A stretch of DNA of 51,878 bases, taken from Octopus sinensis. Taxonomy: Eukaryota. The stretch is from assembly GCF_006345805.1 (NCBI RefSeq), contig NW_021833990.1, forward strand, positions 1 through 51,878, in the 5' to 3' direction. The notes below the pieces were generated by a model that saw nothing but the letters and a program-made list of their open reading frames with translations, made no database searches and was not told the DNA's origin. The position numbers and the translations under genes are program-made. Positions 1 through 51,878 of the stretch are shown here, piece after piece. Positions within the stretch are counted from its first letter, which is position 1, and each line of letters opens with the position of its first letter.

Positions 1-300
1 GATTGGTCTGTACCTCCTTTAGCTGTTTCAAGAATTCTGAAAAGAATTGAAAAAACCTGGAAATTACTTAAGCCGTGATCGCTCTGGAATACCACAAGTA
101 ACAACACCTCAAACTGGTCATTTTATCTACCACTGTACAAGAGCAAATCCTTTCTCTTCTGCAAGTGAGAGACAAGCCCAGTTACCAGCAAATAATAACA
201 AAAAACAACACCAAGATTATCAACAATTGAGGACCGTTTAGTAAAAAGTTTAAAGCTCAGAACCAACCAGCAAAAACAAAAAGAAAAATTTTAAACAGAT
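1..300 (+). mobile_element. Tc1-like transposase N-terminal (HTH) remnant, frameshifted
   Basis: Reads ...AVSRILKRIEK.. then SRDRSGIPQVTTPQTGHFIYHCTRANPFSSASE, matching the Tc1 pattern vsrilkr..G...RsGRPr.tt...dr.i.r....npf.sa.e; nt 1-55 also match 18970-19020. Confidence 0.7.
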
Positions 301-304
301 AATA

Positions 305-469
305 AGCGCAGGAGTGGCTGTGTGGTAAGTAGCTAGCTTACCAACCACATGGTTTCGGGTTCAGTCCCACTGCATGGCATCTTGGTCAAGTGTTTTTTAC
401 TATAGCCTCAGGCCGACCAAAGCCTTGTGAGTGGATTTGGTAGACGGAAACTTAAAGAAGCCTGTCGTA

Positions 470-553
<84 letters not shown>

Positions 554-778
554 TGTGTGTATGTGTGTGTGTGTGTGTTTGTGTGTGTGTGTTTTCCCCC
601 CAACATCGCTTGACAAACGATGCTGGTGTGTTTGCGTCCCTGTAACTTAGCGGTTCGGTAAAAGAGACGATAGAACAAGTACTAGGCCTACAAAAACTAA
701 GTCCTGAGGTCGATTTGCTCGACTAAAGGCGATGCTCCAGCATGGCCGCAGTCAAATGACTGAAACAATAAAAGAGTA
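305..778 (+). mobile_element. tRNA-derived SINE family 1 with internal (TA)n/(TG)n
   Basis: Head GCGCAGGAGTGGCTGTGTGGTAAG with A-box-like TGGCTGTGTGG and B-box-like GGTTCAGTCCC; five further copies in the window. Confidence 0.85.
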
Positions 779-879
779 TAGAGTAAAGAGAGTAACCAAG
801 AAAACTATTCAAAATCGAATTAAATTTCGGGTAAGTATTTCTCTTGCAGTTGTCTGGCTAAGAAAATAGCATCAGTAAT

Positions 880-1177
880 GCTTCTCCCCGTGGCAAAGCT
901 AATCTGGTTTTTGTCCAGTCTAATTCTGTTCCTAACCGTAACCCTAACCAATTCAATGGATCACACTAATGTTTACTGATGAAATATTAATTCCTAAATA
1001 CCAAAGCTATTAACCTCAGGTAAGAAGAGCAAAAGGTGAGCAGCTGAATGTAAAGTATACAGGTTTTAAATGGGACATTGGTTCCATCATCGACATTCCA
1101 ATGACGGAGCTTTGTATGTTTGTTAGAAAACAGCCTCTTCTTCAGGAGAATGTCAAGTATTAAAACCAGGAGAGAAA
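880..1177 (+). mobile_element. Possible very degenerate R4-like endonuclease C-terminus ending in (CATA)n
   Basis: Frames give GKANLVFV, EILIP, YTGFKWDI(V)PII, loosely matching the RLE region translated at 16450-16700; runs directly into (CATA)n. Confidence 0.35.
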
Positions 1178-1740
1178 CATACATACATACATACATACAT
1201 ACATACATACATACATACATACATACATACACACACACATACACACACATGCATTCATATACACACATACACACTTACACGCTCGCACATACACATAGAT
1301 ACCTACATACATACATACAAGCATGCACACATACACACATAGATACATATATGCATACATACAAACACATACATGCTTGTGTACATACATACACACACAT
1401 ACATGCATGCATACACACATACATAGATGCAGGAATGTTCCTTTAGGGATAGAATCACATAGATAGAGCGAGAGTAGGGAGAGAGAGAAATATAGAGCGA
1501 CAGAGGTAGAGGCATTGAAAGGACAACGGAGAGAGAGAGAGTCATTATCACGGAGAGATATATACACAGTGATAGAGGGAGAGAGATTAGATGTAGAGAC
1601 ATAAACACAGACAGACAGACGAACGGACGGGGGGACAGACAGACAGACAGAAAGACAGACAGACAGACGGACGGACAGACGGACGGACGGACGGACGGAC
1701 GGACGGACACACAGATAGATAGATAGTTGATGGATGGATG

Positions 1741-1789
<49 letters not shown>

Positions 1790-1800
1790 TTATATAGACA
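1178..1800. repeat. Compound microsatellite (CATA)n, (CA)n, (GA)n, (GACA)/(GGAC)/(GATA)n
   Basis: Direct inspection. Confidence 0.95.
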
Positions 1801-1959
1801 TAGAGAAAGGGTGAAAGATTGAGGGGCAATGAGAGAAAGGATGAGAATGACGGTTGATGAGAGACTATTACATGGCTATGGTACATTTAACACACAGCTC
1901 CTTGTTAATAGGGAAACTGTAAGGAATCTCTATGGGGACACTGGACCCATGTCTCTCCA

Positions 1960-2520
1960 TAACTGAAACAGGAAAAGTAAGGCAACACCATTTGCAGGGG
2001 TTCCAACCCCAGAGAGAAAAAGAAAACCGGATTGATTCATGGTTTATCCTCAGACAGACACCTCGTCTCACAGTAAACTCCTCCAAAGAAAACAAAATAC
2101 TAAAAATAACAGCCAAATATCTCTCAAATCATTCCTTCAATTATTAGAAAGGAAATACATTGGTGGACAATGCATATGAATAGAGAGGGTGGTGGTCAAG
2201 GTTAGAACGTCTTGTATCATAGATCTACTCCCGCAACACTGACATGTTGCTAAACCAAGAAAATGATAATTCTCTCACCTTTTGCGAGTCTCTCAATTTC
2301 AATGATATACGTACAACAAATACTGGGAAACAAAAAGTAAGCCAATTTCTTAAAAGCATCAATAATATTTCTCAACCAACAAAACAACCTTCCTCTGTGC
2401 TTTCCTGATCAAAACAGAACCCAAGTGGTGGTAGACAGACTGTATTGTCAGAACTATGCTTGAACCGGAGTAAACTATTTCCTGTGCATGTGAAATATAC
2501 AATCAAAATCTATAAAGCTG
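1960..2520 (+). mobile_element. Degenerate R4-like RT fragment (domains 1-2), near-copy of 18085-18625
   Basis: Near-identical to 18085-18625; remnants of KNyrpI.l...f.LL and qkG.r.g..gc.dlL motifs with frameshifts. Confidence 0.7.
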
Positions 2521-2719
2521 AAATGCGAAAAATTTGTTTGCCTCATTTTGGGATGGGAACGGTTTAAGGGCCGGTAGATGAAGTCAGATTGGCTCCATAA
2601 TTTACAGAGACATATAAAATGAGGTGATGAAGCAACTGCACTAGGTTAGAAACCCTTATCTCAAAAGCTGTGGTTACTAGGGCAACAAAACCCAAACTTT
2701 GACAAGTGTTTGTTGTTTC

Positions 2720-3520
2720 TCTCTTTTGGATATCAGTGTTTTTCTTCTACCAGTGCAATCAACTTGGTATGTTTACTTCTCCGTTGTAAGTTTGATAGTA
2801 AAAGTCAATAAGTTACCTACATAGAAAGTCAGTTTTGGGTTCTACCATCCGACAATCAATTCTCTTTTGGCTGCTTTCTTCTCTACAGCTTTGTTACAAT
2901 CACAAAATTCCCACCATTGATCCCTTTGGTTTCTGTTTAAATCGAGAGACAATAATTCCATCATATCGTTTCTCAAAACCTGCAATCTGAATCAAACCCT
3001 TTACTTCTCCCCAGATTTTCCTTCCCAATGAACGACCCCCTACTTTCCTGTGAACGAGTATCTGTGACATTCATTGATTGACCCCCCTCATATCTCATTG
3101 AGCAACTGATTGGTTGCGATGTAATTATTGGTTAATTAATTTATTCTCATCTCCTCTTCCTGCTACCACGTTTCTACTCTCAGCTCTCCGCTCCTCTTCC
3201 AGACTAATTCATTTATACTCATTTCATCTGTCTCTAAACATTGTTCCCATTTTATTTTTCGGCGGACTTGGTTGGTGTGGTGAGGGTTACTCATTTGTTT
3301 GTTGGTGTGTGATAAGCAACAGAGCATAACTGATCGAGAATTCCGTAGATCAACAATCTATTGTTTACCTTGTTCTTTCATTACATCCGCCTTCCTTAAG
3401 GCGGAGGTATTTTTTAAGTCGTGTTTGTTAGTCTGTCCGTGGACAAGATTCTCAAGAACCGGTGGATGGATTCGCATGAAACTTTCAGGGATGTTTGGCC
3501 TCGTGACTGGCACGAACCTA
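2720..3520. repeat. ~800-bp block duplicated at 28205-28968
   Basis: Colinear, roughly 95% identical by eye, from TTTTCTTCTACCAGTGCA to CCTCGTGACTGGCACGAAC. Confidence 0.9.
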
Positions 3521-3735
3521 TTAGATTTTGGAATTGATCAGCTACTGGACAAGGATTCTGGATTATTTTTCCTATTTTTTTACTTAATTATTGAGAGCGT
3601 TCGGATTCATTTTTAGTATTCTCTTAGAGCAGTCGAGTTTATTTCAGGTATTCTCATTTTAAAACTCATCTCTGGCTAATCGTTGAGAGGACGTTGGTGT
3701 TGCCTTGGCGGAGGTTTGTGCTCTTGTTATTCTTT
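3378..3735 (+). mobile_element. Non-autonomous Helentron-type element (HINE/DINE-like)
   Basis: 5' palindrome TCCGCC-ttccttaa-GGCGGA, GTCTGTCCGT tract, 3' subterminal CCTTGGCGGAGG followed by GCTCT and a T-rich end. Confidence 0.6.
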
Positions 3736-3861
3736 TAATGGTTCAGTCGTGGTATTGCTGCCATACTGGAGCACCACCTGAATTTATTTTCTTTCAGTTT
3801 TGTTCTCACTCTATGGCTGGAAGTTGGTCCATTACTGGATTTGTAGCAGCTGGTCTTCCCT

Positions 3862-3960
3862 GAGTGTATCCTTGAATGGTTGCCTGGTCTGGTATCATCA
3901 TTCGGAGTGTATCCTTGAATGGTCGTCGCCTGGTCCGGTATCATCATTCGGAGTGTATCC
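3862..3960. repeat. Tandem repeat, 43/46-bp unit, 2.2 copies
   Basis: GAGTGTATCCTTGAATGG...TATCATCATTCG at 3862 and 3905, partial at 3951. Confidence 0.9.
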
Positions 3961-4796
3961 AATGTTATTGTTTTATTTTGTAATGTTTCACTTGAAGTTC
4001 CGTTTTTACTTCTGACTTCTTTTGGTAGGTAGTTGAAGAATTGGGGGCCTCTGAAAATCAGGCGGGTACAAAGGGGTGTTTTTGCTTGTGATTTTGAAGG
4101 TGATATATTTGGAAGCTGACAGTGTCAGCATTAAAGCTCTCTCTCTCTATCAAAATTGGGAACACATAACCGTCCAGGATTTTCCATATGTATATTATAC
4201 TCTCTCTCTCTCTCCCTTTGCCATTCAAGAAAATAGAGACACAGAGCTTTCAGACGTACCCAGGAATTAAGGCTTTCAACCAAATTTATTCTACTGATGA
4301 ACGTTGTCAGTATTTATGCTGTTGCAAATCTTCTCCAATTCCGTGACTCATACTATTTCTTTGTTTGATTTTTAAGTGAGTTATAATCTTTGACGGATTC
4401 TTTTCTGGTGGAGGAGTTTTTAAACATGAAGCAATTTATTAAAAGACATCTCTAAAAATAGACTTTCTGTGTTTCTGATCCTCGCCCCACCAGCTGATAG
4501 CATACGTTTTATAGTTGTATGGTTTCGCTGATAAAATGTTGCGGACCTTCATTTTGGATACGCGATGAAGTACTAAGTGCAGAGGGGTCATCCTTATTGT
4601 TATGCAGCATGGTAACAGAGTGTGGAGCCTGTTTGCTGTTGAAGAAATGCTTGTCTAAGAAAATGTCTCCGCCATGATATTTGTGCAGTGTTTACAGCTT
4701 CAGAAATCAGATTACATTCATCACTTTTTAGAAATGATTTCATCAACTATTCTTTTACGTTCAACAAATGTTAATAGTTGGTGGAATTGTTTGGCC

Positions 4797-5112
4797 GTGA
4801 GGGCGCGTGGCTTAGTGGTCAGTGTGTTCCACTCAATGATTGTAAGGTCGTAAATTCGATGCCTGGCGGAGTGCTATGTCCTATCCTTGAGCAACACACT
4901 TTATTTCACGTTCTCGCCATTCCACTCAGCTTGCTAAAAGGAGTAATTCAAAGAGCCAGCCTTGTTGCATTCTGTGTCACGCAGAATCTCTCTAGAAACT
5001 ACGTGAAAGGTACGCGTGTCTGTGGAGTACTCAGCCACTGGCACGTTAATTTCATGGACAGACTGTTCCATCGATTGGATCAACTGGAACGCTCACCATC
5101 GTAAACGATACA
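4797..5112 (+). mobile_element. tRNA-derived SINE (family 3)
   Basis: GGCGCGTGGCTTAGTGGTCAG A-box-like head, TAAATTCGATGCC B-box-like, then TCCTTGAGCAACACAC core. Confidence 0.65.
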
Positions 5113-5114
5113 GT

Positions 5115-5330
5115 ACCTCCTATCTCTGTCTCTTTCGCCGTGAAATGATTGAGATCTTGATGAAGCTTACCAAAGTATGATTTCAGACATTTCATAGAGC
5201 TAGCATCGGGATCGTCTTTTGCCAATTGATATGAGTTAAGTTGGCCATTATTCCATTCATGATTGGCACATAAATGGATTTATAAAATTAAAACTAATCA
5301 CTTCTATATCTGCAATCAAAAAGATAGCGT
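5115..5330 (-). mobile_element. R4-like N-terminal remnant related to the CATA-associated family
   Basis: Minus frame LNSYQLAKDDPDASSMKCLKSYFGKLHQDLNHFTAK resembles LNCYRRAKQNP...DDLHPQLNHFTAK at ~17545-17650. Confidence 0.5.
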
Positions 5331-6139
5331 TTACTTTCTTTCCCTGTTTTGCGCCATTGTTGCGGTTGGATTCATTATTTTTCTCTTTAGCTGCGTGAAA
5401 TGTAGAGTATTGCTGTCAGGGAGATATCTTATGATAGTAGAATAGTATTTTAACTGCTGTTTCTAAATTTCGGTGTCTGGTGAAGCAAATTTTGCTAAAC
5501 ACTAATTATAATTATGCACGTAATTATAGAAATTTTGTATAAGTTTACCGATAATGGTTCTTTTAACATACCGAACTGCTTTGTAAAATTATTAATTATT
5601 AATTGATTAATTAATTTTACACTTTATCATGTGTATATATATATATGGCCTGATAGCGAGACAGTCACCTCGGCGACGGAAACAGGAGTTCTGAAAATAT
5701 ATTTTCCAGATATTTCTAATCTATTTACAACATGTAGAGATGCGTTGAATTCAAGATGGGGGCGACAAAAATGCTTGTGGCACCGAGGATATGTATATAT
5801 TCTTTTATTCTTTTACATGTTTAAGCCATTTGACTGCGACCATTTTGCAGCACCGTCATGTGGATGTGTGTGGGTAAATGTTTTTCTAAATGTATTTGAT
5901 AATCTCAAAATATTTTATGAAAGATCTTGTAAATGTCTAGGGAGAGTCATTCTCTTTTAGTGGGTTTTTTTTTTACTTTTAAAATTTATTAACTGTTTAA
6001 AATTTATTTAGAGAATAGAATGTCACAAAGCCTTTGTATTTTGTATGTAACCACTTTCGTTGTTGAACTTCTACAAAACACGTGTTCTGGGGTAATGCGT
6101 GTAGAGAAACTTGTTTTTAATAATCAGTTTGGTTTAGTT

Positions 6140-6490
6140 TCAGATTGGGAAGTCTTATAAAGTGCCTTTCATAGCTGGATATTTTCGTCTTTTATTTTGT
6201 AAAAAGGGAATATTTTCTACTTTTCATTCGCACAAATGTTTACATGTTTATTACGTGGACAATTTCTAAAAGATGAATTTTTAATTTACTATTTGAGGAC
6301 GTTCAGACTGTTGGTGAAATTTGTTTCTGTTCCTCCAATGTAATTCTCGTCGAATTGTAGGCAAGTAATGCAGAAGTTGTGACGTTTTTTTTTTTTGAAA
6401 TTCATGTTTGCATTCATTTGCAATTCCTTTAAATTCTTGATTTTGAGGGTTGTTCATTTTTCAATTCTTTTGACAGACCCAACAATGAGT
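6140..6490 (-). mobile_element. Penelope-like GIY-YIG endonuclease remnant
   Basis: Minus frame FCITCLQFDENYIGGTETN...KHVNICANEK*KIFPFYKIK...ERHFIRLPNLKLN, the PLE GIY-YIG C-terminal pattern, with stops. Confidence 0.7.
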
Positions 6491-7027
6491 CTCAACTGTT
6501 TGATTAATACACACACATACACACGCACCCAAGCCCATGCATACCTATACATAAACACACACAAACTCAAAAATGGATAGAGAATAATAATACAGAGCGC
6601 CCAGAGGCGTGGATTCGGAGAAGAAAGTCAAACAACATTATAGTTGATATCAAAATAAATTCTTTATTCGATTAGAAACAAAATAAACAAAAATCTGGAT
6701 TAAACCAGACAGAAAGATAAGATTAAGCAATGAAGAATTGTTTGAGATTATATATTTCAATGGTTTCCAGGGGTTGGGTGGTAACAGGATAGTTGTAACA
6801 GGTATTCCTAGGATAACACGCGTCATCAGTACACATAAACATGCTTTAATGTAAGAAATATTCTTTCATGGTTTCAGGCTTCGACTGCCATTTTTAGCAT
6901 GTAAGAAATCCACATGGTAGTTTTCTTGTATGTTTTCATATAATATTATATTTAAATATATGTATGTCTTCTGACTCCTGTTAAGCATGATAGCCACTGG
7001 TAAATAATTATCTAATAATTTATAAAG

Positions 7028-7029
<2 letters not shown>

Positions 7030-7059
<30 letters not shown>

Positions 7060-7315
7060 TGTATGTATGTATGTATGTATGCATGTATGTATGTATGTAT
7101 GTGTGTATGTGTGTATGTATTATGTATGTAAGCGCGTATGTGTGTATCTATGTATGTATGTGTGTATTTGTGTATGTATGTAGGTAGGTAGGTAGGTAGG
7201 TAGGTAGTTAGGTATGTAGGTAGGTAGGTAGGTAATTAGGTAGGTAGGTAGGTAGGTAGGTAGGTAGGTAGGTAGGTAGGTAGGTAGGTAGGTAGGTAGG
7301 TAGGTAGGTAGGTAT
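7030..7315. repeat. (TATG)n followed by (TAGG)n microsatellite
   Basis: Direct inspection. Confidence 0.95.
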
Positions 7316-7487
7316 AGGAGGCGGCTGAGTGTGTTTGTAACTGTGAGAATGCCCAGAACAATTATTATTATTACTACTACTACTATTATGTTACAGAACG
7401 TAGTATAGAATTCATAAAACACTTTGAAGGAATTTTGATTTTATCGAAGAATATCAAATAACTTGATAAACTTCTGCGTGATGTATT

Positions 7488-9451
7488 TCATTCTTCAAAT
7501 AAGTTTATTGTCTGGATCATTTTATCTAAAATGGTTATTGTTAACCTACGATCTGCATTTATCATAGACAATAATTTAGGTATCATAGACGTCATCAATA
7601 TCAAAGTAATCTTTGTGGATGCTGATAAGTGCAACTCTTCTAGACTTATTATATTGTTGCAAGCAAAGAAAAAGGTTACGATTAGAAACAGTTTTACAAT
7701 GGATTTACCAATCTCATTTCTCAATGGAAAACGCTGGTTAACAATTCTCTTAAACAAAGTGGTGTTTATGAATTCTTCCCCATATTTTGACTGAACTAAA
7801 TTTGGACGAAGAATTTTGGTGAGCTTTATGGATTCAAGCAGAATGAAGTCATATAAACTCTGAAATAACTTAATGGTAAAGTTAAAATCAGATAAACAAT
7901 TGGGATTCCATAATAAACGAGGCACAGAAATAATTCACAGACAGAAAATACAGCAAATAAAATTGTAATGGAAACAAAGAGCCAAAGTGTAATGAATCAC
8001 CAGAAAATATTTCTCCTGTAGTAATATAACCAAATTTTCTTTATACGGTTAATCCAAGTATAAATTATTGAATACCAGAAATTTGGGTTTAAAGCAGTAG
8101 AAACATTAGCTTCCATTACTGCATAGAGTAGATCATAATCCTGTTGTGTAGAAACATCTAAATTGCCATACTTCTCTAATAATCTAATATTTTGAATGAG
8201 AAACGTGAAAGTGGATCTTTGATGTAACGTATTATAAGCGATAGTCTCACTTAAACGACTGGGAAGAACGAAGAGGATAAAGTTGAAAGATACGTAACAG
8301 ATTAACCATACAAAGGGACCACCAAAAAAGCCATCAGTATTCTCATAACTTTCTGGGATTCCTAATATCAAGGCGCGATGTCCCAATGGTATACCATCTT
8401 GGAAAAGTATTGCTATTGTTTCATATAAAAAGAAGTAATGCATCAAAAGATCCAGGAAAATTACTGAAAGAGAAAATAGAATACAAAGGAATCTTCTCAG
8501 CCCCGAGGCTAAGAGAGTGGAATGGTGAAAGCAAAACAACCAAGACAGAAAATGAGAGAATGTGTAAATATTATGTTTTCCATTGATCCACTCGGATTCG
8601 TGTGGCAATGTGTTTTTAATTGTAAATAAGAATTCATCGTGAGCAAACAGTGGCAGATTGAGTTGACGGGAATGTGAAGGTAATTTAGCTTTTGATACAA
8701 AACTAATAATTAATGGGGAAAATAGCCACAAAACCCCTCCGAAAATATCTAAATAATTTTAAAAGTTATCATTTTGAATGATTTTTCCTGAACAAATGGA
8801 TTTGGGGCGATAAAGATTACTTTCATTTTTATAGAGTTTACAGCAATAGTTCTTTATAATTTCTCTATTTATGCCAATTCTTCTGTAAGTTTCAAATGAG
8901 AGAGGGCTGTTCTTCTTCATGTCTTGAGACAAATTTATATAAAAACACATGTATCCAGATTCTCCCATTTGCAATTTATCGATAAATAAAATTCTTTTCA
9001 ATTCCTTGAAAATCAAATATATTAAATCGTGTCTCTGAATATTTTGTTTTCCACAAGTGATATTGATATCAATCCTTTGTTTAGCAACGTAGACGTCCAA
9101 CATATTAAAAGTGTGCATTGAAAAATCATAGGAGAAAGTTCTATATAGAGTTAAAGCGCCTGATTTATCTGGAATCCACGTAAAACTCCTCGCATTTGCA
9201 AAATAATCCAATGCCACAGGATTAAGAAGTTCATCAAGTGTCTTGTTTGATAAATGGACTTCAAAATTGAAAACCTCTTTTTCTAATTTCACTAAACGAG
9301 ATAAAATCTCACCGATATTGGGAGGGATTTTAACTTCACAATCATTGCCGAGTTCCTTCGCATCGATGTTTAGTGATATCAGTGTGATAATAAGAATGAT
9401 TGAAAGAATAAGAGAACTGGTTGCTGTTGTTGTCGTCTGCACGGCAGCCAT
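7488..9451 (-). pseudogene. Orphan signal-peptide/ectodomain/multi-pass membrane protein, copy 1 (disrupted)
   Basis: ORFs 8759-9451 and 7997-8731 are in one frame, split by TAA at 8759-8761. The frame continues past TGA at 7997-7999. A ~260-bp deletion relative to copy 2 near 7850 then shifts the C-terminus into ORF 7488-7925. Protein-level conservation with the paralog at 39860-42070. Confidence 0.8.
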
Positions 9452-9461
9452 ATTTGGTTAT

Positions 9462-9482
9462 CTGTAAAAATATGAAAAAATA
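9462..9482 (-). promoter_or_regulatory. 3' splice acceptor just upstream of the start codon of copy 1
   Basis: Minus strand TTTTTTCATATTTTTACAG|ATAACCAAATATG; the paralog has TTGTTTTTCTCTTACAG|AAAACGAAAT at 42082-42098. Confidence 0.55.
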
Positions 9483-10059
9483 GAGCATATTAAGTAATGA
9501 AGATTCAACTCCGTTTCTTTATTTCATAGACATTTGCAATGTTACGAAATAATCATAAGTGTTGTGGTCAATGTATCTGAGAAATCAATGCATTTTTCTG
9601 TTGCCGAGTACCTCTTTTATGGTTAAACATATCCCCGTTTCAAGGTCAATATTTTCTATTCAACGGTTGCAGGAGATTTTCTATTGCATTCGATGCTACC
9701 TAGTTCAAGGTATTAAAATTAGCATCATAACTGAATCAAGTTATATTTGAACTGAAAATACGGAGGTTTTAATGTAGATGGTAAAGATATATGAAATGAG
9801 TATGAATTTCATTTCAAATAGATTCAAAATGGAACGCTAAGAAATGACCATGTATGAGTACGTTTCTAGTAGACCTGAAGATGATAGTAACACAGAGATG
9901 AAACGAAACCCCTTTTGGACTCATGACCGATACATCACACTAGGCTTCGAAAGATATGCATTTACAGTCCAAGAACGGGAGATTGCTACTAAATACCTAA
10001 TCAATAAAAGAGACATTGAAGCCATTGGCGTTCTAAGGGGCAGCTGAAAATATAGATGA

Positions 10060-10400
10060 ATCATCGTCATCATCATCATCGTAGTCGCTGTCATCATCGT
10101 CCTTGTCATCTTCATCATAATCCTCATCATCCTCATCATTTCACGTCTGCTTTTCATGCTGGCATGGTTTGGACGATTTGACAGGAGCTGGCTAGGCAAA
10201 AGCCTGCACAAGGCTTCAGTGTATGTTTTAGCATGGTTTTTAGGGCTGGATGCCCTTCCTAACCAACAAGCCGGAAGAGTGTCAGGTTTGGCAAGATTTT
10301 TACAGCTGGATGCCCTTCGAAAATACCAACCACTTCACAGTGTGGATTGGTGGCTCTTTACCTGGCACCAACATTTGCAGGGTCACCAAGTAATTTGCAA
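10060..10400 (-). mobile_element. Short retroposon/SINE with (ATG)n tail
   Basis: (CAT)n on plus, then a body containing GCTGGATGCCCTTC twice; recalled as a common RTE-type 3' end, not verified. Confidence 0.45.
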
Positions 10401-10769
10401 GACAAATATTCTTTCAGACGGGGAGGGAGCATTGGAAGAAGTGATGTTGTGCCAGATGAAGAGAGGTTGGTGTGACAGAAACAGGTGTGCATTCATGCTA
10501 AGGTAAGCGTAACAAGTCAGATATTGTTGTCTGGGGCAGGCAAGAAAAAGAATGTACCGTCGTACAGGTCGGTTGCCCTGCTGATGGGAATATCTCTTTG
10601 AAAATCAAAAACAAAGAAGGTAATTATGGACAAATGCATTGTAACTTCCAGCTTCTATATCCAGATTATGAATTTGCATTCATTCCAATAATAATCCTTT
10701 CTACATTAGGCCTGAAATATTTGCGGGAGGAGCACCTCGATTACATCGAAAGAGATACTTGAATACACA

Positions 10770-12557
10770 AAAAGCTCAGCCAAGAATTAAGAATTAGTTA
10801 GAATGTTTTAGAAAAATGCAAGATGCTGTGCAATAACGCAGCCCTGTTGAAATGTTTGAGGAAATGCAAACACCAGAAATATATGACTACACAGCGAAAG
10901 AAAACGCTCGATATTCTGCGGCCCGGAAGGATTAAAACCGAAACCTTTTCTGTAGATGAATGGAAACAGTTCTTGGAGTTCTAATATATTCTAGTTATCT
11001 TAGGTTACCCCTCACAAGAAACCACTGGTCAAGTGACGAAGATCTGGGTGTGCCATTAATCAAAACTGCTATTACAAGAAATCCACTCCAGCATCTTTAA
11101 AGCACCATTCACTTCAGAATAACGAAAATTGTGAGGAGAATAAAGATGATAAATGTTATGCAGTTCGTTTTCTCTTTAATATGGTTCAGAATTCCTTCAA
11201 GAGATTCGAAATTTTTGAAAAGAGTCTGTCAGTCGATGTAATGGTGGTCAACTACTATGGGGGCATAATTCACTCAAACAATTTATAAAAGGGAAACCCA
11301 TAAGATTTCGTTACAAATTTTGGGCATTGTGCGGTGTTTCACAATTTTTGTTACAACTTTGATCTGTATTGTGGCAAGAGAATTAAAAAAGGACCCGAAG
11401 ACGATCTTCCACTTGGAAGGAGAGTTTCTTGGAGTGGTAGATGATCCTTGGTCACAATCCGTATATTTTGATAATATATTCACAAAGTATGATCTGTTAG
11501 TGCACCTCGGGCAAATGGGATTTGAAACAACTGCTACGAGAGATAATTGTCTCAAGAGATGTCCTCTAAAGGAAAGAGCATTGATGAGAAAGGAGCCAAG
11601 ATGTTGATATGATTATAGATTTGAAATCAATAATGAAATCTTTGTAGTTAGTTGGCTTGACACTAAATATTTGAGAATTGGGACTAATCCTGATTCAGTC
11701 GAACCCATTTGCAATGTACAACGCTAGAGTAAAGGAAGTAAAAGCAAGGGCAATGTGACCCGACCCCATGTTTGCGGCTCATATAACAATTGCATGGGTG
11801 GAGTTGACAAGCCCGACTGGTTGGTGTCAAAATGTGCAACCTCAATTAGACGCATAAAGTGGTGCAGACCATTGTTGGCTAGAGTTATTGATAGGACTGT
11901 TGTCAATGCATGGACTATTTACAAACTGATCAACGAGGGAAAGGAGGAAACATAAATATTTACTCGATTTCAGGAGATATCTATGCGTTTCATATCTAAA
12001 GCTCTCCACTGCTAAGCAATCTGAACAATAAACAAAGACGATCACACCATCCACACCAATTGCTGACGTTCAATTTGATTTGAAAGGCCATATAATAGCT
12101 AAACGAGATCAGCAACGACGTTGTCAAAATAAGTCGTACAACAGGAAACCACTAAATTATTGTGAAAAGAGCAACGTCACCCTGAGTCTAGACTGTTTTG
12201 GCCCATTTCCTTAAGGCATAGTCTTATAAATTGATTTCTTTCAATCTTTTATATTTTTGCAGTTTTTGTATTTCAGTCTATTATTTCGCTGTATTCTTTC
12301 AAAAACTTTAGCCATTTTACATACAAACTTTAATACCAATAGAATATATTAACATATAACATATGAGGGATTTTGACTTTATGAATATATCACATTGAGC
12401 CAGGGTCCTCTTTATGGGAAACCCGTCTATTTCCATTTCTACTTGAAGTAAAGCAGTTTTTATAATTGATTTTCTTTCATTTTACCCTTTTTTTTCAATA
12501 ATCTTTGAAAATTTAAAAGTAATATTCAAACATTTCATTACTCTGGAATTTAATGGG
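10770..12557 (+). mobile_element. Degenerate piggyBac transposon with right end
   Basis: FLGVLIYSSY..LP..R.HWS.DEDL, LSVD, KQFIKGKPIRF.YKFWALC, VYFDNIFT, YNNCMGGVDKPDW, Cys-rich tail remnant; ends ...AATGGG|TTAA (TTAA at 12558-12561). Confidence 0.9.
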
Positions 12558-12639
12558 TTAAATTATCAAAAACAGAAGAGAGAGAAATATATATATATGT
12601 AACATACATACATGTACCGAGCAATTGTTAATAAAGAAA

Positions 12640-13372
12640 ACTGAGGTGTCAGAGGTGCGAGAGCATAGGAGGAAGTGAGTTTCATTGTGGCTACATTACA
12701 AGAAAACCTTTCACTGTGTTCCCTACTCATTGATGCCAGAAACCCCTCAACTTGCTAAAGTTCCAGTGAGAATAGTCAAAACCATAGAAGAGCTGACTTC
12801 ATCGTAGTCCACTATACTAAAATTAATCACAGAGAATTACTGTATGATCACTGATATCGCAAATGTATATTCTAAGGGAACAGCCACTCTATGATGATGT
12901 TTATACTTTGTGTAAACCCTTCTTCATTCATGTTAAGGAAGTCTGTAGGATATCTCCCTGGTTCACAAGGAAACAGAAATACCAAAATTACACAGTGTTT
13001 CTTTGTGACTGACTTAAAACTTTATGCAAAGAATATGCATGAGATGAAAAAGAGCCTTGAGCTAGTTACAACATCCTCAAAGGATGTAGGGTTGGAGTTT
13101 GGTCAGTATAAATGTTGTCATATGGTTGTGAAAAGGGGGAATACTTTAAACCAAACTAGTAGCATCTCCGTCAATAATTTAACTGTTTTCCCTGTATCTG
13201 GTATCTAGGGGTGGATGAAAATATATCTTACATTGGCAACTGTAACAAAACACCTTTCACTAAACAATATAAACATCGATCATCAAAGCAGTTTATCATG
13301 GACCAATAGCTGGATTGCTACCTCCCACTTTGAAGGGTATGCATTTGCAATGCCGGATCAGGAAATATCAAC
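12640..13372 (+). mobile_element. R4-like RT fragment (CATA-associated family), internally deleted
   Basis: WLHYKKTFHCVPYS, FILCVNPSSFML, FFVTDLKLYAK (YMDD equivalent), DVGLEFGQYKC, WIATSHFEGYAFA; breaks into (CATA)n. Confidence 0.8.
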
Positions 13373-13404
<32 letters not shown>

Positions 13405-13551
13405 CATACATACATACTTACATGCATGCATGCATGCATACACACATACGTACATACATACATACATACATACATACATACATACATAATACATACATAC
13501 ATACATACATACATACATACATACATACATACATACATACATACATACATA
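13373..13551. repeat. (CATA)n microsatellite
   Basis: Direct inspection. Confidence 0.97.
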
Positions 13552-14260
13552 CGGACAGGCTGGCTCGAAGTGACACGTCGCGTATTTAGTATGGAAGACT
13601 ATTTATGGAAGATACGATGAATACTATCTCCATCTTTGAAGCCCTGTTAAATAACTGGTTAATCTCCAGAAGAATTAACTGAAGGAGCCTTTTATTAAAG
13701 ATTGTATTGATTTTCGACTGAAACTTGAATTTAGCATGCAGAGATTTACTAGAAACAACATGGCTGGACTCAACATCAACAACAACACAACCAAGGAACA
13801 GAAGAAAAGCAACAGCTCAACAGATAAACGCAGGACACTCACTTTCGAACTAATGTCTCTGAAACCGGAGCAAAAAGTTGTCAGTGACAAATCCGGAAGT
13901 CAGAAGAGAATAACCAAGAGAAAAACAGTAAACAAAAGAGTTAAGCGAAACCAGGCAGCAGTATACAGTGACATGAGAAGAGGTGCAGTGAACATTACAG
14001 AAACTTCTTCACGAGAAGACAGAGACCTCTTCTGGAGGAAAATATGTTAAACCACAAAAATAATAATAATCGTCTTTCTGAGTCTGTCACTTTGAATGGT
14101 ATACGTAGAACAAATACTGGAAAACAAAATGTTTGCCAATTTCTTAAAAATCTCAGTAATATTTCTCAAACATCGAAATGAATTTCCTCCGCGTTTTCCT
14201 GATTAAGGCAGAACCTAGACAATAGGTGTAGACAGGCTGTACTATCATAACTAAGCTTGA
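13552..14260 (+). mobile_element. 5' part of R4-like element (CATA-associated), deleted derivative of 17167-18625
   Basis: Shares GACACGTCGCGTATTT leader, MAG.NINNNTTKEQ and NQAAVY.DMRRGAVNITETSSRED.D.FW with 17167-18060. Confidence 0.7.
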
Positions 14261-14379
14261 ACATGAGTGTGTGATTTGCAATACTTGTAGAATATATAAA
14301 TATAAAATTGTAAATGCATTTGTAAAGAACATAATGGAATCAGTCAGGGGAATAACCCATTTAAATATACATATATATA

Positions 14380-14542
14380 TATAAACTTTTCTGGGTGTGA
14401 CTAAAGTTGTGAGATGACTGTATGTATAATTTTTTTATTTTTTAAGTTTTAACTTTTATATTTTTAAATTAATTTTATGTATTGCCTTATGTTTTTCACT
14501 ATTTGATTTGCCTAATAGTGGTTTTATCTCTAATTTAATATA

Positions 14543-14550
<8 letters not shown>
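14380..14550 (-). repeat. Head of the AT-rich element also found at 47565
   Basis: Reverse complement TATATTAAATTAGAGATAAAACCACTATTAGGCAAATCA matches 47569-47607. Confidence 0.7.
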
Positions 14551-14590
<40 letters not shown>

Positions 14591-14619
14591 CATACATACA
14601 TATACAGGACAGTGATTAA

Positions 14620-15030
14620 ATGCAGGAGAGTCACCTAAACGCACCATTGCACCCTAAAAAGTTGGTTGTCATTGTATGGTCGTCCGCGAAGGGAGTTATT
14701 CATTATTCATATTTGCAACAAGGGAAAACGGTAACAACAACATCGTATTGCTAGGAAATTGATTGTATGCGTGAGAATTTGAAAAAGAAGCAACCCAGAC
14801 TAGTGAAGAGAGATGGCCCAATTTTGCTCCACGACATTGCACGTGCTCACTCTCCACAAGCTACGGTCCAAATGTTGCAAATCCGGAATTATGAGATTTT
14901 GCAGCATTCTCTGATATCTCTCCAACTAATCATCACTTATTTAAGCATATTGCCTATTTCATAAACAATAAAACATTCGTGAAGAGAGAAGAGGTGATTG
15001 AAGCATTCGGACAGTTTAACACAGCAAAAG
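14620..15030 (+). mobile_element. mariner transposase catalytic-domain remnant
   Basis: LHPKKLVVIVW..KGVIHY..LQQGKTVT..SYC, PILLHDIARAH, DISPTNHHLFK (YSPDLAP.DYHLF equivalent). Confidence 0.85.
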
Positions 15031-15104
15031 ATGAAACTCATACTGCCGAAGAGAAGAAGAGGGCAGAGCAAGGAACAAGAAAACCCACAAAGAAACAAAT
15101 TCTG

Positions 15105-15550
15105 CGGTCAGGAAGGATATATTCGAAACCTTTTCTGTAGATGAATGGAAACAGTTCTTGGAGTTCTAATATATTCTAGTTATCTTAGGTTACCTCTCAC
15201 AAGAAACCACTGGCCAACTGACGAAGATCTGGGTGTGCCATTAATCAAAACTGCTATTACAAGAAATCCACTCCAGCATCTTTATAGCACCATTCACTTC
15301 AATATAACGAAAATTGGGAGGAGAATAAACATGATAAATGTTATGCAGTTCGTTCCCTCTTTAATATGGTTCAGAATTCCTTCAAGAGATCCGAAATTTT
15401 TGAAAAGAGTCTGTCAGTCGATGTAATGATGGTCAACTACTATGGGGGCATAATTCACTCAAACAATTTATAAAAGGGAAACCCATAAGATTTCGTTAAA
15501 GATTTTGGGCATTGTGCTGTGTTTCAGAATTTTGTTACCACATTGATCTG
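15105..15550 (+). mobile_element. piggyBac fragment, duplicate of ~10925-11375
   Basis: Roughly 95% identical by eye to the first piggyBac copy. Confidence 0.9.
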
Positions 15551-15569
15551 TAACATCGATCATCAAAGC

Positions 15570-16865
15570 ATGAAAATATATCTACCATTGGCACCTGTAA
15601 CGAAACACCTGTCACTAAAGAATATTACAGCCAAATAAAGAAACTTTGGACCTCAGAACTTTCTACATTCAATGAACCAGTGTCCCACAATGTGTTTGCA
15701 GTGCCAGTACTAGTCCCAACGTAGACCTCCCCTACCTAAAACGAAAACAAGGTGGCAGAGGCTTAACATCTATCCCAAATGCCTTTCAATGTCGCATCAT
15801 ATCCCTTCGGGAACATATTTTACACACCAATTGTCGACGAGCATCCCTTGACCAAGTTTGCATACATGAAGCTAATAACATCATAAGTCTTGGAAGGCAG
15901 CTCCTTGAGCAACACTCTGTCTGATAAACTAGAATACATGCTCAAATAAGCCGCACGACTCTACTGCAACTTATCATCAGATGAAAGGATGAGCCTATGT
16001 AAGCAGACGACCATGCATGGATATGATAGTAGAAAGCTCCGTGATGATAGTAACATCGATCATCAAAGCTGTTTATTATGGACCACCAGCGGGATTACTA
16101 CCTCCCACTTTGAAGGGTATGCGTTTGCAATCCAGGAATAGGAAATATCAACCAAGTATCTGATGAACAAAAGGGATGGAGATGTAGGTAAAGCATTCAA
16201 ATGTGACAACCGATGCAGAATTTGTGGAGTTCACACTGAAGATATCCCCCACACCTTAAGCAGTTGTCCGAAAATACCATCACCTTAAATGTCACATGAC
16301 GTTGTAGCTAGGACACTCTATAAGGAAATCCGTGGTAAGCATAATCCCGAGAAGAATGAATAAGAATCCACAGTATGGTAGAAGTCATAGCCACACGTAA
16401 CAAAAAAGAATACTGATGGAATGTCCCAGTGTAGACCACAAAAAACTGTAATCCCAACAGACCTGAGAGAATGATTTGAGATAGAGAAGAGAAACTGTGT
16501 ACAGTTGTGGCAATTAGCTGCCCAGCAGATGTGAACATAAAGCTGAAGATCAATGAAAAAGAGTGTATCTATGCTGAACTATTGAGAAATCAGCAGTTTC
16601 TCTATTCAGATTACAAGTTCAGGTTTATACCTGTAATTATTGGGACTCTGGGACGTGTTACACAATGCCTAAATACCAATCTAGAGAAATTAGACTTCTC
16701 AAAACCAGAGAGGAGAAAGCTAATTTGAAGACTACAGATACGACCCATCACTAGAACTGTAAAAGTCTGAGAAACTTTCCAGAAGTTTATCATTAAATAT
16801 ATATGAGCATTTCTAGATATGTAACTATGTGCTTGAGAAAACGTACATAAAACATACAAATCTGC
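15570..16865 (+). mobile_element. 3' half of R4-like non-LTR element (CATA-associated)
   Basis: YLKRKQGGRGL, TSHFEGYAFAIQE, CRICGVHTEDIPHTLSSC (CCHC), AISCPADVNI..K..EK...Y, FIPVIIGTLG; short 3' UTR runs into (CATA)n. Confidence 0.85.
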
Positions 16866-17166
16866 ATATACATACATACATACATACATACATACATACA
16901 TACATACATACATACATACATACATACATACATACATGCATGCATGCATGCATGTATACATACATACATACATACATACATGAATGTATGCATGCATACA
17001 TACATACATACGTACATACATACATACATACATACATGCATGCATGCATTCCTGCATACATACATACCTACATACATACATACATACATACATACATACA
17101 TACATACATACATACATACATACATACATACATACATACATACATACATACATACATACATACATA
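16866..17166. repeat. (CATA)n/(CATG) microsatellite
   Basis: Direct inspection. Confidence 0.97.
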
Positions 17167-18625
17167 CTTACGAACTCCAAGCGACACGTCGCGTATTTGA
17201 TGTGGCAGACTATTCATCGAAAATATGATGATTACTATCTCCAACTCTGAAGCTAAAACTACCAGCCTTATCAAATAACTGGTTAATCTTTAGAAGTATT
17301 AACTGAAGGAGCCTTTTATTAAAGATCGTATTGATTTTCGACTGAAACTTGAATTTAGCATGCAGAGATTTACTACAAACAACATGGCTGGACACAACAT
17401 CAACAACAACACAACCAAGGAACAGAACAAAAACAACAGCTCAACAGATAAACAGATTCTTTCTAGCTTTAGTTAGAGAAGAAACCGTAACCACAAAACT
17501 AATTTTTTTTCTTGGATTTATGAATTGAGGACAGATTTATTAATTGTTATAGAAGAGCTAAACAAAACCCTTTTGTTGGATGTTTGGTCAGATTGGAACC
17601 ATACATGGACGATCTGCATCCACAACTAAATCATTTTACTGCGAAAGTAGCAATAGTAGTCAGGGCTATATAGCGGTGCCCCGACTAAAAATTTTCAAGA
17701 AGAAATAACTTTGATTTCGAAGCACTCTCTCGAAGAGAGAGAATTCTATATCAAAGTAAGCAAAAGACTGCCAGACACGGTATTAAAAGTTCACCAAGAA
17801 GAAGAGAAGAAGGAGATAGAAGTGATGTTTTGAAATAGCAAAAAGAGGACATTCAATTACGAACTGACCACTCTCAAACAGGAGCTAAAAGATGTCAGTG
17901 AGAAACCTCGAAATCAGAAGAGAATAACCAAGAGAAAAACAGTAAACGAAAAAGAAAAAATTAACCAGAACCAGGCAGCAGTATACAGAGATATTGAGAG
18001 GAGGAGTAGTGAACATCACAGAAACTTCTTCACGAGAAGACATAGACTTCTTCTGGATGAAAAGGTGTTAAACCACAAAAATAACAATAACAAACAGAAA
18101 AGGAAAGGCAACAGCATTTATAGGGATTCCAACCCCAGAGAGAAAAAGAAAACCAGATTGATTCATGCTTTATCCTCAGACTGACACCTCGTCTCACATT
18201 AAACTCATTCAAAGAAAACAAAATGCTAAAAACAACAGCCAAATATCTCTCAAATCCTTCCTTCAATTCTTAGAAAGGAGATACATTGGTGGACAATGCA
18301 TGTGAATAGAGAGGGTGGTGGTCAAGGTTAGAATGTCTTGTATCATAGATCTACTCCCGCAACACTGACATGTTGCTAAACCAAGAAAATAATAATTCTC
18401 TTACCTTTTGCGAGTCTCTCGATTTCAATGATATACGTACAACAAATACTGGGAAACAAAAAGTAAGCCAATTCCTGAAAAGCATCAATAATACTTCTCA
18501 ACCAACAAAACAACCTTCCTCTGTGCTTTCCTGATCAAAACAGAACCCAAGTGGTGGTAGACAGACTGTATTGTCAGAACTATGCCTGAATAGGGGTAAA
18601 CTATTTCCTGTGCATGTGAAATATA
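17167..18625 (+). mobile_element. 5' half of R4-like element (CATA-associated), degenerate
   Basis: Starts immediately after (CATA)n; N-terminal motif LLNCYRRAK..., NQAAVYR..., FFW, then RT domain 1-2 remnants. Confidence 0.75.
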
Positions 18626-18715
18626 TAAATATATGTGTAAAATTGTAAATCTATATCTGTAAATAATGCATTAACATCATTCATGCGGATAACTCAGTTT
18701 TATACATGCATGCAC

Positions 18716-19080
18716 AGTAACCCGAGAAGCTTTAGTCACCCCTGCACATTTCAATAGGCTTATTACTTTTAGTAAATTGGATTTTCCAAAATGTTATTTT
18801 TAACACTAGAAAACTCAAACAATCTTGTCTGTGTAATCATTTCTCTTGACAGTCATGTCCAAATTCATCTTCAGATGCCAAATAAAAATGACAAAGAAGA
18901 AGCATGAGAAACGAGCACAGATTGAAATTTGGTAAAAGAATGGAGAAATGTGTGAGTAAGACAGCAGCTGATTGGTCTGTAACTCCATCAACTGTTTCAA
19001 GAATTCAGAAAAGAATTGAAGAAGGTTCATAAAGAAGGCTTCACCTACAAGAAGTAGCCGAGAATGTTCCCTGACATCAA
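18716..19080 (+). mobile_element. Tc1-like element left end plus transposase N-terminus remnant
   Basis: CAGTAACCCGAGAAGCTTTAGTCACCCCTG resembles a Tc1 TIR start; EKRAQIEIW...WSVTPSTVSRIQKRIEEGS; homologous to 1-55. Confidence 0.6.
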
Positions 19081-19094
19081 ACTCAGCCAACCTA

Positions 19095-19930
19095 AAGTTA
19101 ATACATCAGAAATTATGATACTGTTAGTTTAGACAATCTAACTGAAATAGAAGGTTAAGAATAGATTAGTTAGGTTTTTTTCGTAGAATGAGCTTTCACA
19201 TTGTTTTTGACGATGAGTTAACTAAGGCTAACTTCTTAGATATTACTCTTAATTTACAAAATAACTCGTACTTCCCATACACCAAACCTTCCACAAATAT
19301 CAATTATATTAGTCCTTCCAGTAATCTCGCTAGGGCAATTAATAAGAATTTAGTTAAAAACATTTCAGTTAGATTGTCTAAACTATTCGCCAATGTTGAC
19401 ATTTTTAACGACAAGGCAGAATTTTTATAACTCTGCTTTAGTTAAAGCAGGATATAAAGAAAAAGTTACATACATTGATTCTGCTCAATTTCGTCCTTCA
19501 TCTACTGTTCAAGACAAGAAATCTAGTTGTAATAATAAGTGTGATTTTAATTCTAATATTGTAAACAACACAAAACAATAAAATTCCTGTACGGGGTAAG
19601 GGAGGCAAGCGTTATTTAAGGCCATTTTTCCACTCTAGAGGTATTTCACTGTTCTTTAAAGATAATACCGCTTACAATTTGAATGTTACTAGGAAAACTG
19701 TCTGGTTTGTTATTTCGTATGGAAAACAAATTAAATCTAATCTTCCTTTACAATTCCGTGATGTGGTTGCTAGGAACTTTCCAAAAAATTATTAATTCTC
19801 TTATAGTTAGAGTTGCCTTCTCCAACACAAAAAATCTTTCACAAATTATATCTTCTCATAATACCAGTCTGCTAAATAAAAGTCCATTTTCTGGGAGTTA
19901 CAACATTAATTTTATAATTCCAGCCCCTCA
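19095..19930 (+). mobile_element. Penelope-like RT thumb/linker remnant
   Basis: NFLDITLNLQNNSYFPYTKP..NINYI..SSN, YNSALVKAGYKEK, VWFVISY.KQIKSN...ARNFPK, VAFSNTKNLSQIISSHN are typical PLE post-RT motifs. Confidence 0.8.
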
Positions 19931-20013
19931 ATAATATAATAATAATAATAATAATAATATAATAATATAATAATAATAATAATAATAATAATATAATAAT
20001 AATAATAATAATA
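19931..20013. repeat. (TAA)n microsatellite
   Basis: Direct inspection. Confidence 0.97.
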
Positions 20014-21173
20014 AGCACCAGCCTTGACAGCGGCTGGACGTGTTCCTCACTTCTCTGACAGTTCGGTGGCCGAAAGCCATAGAAACACTAATATGGGCCA
20101 GTTTAGCAACGGGGAAAAATAACTCTCAAAGACTGGAACATCTACAATACCTCGTGAGTATTTGAAATTCTCTTCAAAGTGGGTTAAGAAAATTTACAAA
20201 TTTACGTATCTACAGCTTTCAAACATACATCCGATCGGCTTTAAAAACTTTAATACCCACAACTGCCTCTGTAAGCACCCTTTTTTTCTTTTCTTTTTTT
20301 TTTCTTCTCTCTAAAAACATCACGCTTTTCTTTTTTTTCTTTTTGTAGACTTGCAAAACCCTAAAACTTTCTATGAATATCTGACTTTTCTTTGCTTCCT
20401 CCCTGAATATTCAAATATAAATGTAAACATATACTTTTTATTGCAAAAACACACCTGTTCTTCTAACTGGACATACAAACATCTCTAGAGGGGTCAACTT
20501 CAACCTCCACAATATTACCTTGCACGAAATATACAAACACTTTTTATTGCAATAACACAAACGCACATGGAAAAAATAATGATGCTAAGATTCTCTCTGG
20601 TCGAACACAGCTTCTCTATTCACAAATAATACAGAACAGCCCTTCAAAATAAGTTAAGAAAATTTACAAATTTACATATCTACAGTTTTCAAACATACAT
20701 TCGACCAGCTTTAAAAACTTTGATACCCACAATTGCCTCTGTAAACATCCTTTTTTTTTTCTTCTCTCTAAAAACATCACGCTTTTCTTTTTGTGGACTT
20801 TCAAAACCGTAAAACTTTCTATGAAAATCTGACTTTTCTTTGCTTCCTCCCTGAATATTCAAATATAAACGTAAACATATACTTTTTATTGCAAAAACAC
20901 ACCTGTTCTTCTAACTGGACATACAAACATCTCTAGAAAAGTCAACTTCAACCTCCACAATATTACCTTACACGAAATATACAAACACTTTTTATTGCAA
21001 TAACACAAACGCACATGGAAAAAAAAAATGATGATGCTAAGATTCTCTCTGGTCGAACACAACTTCTCTATTCACAAACAATACAGAACAGCCCTTCCTT
21101 AATTTTTCTTAAGGCTAATAGTAGTAAACATCTGAACTTTTTTTGACCACACCCCAAAAAAAAAAAAAAAAAA
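20014..21173 (+). mobile_element. Non-coding module A, poly(A)-ended, with an internal ~470-bp tandem duplication
   Basis: Second copy on minus at 33942-34665 (about 90% identical by eye); begins right after (TAA)n, ends in an A-run at 21156-21173. Confidence 0.75.
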
Positions 21174-21530
21174 GATAGTAATAGTGCTGATATTCTATCT
21201 ATCTATCTACACACACACACATACAAACCTCACCTCGGCTCTATTGTTAACCAAATATGAAAGTATTATTTGACAGGCAAGAACTCTGGCATTGAAGACA
21301 GTCAGCCAGCCAACCACCAAGCCAGCCAACGAGACAGACAGACACTACTGTGATGGTGATAATGATAAAAAAACAAAAATAACAATAATAAGATACTGCT
21401 GTGACTACACATAAAACAATATCATTGATGATGATGGTGGTGATGGTGATGGTGATGATGATAATGATGATGGTAATGGTGGTGATAATGATGATAGTGA
21501 TGGTAATGGCGAAGATAATAACAATAATAA

Positions 21531-24500
21531 GCCGACTACGGCTGCTATAATGGTACGATTATAATTGTAACGGCAATGATGGCCGTCTCCCCACGAGCCA
21601 ATCAAAGCTAAAAAATGATAACATTATCGTAGCACCAAAATGTTTTTGGAAACTAAAAGGAAAACTAAATCAGTATACCAAATCGCTTGTCCTATGGTTA
21701 ATCTGGAAGCGCGTCCCCCAGGGAAGAGCCAGCCTGGGATCGAAAAGTCATCAACTGGCACAAACTCTTCTCCGAATACGGACATGGATGGTCACTTGAA
21801 CGGGAAATCCCCCAACTCGAGCCCTCCAAGTTCACCACCACAACCACCACAGAAAGAAAAATGTAAGCGGAACAAATGGACCCGAGAAGAGTATAAAGAA
21901 GTAATATACGCTTATTACTATGCATTAGGTAGGCCATCTCAAGAGAGACACACCGCAAACTCTTACAGTATATGGGGAACACGGAATCAAGACAGTAGGC
22001 CCTATTTGGACGAGAACAAATTAGCAAATGTGAGGAGGGATATCTTTAGAAATAACAGACTCACAGACAGTGAAATAAGTGCGATCAAGCACGCAACGGA
22101 AAATGACATAAATATAAGACACAAAGGAAATGAAGAATCAGATGAACAGTATAGCCCGCCACGAGGCTTAATTGAAAGACTGCCATCTGACCAAAGTACG
22201 CAAAGGCCTGAAGATACAAGAAATTCTATTGTACCTGTTAAAGATAGCCAGGAAAACGAAAAAACAACAGTAACTGAAGATCTCGCATTTGCTGAAGAAC
22301 ACAGAGAGTCTATGGCAGAAATGAGGCAGAAAATCCTGAATACGCTTGAAGTTGTAAGACATACAAGTATGAATGATAGAGAACCGCTTCATAAACTCTC
22401 AAATACAAACCAAAATAAAAAACAAATCCAAATTGGCAACTATGTAACAAATGAAATAATAAGAGAATTAAAACCTGATTTTACTGAGTTAAATGAAATT
22501 ATTTACGCTTCTGCTAGGGCAATTGAAACCAGCTGTATGCCCCCGAAAAAACAAAGAAAACCAAACCTGGGAAGAAATCAAACCTGGAGAAGTGAAATTG
22601 AAAAAGAGATTGAATTTATGAGAGGGGAAATATCAATATTAAATGAACTAATATGTGGAAATGATGTAAGATCCAGAACAGGAAGAAAGATGAAGAGAAA
22701 ATTTGGATCCTCACCAAGAGAAGAACTGATATCAATAAAAGAAACGCTGAAACAAAAAGTCCAAGCAAAAGCCCAAAGAATACGAAGATTTGAGAAGAGA
22801 AACAAGTTTTACAAGCAAAATAAGCTGTTCACATCCAATGCCAAAAAATTCTACAGAGAAATAGGGAAGGAGAAAGTAACCGTTAAAGACCCCCTCCCAT
22901 GGAAGAAGTTCAAAACTTTTGGGAAAGGATTTGGAGTGACAAGAAGACGTACAACATAAATGCAGACTGGATTATACAAACTGAAGGATCCTACCAAAAT
23001 TTACAACAACAAGCATGGGAAGACATCACAATAGCAGACCTAAGAAAGGCACTTACGAAGGCCCATAATTGAAATCCCCCGGTAAAGATAGGGTACCGAA
23101 TTTCTGGCTCGCATCGCTCCCGTGCGCACACGGTAAGCTAGTTCAGCTGCTCAATGGAATTTTGAGAGACCCAAAGAAAACACCTGAATGGTTAGCAAGT
23201 GGCATTACTTACCTACTCTCAAAGAATAACGAAACCAACCTTCCAAAAAACTATCGGCCTATAACCTGTCTATCCACCACGTATAAAATCCTAACATCTA
23301 TCCCGGCGGAGAAAACATATGCATTCATGGAGAAGAACGATATTTTCCCCATTGAACAAAAAGGGTGCCGCCGAGGCTCTTACGGATGCAAAGATCAACT
23401 GCTAATCAATCGTATGATCCTTGAGAACTGTCACAACAAGCGCAGAAATCTCAGCACCGCATGGATTGACTATAAAAAGGCCTTCGACAGTATACTGCAT
23501 CCATGGATCTTGAGATCGCTGGACATCTTTAAAATTTCCCCTGTGATTTCAAACTTCCTGAAGCACAATATGTCGTTGTGGAATACGAATCTCCAATTAT
23601 ACCACTCTAATGGAGTACTTGCCTCAGAAAATATAAACATCAACTGTGGAATTTTTCAAGGTGACTCACTTTCACCTTTAATATTCTGCATAGCCCTAAT
23701 ACCCCTTACAAGTGAATGAAACAGAACAGGGTATGGGTATAAAATTGCCAATAAAAAAATAAGCCGTCTATTTTATATGGATGACTTAAAACTTTATGGT
23801 AAAGACAATAATGAACTTGAAGGCCTATTGCGCACCGTGAAAGCATTCAGCGATGACATCGGGATGGAGTTTGGACTTGAGAAGTGTGCCAAGGCCACTT
23901 TCCAGAAAGGGAAAGTGAAGACCACAAATTCAGTCGTGTTAGATGTTGACACAGTCATAAGAGAGCTTGAGCAAGAACAGACATACAAATATTTAGGGAT
24001 AAATGAAGGCTCTGGTATTCAGCATGCAAGCATGAAAGAGAAAATCAGGAAGGAATGTTATAGGAGAGTTCGTGCAGTCCTGAAATCTGAAATAAATGCA
24101 CGTAACAAGGTGTTAGCTATAAATTCCTTAGCAGTTCCAGTTGTTACTTATAGCTACAATGTGTTGAACTGGAATATGAGTGAAGTAAAGAATATAGATA
24201 GAAAAATACGCAAGCTGCTGAGTTGTAATAGGATGCACCACCCAAAGGCAGACGTAGATCGCCTTTACCTTCCCAGAGCCCAAGGAGGTCGAGGCCTGAT
24301 CCAATTTGAACTAGCTTACAAAACAACCACAATTGGACTGGCCAAATATCTCGAAATATCGAATGACTGGATGCTAAAGCTCGTGGAAAATCACGAGAGA
24401 CGAAAGAAGCTTCATTCTATCATCAAGGAAAGCAAAACATTTGCTATTGATCTCGTGCAGGATACCCAAATTGAACAACCCGAGGGAAGTACGGCAACTA

Positions 24501-25505
24501 TTGTTGCAAAGAAGGTGAAAATGATGGCAATGAAAAAAGCGCACGAGTAATTGGCTGATAGGTGGGAGGAGAAACCTCTGCACGGCAAATATGTGACCCG
24601 CAGCAAACAAGCTGATGTTGACCAGAAGCAAACCCATCAGTGGCTGCGGAGCTCAGGGCTAAAAGCAGAGAGCGAAGGTTTCATCCTGGCTGCTCAAGAC
24701 CAAAGCCTATTAACCCGGAACTACCAGGCCAATGTGATGAAAAATGGAGCAGACCCAAAATGCCGATTCTGCAACGACATGATTGAAACAGTGGACCACC
24801 TAATCTCTGGATGTAAAGTCTTAGCACCAGTGGAGTATAAATTAAGACATGACAGAGTTGGCTAATATCTCCACTGGCTAATAAGTCGGCATTACAATAT
24901 CAAAACTGCCGACAAGTGGTATAATCACCACCCTGAGGTTGTAACTGAAGGAGAAAATGTAACCATTCTGTGGGACTTTCCAGTACATACAGACCGAACC
25001 ATCAAGGCCAATAAACCAGATATTGTTGTAAAAGACCAAAACAATAAAGTTTGCTTATTGATCAACATGAGCATCCCCTGTGATCAAAATATCTCAGCGA
25101 AAGAGTTTGACAAGCTCAGAAAATATAAAGACCTACTCATTGAAATTGAGAAAATGTGGCATCTCAAGGCGGTTACAATACCAGTGATCGTAGGAGCACT
25201 AGGAATGATCAAGAAGGGAACCGAAAATTATATGAGAATGATCCCTGGCTTACCATCCCTGCAAGAAGTGCAAAAGATTGTCTTAACTGGTACATCACAC
25301 GTATTGAGAAGAGCATTGTCGATGTGAGAACTGTTGCTGCTCATGTATTTTAATTTAACTTTAAAATTAAAAAAAAAAAAAAAAATTAACGAACTACTGA
25401 GTTTGGTTTAATGGCCTACCAATATACACTATGAGTTTCTTTGCCCTAGGAGTCGGGAAGACACTCGGCAAGAAATGGAAGAAAATTTGAAAGAAGAAAA
25501 AAAAA

Positions 25506-25506
<1 letters not shown>
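21531..25506 (+). mobile_element. Near full-length R4/Dong-clade non-LTR retrotransposon (RT + CCHC + restriction-like endonuclease)
   Basis: One ~1200-aa ORF (21640/21694-25327) split by one frameshift (~22900) and four stops (~23070, 23717, 24548, 24863). Motifs: KWTREEYKEVIYAY, KNYRPITCL, GIFQGDSLSPL, YMDDLKLY, CRFC..ETVDHLISGC, KPDIV..CLLI.MSIPCD..K..KY. No APE domain; followed by (TAA)n. Confidence 0.95.
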
Positions 25507-25538
<32 letters not shown>

Positions 25539-25719
25539 TAATAATGATAGCAATAAAAACATGGTTTTGGTCTCTGAGGACAACCCCAACAGAATTAAAT
25601 TTATGTCTAATAATTCTAAGGTCAAGAATTCTATATATCAGTGTAAAATTTCTTGCGGTACTCTGAACTCTTCCATATTCTCTTCTCTAAGAGAATGTCG
25701 AAAGTAATAGCATCTGCGT

Positions 25720-25730
25720 TCAACTCCATT

Positions 25731-25784
<54 letters not shown>

Positions 25785-26432
25785 AATATATATATAATAT
25801 AATATATATATATATATATATATATGATATAATCTAATCTAATCTAATCTAATATAATATAATATAATATAATATATAATATAATAATATAATATAATAT
25901 AGTGTAATATAATGTAATATAATATAATATATAATATAATATAATATAGTATAATATAATGTAATAATATAATAATATAATATATATAATATAATATAAT
26001 ATAATATAGTATAATATAATATATAATATATATAATATAATATAGTATAATATAATGTAATATAATATAATATAATATAATATAATATAATATAATATAA
26101 TAATATATATAATATAATATAGTATAATATAATGTAATATAATATAATAATATAATATAATATAATATAATATAATATAATATAGTATAATATAATATAA
26201 TAATATAATATAATATAATATAGTATAATATAATGTAATATAATATAATATAATATAATATAATATAATATAATAATAATAATATAATATAATATAATAT
26301 AATATAGTATAATATAATATAATATAATAATATAATATAATATAATATAATATAATATAATATAGTATAATATAATATAATATAATAATATAACATAATA
26401 TAATATAATATAGTATAATATAATGTAATATA
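25720..26432. repeat. (TA)n followed by (AATAT)n pentanucleotide array
   Basis: Direct inspection; AATCT, AGTAT and AATGT variants. Confidence 0.97.
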
Positions 26433-26652
26433 AGCCATCTTTCCAAATGTTATCTTCATCGAAACAAGACGGCTTATTCTGTCCCTCTCATAACCTGTCT
26501 CCTTAATGCGTTCAAAATAATTTTTCGTTTCTCATTGTGTTCAACTATTTTTTTGATGTCCTGTACCCATATATGCATGTATACATACATATAGATGTAG
26601 GTATTACATATATGTATGTATATATGCATATATATATATATTATTTATATTA

Positions 26653-27062
26653 GGCGCAAGAGTGGCTGTGTGGTAAGTAGCTTGCTAACCAACCACATGG
26701 TTCCGGGTTCAGTCCCACTGCGTGGATTCTTGGGCAAGTGTCTTCTGCTATAACCCCAGGCCGACCAATGCCGTGTGAGTGGATTTGGTAGACGGAAACT
26801 GAAAGAAGCCTGTCGTATATATGCATATATGCATATATATATGTGGTGTGTGTGTTTTTTGTGTCTGAGTTTGTCCCCCTAGCATTGCTTGTTTACGTTA
26901 CTTAGCATTGCTTGTTTACGTCCCCGTTACTTAGCGGTTCGGCAAAAGAGACCGATAGAATAAGTACTGGGCTTACAAAGAATAAGTCCCGGGGTCGATT
27001 TGCTCGACTAAAGGCGGTGCTCCAGCATGGCCGCTGTCAAATGACTGAAACAAGGAAGAGTA
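26653..27062 (+). mobile_element. SINE family 1 copy
   Basis: Colinear with 305-778. Confidence 0.85.
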
Positions 27063-27079
27063 TATTTATATATATATAT

Positions 27080-28010
27080 ATAAATTCCAACTCGCCAAAA
27101 CTGATGGACAGAATGTTGGCATTAGTCCCCACCCCACCCCAGGTGAGTCACTATTTGTTTAACGAAATATTCCTCCGCAAGCTGTCACCCCAGGTCCAGG
27201 CCCTCATAACTCAGACCGAAATCAAGGACATTTGGAAATTATCAAAGGCGTCTGACGGGCATTTTTTATCCAGTGGTGTCCTGGTCAACGCCATAGGGCC
27301 GGTTCCGAGACGGAGTAGGGTTAAGCAGGATGACCTGTGCTTCTACAATGCAAAGTTTGGTAAAAAGGCGACAAAATGTAAACAACCGTATAGCTTCAGG
27401 ACCCCTTCACCAGTGAACCAGGGCAACTCTAGGGCCGGCCGATATTGAACACCTTTCTTCGAGCACATTTGCTACTGATGGATTTGCGGGGAAGATGACT
27501 GCTCGACAAAAACACACGCTTCCGTGCTTCTTGCAATATCTACACATGTCGCCCCCCCCCCGCATAGCAACCATCTCGCAGACCAAGAAGGAATTCTCGG
27601 ATCTTCTTCTTAGTCGCCCGAATCTATCCACTCCGACATTCTCCAAACCTACAGCCCACCATGGGATGACACATCACATCTCTACCCCGGCTCCCCAGTG
27701 CGCAGCCGCACACGTCGTCTATCACCAGACAAATTGCAATCGCAAAGACCGAATTTGACAATATGGAGGCTTTGGGTATTGCTCGATAAACAAGCAGTCC
27801 CAGGTCATCACCCCTGCATGTGGCCCCCAAATCCAACGGAGGTTATCGACCCTGCGGAGATTGACGTCTCAACGCGGATACGACACCCGACCGCTTCCCC
27901 ATTCCAAATTCAGCCTATAGAAGGTGCTAATTTTGGAAAATGTGCTCCACTTCTTACCCCGTTAGCTACGCCAGAGAGACTATGACCAGGTTCCTCCTAT
28001 GCCACCACAC
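27080..28010 (+). mobile_element. Gypsy LTR retrotransposon gag-pol remnant (CsRN1-like)
   Basis: Gag KLMDRMLAL..EIFLRKLSPQVQ..LCFYNAKFGKKATKCKQPYSF..QGN; pol HGMTHHIST...RRLSPDK...EFD..EALGI...SSPLHVAPKSNGGYRPCGD..RLNAD, frameshifted. Confidence 0.85.
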
Positions 28011-28204
28011 CTCATAACTTTACTAATTAAAAGATGGTCAACAGGTGCACAAAGTCTTCCCAGATGCTTGTTCAACTCTGATATTATCACACTATCGCAA
28101 ACAGCCGACCCTTAATGGTTCACACAGCTTGTATAAATGTTACACGTGAGATTCTAACAAGCAATTAATCAGCAGTTTATCGCCAATTGATCGATATTAT
28201 TTTT

Positions 28205-28968
28205 GAGTATCATTTTTTTTTCTTCTACCAGTGCACTCAACTTGGTATGTTTACTTCCCGTTGTAAGTTTGATAGTAAAAGTCAATAAGTTACCTACATA
28301 GAAAGACAGTTTTGGTTCTACCATCCGACAATCAATTCTCTTTTGGCTGCTTTCCTCTCTTCAGCTTTGTTACAATCACAAAATTCTCACCATTGATCCC
28401 TTTGGTTTCTGTTTAAATCGAGAGACAATAATTCCATCATATCGTTTCTCAAAACCTGCAATCTGAATCAAACCCTTTACTTCTCCCCAGATTTTCCTTC
28501 CCAATGAACGACCCCCTACTTTCCTGTGAACGAGTATCTGTGACATTCATTGAGCAACTGATTGGTTGCGATGTAATTATTGGTTAATTAATTTATTCTC
28601 ATCTCCTCTTCCTGCTACCACGTTTCTACTCTCAGCTCTCCGCTCCTCTTCCAGACTAATTCATTTATACTCATTTCATCTGTCTCTAAACATTGTTTCC
28701 ATTTTTTTTTCGGTGGACTTGGTTGGTGTGGTGAGGGTTACTCATTTGTTTGTTGGTGTGTGATAAGCAACAGAACATAACTGATTAATAATTTCGTAGA
28801 TCAACAATCTATTGTTTACCTTGTTCTTTCATTACATCCGCCTTCCTTAAGGAAGATGTATTTTTTAAGTCGTGTTTGTTAGTCTGTCCGTGGACAAGAT
28901 TCTCAAGAACCGGTGGATGGATTCGCATGAAACTTTCAGGGATGTTTGGCCTCGTGACTGGCACGAAC
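28205..28968. repeat. Duplicate of 2720-3520, includes the 5' half of the Helentron-type element
   Basis: Colinear match; ends abruptly at GGCACGAAC. Confidence 0.9.
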
Positions 28969-29648
28969 TTCGTCTGGTTGACTGATGAGTAGTAACAGAA
29001 GGCTGCGTCTTCGTATCACGCCGGGGCCATCAATTTATGTAGTGGGAATATATATTCAGTTCCAGGTGCTGATATGGATACGTGTATGTTTACAAGATTT
29101 CATAGAGAGATCATGAATAAATTCAAAAACAATATTTACTACGTAAAAATGTATTTTATTTAATGGTCGTTGATGATACGTAATCAAAATGTAGAATCTA
29201 ATTGAATTAAATAATCTATGCAAGACAGATCAGAGATAGGAAATATGGAAATAACAGCTACGTGGTGATTTTCAGTCATGTGGCGTAGAGAAACAGACAG
29301 ACATAGCAATGACGTGAATGGCTCTAAGTCTAATCGACTGAGAAGTGAAAGCAGGGTTAGCAAGCTGTTTTTATTAATGGAACGCTAGATATTCTAGAAA
29401 CTTCCAAGAGAAACATTAAGCTTCTTGAATAATAAAGAATCCGCTTTCATGGCACAGATGTTTCCAGAACCTCAGTGAAGGGAGACTACTCTATAAACCT
29501 TCTTGCAAGGGACATCATTCAACTATTTAGCTACATAGACCACTACATATATATATACATATATGAGAGAGTGGGAAGGGAGGAGGGAGCTGAGTGTCGT
29601 TGTGACTGTGAGAATGTCCTGAACCAGCAATATTAATATTATTATTAT

Positions 29649-32600
29649 TTTTTCCTTCTTTCTTCAAATTTCTTCCGTTTCTCGCCGAGTGTTTTCCATA
29701 CACCTAGGGAAGAGAAGCTCATTGTATGCATTCCCAGATTACACACGCAAATTCACAGATAAAATATGTATTTAAAAATTAATAAATAAATAAATTCATG
29801 GATGGATGTTATTTTCAAAGCGATAGTGCTCTTCTCAGTACATGAGCCGTTCCAGTTAACACGATTTTTTGCACTTCCTTGTAGGGATGGTGAGCCTGGA
29901 ATCATTTTCAAATAGGTTTCAGTACCTTTTTTTATCATTCCTACAGATCCTACAATCACTGGTACTGTAGTCACCTCGAGATGCCACATTTTTTCAGTTT
30001 CTATTAGCAGGTCTTTATATTTACTAATCTTGTCAAATTCTTTCGCCACTATATTGTGATCACAGGGAATACTCTTGTCAATTAATAAACACATCCTTTT
30101 TGTCTGATCTATTATAATAATATCCGGTTTATTAGCTTTTATAGTCTTGTCGGTCCTCACGGGGAAGTCCCATAGAATCGACACATTTTCTCCCTCAGTC
30201 ACAGCTTCAGGATGATGTTTATACCATTTGTCAGCGGTTTTGATTTTATAATGCCACATATTGTCCAATGTAAATACTGGCCGACTCTGTCATGTCTTGC
30301 TTTATATTCTGAAGGTGCTAAGACTCTACACCCTGAGATTAGGTTGTCTGTTGTTTCAGTCTCCTCGTTACAGAATCAGCATTTTGGGTCAGCTCCATTT
30401 TTCATCACATTGGCTTGGTAGTTCCGGGTTAATAAGCTTTGGTCTTGAGCAGCTAATATGAAACCTTCACTCTCTGCTTTTAGCCCTGAGCTTCGTAACC
30501 ATTGGTGCGTGTGTTTCTGGTCGACATCAGCTTGTTTGCTACGGGCCACGTACTTGCCATGGAGAGGTTTCTGTTCCCATCTGTTTCCTTGCAGCTGCAG
30601 TTGGCGTATTTCCTTCAGCCTGATCAATCTGGTGTGTATCTAAGATCAGCAGCGAATTGTTTGCTCTCTTTGAGAATAGAGTGAAGTTTTTTCGGTCTTT
30701 CATGTTTTTCAACAAGTTTTAGCATCCAATCGTTGGTTGTTTCAAGGTATTTGGCCAGTTCGATTGTGGTGGTTTTGTACATAAGTTGAAGCTGGATCAA
30801 ACCTCGACCTCCCTGAACTCTGGGAAGGTAAAGGCGATCCACGTCTGCCTTTGGATGGTGCATCTTATTACAAGTCAGTAGCTTGCGGATTTTTCTGTCA
30901 ATTTTCATTATTTCACTGGTATTCCAGTTAAGCACATTGAAGCTATATAGAACAACTGGTACTGCTAAGGAATTTATGGCTAACACCTTATTATATGCAT
31001 TCAGCTCAGACTTCAGGACTGCTCGAACTCTTCTATAACATTCCTTCCTAACCTTCTCTTTCATGCTTTCATGCTGGATACCAGAGCCTTCATTTATTCC
31101 TAGGTATTTATAGGTTTGTTCCTGCTCAAGTTCCTTTATTACTATTTCGACATCTAATTCGATTGAACTAGACTTTACCAATTTCCTTTTCTTAAAAGTG
31201 GCTTTGTCACACTTTTCAAGGCCAAACTCCATCCCGATATCATCACTGAATCCTTTCACAGTATGTAATAATGCTTCAAGCTCTTCATCATCTTTGCCAT
31301 ATAGCTTTAGTCATCCATATAAAATAGATGGCTTATTTTTCTGTTGTCAATTTTGTAGCCATATCCTGTTCTATTCAGTTCACTTGAGAGTGGTATAAGT
31401 GCAATGCAGAAAATCAGGGGTGAAAGTGAGTCACCTTGGAAATTTCCACAGTTTATGCTAATGTTGTTTGAGTGCAATACTCCCTTAGAATGATATAATT
31501 GGAGCTTCGTGTTCCATAGTGACATATTACTTTAAAAATCTGATATCACAAGAGAAATTTTGAAAATGTACAGCGATTTCAGAATCCACGAATGTGGTAT
31601 GCTGTCAAATCAATCCATGAAGAGCTGAGATTTCTGCGCTTGTTATGGCAGTTCTCAAGGATCATGCGATTAGTTAAGAGCTGAACTTTGCATCCATATG
31701 AGCCTCGTCTGCATTGGGAATGAGGTTATTCTCTTCCATAAACGTATATGTTTTCTCTACTAGAATAGATGTCAAGATCTTCTAGGTAGTAGATAAACAT
31801 GTTATAGGCCGGTAGTTTTGGGGTCTTTCGTTTTGTTATTTTTGGGAGGAGGTAAGTAATACTATTTGCCATCCAATGTGGTGTTTTTCCGGGTCTTTCA
31901 TAATACTATTAAATAGTATTACTAACATTTTGTGTGCGGACGAGAGTGATGAGAGCCAGAAATTTGGTACTCTATCAATACCAGGGGATTTCCACTTATG
32001 AGCCTTCGTTAGTGCCCTCCTTAGGTCGGCGATTGAGATGTCTTCCCATACCTGTTCTTGTAGATTTTTGTAGTCATCTTGGGTGCGTTTGATCCACTCT
32101 GCATTTTCATTGTATGGTTTCTCATCACTCCAGATCCCCTTCCAAAAGTGTTCAACTTCTTCCATTAGGGGTGGATTTTCAATGGTTATTTTTTCTTTCC
32201 CTATTTCCCTGTAAAATGATTTAGCATTGGATTTGAACATCTTATTTTGTTTGTAGCATCTGATTCTTTTCTCAAGTCTGCGTATTCTCTGAGCTTTTGC
32301 TTGAACTTTTTGTTTAAGTGTTTCTTTCGCTGACATTAGTTCTTCTCTTGTTGAGTGTCCATATTTTCTCATATCTTCCTGCCTTTTCTTGATCTTACAT
32401 AATTTCCAGAGATTAGCTCAGTTATATTGATATCTCCCTTCGCAATTATTCAATTTCAGTTTCAATTCTACTCCTCCAATTTGATTTTCTCTTCGAATTT
32501 GGTATTGTTGGCTTTTTGGGTGTTAAACAGCGTCTTTCGATTACCTTAACGACAGAGTAAATAATTTCATTTAATTTATTAAGATCAGGTTTTAGTTGTT

Positions 32601-33390
32601 GTATGATTTCCTGTGTAACGCAGTTGCCAATTTGTGTTTTATGTTGGTGTGCATTTGAGAGTTTATGGAGTGGTTCCCTATCATTCATAGTTGTATGGCC
32701 TACAACTGCAAGCTCATTCAGAACTTCTTGCTTCATTTCAATGATAGATTTTCTGTGTTGTTCAACAAACATGAGGTCTTCAAATTCTGTTTCGACATCA
32801 TTTTCCGGGCTGTTTTTTCTAGGGTCATTATATTTTCCTACTTCTTCAGGATCTTGAGTCGTTTCGGCAGATGGTCGCCTTTCAGTCAATGCTTGTGGCC
32901 AACATTCCTCTCCTCAGCTTCGTTATTTCTTTCCTGACTTATATTTAGGTCATTCTCTACCACTTATTTAATAGAGGTTAATTCTGCATCTGTGAGTCTG
33001 GTATTTCTGAAGATATCTCTTCTAACATTTGCTAAACTGCTTTCATCCAGGTTTGGTCTGCTAGCTGGATTCCGGCTCCTCCTTGGGCTGGTCTACTTAA
33101 TGCAAATTAATAAGCATATATCTTCTTTATATTCTTCCCAGTTCCATTTAGTTCTTTTACTTTTTTGATTTTCTGGTCGTTGTGGTGGTGAACTTTAGGG
33201 GCTTAATTTGGGACAAATCCCGTTTAAGTGACCTTCCAGGTTCGTATTCGGGGAAGATATTCAGCCATTTGAAAATTTTTCGCCATCAAGCTGGCAGCCT
33301 CCTGACGGACGCGCTTCCTGTATAACCATTGGGCAACCGATTCGGTGTACTGTTAGAAATTTTCTTTTCAAGTAAAGTTAAATTATTATT
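29649..33390 (-). mobile_element. Near full-length R4/Dong-clade element, second subfamily, several frameshifts
   Basis: Minus ORFs give KETLKQKVQAKAQRIRR, WKSPGIDRVPNFW, FQGDSLSPL, LFYMDD, RLYLPRVQGGRGL, KPDIII..IDKSIPCD; roughly 80-85% nt identity to 21640-25327; 3' end abuts (TAA)n. Confidence 0.93.
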
Positions 33391-33475
33391 AAGTTTTCAT
33401 TAAAAAATAAATAAATAGATAAAATAAAATAAAAAATAAATAAAAGATTTAACCACTAATTTTCATATAGGGGCC

Positions 33476-33925
33476 TCATTTATCATCATTAGCAGCCCCA
33501 GTAGTTATAGCAGCAGCAATATCATTGTCAGCAGCTGCAGCGGCAGTGGTAGTAGCAATAGTAATGACCGCAGCAACAGCATCAGCAGCAGCAGTGGTAG
33601 TACCAGTAGTAGTAGTAGCAGCGGTGGCAGCAGCAGCAAAGCAGCAGCAATGGTAGCAATAGTATAGTAGCAGCAACAGCAACAGTAGGGCCGTGGTTGT
33701 AGCAGCAGCATGTAGCAGCAGCAGGAGCAGTAGCAGCAGCAATGGTAGCAATGTAGTAGTAGCAGTGACAGCAGCAGCAGTGGTAGCAGCAGCTACAGCA
33801 GCAGTAGTAGTGGCCGTAGTTGTAGCAGCAGCAGCAGTAGTAGTAGCAGCAGCAACAGCAGTAGTGGCAGCAGCAGCAGTAGCAGTTGTAGCAGCAGTAG
33901 TAGTAGTAGTAGTAGTAGTAGTAAA
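33476..33925. repeat. Imperfect (GCA)/(GTA) trinucleotide tract
   Basis: Direct inspection. Confidence 0.9.
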
Positions 33926-33941
33926 TGTGGCTCATGTAATC

Positions 33942-34665
33942 TTTTTTTTTTAGGTGGGATAGGGGTCCTATCGGTCAAAAAGTTCAGCAGCGAACAGTGA
34001 CCTTAACCTTAAGAAAAATTAAGGAAGGGCCGAGTTACTCTGTTCTGTATTATTTGTGAATAGAGAAGTTGTGTTCGACCAGAGAGAATCTATAATTAGT
34101 ATCATTATTTTTTTTCCATGTGCGTTTGTGTTATTGCAATACAAAAGTGTTTGCATATTTCGGGTAAGGTAATATTGTAGAGATTGAAGTTGACTTTTCT
34201 AGAGATGTTTGTATGTCCAGTTAGAAGAACAGGCGTGTTTTTGCAATAAAAAGTATATGTTTACATCTATATTTGAATATTCAGGGAGGAAGCACAGATA
34301 AGTCAGATTTTCATAGAAAGTTTTAAGGTTCACCAAAGGTAGTCTTTTGTAAGTCCACACAAAGAAAAGAGTGATGTTTTTAGAAAGAATTAAAAGGATG
34401 TTTACAGAGGCATTGTGGGTATTAAAGATTTTAAAGCTGATCGATTGTGTGTTTGAAAACTGTAGATATGTAAATTTGTAAATTTCTTAACTTATTTTGA
34501 AGAGAATTTTAAATACTCACAAGATATTGTAGATATTCCAGTCTTTGAGAGTTATTTTTTTTCCCCGTTGCTAAACTGGGTCATATTAGTGTTTCTATGG
34601 CTTTCGGCTACTGAATTGTCAGAGCAGCGAGGAGGAACACGTCCACCGCTGTGAAGGCTGGCGCT
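33942..34665 (-). mobile_element. Non-coding module A, second copy (no internal duplication)
   Basis: Reverse complement of 20014-21173; T-run at 33942-33951, (TTA)n beyond 34668. Confidence 0.75.
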
Positions 34666-34667
34666 CT

Positions 34668-35843
<1,176 letters not shown>

Positions 35844-36388
35844 GAGTGAGAGAGCAGTGCATGCCATCAAAGTGACACTGGGGTAAAATATACGAAGCCC
35901 AATATACCCATCATGACTACCCGTCTGATAAAGGTACACCAGGCACATGCATCACAACCATATGTGCGCGACATGGTGATCGCATATCAAGATAAACAGC
36001 ACATGACCTTGCAGGTGGGGCCCAATTAGAATTTTCTTCAGGTTGAGTAGCCCATCCCGCTCAAACGGTCCCTGAATAAGGGTTGTTTAAGGATGTTGAA
36101 AGAACTACCCATGTTTCCAGAGGTGAACTATTCAAACCCCAAAGAATCCCTCTCAACACATGGCTATGATGCTCCCCCACTACTTCTGCTCATGATCAGA
36201 GATGCACATATCGTCAGCCACTAAGGGACATGCTCAACTGGTTACGGTCAAACAACTGTCAAGCAAATCTGTGGTATTGAGCAGAATATTTGCTGTAGCC
36301 CTCTTTTATACCAAGACAAAACAATGTACATGATACACTTCCAATCAGTTAAGATCAGAAGCCATGAGAGCCACTGCCTGGTACTGCA

Positions 36389-36390
<2 letters not shown>
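35844..36390 (-). mobile_element. Non-coding element B, copy 2
   Basis: As for 34949-35501. Confidence 0.8.
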
Positions 36391-36755
<365 letters not shown>

Positions 36756-36756
36756 A

Positions 36757-37879
36757 TATGTTTGACTTTTGCTTTATGTTTGTACAAGTTGGCTCCAAGT
36801 CTCACCCAGAGACCTCAAGAGACAACAGGTTGGAAGTTCATGTTATTGTTATGCCTAGTGTGCCATATATTTGGGGGTTTTTTTGTGTTGTACTAGTGAA
36901 TGTCTAATAAATAAATTTAAAAAAAAAGAAAAAAATGTTTGTTTTAAACCTTGAGATTACATAGAGAGTATTTTGCGTAGGATATGAGCAGTTCCCATGA
37001 GCACTATCTTTTGAATTTCTGCCATTTTGGGGTTTCCTGGTATCTGAGTTAGGTAGCAATCAGCCCCTTTCGCTATCATTCCCAGGGAACCTATGACAAC
37101 AGGTATTGTTTTAGTCTTCAGCTTCCACATTTTGCTGATTTCTATTTCAAGATCTTTATATTTGCTCAGTTTTTGGTAGCTCTTGACAGATACGTTTATA
37201 TCGATTGGGACAGTCATATCAATGAGGAGGCATGTTCTTTATTTGAAGTCTTTTAATATGATGTCTGGCCTATTTGCATCTATTTTTCTGTCAGTTTGAA
37301 TGGTGAAGTTCCAGAGGAGTGAGATGTGGTCATTTTCAAGCACACTGGAGGTGGATTGTGTTCCCACCAGTTTTTTTCATTGGGGCAAATCCAGGTTTTT
37401 GCAAATTACCCAGTGAATATATTGTGCAGCTCTATCATGCCTGTTGAGGTACTCTGTAGGCGCTAGAAGACTGCACTTGGAGACAACATGGTCAATGGTT
37501 TCATTTTGTTGTCGACATACACGACATGTTGGGCTACTGCCGTTCTTTAATATGTTGGCCTGGTAGTTTCTTGTTGGTAGGCATTGATATTGAGCTGCTA
37601 TGATAAACCCTTCTTTTTCAGATTTTAAGCCATAGGCCATTAACGATTGTTGGGTCAGCGCTTTGTCAATATCTGCATTATTCGCTCTCTTTGGGTATTT
37701 GCCATAAAGAGGTTTTTCTTACCATTTATTATTCAGAATATCTAAGGCCGCAGTTTTGGCACGGGTTTTCATGCGCTTAGATTTTTCTGTGCTTTTTTCT
37801 CGTATGACTATCTCTAATTCCGAAATTTGTTGTATTCGGAATTCACTTAGATATTCCTTTGCCTGTTTTGTTACTGAGT
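36757..37879 (-). mobile_element. 5'-truncated R4/Dong-clade element (third subfamily)
   Basis: EKPLYGKY, GLKSEKEGFIIAAQ, CRVCRQQNETIDHVVSKC, RPDII..CLLIDMTVPID..KLSKYKDL, VLMGTAHILRKILSM; both ends abut (TTA)n. Confidence 0.92.
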
Positions 37880-37929
37880 ATTATTATTATTATTATTATC
37901 CTTATTATTATTATTATTATTATCATTAT

Positions 37930-39685
37930 TCAGTAGTCTTATTTTTATAGCGTGCTTTCACTTCACTACCGAGCGCAGCTCTGTGTGCCTTGGGTATGTG
38001 CTGTGATTTGTTGTGATGCTCTGATGGTTATTGTATGGAAAGTGTTCTGCGTAGGAGGTGTGCAGTGCCTAGTAGTGCAATTTCTGTATGTTATATGTGT
38101 TTGTAAGTCCTGGTGTTTTTGTTATGTATTTGTCTGAATATTTTCTTATCATGCCTAATGCACCTACTATGATAGGAATTGTTTCTGTTTTCAGATTCCA
38201 CATTCTAGTTACCTCTATTTCCAGGTCTTTGTATTTTGAGAGTTTCTCCATTTCTTTTAGAGACACGTTGTCATCTGCCGTATTGATACATCAATTAGAA
38301 AGCATTGTTTTTCTTCATGATCTCTGACAACTATATCTGGTCTGTTGGCCTTAATTTCTCTATCCGTGTGTATCGGCATATCCCAGAGTATGGTTGCTTT
38401 CACGTTTTCTGTGACCTTTTCTGGTGTGTGCCTATACCATCTTTTTTCTGTTGTTATTCCATAATGTTGGCATAGCTTCCAATGTATGTAGGTTCCAACT
38501 CTGTCATGTCTGTGAATATATTCCTTCTTAGCCAGGACTGGGCAGCCAGAGATAATATGATTTATTGTTTCTTGTCCATCTCCACATATTCTGCAGTTAC
38601 TTGTAATATTTCTTTTCATTACATGTTTTTGGTAATTTCTGGTGGGGAGGCTTTGGTCTTGTGCTGCAATTAAAAATCCCTCTGTTTCTGCTTTGAGTCT
38701 GAGCTTCTCAACCATTGCTGGGATTTTTCTTTGTCTATTTCTTTTGCGCTTAGTTTAGTCCAGTATTTACCATGAAGGGGCTTTTCTTGCCATCGTTTTA
38801 TCATGGTTCGTTGCTGTTCTATTTTTAGTTTGGATTTCATTTGTTTTATAGCTTTTGTTGTTTCTTCATCTTCTTCTTCTTCTTCTTGTTTATTAGGTGG
38901 TATGATTTCTTGTTTGTATTTGTCAGCTTCCTTAAATACTGAGAACAGTTTTTTTGTTTTGCTCGTGTTTTGCCGCTATCTGGATCAGTTTTCCTTCCTT
39001 CTGAAGTAGATATTTTTGCAGTCCTATGGTGGTTATTTTATAGTAGTTTTCCAGCTGTATAAGGCCTCTACCACCTTCTATACGTTGTATATATAGTCTT
39101 TCTATGTCAGATTTTGGGTGATGCATCCTAGATCCTGTCATTATTTTTCTTGTTTTCCTATCTATTTTGGTCAGTTCATTTCGTGTCCAGTTAAGGATAT
39201 TGTAGCTGTAACTATAACTGGGACAGCTAAAGTGTTGATACCTATTATCTTGTTTTTAGCATTGAGCTCTGTGTTTAGTATTGATCTAACTCGTCTATAA
39301 TATTCTTTTTTTATTTTCTCTTTCATTTGTGTGTGTTGTGTCTTATCTAGTTCATGGATTCCTAAGTATTTGTAAGTTTGGCTTTGGTCTAATTCTTTTA
39401 TTTCATTGGTTTTATCTAGTGTGATGTTGTTACTCTTAACTAGTTTTCCGCTTTTCAGGGTTACTTTGGCGCATTTTTCTAATCCAAATTTCATATCTAT
39501 TTTTTTGGTAAATCCATGAACTGTCTTTAATAGTGTTTCCAGCTGTTTGTCATTTGGCCTTTCTTCTTTCTGTGGCTGTCTTCAGTTAGGCTTTATTAAT
39601 CATTAGTTGATCTTTACAGCCATATGAGCCTTTGCGGCATCCTTTCTGCTCTTCTGGGAACAGTTTGTTTTCGTGCAGGTGCTTG
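37930..39685 (-). mobile_element. 5'-truncated, internally deleted R4/Dong-clade element (fourth subfamily)
   Basis: EEQKGCRKGSYGCKDQL joined to LKTVHGF..MKFGLEKC; HHPKSDIERLY; CRICGDGQETINHIISGC; RPDIVVRD..FLIDVS; both ends abut (TTA)n. Confidence 0.92.
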
Positions 39686-39693
39686 TCCAGTGC

Positions 39694-39776
<83 letters not shown>

Positions 39777-39825
39777 ATTATTTTATTATTATTATCATCA
39801 TCATCATCATCATCATCATTATTAT
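39686..39825. repeat. (ATT)n/(ATC)n tract
   Basis: Direct inspection. Confidence 0.97.
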
Positions 39826-39859
39826 ATTATACACTGTAGTTAATAATCCATAAAAGACC

Positions 39860-42070
39860 CTGAAGTACCTTTAATCTTATTAAAGAATATCAAATAACTG
39901 GATTAACGTCTCCGGCATATGCATTAATTCTTTCGATAATTTTATCTAACATGGTTATTGTTAACCTACGATTTGTATTTATTATAGACAACAATTTAGG
40001 TATCATAGACGTCATCAATATCAAAGTAATCCTTGTGAACGCTGATAAGTTCAAGTCTTCTCGACTTATTATATTGTTGCAAGCAAAGAAAAAAGATACG
40101 ATATAGAAACAGTTTTATAATGGATTTACCAATCTCGTATCTCAATGGAAAATGATGTTAACAATTGTCTTGAACAGCTTAGCGTTTATGAATTCCTCTC
40201 CATAGCTTGACTGAACCAAACTTGGACAAACAGTTTTGGTGAGGTGAGTTTTATAGACTGAAACTATTATTGAGTTATACTGCTTTATGATGGCGTTCAC
40301 AATTGCAACGGTATACACAAAAAACATGGCAAACAACCATACGTCACTGACATTATCAGGTTCAGTAAGAATTGTAGCAGCTATCGTAAATATGAAATTG
40401 CATGATGATTGAAAACTTGTAAGAAATTATAGATTGTAACGAGAGTCCATAAAAAATACAATGGAAAGCAATAGACAAGTAAAAAATACAGCAGTAATCT
40501 TGAAAATACGAGAATTATTCGTACAGAGTGAGAAGATATAAACTTTAGAATAATGAAAGGTAAAGTTAAACTCAGATAATTAATTGGATTCCATAATAAA
40601 CGAGGCACAGAAATAATTCGCAGACAGAAAATACAGCAATTAAAATTGTAATGGAAACAAAGAGCCAAAGTGTAATGAATTTCCAGAAAATATTTCTCCA
40701 AATTTTCTTTATACGGTTAATCCAAGTATAAATTATTAAATACCAGAAATTTGGGTTTAGAGCCAGAGAAATATTAGCTTTCATTACTGCATAGAGTAGA
40801 TCATAATCCTGTAGTGTAGAAACATTTAAATTGCCATACTTCTGTAATAATCTCATATTTTGAATGAGAAACGTGAAAGTGGATCCTTGGTGTAATGTAT
40901 TATAAGCGACAGTCTCACTTGCTCGACTGGGAAGAACGAAGAGGATAAAATAGAAACATACGTAACAGATTAACCACACAAAGGGACCACCAAACCAGCC
41001 ATCAGTATTCTCATAACTTTCTGGGATTCCGAATATTAAGGCGCGATGTCCCAATGGTATACCATCCTGGTAAAGAATTTCTATTGTTTCATATAAAAAG
41101 AAGTAATGCATCAAAAGATCCAGGAAAATTATTGAAAGAGAAGATAGAATAAAAAAGAATCTTCTTAATTTTGAGGCCAAGAAAGTGGAATGATGAAAGC
41201 AAAATAACCAAGACAGAAAAGGGGGAAATTGTAAGTATTATGGTTTTCGTTGATCCATTCTAATTGGTATGGCAATGTGTTTGATGGGAAATGAAGGTGA
41301 TTTCGTTAGTGAAAGAACACTAATAATTAAGGGAAAATATGCCCATACAACAGTTCCGACGATATTTGCATATTGAGAAACATACTATTTTCCATGATAT
41401 TTCCAGAAACAATGATTTTGGGTTTTGGGTAATAAACATAGCTTTCATTTTTATAGAGTTTACAGCAATAGTTCTTCACCAACTCTCTATTTATACCGAT
41501 TCTTCTGTTAGCTTTTAATGACTCAGGGCTGTTCTTCTTCATATCCTGAGATAAATTTATTAGAAAACACATGTAACCAGATTCTCCCATTTTTAATGTA
41601 TCGATCACTGAGATTTTCTTCAATTCCTGGAAAATCAAATGTATTAAATCATATCTCTGAATATTTTCTTTCCCACAATTTATATCGATATCAACCCTTG
41701 GAGTAGCAATGTAAGCTCCTAATAAATTCAAAGAGTAAATTTAAAAATCATAATAGAAATTCTTATACGCTATTAAACCATCTGGTTCGTCTGGAATCCA
41801 GGTAAATTGTCTCGCGTTTGCGAAATAATCCAGTCGTACGGGTTTCAGAAGGTCATCAAGTTTTTTGTCGGATAAATGGACATCGAGATTGAAAACCCTT
41901 TTGTCTGATCTTACTAAACTAGATAAAATCTTATGAACATGGGGAAATCTTATTTCACAGTTATTTCCAAGTTCCTTCGCTTCTATGTTTAGTGATATTT
42001 GAACGACAATAAAAGTAATCACAAGGAAAAGTGAACTGCTTGTTGTTATCGTCATCTGCATGGCAGCCAA
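39860..42070 (-). pseudogene. Orphan multi-pass membrane protein, copy 2 (more disrupted)
   Basis: ORFs 41741-42070, 41327-41731, 40572-41180, 40381-40701 and 40142-40336 tile the same protein as copy 1. TCA>TAA at 41741-41743, several frameshifts, start codon altered (AATATTGGCT vs AATATGGCT). Confidence 0.82.
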
Positions 42071-42568
42071 TATTTCGTTTTCTGTAAGAGAAAAACAAGA
42101 TAGATAGAAGTCATAAAATATTGAAGATTCATTTTAGTTTCGTATTTTGTAAATATTTGAAATAAAAAGTATTTACTTAAAATGAATGTAAATCTATTTT
42201 ATCATTTATTTACTAGAAAAACAAATGTTGTGGCCAGCGGAGCAGAGGTCATATTGTATTTTGTGCTTTGCAAGTTCCTATTTAGTTGTAATATTTCGTA
42301 ATTGAACTCGAATGAATTTTTGTGAATTTCTTGGCTGCAAGAAATAGAGATTTTTCATGACTCGAATTTAGGAATGTAAATTATTGTATCAAAATGTGTA
42401 TAACTTGAGATGAATCTTACCCTGATCATATCTGAAATGAACTGCACATGCAGGAATCTAGATAATGTGTGTAATTTAAAAGAAAGTGTTTCTTATTGAG
42501 TAGTAGAACAAGGCAGGCGGATGAACTCATAAATGCTACAAAGGTTTTATAAGCTCCATTTGCTGTCC

Positions 42569-42987
42569 ATTTGCTTGACAGTTGTTTGACCTTAACCAGT
42601 TGACCATGTCCCTTAGTGGCTGACGATATGTGCATCTCTGTTCAAAAGCAAAGTAGTGGGGGAGCATCATAGCCATGTGTTGAGAGGGATTCTTGGGAGT
42701 TGATTAATTCACTCTGGAAACATGCGTGTTTCGTTCAACATCCTTAAACACCCTTATTCAGGGACCTTTTGAAACGGGATGGGCTACTCTACCAGAAGAA
42801 AATTCTTACTGGGTCCCACCTACAAGGTCATGTGCTATTTATCTTAATATGAGATCACCATCTCGCACACATATGGTTGTGATGCATGTGTCTAGTGTAC
42901 CCTTATCAGACGGGTAGTCATGATGGGTATACTGGGCTTCGTATATTTTACCCCAGTTTCACTGATGGCTTTCACTGCTCTTCACTA
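42569..42987 (+). mobile_element. Element B, 5'-truncated diverged copy
   Basis: Reverse complement of most of 34949-35501; followed by AATAATAAC and (CAT)n. Confidence 0.8.
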
Positions 42988-43654
42988 AATAATAACATTT
43001 CATCTTATCATCATCATCATAAATCATCATCACATCATCATCATCATCATCGACATCGCACAATATACATTATCGTGAGGTTGTGTGACTGAAGATATCG
43101 TGTCTACCGGGGGTTTGTACTATTTGTCAAGTCACAACAAGAACCTCAGACAGACAGCATTTTACGCATAGGCATGCAGTTCCAGCTAATGCCGACTTTT
43201 GCAATACAATAGATTGTAGGCTATTCCTAAAGTTTTCAGATATTTTTTTCAGATTGGGCGATATTCAAACCAATGTTCCGATAACAATAAGAATAAACCT
43301 AATATAAAAGAGACATTTATTGAATAAATTATCTGAAGTACTGCTCTTCTCTTTCATATAAGTTCTTTCATTTAAGTAGCCATCTCGTATTTTTCTGGCT
43401 CATATTGGTTAGGAGGGCTAATACATATAATTAACAATTAACAGAGTTACTTGACCAGCACTTCAAATAACTAAGTGCAGTGAACAGAAAACCCCAAAAA
43501 CTATAATTATAGTTCATACACATCCTTGTTTAGATAAAAAATATTAAAAACTTTCTTATTCCTCTTTACACCAGAGAGAGGAGAGAGGTTGCAGTATAAT
43601 TTCAAGGTCTCAATGAGTTTTACTGTGAGCAATACTTGATATTAATCGAGTGTG

Positions 43655-43800
43655 AGGCGTCGAGCTGGCGGAATCGTTTGCACGTCTGGTGAAATGTTTT
43701 GCGGCGTTTCATCTGTCTGTACGTCAGGAGTTCAAATTTGCCTTTCATCATTTCAAGGTCGATCAGTCAAGCACTGTGGTCGTTACAAACGAGTGACAGC
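43655..43800 (+). mobile_element. tRNA-derived SINE family 4 fragment
   Basis: GGCGTCGAGCTGGCGGAATCGTT head, GAGTTCAAATT B-box-like, GCCTTTCATC..TTC.AGGTCGAT core; same family at 51655-51865. Confidence 0.7.
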
Positions 43801-44037
43801 CTCGCCCGAAAAGTTGCTGGCCTTGTGCCAAATTTTGAAACCGATATAATAATTACAATCACTTTTATTACTGCTTCGCTGGTTTAGGATGTTTACCCAG
43901 ACCGAACGTAAACATGCGACGACTTCCCTGTCAATTAAGCTGTAAGTTTTAATTTATGCATAAATTATGGCTGACAACTTTCTATTCTGCCCTCTCTCTC
44001 TCTCTCTCTCTCTCTCCCTGTCCCCTCTCTCCAGAAA

Positions 44038-44095
44038 TCAGTGTTATTAGGGACAGCTAAGATACTTAGGAAAGTTCTCGGCATCTAAGGATATT
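44038..44095 (+). mobile_element. Tiny R4-like ORF C-terminal fragment
   Basis: SVLLGTAKILRKVLGI* matches the ends of the other elements (VLMGTAHILRKILSM). Confidence 0.6.
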
Positions 44096-44363
44096 AGGAT
44101 TTTTTCTTCTTTTCTTCCTCCACGCTGATCTTCTGCAAAATCCAGGTAGATCTCGCGACCGACAATATATCCTTATGATCGGGAGCCGAATAAAACTGAC
44201 CACTAAGCCAAGCGCTTCACACACACACGCGCGCACAAACATATGAACATAAACACATAAACACACAACAAACACACACAAACACACACACACGCACGCA
44301 CAAACACACACATACACAAACATAGTTTCGTAGATATTATAAAATTTTAATATTGTGTGTATA

Positions 44364-44406
<43 letters not shown>

Positions 44407-45450
44407 GTGTTGTGTCTGTCTGTCTGTGTGGTGTATATAATCACACACGCAAGCACAACGCACCACACAACACTCAACAAACAAAAACAAATATATTTTC
44501 GATAATAAGTTTTTTTAGTTTCATGTCAGAACTGCGGCCATGCTGATGCGCCGCCGTTAAAATTATTAATTTTAATAATATTGTTTTGTGTGTGTATATA
44601 TAATATATATTTCTGTTAGGGGTTGTGAAGCCAACAACTAAGGGATAGTGCCTTTTAGTCACCATCTGGTTCCTTACTCTCATTAGTACGCTTATATACC
44701 AAATTTTCCCAGGGTGGGTCACCATCATAGGCTGCTTATGCCATTCCTTCCGCAAATTCGAACCTACTAGCTGGCACTTTACATATGAACTTTCACCTCT
44801 GTAACACGGACGGTTCCTTCAAATCCACCACTTTATTTCTATGTAAACATAATGTGAATTTCTATGCAAACATAATGCGAACTAATGCCTAAATTCGCCC
44901 TTCCTAAAAACTCCTCCCAAGAACGACTATACTCATCTATCCACCATTGGATGGAATAACATGGATCCTGGATTACACCAAGGGAAGTTCGTAGCTTTTT
45001 CCCCTTTCTGTACCTAATTCATTTCAATAAGTTGTCCTCTCTCACAGTCTCATGTTTGCTCCTTGTTTTTCTGCTCTTTTCTATAATGACAAATTACACT
45101 GCACCTATTGTTAATTGTTAATTATATGTATTAGCCCTCCTAACACTTAGACCCTCTGAAGCAGCCTAGAGGCACACTCATCATCCAAAACTTATCTGCC
45201 CATCCTACAGAACCACTGAAGAGATGGAGATGGCATGGAGGATTTCGTTGCCTCTTAGCAGAAACGGCGTAAGGAACTGATCTTTTTCTCTTCCTGTAAT
45301 ATTAATACATGAGTGTGTAACACATGGTTCCTACATGTGTATGTTTCTTCTAATACTTTCTAATGCTTTGGAATAAAGAGACACACTGGAACGTCTACCG
45401 GATGATGATTGCCGTTTGGTATCACTCCATTTTCTTATATGCTATAAATA

Positions 45451-45509
<59 letters not shown>

Positions 45510-45522
45510 TATATATCATACA

Positions 45523-46053
45523 CACAAATTAGTAAATAAATGCACAAATAAGTACGATATTTACTGGAAATAGCGAACGTAAAAAATACGACGCTAATGT
45601 GTAGAGCTTCACCGCGTATGTATTAGCAAAATGCGTGTGTGCAAAAACTAGAGTAAAAAAAACGTCTTACCTCCAGGGGAACATCTGAAAGATGAAACAC
45701 GGAAAAAGGACAATGTGGGACCTGCAGGTTTCAGTTTTTACAAGATATGTCTCACCCATATTTTGTTTTACTTCATCAGCCAAACATATACCAAGACAAA
45801 ATCTACGATGTTACCACATTAAACTATCACACTCGACTGAAATGCGGAACGCTAACAGTACGAGAAACGGGTGAAGAAGTTTCAAAATATCAGTAATGCC
45901 AATACAAAGTATCGCCTTCCAGTTAAAAGTAGCCCGTGAGGGAAAAATACACAAATTAGTAAATAAATGGCACAACTAAGTACCGATATTTACTAGGAAA
46001 TAGCGAACCTAAAAACACGACGCTAATGTGTAGCTTCACCGCGTATGTATTAG
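45523..46053. repeat. ~104-bp direct repeats at 45523-45626 and 45950-46053
   Basis: CACAAATTAGTAAATAAATG...CTTCACCGCGTATGTATTAG twice, with a few indels. Confidence 0.85.
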
Positions 46054-46054
46054 T

Positions 46055-46174
46055 TCTGGGTTCAGTCCTACTACGTGGCACCTTGGGCAAGTGTCTCCCA
46101 CTGTAGCCTCGAATCGACCAAGCCCTGAGAGTGGATTTGGTAGATGGAAACTGAAAGAATCCCCTCGCATATAT

Positions 46175-46226
<52 letters not shown>

Positions 46227-46452
46227 ATATATATGCGTTTGTTGTTTGCGTCAGTGTTTGTCCCCCGTCCCCCTTCGCTTGGCAACCGTTGTTGGTGTAT
46301 TTATGTCCCCGACACTTAGCAGTTCGGCAAAAACATTGGGATAGAATAAGTAGCAGGCGTGCAAAGAATAAGTCTTGTATCGATTTATTCGATTAAGCTG
46401 GTGATCCAGCATTGCCGCAATCAGATCAGTGAAACAAGTAAAAGAGTAAAAG
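46055..46452 (+). mobile_element. SINE family 1 copy, 5'-truncated
   Basis: Starts at the B-box GGGTTCAGTCC; colinear with 305-778. Confidence 0.8.
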
Positions 46453-46596
46453 AACATATATATATATATATGTATATATATGCTACACACACACGCGCGT
46501 GCACAAAAACACACGGAGACACACAAACATATTTTCATAGTTATTAGTTATAATTTGAGTATTGTGTTTATATATCTATATCTATCTATCTATCTA

Positions 46597-46635
<39 letters not shown>

Positions 46636-46704
46636 GACCTCGTGAATACCACCGGCGATTTTTTTTCCTCTGTCCTCCCGTCTCGAGATCTTTCCTTCTC
46701 CTAT

Positions 46705-46739
46705 GTTTCCGACGAAGAGCTCCGCACGAAACGTCAAAC
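46705..46739 (+). ncRNA. Minimal type I hammerhead-like motif (Penelope-type), U4>C variant
   Basis: GTTT-CCGACGA-AGAGCTCCGCAC-GAAA-CGTC-AAAC: stem I GTTT/AAAC, palindromic ACGT stem III, cleavage triplet GTC. Confidence 0.55.
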
Positions 46740-46823
46740 CCTCCTTCTCCCCTTCTTTCCTGAGCGTCCAATAATACTTGCGTTGTTGTCTTTTTGTTTT
46801 CTTGTTTGGATTAACTTTATATA

Positions 46824-46911
<88 letters not shown>

Positions 46912-46992
46912 TTGATAATAATAATATTAGGGAGTAAATCCAAACTACAGGGAAAATTGATTTAGGATTAAATCCAATTTTATAGTATATAG

Positions 46993-47025
<33 letters not shown>

Positions 47026-47121
47026 ATATATGTAGGTATGTATGTATGTATGTATGTATTACGCACACATAGACAGACTGACACACACACACAAACAATC
47101 ACATATATTATTTTAATATTT

Positions 47122-47164
<43 letters not shown>

Positions 47165-47249
47165 CTTATTGCCTACAGGGGCTAAACATAGAGGGGCAAA
47201 CAAGGACAGACAAGTGGATTAAATCGATTACATCGACCCCATATATATT

Positions 47250-47556
47250 GGAGGCGCAATGGCCTAGTGGTTAGGGCAGCGGACTCGCGGTCGCAGGATC
47301 GCGGTTTCGATTCCCAGACCGAGCGTTGTGTGTGTTTATTGAGCGAAAACACCTAAAAAGCTCCACGAGGCTCCAGCAGGGGGTGGTGATCCCTGCTGTA
47401 CTCTTTCACCACTCTTTCTTCCACTCTTTCTTCTGTTGGCCTGCTCGCTTAGCCAGCGGGGTGGCGTCATTCGAAGGCTAAAAACAATGCGAACGCATTG
47501 TGACCAGAGATGTGTAACAACATCTGATGGTCTGGTCGGTCACGTGTGATCACGTG
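47250..47556 (+). mobile_element. tRNA-derived SINE family 2
   Basis: GGAGGCGCAATGGCCTAGTGGTTAGGGCAGCGGACTC..GGTTTCGATTCCC with clear A and B boxes, then a non-tRNA body. Confidence 0.8.
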
Positions 47557-47564
47557 ATATATAT

Positions 47565-47765
47565 ATTATATTAAATTAGAGATAAAACCACTATTAGGCA
47601 AATCATACAGTGAAAATCATAAACCAATACATAGAAATAAAATTAATTAATAAAAATTATATTAAATATAAAATTCAAAATTTAAAATATTTAAATTAAA
47701 GTTAAAATTTAAAAAAATTTTTAATTAATAATTTATACTTATAAATTTTTAAATATATATATATA

Positions 47766-47804
<39 letters not shown>

Positions 47805-49400
47805 TATTATTATTATGATTATTATTTTTTATTTATTTTTCAATTTTTTATATTAAATATAACTATCAAAAAGTATTAAAAGTTCAATATAAGATAAAGA
47901 GTAAAACCACAACGATCGTTTCATGCCCATATACCAATTCGAATAACAACAATTTAAATTCAATTAATAATTCGAATTATGGTTATAGTCAATCTTCAGG
48001 TTAATTATAATATTTAAATAATAATCAGAAATATTTAAACAATATTATTTAAGCAATAAATAAAATAATAATTTTACTTATAAAAAACTCTATTATCAAA
48101 CTAGAAACTTAACGATTATGATTATGTCATACAATCAATTATAATGTTAAATATTAATTTTTAAGTATTAATTTTTAAGGTAAGAAACCCACAAATAATC
48201 TAATATCAGTTATAGTCAATATCTAATTACATAAATATTTACAAAAAAAACTATTCATATTATTAAATATATAATATTTGAATAATATATAAATTATCAA
48301 TGAAAATATATAAATGTATATAAATATCATAATTAATATCTAAAATTATCTCTATCAATAAATATATATGCACGTATAATAAATACCTAATTATTCATTA
48401 TTATTAATAAACATATTAAAAGATTAAAGATGAAATAGCTAATTGTAAAAAACAAACAAACAATCTTAAACGAATGCTATAACTAGTTAACAATCTATAT
48501 ATCACGTTAGCTAACTAATAACTTTCAAAAATCGTATAGTTAAAATATAATAATATAAAATACTTAATGAAATAGTCGATCCGTAGTTATATAGTATCAA
48601 ATAAATACTACAAATATATTTATCAATGGGAAGAATATTACTACCATTATCGATTTAAAAAGACAATATATAAGTTAAACCAACAATTATAAGAAATTAA
48701 AATAACTATCAGCAAATATAGTATTTTAAGACTAAAAATAATGCTATCAATACATGTATATACATGAAACCTAACTTTAAACAACTCGTATAACTGTTAT
48801 CGAACTATATATCTCTATGGCTAAGTAAAGTCTTAATAATAAACGTAAAGTTAATACCTAATAATTATATAGAAAAATTACGATAATTAGATCATTACAT
48901 AAGCATCAATATTTACATAAAAAAACAATATTATACCATAAGACTTATAAAATATTTAAATTTTAAATTTTAAAAATCTTAAATATAAATATATACTTAG
49001 CTTAGCGAGGTTTTGTGATGAACTAAAATTTTAAATCGGAAAACGTCTTTACAGCGTTTATAAGAAAACTCATGGAATTATGTTATTAGCAAAAAAAGAA
49101 TTGTTGAAGAATTCATTAAACGTGATAAACAAATACGCTTTATCAATGAAAATTGTGAATGGGAACAGTTATGGTTTATCAATAAATGTAAATAGAATGA
49201 AGTCACAAATAAAGAATAGAATCACTCTATAATATAAGATTTATTATTAAAATAACTATGATAAATAATACTTAATACTAAATAAATTAAATAATTAAAA
49301 ACCACTAATTATTATGTATACTCTAAAAATTTATTATGATTAATAAATATATCAAAAAATTTAGTAACCCCTCGACGTACTATTAAATTCTTTCCCAAAT
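47565..49400 (+). other. Very AT-rich (about 80% or more) non-tandem segment, probably repeat-derived
   Basis: Head shared with 14480-14550; no ORF of 60 aa or more in the track; A-rich plus strand. Confidence 0.5.
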
Positions 49401-49429
49401 TACTCTTTAATTATAAGCTAAGACTCATG

Positions 49430-49469
<40 letters not shown>

Positions 49470-49504
49470 ATATAGATTTACGGAATGTAGTAGCTCAGTA
49501 GCTG

Positions 49505-49890
49505 TAGGTTGTGGTAAGTAGCTTGCTTCCCAACCACATGTTTCCGAGTTCAGTCCCATATGTTGCACCTTGGGCAAGTGTCTTCCACTATAGCCTCGGG
49601 CTGAACAACGCCTTGTGAGTGGATTTGGTTGAGCGAAACTGTAAGAAGCCTGTCGTTTATGTGTGTGTGTGTTTGCGCGTGGGTGCATGTGTGGGGGGAG
49701 TTATAACCCCACCATCCCTTGACAACCGACGTTGGTGTGCTTATGTCTCCGTGATCTAGCGGTTCTGTAAAAGATATCGAAAGAATAAGTACCAGGCTTA
49801 CAAAGAATAAGTTTTGGAGTTTTCGACTAAAGGCCGTGCTGCAGCATGGTCGCAGTCAATTATCTCAAACATATAAAAGAATAAAAGAAT
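49505..49890 (+). mobile_element. SINE family 1 copy (left arm of the inversion)
   Basis: Colinear with 305-778. Confidence 0.8.
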
Positions 49891-49953
49891 ATATACATGT
49901 ATATATAATATATTATATATATATATATATATATATGCATCCATATGGTGTAT

Positions 49954-49995
<42 letters not shown>

Positions 49996-50206
49996 TGTGA
50001 GTTACTGCAATTAAAACAATGGCTGGTTTTTTGGTGTGACCTGAAATAAAGATAAGATTGTCTTTGTGCATTGTTTGTTGTTACATATATCTATCTATGT
50101 CTATATATAACGGGAAGCTTTATGAAAATAAACAAAAGACGAAGGCAGGTGGAGTACAAACAAACAATTGTATTAGTATGGTGCTCAGGAATATAAATAA
50201 AACAAG

Positions 50207-50244
50207 TCTTTTACGTTTCGAGCCTACGCTCTTCAACAGAGAGA
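50207..50244 (-). ncRNA. Minimal hammerhead-like motif (Penelope-type), A6>U variant
   Basis: Minus TCTCT-CTGTTGA-AGAGCGTAGGCTC-GAAA-CGTA-AAAGA; stem II GAG/CTC, palindromic ACGT. Confidence 0.5.
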
Positions 50245-50305
50245 TACACAGAAAAGAGACACGGAGAGAAACAATATATATACATACACATACATACATA
50301 TATAG

Positions 50306-50366
<61 letters not shown>

Positions 50367-50446
50367 TATGTATGTATGTGTATGTATATATATACGTACA
50401 TAGATAGATATATGTAACAACAAACAATGCACAAAGACAATCTTAT

Positions 50447-50488
<42 letters not shown>

Positions 50489-50499
50489 TGTATATATTC

Positions 50500-50880
50500 T
50501 TTTATTCTTTTATATGTCTGAGATAATTGACTGCGGCCATGCTGCGGCACGGCCTTTAGTCGAAAACTCCAAAACTTATTCTTTGTAAGCCTGGTACTAT
50601 TCTACCGATATCTTTTACAGAACCGATAGATCACGGAGACATAAGCACACCAACGTCGGTTGTCAAGGGATGGTGGGGGTATAACTCCCCCCACACAGGC
50701 ACACACGCGCAAACACACACACACATAAACGACAGGCTTCTTACAGTTTCGCTCAACCAAATCCACTCACAAGGCGTTGGTCAGCCCGAGGCTATAGTGG
50801 AAGACACTTGCCCAAGGTGCAACATATGGGACTGAACTCGGAAACATGTGGTTGGGAAGCAAGCTACTTACCACAACCTA
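50500..50880 (-). mobile_element. SINE family 1 copy (right arm of the inversion)
   Basis: Mirror of 49505-49890. Confidence 0.8.
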
Positions 50881-50915
50881 TAGCTACTGAGCTACTACAT
50901 TCCGTAAATCTATAT

Positions 50916-50958
<43 letters not shown>

Positions 50959-51094
50959 ATCACGAGTTTTAGCCTATAATTAAAGAGTAATTTGGGAAAG
51001 AATTTAATAGTACGTCGAGGGGTTACTATAATTTTTTTATATATATAGAAATATAGAAATATATGAATGTATCTATATATATATATATATAACT

Positions 51095-51127
<33 letters not shown>

Positions 51128-51164
51128 AAAATATAAAATATATGCATGTATTTACATATATACT

Positions 51165-51610
51165 CTCTTTTACGCTTTTACTTGTTTCAGTCGTCTGACT
51201 GCGGCCATGCTGGAGCACCGCCTTTAATCGAGCAACTCGACCCAGGGACTTATTCTTTGTAAGCCCAGTACTTTTTCTATCGGTCTCTTTTGCCGAACCG
51301 CTAAGTAACGGAGACATAAACACACCAGCATAGGTTGTCAAGCAATGCTAGGGGGACAAACACAAACACGCATATATATATATATTATATATATATATAT
51401 CTATATTTATATAATAGATTATATATTATATATATATAATATATATATATACAATATATACGACGGCCTTCTTTCAGTTTCCGTCTACCAAATCCACTCA
51501 CAAGGCTTTGGTAGGCCCGAGGCTATAGTAGAAGATACTTGCCCAAGGTTCCACGCAGTGGAATTGAACCCGGAACCATGTGGTTGGTAAACAAGCTACT
51601 TATCACACAG
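51165..51610 (-). mobile_element. SINE family 1 copy
   Basis: Reverse complement colinear with 305-778. Confidence 0.85.
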
Positions 51611-51654
51611 CTACATGCATATATATATACATATATAAATATATATATATTTCT

Positions 51655-51865
51655 TTATTGCCCACAGGGGGCTATACATAGTGAGGACAAACAAGGAAAG
51701 ACAAAGGGATTAAGTTGAATACATCGACACCAGTGCATAACTGGTACCTGAAAGGATGAAAAGCAAAGTCGACCTCGGCGGAATTTGAACTCAGAAAGTA
51801 ACGGCAGACGAAATGTGGCTAAGCATTTCGCCCGGTGTGCTAACGTTTCTGCCAGCTCGACGCCC
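51655..51865 (-). mobile_element. SINE family 4 copy
   Basis: Minus GGCGTCGAGCTGGCAGAAACGTTAGC..GAGTTCAAATTCCGCCGAGGTCGACTTTGCTTTTCATCCTTTC; tail fragments also at 47160-47240 and 10690-10760. Confidence 0.8.
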
Positions 51866-51878
51866 TAACACACACACA

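What the first reader, a model, noticed from the sequence alone, without database searches (positions are those of the whole stretch)
7488..9451. Orphan single-exon, receptor-like multi-pass membrane gene family, two decayed tandem paralogs
Seen: joining both copies gives ~740 aa. It has a signal peptide ending ..SLNI(D/E)A|KELGN, a ~200-aa ectodomain with conserved C, CG, MCF and CC, then about 7-9 hydrophobic segments, ending ..LFK.IVN..P.R.EIGKSI.KLFL...FFFAC...LILMTSMIPKLL. I recognise no named domain. From memory, similar uncharacterised proteins are expanded in corals and molluscs (unverified). Inference: a birth-and-death receptor/sensor family; intact paralogs probably lie in flanking DNA.
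Basis: partly seen in the sequence, partly recalled or inferred. Interest (0 to 1): 0.72.

Follow-up and report, generated by a model that had tools for sequence, protein, structure and literature searches.

The report
Dead copies of an orphan membrane-protein gene
The interval holds a recently disabled octopus gene, and 32 kb away an older dead copy, from a family of large membrane glycoproteins found only in molluscs, brachiopods and annelids; nobody has characterised the family, and its confidently predicted fold matches no solved structure.

Summary
Window 7488-9451 (-) is the syntenic ortholog of Octopus sinensis LOC118765918, which is an intact, uninterrupted 740-aa ORF. In the window it carries two premature stops (codons 231 and 485) and a 259-nt frameshifting deletion that removes three hydrophobic helices.

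A second copy lies at 39890-42070 (-), 32 kb upstream on the same strand, with retrotransposon debris in between. It is an older pseudogene: it shares a stop at codon 111 with O. sinensis and has about 15 indels.

The family is a true orphan. It has no Pfam match, no PDB sequence match, and no Foldseek match (PDB or BFVD) to a confident AlphaFold model (pLDDT 85, pTM 0.80). The UniRef label 'STRA6' on two members is not supported.

A profile search found 132 cluster representatives. All that carry names come from Octopus, Argonauta, many bivalves, Haliotis, Lingula or Owenia; none is a coral.

Genes have one large coding exon and sit in clusters. dN/dS is 0.37-0.56.

The architecture is a signal peptide, a ~200-aa six-cysteine ectodomain, and about ten membrane helices with a near-invariant buried Glu and a near-invariant Arg.

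Birth-and-death evolution is supported. A 'receptor' role is unproven.

The loci themselves are ordinary pseudogenes; the interest lies in the family.

The parts
9462..9485 (-). Putative 3' splice acceptor: a polypyrimidine tract plus AG, 11 nt before the ATG. It implies a non-coding or very short 5' exon upstream.
   Evidence: Read directly from the sequence. The same ...ctcttacag motif precedes copy 2 and its O. sinensis relative. Bivalve homologs have a short upstream exon. Inferred; no RNA data.
9359..9451 (-). Copy 1, codons 1-31: start codon and signal peptide (MAAVQTTTTATSSLILSIILIITLISLNIDA).
   Evidence: Hydropathy peak at residues 9-27 in P0001. The cleavage site is inferred by eye.
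8762..9358 (-). Copy 1, codons 32-230: ectodomain with six family-wide cysteines (C38, C133, C169, C203, C204, C220) and five N-X-S/T sequons.
   Evidence: Cysteines are conserved in 71-78 of 78 family members. The region maps to a confidently modelled alpha/beta domain in the bivalve homolog.
8759..8761 (-). Premature stop 1: TAA at codon 231, where O. sinensis has TTT (Phe). It lies just before the first membrane helix.
   Evidence: A 230-aa protein from another genome (P0023) ends at the same codon.
8000..8758 (-). Copy 1, codons 232-484, same frame as ORF A: first three hydrophobic helices, the SRLRR motif, GIPLGHR, the GGP motif and the NPNFW...R helix.
7997..7999 (-). Premature stop 2: TGA at codon 485, where O. 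sinensis has CAA (Gln).
7854..7996 (-). Copy 1, codons 486-532: helical hairpin carrying the near-invariant membrane-embedded Glu506 (GAA at 7934-7936) and the YYGxP motif.
   Evidence: Position 506 is E in 76 and D in 2 of 78 members.
7853..7854 (-). Junction of a 259-nt deletion (codons 533-619 of the ortholog; three hydrophobic helices lost; shifts the frame). TATA microhomology at the breakpoints.
   Evidence: blastn of L001 against the window, alignment and junction sequences.
7488..7853 (-). Copy 1, codons 620-740: C-terminal block with the last two hydrophobic helices and the native stop. It is now out of frame with the upstream part.
39890..42070 (-). Copy 2: older pseudogene, closest to O. 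sinensis LOC115218430 (P0012). Lesions: 1-nt insertion in the first ATG, TAA at codon 111 (41741-41743) shared with O. sinensis, about 15 indel events and further stops.

Best explanation
What the loci are:
- The interval is a unitary pseudogene. It is the orthologous locus of Octopus sinensis LOC118765918, disabled in this genome by two nonsense codons and a 259-nt frameshifting deletion.
- A second, older pseudogene of the same family lies 32 kb upstream on the same strand.

What the family is:
- Both belong to a family restricted to Lophotrochozoa as far as named members show.
- Genes have a single large coding exon and sit in clusters.
- Each encodes a 730-860 aa membrane glycoprotein: a cleavable signal peptide, a ~200-aa alpha/beta ectodomain with six conserved cysteines (probably three disulfides), and about ten membrane helices, several 42-49 residues long in the model.
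- The membrane domain carries a near-invariant buried Glu and a near-invariant Arg.

What is shown:
- Orthology and the lesions.
- Intact, constrained relatives.
- The phyletic spread and the gene structure.
- The absence of any detectable sequence or fold relative.

What is inferred:
- The family turns over by duplication and loss (birth-and-death).
- The intact proteins sit at the cell surface, with the ectodomain outside.
- My best guess at function is a ligand-responsive transporter or channel-like protein in which the buried Glu/Arg pair handles an ion or polar substrate. I give this about 25%.
- The two window copies make no full-length protein.

The confidence of 0.8 applies to the identification (pseudogenes of an orphan lophotrochozoan membrane-protein family), not to the functional guess.
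For: Orthology:
- O. sinensis L001 9647-11601 matches window 9780-7851 at 96.8%.
- L001 11858-19649 matches window 7853-1 at 97.7%.
- The O. sinensis gene is one uninterrupted 740-aa ORF.

Lesions in copy 1:
- F231* and Q485*.
- A 259-nt deletion with TATA microhomology.
- No small indels in 1964 nt of CDS. The 3' flank has 1.33 indel events per kb, which would predict about 2.6 in that length.
- 15 synonymous versus 20 non-synonymous codon differences. Together these suggest the gene died recently.
- A 230-aa protein from another genome ends at the same stop.

Copy 2:
- TAA at codon 111 shared with O. sinensis, and about 15 indel events.

Family:
- 21 octopod hits.
- 132 cluster representatives with E<=1e-3 and 110 with E<=1e-10.
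- Names come from Mytilus, Ostrea, Mercenaria, Mya, Potamilus, Sinanodonta, Pecten, Dreissena, Haliotis, Lingula and Owenia.
- Clusters: six O. sinensis genes at 205.0-208.6 Mb of CM016859.1, and tandem 94%-identical neighbours in Mercenaria.
- One large coding exon.
- dN/dS 0.37-0.56; the putative ortholog pair P0007/P0009 (85% identical) gives 0.40.

Orphan status:
- Pfam.
- PDB profile searches.
- AlphaFold model with pLDDT 85 and pTM 0.80.
- Best Foldseek E-value 0.57 against PDB and 0.98 against BFVD, TM-score about 0.1.

Conserved residues:
- E506 in 76 of 78 members, R469 in 76, W459 in 77; the six cysteines in 71-78.
Against: - No expression, localisation or functional data of any kind. 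The functional guess rests only on architecture and conserved residues.
- The structure was predicted for a bivalve member that is 17% identical to the octopus protein. The octopus model itself was poor (pLDDT 43.6).
- AlphaFold DB could not be searched, so an unsolved cellular relative with the same fold is not excluded.
- Topology is uncertain. The 399-488 loop carries three N-glycosylation sequons, but a simple helix count places it in the cytoplasm.
- Copy 1's CDS is slightly more diverged from O. sinensis (1.9%) than its 3' flank (1.2%). This is unexplained; gene conversion or relaxed constraint are possible.
- The species of the window was not identified. Whether the lesions are fixed or polymorphic is unknown.
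Confidence: 0.8

Rival explanations
1. Copy 1 is not dead but shortened. The 230-aa ORF (signal peptide plus the whole ectodomain, ending about 3 residues before the first membrane helix) is kept as a secreted soluble protein, for example a decoy or binding protein.
For: The first stop falls right at the ectodomain/membrane boundary. A 230-aa product with the same end exists in another genome (P0023). The start codon, signal peptide, all six cysteines and the putative splice acceptor are intact. O. bimaculoides also has an ectodomain-only prediction, P0019.
Against: There is no evidence of expression. Downstream decay is recent, so retention of ORF A needs no selection. Of the 8 amino-acid differences from O. 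sinensis within 230 residues, none suggests special constraint. Ectodomain-only predictions elsewhere may simply be annotated pseudogene pieces.
Confidence: 0.08
2. The lesions are sequencing or assembly artefacts, and the locus encodes an intact 740-aa protein in this species.
For: The copy 2 region shows many 1-nt indels relative to O. sinensis, and its 5' flank has 10 events in 497 nt. That could partly reflect assembly quality.
Against: Copy 1 has no 1-nt indels at all. Its lesions are two codons that each differ by two bases from O. sinensis, plus a clean 259-nt deletion with microhomology. These are not typical error types. An independent sequence shares the codon-231 stop. Copy 2's codon-111 stop is shared with the O. 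sinensis assembly.
Confidence: 0.05
3. The family is a divergent STRA6-type retinol-uptake receptor, as UniRef names two O. bimaculoides members.
For: The UniRef names of P0005 and P0008. Both are ~700-aa multi-pass proteins with long helices.
Against: No Pfam RBP_receptor hit at E<=10 in any of more than 60 members scanned. No STRA6 chain matched family profiles in the PDB at E<=10. No STRA6 entry appears among the 50 listed Foldseek PDB matches, all with TM-score about 0.1. From my own knowledge, STRA6 has no cleavable signal peptide and no 200-aa cysteine-rich ectodomain. STRA6 and RBP4 are reported absent from the annelid Platynereis (PMC5821490).
Confidence: 0.03
4. The ORFs are envelope-like or membrane proteins of a transposon or endogenous virus, not host genes.
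For: The genes are essentially intronless, multi-copy and surrounded by retroelement debris. Similarity between the two window copies ends within about 100 nt of the ORF.
Against: Orthologs keep syntenic positions between Octopus species. The family spans three phyla with the same gene structure, including an upstream exon. There is no RT, integrase or transposase in the unit. There is no match in BFVD. dN/dS is 0.4 between putative orthologs.
Confidence: 0.02

Closest known systems
STRA6 / RBPR2 retinol-binding-protein receptors (Pfam RBP_receptor PF14752; PDB 5SY1)
   Same: Multi-pass membrane protein of about 700 aa with roughly 9-10 helices, some unusually long. Two octopus members carry this name in UniRef.
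   Different: No sequence, profile or fold match in any test here. This family adds a signal peptide and a 200-aa six-cysteine ectodomain that STRA6 lacks. Its distribution is lophotrochozoan, whereas STRA6 is reported absent from an annelid.
SID-1 / SIDT transmembrane family (CREST superfamily)
   Same: The overall plan is the same: a signal peptide, a large N-terminal ectodomain, about 11 membrane helices, and a total length of ~780 aa.
   Different: No Pfam SID-1_RNA_chan hit. The Foldseek match to the SID-1 structure 9l8m has E = 4.9 and TM-score 0.08. The ectodomain here is predicted as mixed alpha/beta, not two beta-sandwiches (the SID-1 fold is from my own knowledge).
Intronless, clustered, fast-turnover receptor gene families (vertebrate OR/T2R genes; expanded lophotrochozoan nAChR-like genes including octopus chemotactile receptors)
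   Same: Genomic behaviour is similar: one coding exon, chromosomal clusters, lineage-specific expansion, frequent pseudogenes, and raised but below-1 dN/dS.
   Different: The protein is neither a 7TM GPCR nor a pentameric ligand-gated channel subunit. It has no Pfam 7tm or Neur_chan hits. Sensory expression has not been shown.

Membership tests
STRA6 / RBP receptor family | Significant match to Pfam RBP_receptor (PF14752) | tested here: not met
   hmmscan at E<=10 on the window pieces, 9 octopod members, 10 distant members and the 52 members of A4 gave no RBP_receptor hit.
STRA6 / RBP receptor family | Sequence or fold similarity to the solved STRA6 structure | tested here: not met
   Family profiles A1 and A2 against all PDB chains gave no STRA6 hit at E<=10. 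Foldseek with the pLDDT-85 model gave a best E-value of 0.57, TM-scores about 0.1, and no STRA6 among the 50 listed of 67 matches. Domain-wise structural search and profile-profile search were not possible.
STRA6 / RBP receptor family | Binding of holo-RBP and calmodulin; retinol transport | not testable with these tools
   Biochemical property.
SID-1 / SIDT family | Match to Pfam SID-1_RNA_chan, or the SID-1 fold | tested here: not met
   No Pfam hit. Foldseek against 9l8m_A gave E = 4.9 and TM-score 0.08.
Birth-and-death multigene family (evolutionary mode) | Paralogs in chromosomal clusters, created by repeated duplication | tested here: met
   Six O. sinensis genes lie at 205.0-208.6 Mb of one chromosome. 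The window has two copies. Mercenaria has tandem 94%-identical neighbours. Potamilus has consecutive locus tags.
Birth-and-death multigene family (evolutionary mode) | Pseudogenes of different ages alongside intact members under purifying selection | tested here: met
   Copy 1 is young: no small indels and an intact ortholog. Copy 2 is older: a shared stop and about 15 indels. Intact genes have dN/dS 0.37-0.56.
Transposon- or virus-encoded membrane protein | Linked mobile-element genes or terminal repeats, or a viral structural relative | tested here: not met
   The duplicated unit is the ORF plus or minus about 100 nt, with no RT or transposase inside. BFVD best E-value is 0.98. Synteny between species is conserved.

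The most novel reading that the evidence does not exclude
The intact relatives of these pseudogenes define a new structural class of animal cell-surface membrane protein. It would be a lophotrochozoan-only, disulfide-rich ectodomain fused to a ~10-helix domain with a buried Glu/Arg pair. Its fold would be absent from all solved structures, and it would act as a new kind of ligand-gated transporter, channel or sensor that has expanded independently in octopuses and bivalves.
Probability: 0.3. Interest if true: 0.65.

Novelty: categorically new. Interest (0 to 1): 0.42.

Why it matters
Taken alone, the two loci are ordinary pseudogenes. They point, however, to a sizeable protein family: at least 132 clusters at 50% identity, across three phyla, with dozens of copies in some bivalves. 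That family has no Pfam model, no solved or detectably similar structure, and only 'uncharacterized' names, apart from an apparently wrong 'STRA6' label.

A confident AlphaFold model with no PDB counterpart, a conserved charged pair in the membrane, and receptor-like genomic dynamics make it a concrete candidate for a new transporter or receptor class in molluscs. The fresh loss in one Octopus species, set against an intact ortholog in its sister species, offers a natural knockout for comparison.

The STRA6 mislabel also deserves correction, because it could mislead work on retinoid signalling in lophotrochozoans.

Tried and rejected
- Pfam on window pieces, octopod members, distant members and the 52-member alignment: only scattered noise.
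- PDB sequence search with two family profiles: only E of about 0.8 noise, to a lipase.
- AlphaFold of the O. sinensis ortholog with a 10-sequence octopod alignment: unusable, pLDDT 43.6.
- The search for homologous proteins with the 78-sequence alignment led by the octopus protein returned only octopod proteins. Re-ordering with a bivalve sequence first was needed to get 45 bivalve members.
- Foldseek against PDB and BFVD: no match.
- Exact look-up of the window's 230-aa ORF and of the O. vulgaris prediction P0010: neither is on record, so the source species was not identified.
- Literature searches by STRA6 plus octopus or mollusc, by six locus identifiers, and by descriptive terms found no description of the family.
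- Considered and rejected: STRA6 homology, SID-1 homology, transposon or viral origin, and assembly artefact. Reasons are in the rival explanations.

Full report
**1. What is in the interval**

On the minus strand of 7488-9451 there are three ORF pieces.
- ORF A (8762-9451, 230 aa) starts with MAAVQTTTTATSSLILSIILIITLISLNIDA|KELGN. It continues through a hydrophilic ~200-aa region with cysteines at 38, 133 (CGK), 169 (YMCF), 203/204 (YCC) and 220.
- After a TAA at 8759-8761 the same frame stays open through three hydrophobic segments, up to a TGA at 7997-7999. It then runs through a further helical hairpin to about 7854.
- The C-terminal block (...LFKRIVNQRFPLRNEIGKSIVKLFLIVTFFFACNN...LILMTSMIPKLL...) lies in a different frame and ends at 7488.

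A polypyrimidine tract plus AG sits 11 nt before the ATG (9462-9485). It looks like a splice acceptor for an upstream exon.

A second copy lies at 39890-42070, also on the minus strand. It is 77-89% identical in nucleotides (tblastn). The copies are 32 kb apart. Remnants of non-LTR retrotransposons (RVT_1, zf-RVT) and low-complexity DNA lie between them. 'Tandem' therefore holds only in the loose sense of a shared orientation within one cluster. No third copy exists in the window.

**2. Orthology and the lesions**

The best database hit is Octopus sinensis LOC118765918 (P0001, 740 aa), 96% identical to the first 541 codons. Its gene is one uninterrupted 2223-nt ORF on chromosome CM016859.1.

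The surrounding DNA is collinear with the window:
- L001 9647-11601 matches window 9780-7851 at 96.8%.
- L001 11858-19649 matches window 7853-1 at 97.7%.

The window is therefore the orthologous locus of a closely related species.

Relative to the intact ortholog, copy 1 has three lesions:
- F231* (TTT versus TAA).
- Q485* (CAA versus TGA).
- A 259-nt deletion removing codons 533-619, which encode three hydrophobic helices. It shifts the frame and has TATA microhomology at the breakpoints.

There are no small indels in the 1964 nt of CDS. The 3' flank has 1.33 indel events per kb at 98.8% identity, which would predict only about 2.6 events in that length. The other codon differences are 15 synonymous and 18 missense. 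Together these suggest the gene was under constraint until recently.

A 230-aa protein from another genome (P0023) ends at the same codon-231 stop and shares five lineage-specific residues with the window. This argues against a sequencing error.

Copy 2 is closest to O. sinensis LOC115218430 (P0012). That gene lies 26 kb upstream of LOC118765918 on the same strand, which mirrors the window arrangement. Both species share a TAA at codon 111. The window copy adds:
- a 1-nt insertion in the first ATG;
- about 15 indel events, most of them frameshifting (1, 2, 5 or 10 nt);
- further stops.

Copy 2 is the older pseudogene. Oddly, the O. sinensis copy keeps an open frame apart from that one stop, and it is annotated as a 569-aa N-truncated protein.

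**3. The family**

A word-indexed search found 21 proteins, all from Octopus (sinensis, bimaculoides, vulgaris) or Argonauta.

A profile search over 1.84 billion cluster representatives found 132 hits at E<=1e-3, 110 at E<=1e-10 and 19 at E<=1e-30. Most are 730-860 aa and align over nearly the whole length.

Every member that carries a name is 'uncharacterized' or 'hypothetical'. They come from:
- bivalves: Mytilus, Ostrea, Mercenaria, Mya, Ruditapes, Mactra, Potamilus, Sinanodonta, Pecten, Ylistrum, Dreissena;
- the gastropod Haliotis;
- the brachiopod Lingula;
- the annelid Owenia.

No coral or other non-lophotrochozoan name appeared. Many hits come from unnamed assemblies, however.

O. sinensis has members at 205.016, 205.042, 205.128, 205.342, 208.475 and 208.612 Mb of one chromosome.

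In Mercenaria and Potamilus all but the first 5-13 codons lie in a single exon. Mercenaria has a 94%-identical neighbour 20 kb away. The single large coding exon is therefore a family-wide trait, not an octopus retrocopy feature.

Nei-Gojobori dN/dS is 0.37-0.56 among five octopus genes. The putative O. sinensis/O. bimaculoides ortholog pair (P0007/P0009, 85% identical) gives 0.40. Between P0001 and P0002, the ectodomain gives 0.34 and the membrane part 0.49. This is real but relaxed constraint.

**4. Relation to known families**

- Pfam gave nothing for the window pieces, 19 individual members or the 52 members of alignment A4 at E<=10.
- Profiles of 10 and of 78 members found no PDB chain beyond noise.
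- AlphaFold on the octopus protein with a shallow alignment failed (pLDDT 43.6).
- With a 52-sequence alignment, the bivalve member P0062 gave a confident model: pLDDT 85, pTM 0.80, and 455 residues above pLDDT 90.
- Foldseek with that model found no significant match in the PDB (best E 0.57, TM-score about 0.1) or in BFVD (best E 0.98).

UniRef calls two O. bimaculoides members 'Receptor for retinol uptake STRA6'. None of the tests supports this. A published survey also reports STRA6 and RBP4 absent from the annelid Platynereis (PMC5821490). I treat the name as an annotation error.

SID-1 has a similar overall plan, but its Foldseek match is E = 4.9 with TM-score 0.08.

AlphaFold DB was not available. 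An unsolved cellular protein with this fold cannot be excluded.

**5. Architecture and likely mode of action**

I mapped the model onto the octopus protein through alignment A4 and combined it with hydropathy. The layout is:
- signal peptide, residues 1-31;
- alpha/beta ectodomain, 32-230, with about nine strands, three main helices, six conserved cysteines and five N-X-S/T sequons;
- a long first membrane helix, 228-272;
- a partly disordered loop ending in the conserved S-R-x-x-R;
- helices at 310-351 and 379-395, flanking the G-x-P-x-G / GGP loop;
- a ~90-aa region, 399-488, containing the N-P-x-F-W...R helix;
- a helical hairpin, 490-535, with C-x-x-E-x-x-L-C-x-x-Y-Y-G-x-P;
- two very long helices, 543-590 and 592-635;
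- a beta-hairpin, 639-649;
- two further helices, 663-690 and 697-718;
- a C-terminal amphipathic helix.

Conservation across 78 members:
- E506 inside the hydrophobic hairpin is E in 76 and D in 2.
- R469 is R in 76.
- W459 is W in 77.
- P397 is invariant.

A strictly conserved acidic residue buried in the membrane, together with a conserved arginine, is typical of ion- or substrate-handling membrane domains. Combined with a disulfide-stabilised ectodomain and receptor-like genome dynamics, my best guess is a ligand-responsive transporter or channel-like surface protein. This is inference only, at about 25%. The topology of the 399-488 region is unresolved.

For the window itself the mechanism is simple: neither copy can make the full-length protein. 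Copy 1 could at most yield a secreted 230-aa ectodomain, a minor rival at about 8%.

**6. Verdict**

The gene is an orphan, has a single exon and is decayed, and birth-and-death evolution fits. A receptor role is unproven, corals were not found, and no intact paralog lies in the window.
- The loci are ordinary pseudogenes. The family they belong to is uncharacterised and lies far from any known kind by every test available here.
- Interest is moderate. It rests on the family, not on the dead copies.

Noticed in passing
window 21640-24865 (+); 29753-32889 (-); 38257-39494 (-): Broken non-LTR retrotransposon copies. ORFs hit Pfam RVT_1 and zf-RVT, and three related copies occur in both orientations. 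They fill much of the space between the two family pseudogenes.
   Followed up: partly
window 11755-11955 (+): A 66-aa ORF matches the C-terminal end of the piggyBac-type transposase domain DDE_Tnp_1_7 (E = 3.5e-5). It is probably a transposon fragment.
   Followed up: partly
window 6866-7422; 25839-26459; 33476-36907: Long microsatellite and low-complexity tracts. A TACC/TATG-type repeat starts about 70 nt after copy 1's stop codon, and there are several kb of trinucleotide-like runs around 33.5-36.9 kb.
   Followed up: no
L002 (CM016859.1 213.36 Mb) versus L003 (205.01 Mb), O. sinensis: The copy-2 ortholog LOC115218430 and more than 12 kb around it occur twice in near-identical form, 8 Mb apart in the O. 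sinensis assembly. This is either a very recent segmental duplication or an assembly duplication.
   Followed up: no
window 39890-42560 versus L003 9028-11907: The copy 2 region differs from its O. sinensis counterpart much more than the copy 1 region does: 2.9% substitutions and 6.8 indel events per kb (10 events in 497 nt of 5' flank), against 1.2% and 1.33 per kb. All frameshifts are on the window side, and the O. sinensis ORF stays open after the shared stop. This is unexplained; residual function in O. sinensis, non-orthology or local assembly quality are possible.
   Followed up: partly
P0005 and P0008 (O. bimaculoides, UniRef): Both are named 'Receptor for retinol uptake STRA6' by UniRef, although no Pfam, PDB or Foldseek test links the family to STRA6. 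This is probably a propagated mis-annotation.
   Followed up: yes
P0011, P0016, P0020 (Octopus family members), loop after the first membrane helix: Some paralogs carry a tandem Pro/Ser/Gln/Glu-rich repeat (about 24 aa, ...SPNSLEPNHQQSTNEEVHLEILPS..., up to about 9 copies) inserted in the loop between the first and second membrane helices. This is a variable, disordered expansion.
   Followed up: no
P0195 (O. vulgaris, 1010 aa): This is a predicted protein that joins gelsolin-type domains (PF00626) to a fragment of this family. It is probably a gene-model chimera that includes a family pseudogene.
   Followed up: no
window 7997-7999 and 8759-8761: Both premature stops differ from the O. sinensis codon at two bases (CAA/TGA and TTT/TAA). 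Paralogs have R/K and L/V at these sites. Each stop may therefore be one step from an ancestral CGA or TTA codon, with O. sinensis having changed too.
   Followed up: partly

Follow-up and report, generated by a model that had tools for sequence, protein, structure and literature searches.

How does a microsatellite beside one copy of a duplicated octopus gene come to hold 10,200 bp when the corresponding site beside the other copy holds 29 bp? In the window analysed here (the whole 51,878-nucleotide stretch of DNA), the filled site lies between two unique anchors at 29630-39829, while the paralogous site carries just ATTATTATTATTACTACTACTACTATTAT between its flanks. The first-pass annotation had claimed that the flank at 7324-7359 recurs at 29589-29624 and the flank after 7389 recurs after 39830, and both alignments scored above every one of 2000 shuffles. 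On the left (29581-29624 versus 7316-7360), 37 of 44 bases are identical without gaps, for a local score of 30 against a shuffle maximum of 17; on the right (39831-39950 versus 7390-7514), the score is 50, where shuffles reach 20 at most, and the match runs on between 7515-9540 and 39935-42163 at 77–89% identity. The paralogous left flank covers only ~45 bp because a (TAGG)n array lies directly beyond it in copy 1. A 94% match between 2724-3517 and 28200-28968 was rejected as part of this flank, being a separate TE.

The contrast between empty and filled sites therefore stands, and it gains strength from the orthologous site of a sister octopus species, O. sinensis, which is empty too. Two O. 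sinensis loci, L006 and L005, align beyond each end of the stack, at 95.8% on one side and 98.2% on the other: window positions 28974-29649 match L006 11947-12624 at 98.2%, and 39694-42560 match the same locus at 95.8%. The unique flanks differ by 1.8–4.2% between the two species. At the orthologous position these loci hold 196 bp and 199 bp, respectively, of pure (GAT)8(AAT)n. The copy 1 site is likewise empty in O. sinensis, where its ortholog holds 35 bp. The (GAT)8 start of the right outer array is also found in O. sinensis.

It is very improbable that the contrast is an assembly artefact, produced by a chimeric join or mis-scaffold in the long (TAA)n arrays of the window or by an O. sinensis assembly in which the stack has collapsed. 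Internal arrays of 278–364 bp are hard to assemble, the gene copy 2 segment occurs in two O. sinensis places 8 Mb apart (L005 and L006), which suggests assembly problems, and the two genomes align poorly outside gene blocks. However, both O. sinensis copies are empty with unequal array lengths, and the element–array junctions look like normal insertion junctions at other loci. Both ends of the stack are also tied to orthologous unique sequence through short arrays of 20 bp and 136 bp, and therefore at least LINE1 and LINE3 lie between the anchors.

Location of LINE bodies by tblastx and of arrays by TRF resolved the fill into five insertions, all on the minus strand and each between (TAA)n-type arrays (Table 1). 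The single orientation and trinucleotide boundaries agree with the first-pass annotation, which had counted six elements; its three LINEs, here Dong-type, and two copies of a short non-autonomous element B (B1 and B2) stand, but its separate "module A" (34040-34713) does not, since this is the LINE1 5′UTR and has the same arrangement in LA, a related solo LINE elsewhere in the window. The (GCA/AGT)n tract within that 5′UTR was similarly rejected as a target array, being an internal microsatellite. Elements (9,007 bp) and arrays (1,193 bp) account for the entire 10,200 bp, and none is nested. The arrays form direct repeats of 52–364 bp, and arrays 1–3 have a common (AAT)n-(GAT)~20-(AAT)13-19 block pattern.

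Table 1 Features of the filled site, its flanks, and related elements in the window.
Feature	Position	Strand	Description
Paralogous empty site	~7361-7389	none	(ATT)4(ACT)4(ATT)2, 29 bp, downstream of gene copy 1
LA	20015-25506	+	related solo full-length LINE; 2 frameshifts, 4 stops
Arrays around LA	19930-20014; 25507-25555	+	(AAT)n and (TAA)n, respectively; insertion span 19930-25555
Left unique flank	29589-29629	none	anchor ...GAACCAGCA; counterpart 7324-7359 in copy 1
Residual left end of target array	29630-29649	-	sense AATAATAATATTAATAT; identical to left end of O. sinensis 196-bp array
LINE1	29650-34670	-	full-length Dong-type LINE, ~5.0 kb; tblastx and blastn to LA, tblastn with P0001
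LINE1 3′UTR	29650-~29817	-	
LINE1 decayed ORF	29818-33377	-	~9 frameshifts and 11 stops
LINE1 5′UTR	33378-34670	-	contains (GCA/AGT)n 33570-33923 and "module A" 34040-34670
Array 1	34671-34948	-	(TAA)n with (TGA)n block, 278 bp; TRF and sequence reading
B1	34949-35500	-	non-autonomous, (TAA)n-tailed, 552 bp; full 5′ end TGCCCTGATGCAG
Array 2	35501-35843	-	(TAA)n/(TGA)n, 343 bp
B2	35844-36390	-	547 bp; 5′ end 5 nt short of B1 (without TGCCC), starts TGATGCAG
Array 3	36391-36754	-	(TAA)n with (CAA)n and (TGA)n blocks, 364 bp
LINE2	36755-37878	-	5′-truncated Dong-type LINE; C-terminal 305 codons (CCHC and RLE, 3 stops), ~200 nt 3′UTR
Array 4	37879-37930	-	(TAA)n, 52 bp
LINE3	37931-39693	-	5′-truncated Dong-type LINE; mid-RT to RLE
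Array 5, right end of target array	39694-39829	-	136 bp; sense (GAT)8 then (AAT)n; TRF
Right unique flank	39830-39913	-	next to gene copy 2
Gene copy 2 (G2)	39914-42070	-	pseudogene of intronless 740-aa octopus family; at least 7 stops, several frameshifts
B3	42569-42995	+	older 5′-truncated B copy, 90% identity; ends TAAATAATAA, then (ATC)n

The enrichment at (TAA)n and the strand bias that had been proposed for these LINEs were both borne out across ~160 kb of octopus sequence. Sense (TAA)n lies within 220 nt of the LINE 3′ end in 10 of 11 observable cases, against a background chance of 0.03–0.14, and none of the 11 has the antisense repeat only; at the 5′ side, sense (TAA)n adjoins all nine observable junctions. 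Every LINE copy in the window (4/4) has sense (TAA)n at both junctions. Homologues from other hosts, on metagenome contigs (L001, L002, L009, and L010), are flanked by sense (TAA)n too, those on L001 and L002 being stacked head to tail, and other sense-oriented octopus stacks occur in L003 (1-5458) and L007 (17597-20314). The LINEs are of the RLE type, and their specificity for (TAA)n resembles that of Dong and is strictly strand-biased.

The LINEs encode a reverse transcriptase (RT), a CCHC knuckle, and a restriction-like endonuclease (RLE) in a single ORF that has no APE domain, with the motif order CRxC..H....C then (K/R)PD(I/V)..(D/N)..K in LA, LINE1, and LINE3, the last of which contains an intact 152-aa ORF with CCHC and PD..D..K motifs. 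Full-length homologues are single ORFs of 1,200–1,240 aa. Pfam detects RVT_1 and zf-RVT, and the PDB relatives are R2 proteins only (E = 4e-28 to 1e-15). The divergent LINEs are 51–59% identical in amino acid sequence and, with B, bear out the earlier proposal that several subfamilies and a passenger share the site.

Judged by their domains, their target, and published annotations of octopus repeats, which class the abundant RLE LINEs as Dong-R4 (PMC13282606, PMC10294476, PMC9115989), these LINEs are best read as R4/Dong-type. Like Dong of Bombyx mori, DongAg, DongBg, and the R4 clade, they have a single ORF with RT followed by CCHC and a PD-(D/E)xK RLE, no N-terminal zinc fingers, and sense (TAA)n at both ends, in a clade found in molluscs and cnidarians (PMC3812793, PMC7998251, PMC4640811); unlike those elements, they have a long 5′UTR (1.3–1.6 kb) with an internal microsatellite. 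The R4/Dong N-terminus is described as having no zinc fingers and a divergent Myb/SANT-like domain (PMC7998251), and an HDV-like self-cleaving ribozyme is reported at the exact 5′ end (PMC3774820); the ribozyme and the Myb-like domain are unconfirmed in the octopus elements. Pfam detected neither an N-terminal zinc finger nor Myb in the LINE proteins. Their conserved N-terminal domain A1, with W16, Y21, W48, K63, R69, and I71 invariant, is predicted as a confident four-helix unit (pLDDT 88.8), for which Foldseek, a PDB profile search, and Pfam returned no Myb/SANT match, the best being the Sap1 DNA-binding domain (E = 1.3). Rfam gave no HDV-like ribozyme match at the gathering threshold or at E ≤ 10. 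A hand-built descriptor, validated on the human CPEB3 ribozyme, yielded one candidate, in LINE1, 3 nt past the array; 31 of 200 shuffles also match, and the descriptor found no counterpart in LA, L001, or L002.

Assignment to another RLE clade such as HERO, which would leave the mechanism unchanged and the name different, is improbable, even though some HERO families are microsatellite-specific (PMC4640811), cephalopods are reported to carry Hero and CRE types (PMC10294476), and the two R4/Dong features above are unconfirmed. Against it, Dong elements of molluscs and cnidarians are published as targeting (TAA)n (PMC7998251), recent insertions in O. vulgaris number 1,129 for Dong-R4 versus 13 for Hero (PMC13282606), the LINE group is abundant in every sampled octopus locus, and its closest named homologue is from coral. 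Membership of the R2 clade was rejected, the targets being (TAA)n arrays and not the 28S rRNA gene; Rfam detected no rRNA in the window.

Element B (~550 bp) is non-coding, with variable 5′ ends and two 5′-truncated copies, and all nine copies end in ...CTCACTC followed directly by (AAT)n. These are the features of a short non-coding retroposon with LINE-type insertion hallmarks and, as in SINE–LINE partnerships, B has the tail repeat and target of the LINE. Unlike in such partnerships, a Pol III-type head (tRNA, 5S, or 7SL) was not detected, ARAGORN finding no tRNA-like sequence and Rfam nothing relevant over B1 and B2, and B has no 3′ sequence in common with the LINEs of the window beyond the (TAA)n tail. 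B may have been mobilised in trans by a LINE protein.

B1 and B2 are 98.5% identical, compared with 97.7–98.4% for dispersed copies, and the TGCCC that begins B1 is the full 5′ end in four other copies. These differing 5′ junctions, and an identity like that of dispersed copies, support B1 and B2 as probable independent insertions. They also bear on whether DNA-level events, rather than five retrotranspositions, mainly built the stack, by unequal crossing-over, tandem duplication of an array plus B, or the arrival, through ectopic conversion or transfer, of a block already formed in another (TAA)n stack. Such an origin is unlikely: B1 and B2 are close neighbours in sequence and position, but the extra TGCCC, absent from B2, matches other copies, and their identity is not above that between different species and loci. 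A LINE2-type copy, a ~370-bp array, and a full-length B are again adjacent in another stack, in O. sinensis L003, and in O. sinensis a different stack of these families lies 4.5 kb upstream of gene copy 1; yet the stacks differ in element order and LINE truncation points, and block composition differs among the arrays between LINE2 and B. The recurring adjacency, with the block pattern common to arrays 1–3, hints at some DNA-level copying.

Most probably, a single (TAA)n microsatellite that flanks a duplicated octopus gene on its 3′ side was struck five separate times by (TAA)n-specific retrotransposition, three times by divergent Dong/R4-type LINEs and twice by the non-autonomous B. The element-encoded endonuclease would nick one strand of the repeat, and the nick would prime the copying of a (UAA)n-tailed RNA into DNA (target-primed reverse transcription, TPRT); these TPRT details are inferred for the stack, and would explain why all copies are co-oriented with sense (TAA)n at both ends. 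Each insertion would leave re-targetable repeat on either side, with no copy interrupting another. New repeat, from the RNA tail or later microsatellite growth, would account for the ~1.19 kb of target at the filled site versus ~0.2 kb at the empty ortholog. This ~6-fold difference indicates that insertions bring more target and supports the "sink" of the first-pass annotation; self-amplification itself is considered below.

LINE1 and LINE2 appear to be older than the divergence from O. sinensis, whose site is empty, and serial post-split insertion is therefore not the sole possible history. The stack may, wholly or partly, predate the split, with the O. sinensis site secondarily emptied, one long array being left by array–array recombination or slippage, or by sorting of an ancestral empty/filled polymorphism. 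We regard this as a serious possibility, if somewhat short of an even chance. LINE1 carries ~20 disruptions in 3.7 kb (~5 per kb), compared with ~16 in 2.2 kb for the G2 pseudogene over both lineages, and LINE2 is just 93.5–94.6% identical to copies in L003 and L004, set against the flank difference between the species. The direct-repeat arrays are an ideal deletion substrate, and the O. sinensis array is long and unequal between the two assembly copies. On the other hand, B copies (~1% from their family mean) and LINE3 copies (96–97% identical) are so young that they could have inserted after the split. Defective copies, moreover, are open to mobilisation in trans, and distances between pairs are inflated where a family is divided into subfamilies. 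In the window, the two outer arrays sum to 156 bp, near the 196 bp that the intact array measures in O. sinensis, as simple insertion into an existing array predicts.

The proposed link between the stack and decay of the adjacent gene copy is not supported. Copies beside empty sites are damaged as well: gene copy 1 has two stops and a frameshift, and the O. sinensis ortholog of copy 2 already has a premature stop. Overall, the earlier reading of the stack is partly supported.

Several known systems resemble the one described here. R2 proteins (8gh6, 9dou, and 9nl3) are the nearest solved relatives from RT to CCHC (E ~1e-28), and R2 shares the RLE/TPRT logic and a multicopy "safe" target; it is 28S rDNA-specific, whereas the octopus target is a microsatellite, no N-terminal zinc-finger or Myb is Pfam-detectable, and sequence similarity is low. 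TRAS/SART (telomeric repeats), Utopia (U2 genes), for which tandem insertion is reported (PMC4640811), and Kibi, Koshi, Togen, Waldo, and Mino (microsatellites) likewise build tandem arrays through repeated co-oriented insertions into a repetitive target. The octopus array differs in being common to divergent LINEs and a passenger, and in having an orthologous empty site available. L1/Alu poly(A) tails, a source of A-rich microsatellites, offer a parallel in that microsatellite sequence is supplied or seeded by the tail of a retroelement (PMC3812793), but the L1/Alu tail makes a repeat at a non-repeat target; in octopus the repeat is both target and tail, and therefore feedback is possible. 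Self-amplification, through positive feedback on insertion rate, is plausible from this one site and a few other stacks.

Dong is known to target (TAA)n in insects, molluscs, and cnidarians (PMC3812793, PMC7998251), and among the recently active LINE groups of O. vulgaris, Dong-R4 ranks first in abundance (PMC13282606). With this specificity and octopus abundance already published, the stack is a clean but largely expected case of a known repeat-targeting family. If it predates the split, the site would be an accordion, growing by insertion and collapsing by array–array deletion, rather than a one-way sink.

Both flanks of the (TAA)n site in the 3′ flank of gene copy 1 recur around the stack of retroelements beside copy 2, as the first-pass annotation had claimed. 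On the left, 7316-7360 aligns without gaps to 29581-29624 (37/44 identical), with a local score of 30 against a best of 17 in 2000 shuffles. On the right, 7390-7514 aligns to 39831-39950 with a score of 50 versus a shuffle maximum of 20, and the alignment extends into approximately 2 kb of collinear paralogy (7515-9540 with 39935-42163, 77-89% identity). The left paralogous match ends so soon only because copy 1 runs straight on into a (TAGG)n array (7030-7315). Other repeats in the window include further (TAGG)/(CATA)n tetranucleotide arrays at 13373-13552 and 16868-17171, a 700-bp (ATATA)n tract at 25732-26433, and an inverted repeat pair (49347-49936 and 51044-50447, 95.7%). Between its flanks, the copy 1 site consists of (ATT)4(ACT)4(ATT)2 and nothing else. 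Gene copy 1, on the minus strand at 9451-7491, shares 95% identity with O. sinensis LOC118765918, an intronless gene for a 740-aa protein from a family expanded in octopus. Another pair of similar segments, 2724-3517 and 28200-28968 (94%), was rejected as paralogous flank: it represents a dispersed TE that is also found in the O. sinensis locus L003 and is absent at the orthologous point of a second such locus, L006.

L003 is the ortholog of copy 1 (97.7% over 7.9 kb), while copy 2 corresponds to L006 and its duplicate L005. Positions 9028-11907 of L006 match 42560-39694 of the window at 95.8%, and 11947-12624 match 29649-28974 at 98.2%. Between the unique anchors CTACAGTGTA and TGCTGGTTCAGG, L006 contains 196 bp of pure (GAT)8(AAT)n and L005 199 bp of the same array, versus 10,200 bp in the window (29630-39829). 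The left junction, at which AATAATATTAATAT is followed by TGCTGG, is the same in both species at every letter. At copy 1, neither species has a filled site (29 and 35 bp). Therefore, these comparisons make one site visible in three states, at 29 bp, ~200 bp, and 10.2 kb. The same site was sought in the other octopus paralogs (L004, L007, and L008), whose 3′ flanks are non-homologous, and searches of other assemblies for a second individual with window ORFs 40572-41180 and 38257-38715 returned no record, as did O. vulgaris P0130.

L005 and L006 are near-identical 21.7-kb segments of O. sinensis CM016859.1, located 8 Mb apart (213.36 Mb and 205.01 Mb), one of them near the chromosome end and both with the same gene and empty site; the pair reflects either recent segmental duplication or duplication in the assembly. 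Three blocks of the window (1-9780, 28974-29649, and 39694-42560) are 96-98% identical to O. sinensis, and elsewhere the genomes are barely alignable, which implies either very fast TE-driven turnover of intergenic DNA or assembly differences. For example, the TE at 28200-28968 is inserted exactly at the end of the F-block orthology.

All of the fill lies on the minus strand, and no element is interrupted by another. Elements account for 9,007 bp and arrays for 1,193 bp, exactly 10,200 bp in all.

Units of the stack, in sense order
Unit	Position	Strand	Remark
Array 5	39829-39694	minus	right end of target array
LINE3	39693-37931	minus	5′ truncation within RT
Array 4	37930-37879	minus	
LINE2	37878-36755	minus	last 305 codons and 3′UTR
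Array 3	36754-36391	minus	
B2	36390-35844	minus	
Array 2	35843-35501	minus	
B1	35500-34949	minus	
Array 1	34948-34671	minus	
LINE1	34670-29650	minus	full length
Residual array	29649-29630	minus	20 bp

The first-pass annotation counted six insertions, including a separate "module A" at 34040-34713. This segment is instead the 5′UTR of LINE1, and the same order is found in LA, a solo full-length Dong-type LINE at 20015-25506: (TAA)n, a module-A-like 5′UTR, an internal trinucleotide tract, an ATG with an ORF of ~1,230 codons, the 3′UTR, and (TAA)n. The stack therefore contains five insertions. In sense orientation, arrays 1-3 each run (AAT)n, ~20 (GAT), and 13-19 (AAT) directly 5′ of the next element, and array 3 additionally contains (CAA)n blocks. 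Since both ends of the stack are anchored through short arrays, misassembly of the outer elements is unlikely, although it may affect the inner joins.

Junctions were surveyed in ~160 kb of octopus sequence, comprising the window, L003, L004, L006, L007, and L008. A sense (TAA)n run lies within 220 nt of the ORF end at 10 of the 11 observable 3′ ends of the LINE group, and at none of the 11 is there only antisense repeat; one more copy, cut by another TE, has an unreadable 3′ end and was left out of this count. The chance expectation for a sense run within 250 nt is 3-14% of positions. Sense (TAA)n also adjoins all observable 5′ junctions (9/9), in full-length and truncated copies alike. The enrichment and strand bias that the first-pass annotation had predicted genome-wide thus hold in this small-sample version of the check. 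In other hosts the pattern is the same: in metagenome contigs L001 and L002, two LINEs lie head to tail with (AAT)12 and an array of ~100 bp, respectively, between them, and homologues in contigs L009 and L010 have a (TAA)9 tail and a (TAA)8 5′ flank.

Additional octopus stacks were found at L007 17597-20314 and L003 1-5458. The latter, 4.5 kb upstream of the copy 1 ortholog, is a different stack in sense orientation built from the same families, and the window has no counterpart there. In this stack, an LA-type 3′ end is followed by (ATA)n and a truncated B element; next come (AAT)n, a 2.1-kb LINE2-type copy, an array of 374 bp, and a full-length B; after a further (AAT)n, a 765-bp LINE3-type 3′ piece leads into an (AAT)n(ATT)n junction. 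It was rejected as an ortholog of the window stack, from which it differs in element order, truncation points, and genomic position.

Downstream of the RT, LA, LINE1, and LINE3 encode a C-x2-C-x7-H-x4-C knuckle followed by (K/R)PD(I/V)..(D/N)..K, and the proteins match Pfam RVT_1 and zf-RVT. Database searches recovered >2,600 homologues, mainly from marine metagenomes and one from a coral, many of them intact single ORFs of 1,200-1,240 aa. The only solved structures matching an intact homologue are R2 retrotransposon proteins (E = 4e-28 to 1e-15). These features place the family among LINEs with a restriction-like endonuclease (RLE), outside R2 proper. The Dong label is provisional, and its main rival is HERO, a clade in which some families are specific to microsatellites. 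LINE1, LINE2, and LINE3 share 51-59% identity over their C-terminal 200-280 aa, and therefore three old LINE lineages occupy the site; LA and LINE1 are 81% identical in this region. LA (19930-25555 with its arrays, plus strand) lies between (AAT)n and (TAA)n and is far less decayed, with two frameshifts and four stops. It matches an O. sinensis copy (L003 1-401, in opposite orientation relative to the neighbouring gene) at 99% over 401 bp, so the LA family looks recently active.

R4/Dong elements are described as having a 5′ HDV-like ribozyme and a Myb-like N-terminal domain, but neither was confirmed in the octopus LINEs. Rfam searches of the 5′ ends of LA, LINE1, B1, and B2, at the gathering threshold and at E ≤ 10, found no ribozyme, only spurious A-rich matches such as CrcZ and snoRNAs. 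A hand-written HDV-like descriptor, with the human CPEB3 ribozyme as positive control, gave one candidate at the LINE1 5′ end, which is not significant (31 of 200 shuffles also score). A conserved N-terminal domain, (K/R)W(T/S)REEY...W...NKLANVRRDI (alignment A1; LA ORF part 21640-22959), does recur across the LINE proteins, and AlphaFold2 models it as a confident four-helix unit (pLDDT 88.8). Searches for Myb/SANT similarity (hmmscan, Foldseek of the model against the PDB, and a PDB profile search) were negative or weak, and the sole structural neighbour, itself weak, is the Sap1 DNA-binding domain of S. pombe. The N-terminal domain is a candidate target-recognition module.

More distant relatives were also observed. 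Region 10505-18625 contains a ~4-kb tandem duplication (10913-14262 and 15099-18625) with fragments of an RT/RLE LINE that has 24-40% aa identity to LA and no (TAA)n tail. In O. bimaculoides, L008 19497-20095 is an RLE LINE with 39% aa identity in the C-terminal region that ends directly in a long (GAA)n, and may be a relative with another microsatellite target.

Element B is non-coding and ~550 bp long, and neither ARAGORN nor Rfam identified a head resembling tRNA or another known RNA. The nine copies found all terminate in ...CTC(T/A)CACTC, with (AAT)n directly after it. Four begin with TGCCCTGATGCAG directly after (TAA)n, and the remaining 5′ ends are a few nt or ~110-120 bp shorter. The similarity among copies from the window and O. 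sinensis (97.7-98.5%) marks the family as young; at 90%, B3, outside the stack at 42569-42995, is older. B1 and B2 differ at their 5′ junctions and are no more alike than dispersed copies, and judging from these sequences are best read as two insertions and not a tandem duplication. Because B shares only the repeat tail, and no unique 3′ sequence, with any LINE in the window, we can only infer that it is mobilised by LINE machinery via a (UAA)n tail. Literature searches on octopus SINE tails and on the definition of the R4 clade found nothing usable.

What is established for RLE LINEs (R2; PMC10499050) and for Dong (PMC3774820) suggests a likely cycle of target-primed reverse transcription. 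The element would be transcribed along with flanking repeat, its 5′ end would be released, the endonuclease would nick one strand of the (TAA)n target, and the (UAA)n-tailed RNA would be reverse transcribed from that nick. Such a cycle would explain why all units share one orientation, why none is nested, and why each has repeat on both sides. The outer arrays (136 and 20 bp) together approximate the intact O. sinensis array of 196 bp, and the four inner arrays add ~1.04 kb, which brings the target repeat to ~6 times that of the empty ortholog; new repeat therefore came with the insertions or grew later. Of the self-amplifying sink proposed in the first-pass annotation, regeneration of the target is supported by these inner arrays; a resulting rise in insertion rate is hypothetical.

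Part of the stack may predate the species split and have been lost from O. sinensis, through recombination between co-oriented arrays or sorting of ancestral polymorphism, since LINE1 carries ~20 disabling lesions in 3.7 kb (compared with ~16 in 2.2 kb of the copy 2 pseudogene G2, both lineages together) and LINE2-type copies are just ~94% alike. However, B copies lie ~1% from the family mean and LINE3 copies are 96-97% alike, so both could be younger than the split, and old-looking copies could have been inserted recently. The pattern shared by arrays 1-3, and the adjacency of a LINE2-type copy, a ~370-bp array, and a full-length B in both the window and L003, leave room for some copying at the DNA level. 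A bolder and rather doubtful possibility is that (TAA)n arrays, Dong-type LINEs, and B form a fast "accordion", in which each insertion imports ~200 bp of target and attracts more, recombination between co-oriented arrays deletes the pile in one step, and B is recognised via its microsatellite tail alone. If true, this would explain why sister species differ by the presence or absence of 10 kb at a locus where they are otherwise 96-98% identical.

The first-pass annotation placed the decay of the adjacent gene copy after the insertions. Copy 2 in the window has at least seven stops and several frameshifts, but gene copies beside empty sites carry lesions too (two stops and a frameshift in copy 1; one premature stop in the O. 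sinensis copy 2 ortholog, annotated as a truncated 569-aa protein), and no causal or temporal link was demonstrated.

Dong specificity for (TAA)n has been published in silkworm, mosquito, snail, ostracod, and cnidarians (PMC3812793, PMC7998251), RLE clades are mainly target-specific, and Utopia is known for tandem insertion (PMC4640811). Dong-R4 is nearly cephalopod-specific among molluscs (PMC10294476) and tops the recently active LINE groups of O. vulgaris, where its 5 families account for 1,129 insertions (PMC13282606). The stack described here is real, cleanly anchored, and behaves as expected of a known kind of element, and the locus leaves knowledge of the family unchanged. Useful additions are an empty site at the orthologous position, a revised count of the elements, the assignment of module A to a 5′UTR, the young (TAA)n-tailed passenger B, the scale of target gain, and the question of gain versus array-mediated loss. 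The locus offers a well-anchored natural case of the behaviour of LINEs that are specific to a microsatellite, and supplies empty and filled sites with which to test target recognition by a non-R2 RLE LINE. If the pattern is general, Dong-type elements would account for the plentiful long (TAA)n tracts of octopus genomes and for large recurrent structural variants, which can be miscalled as assembly errors.
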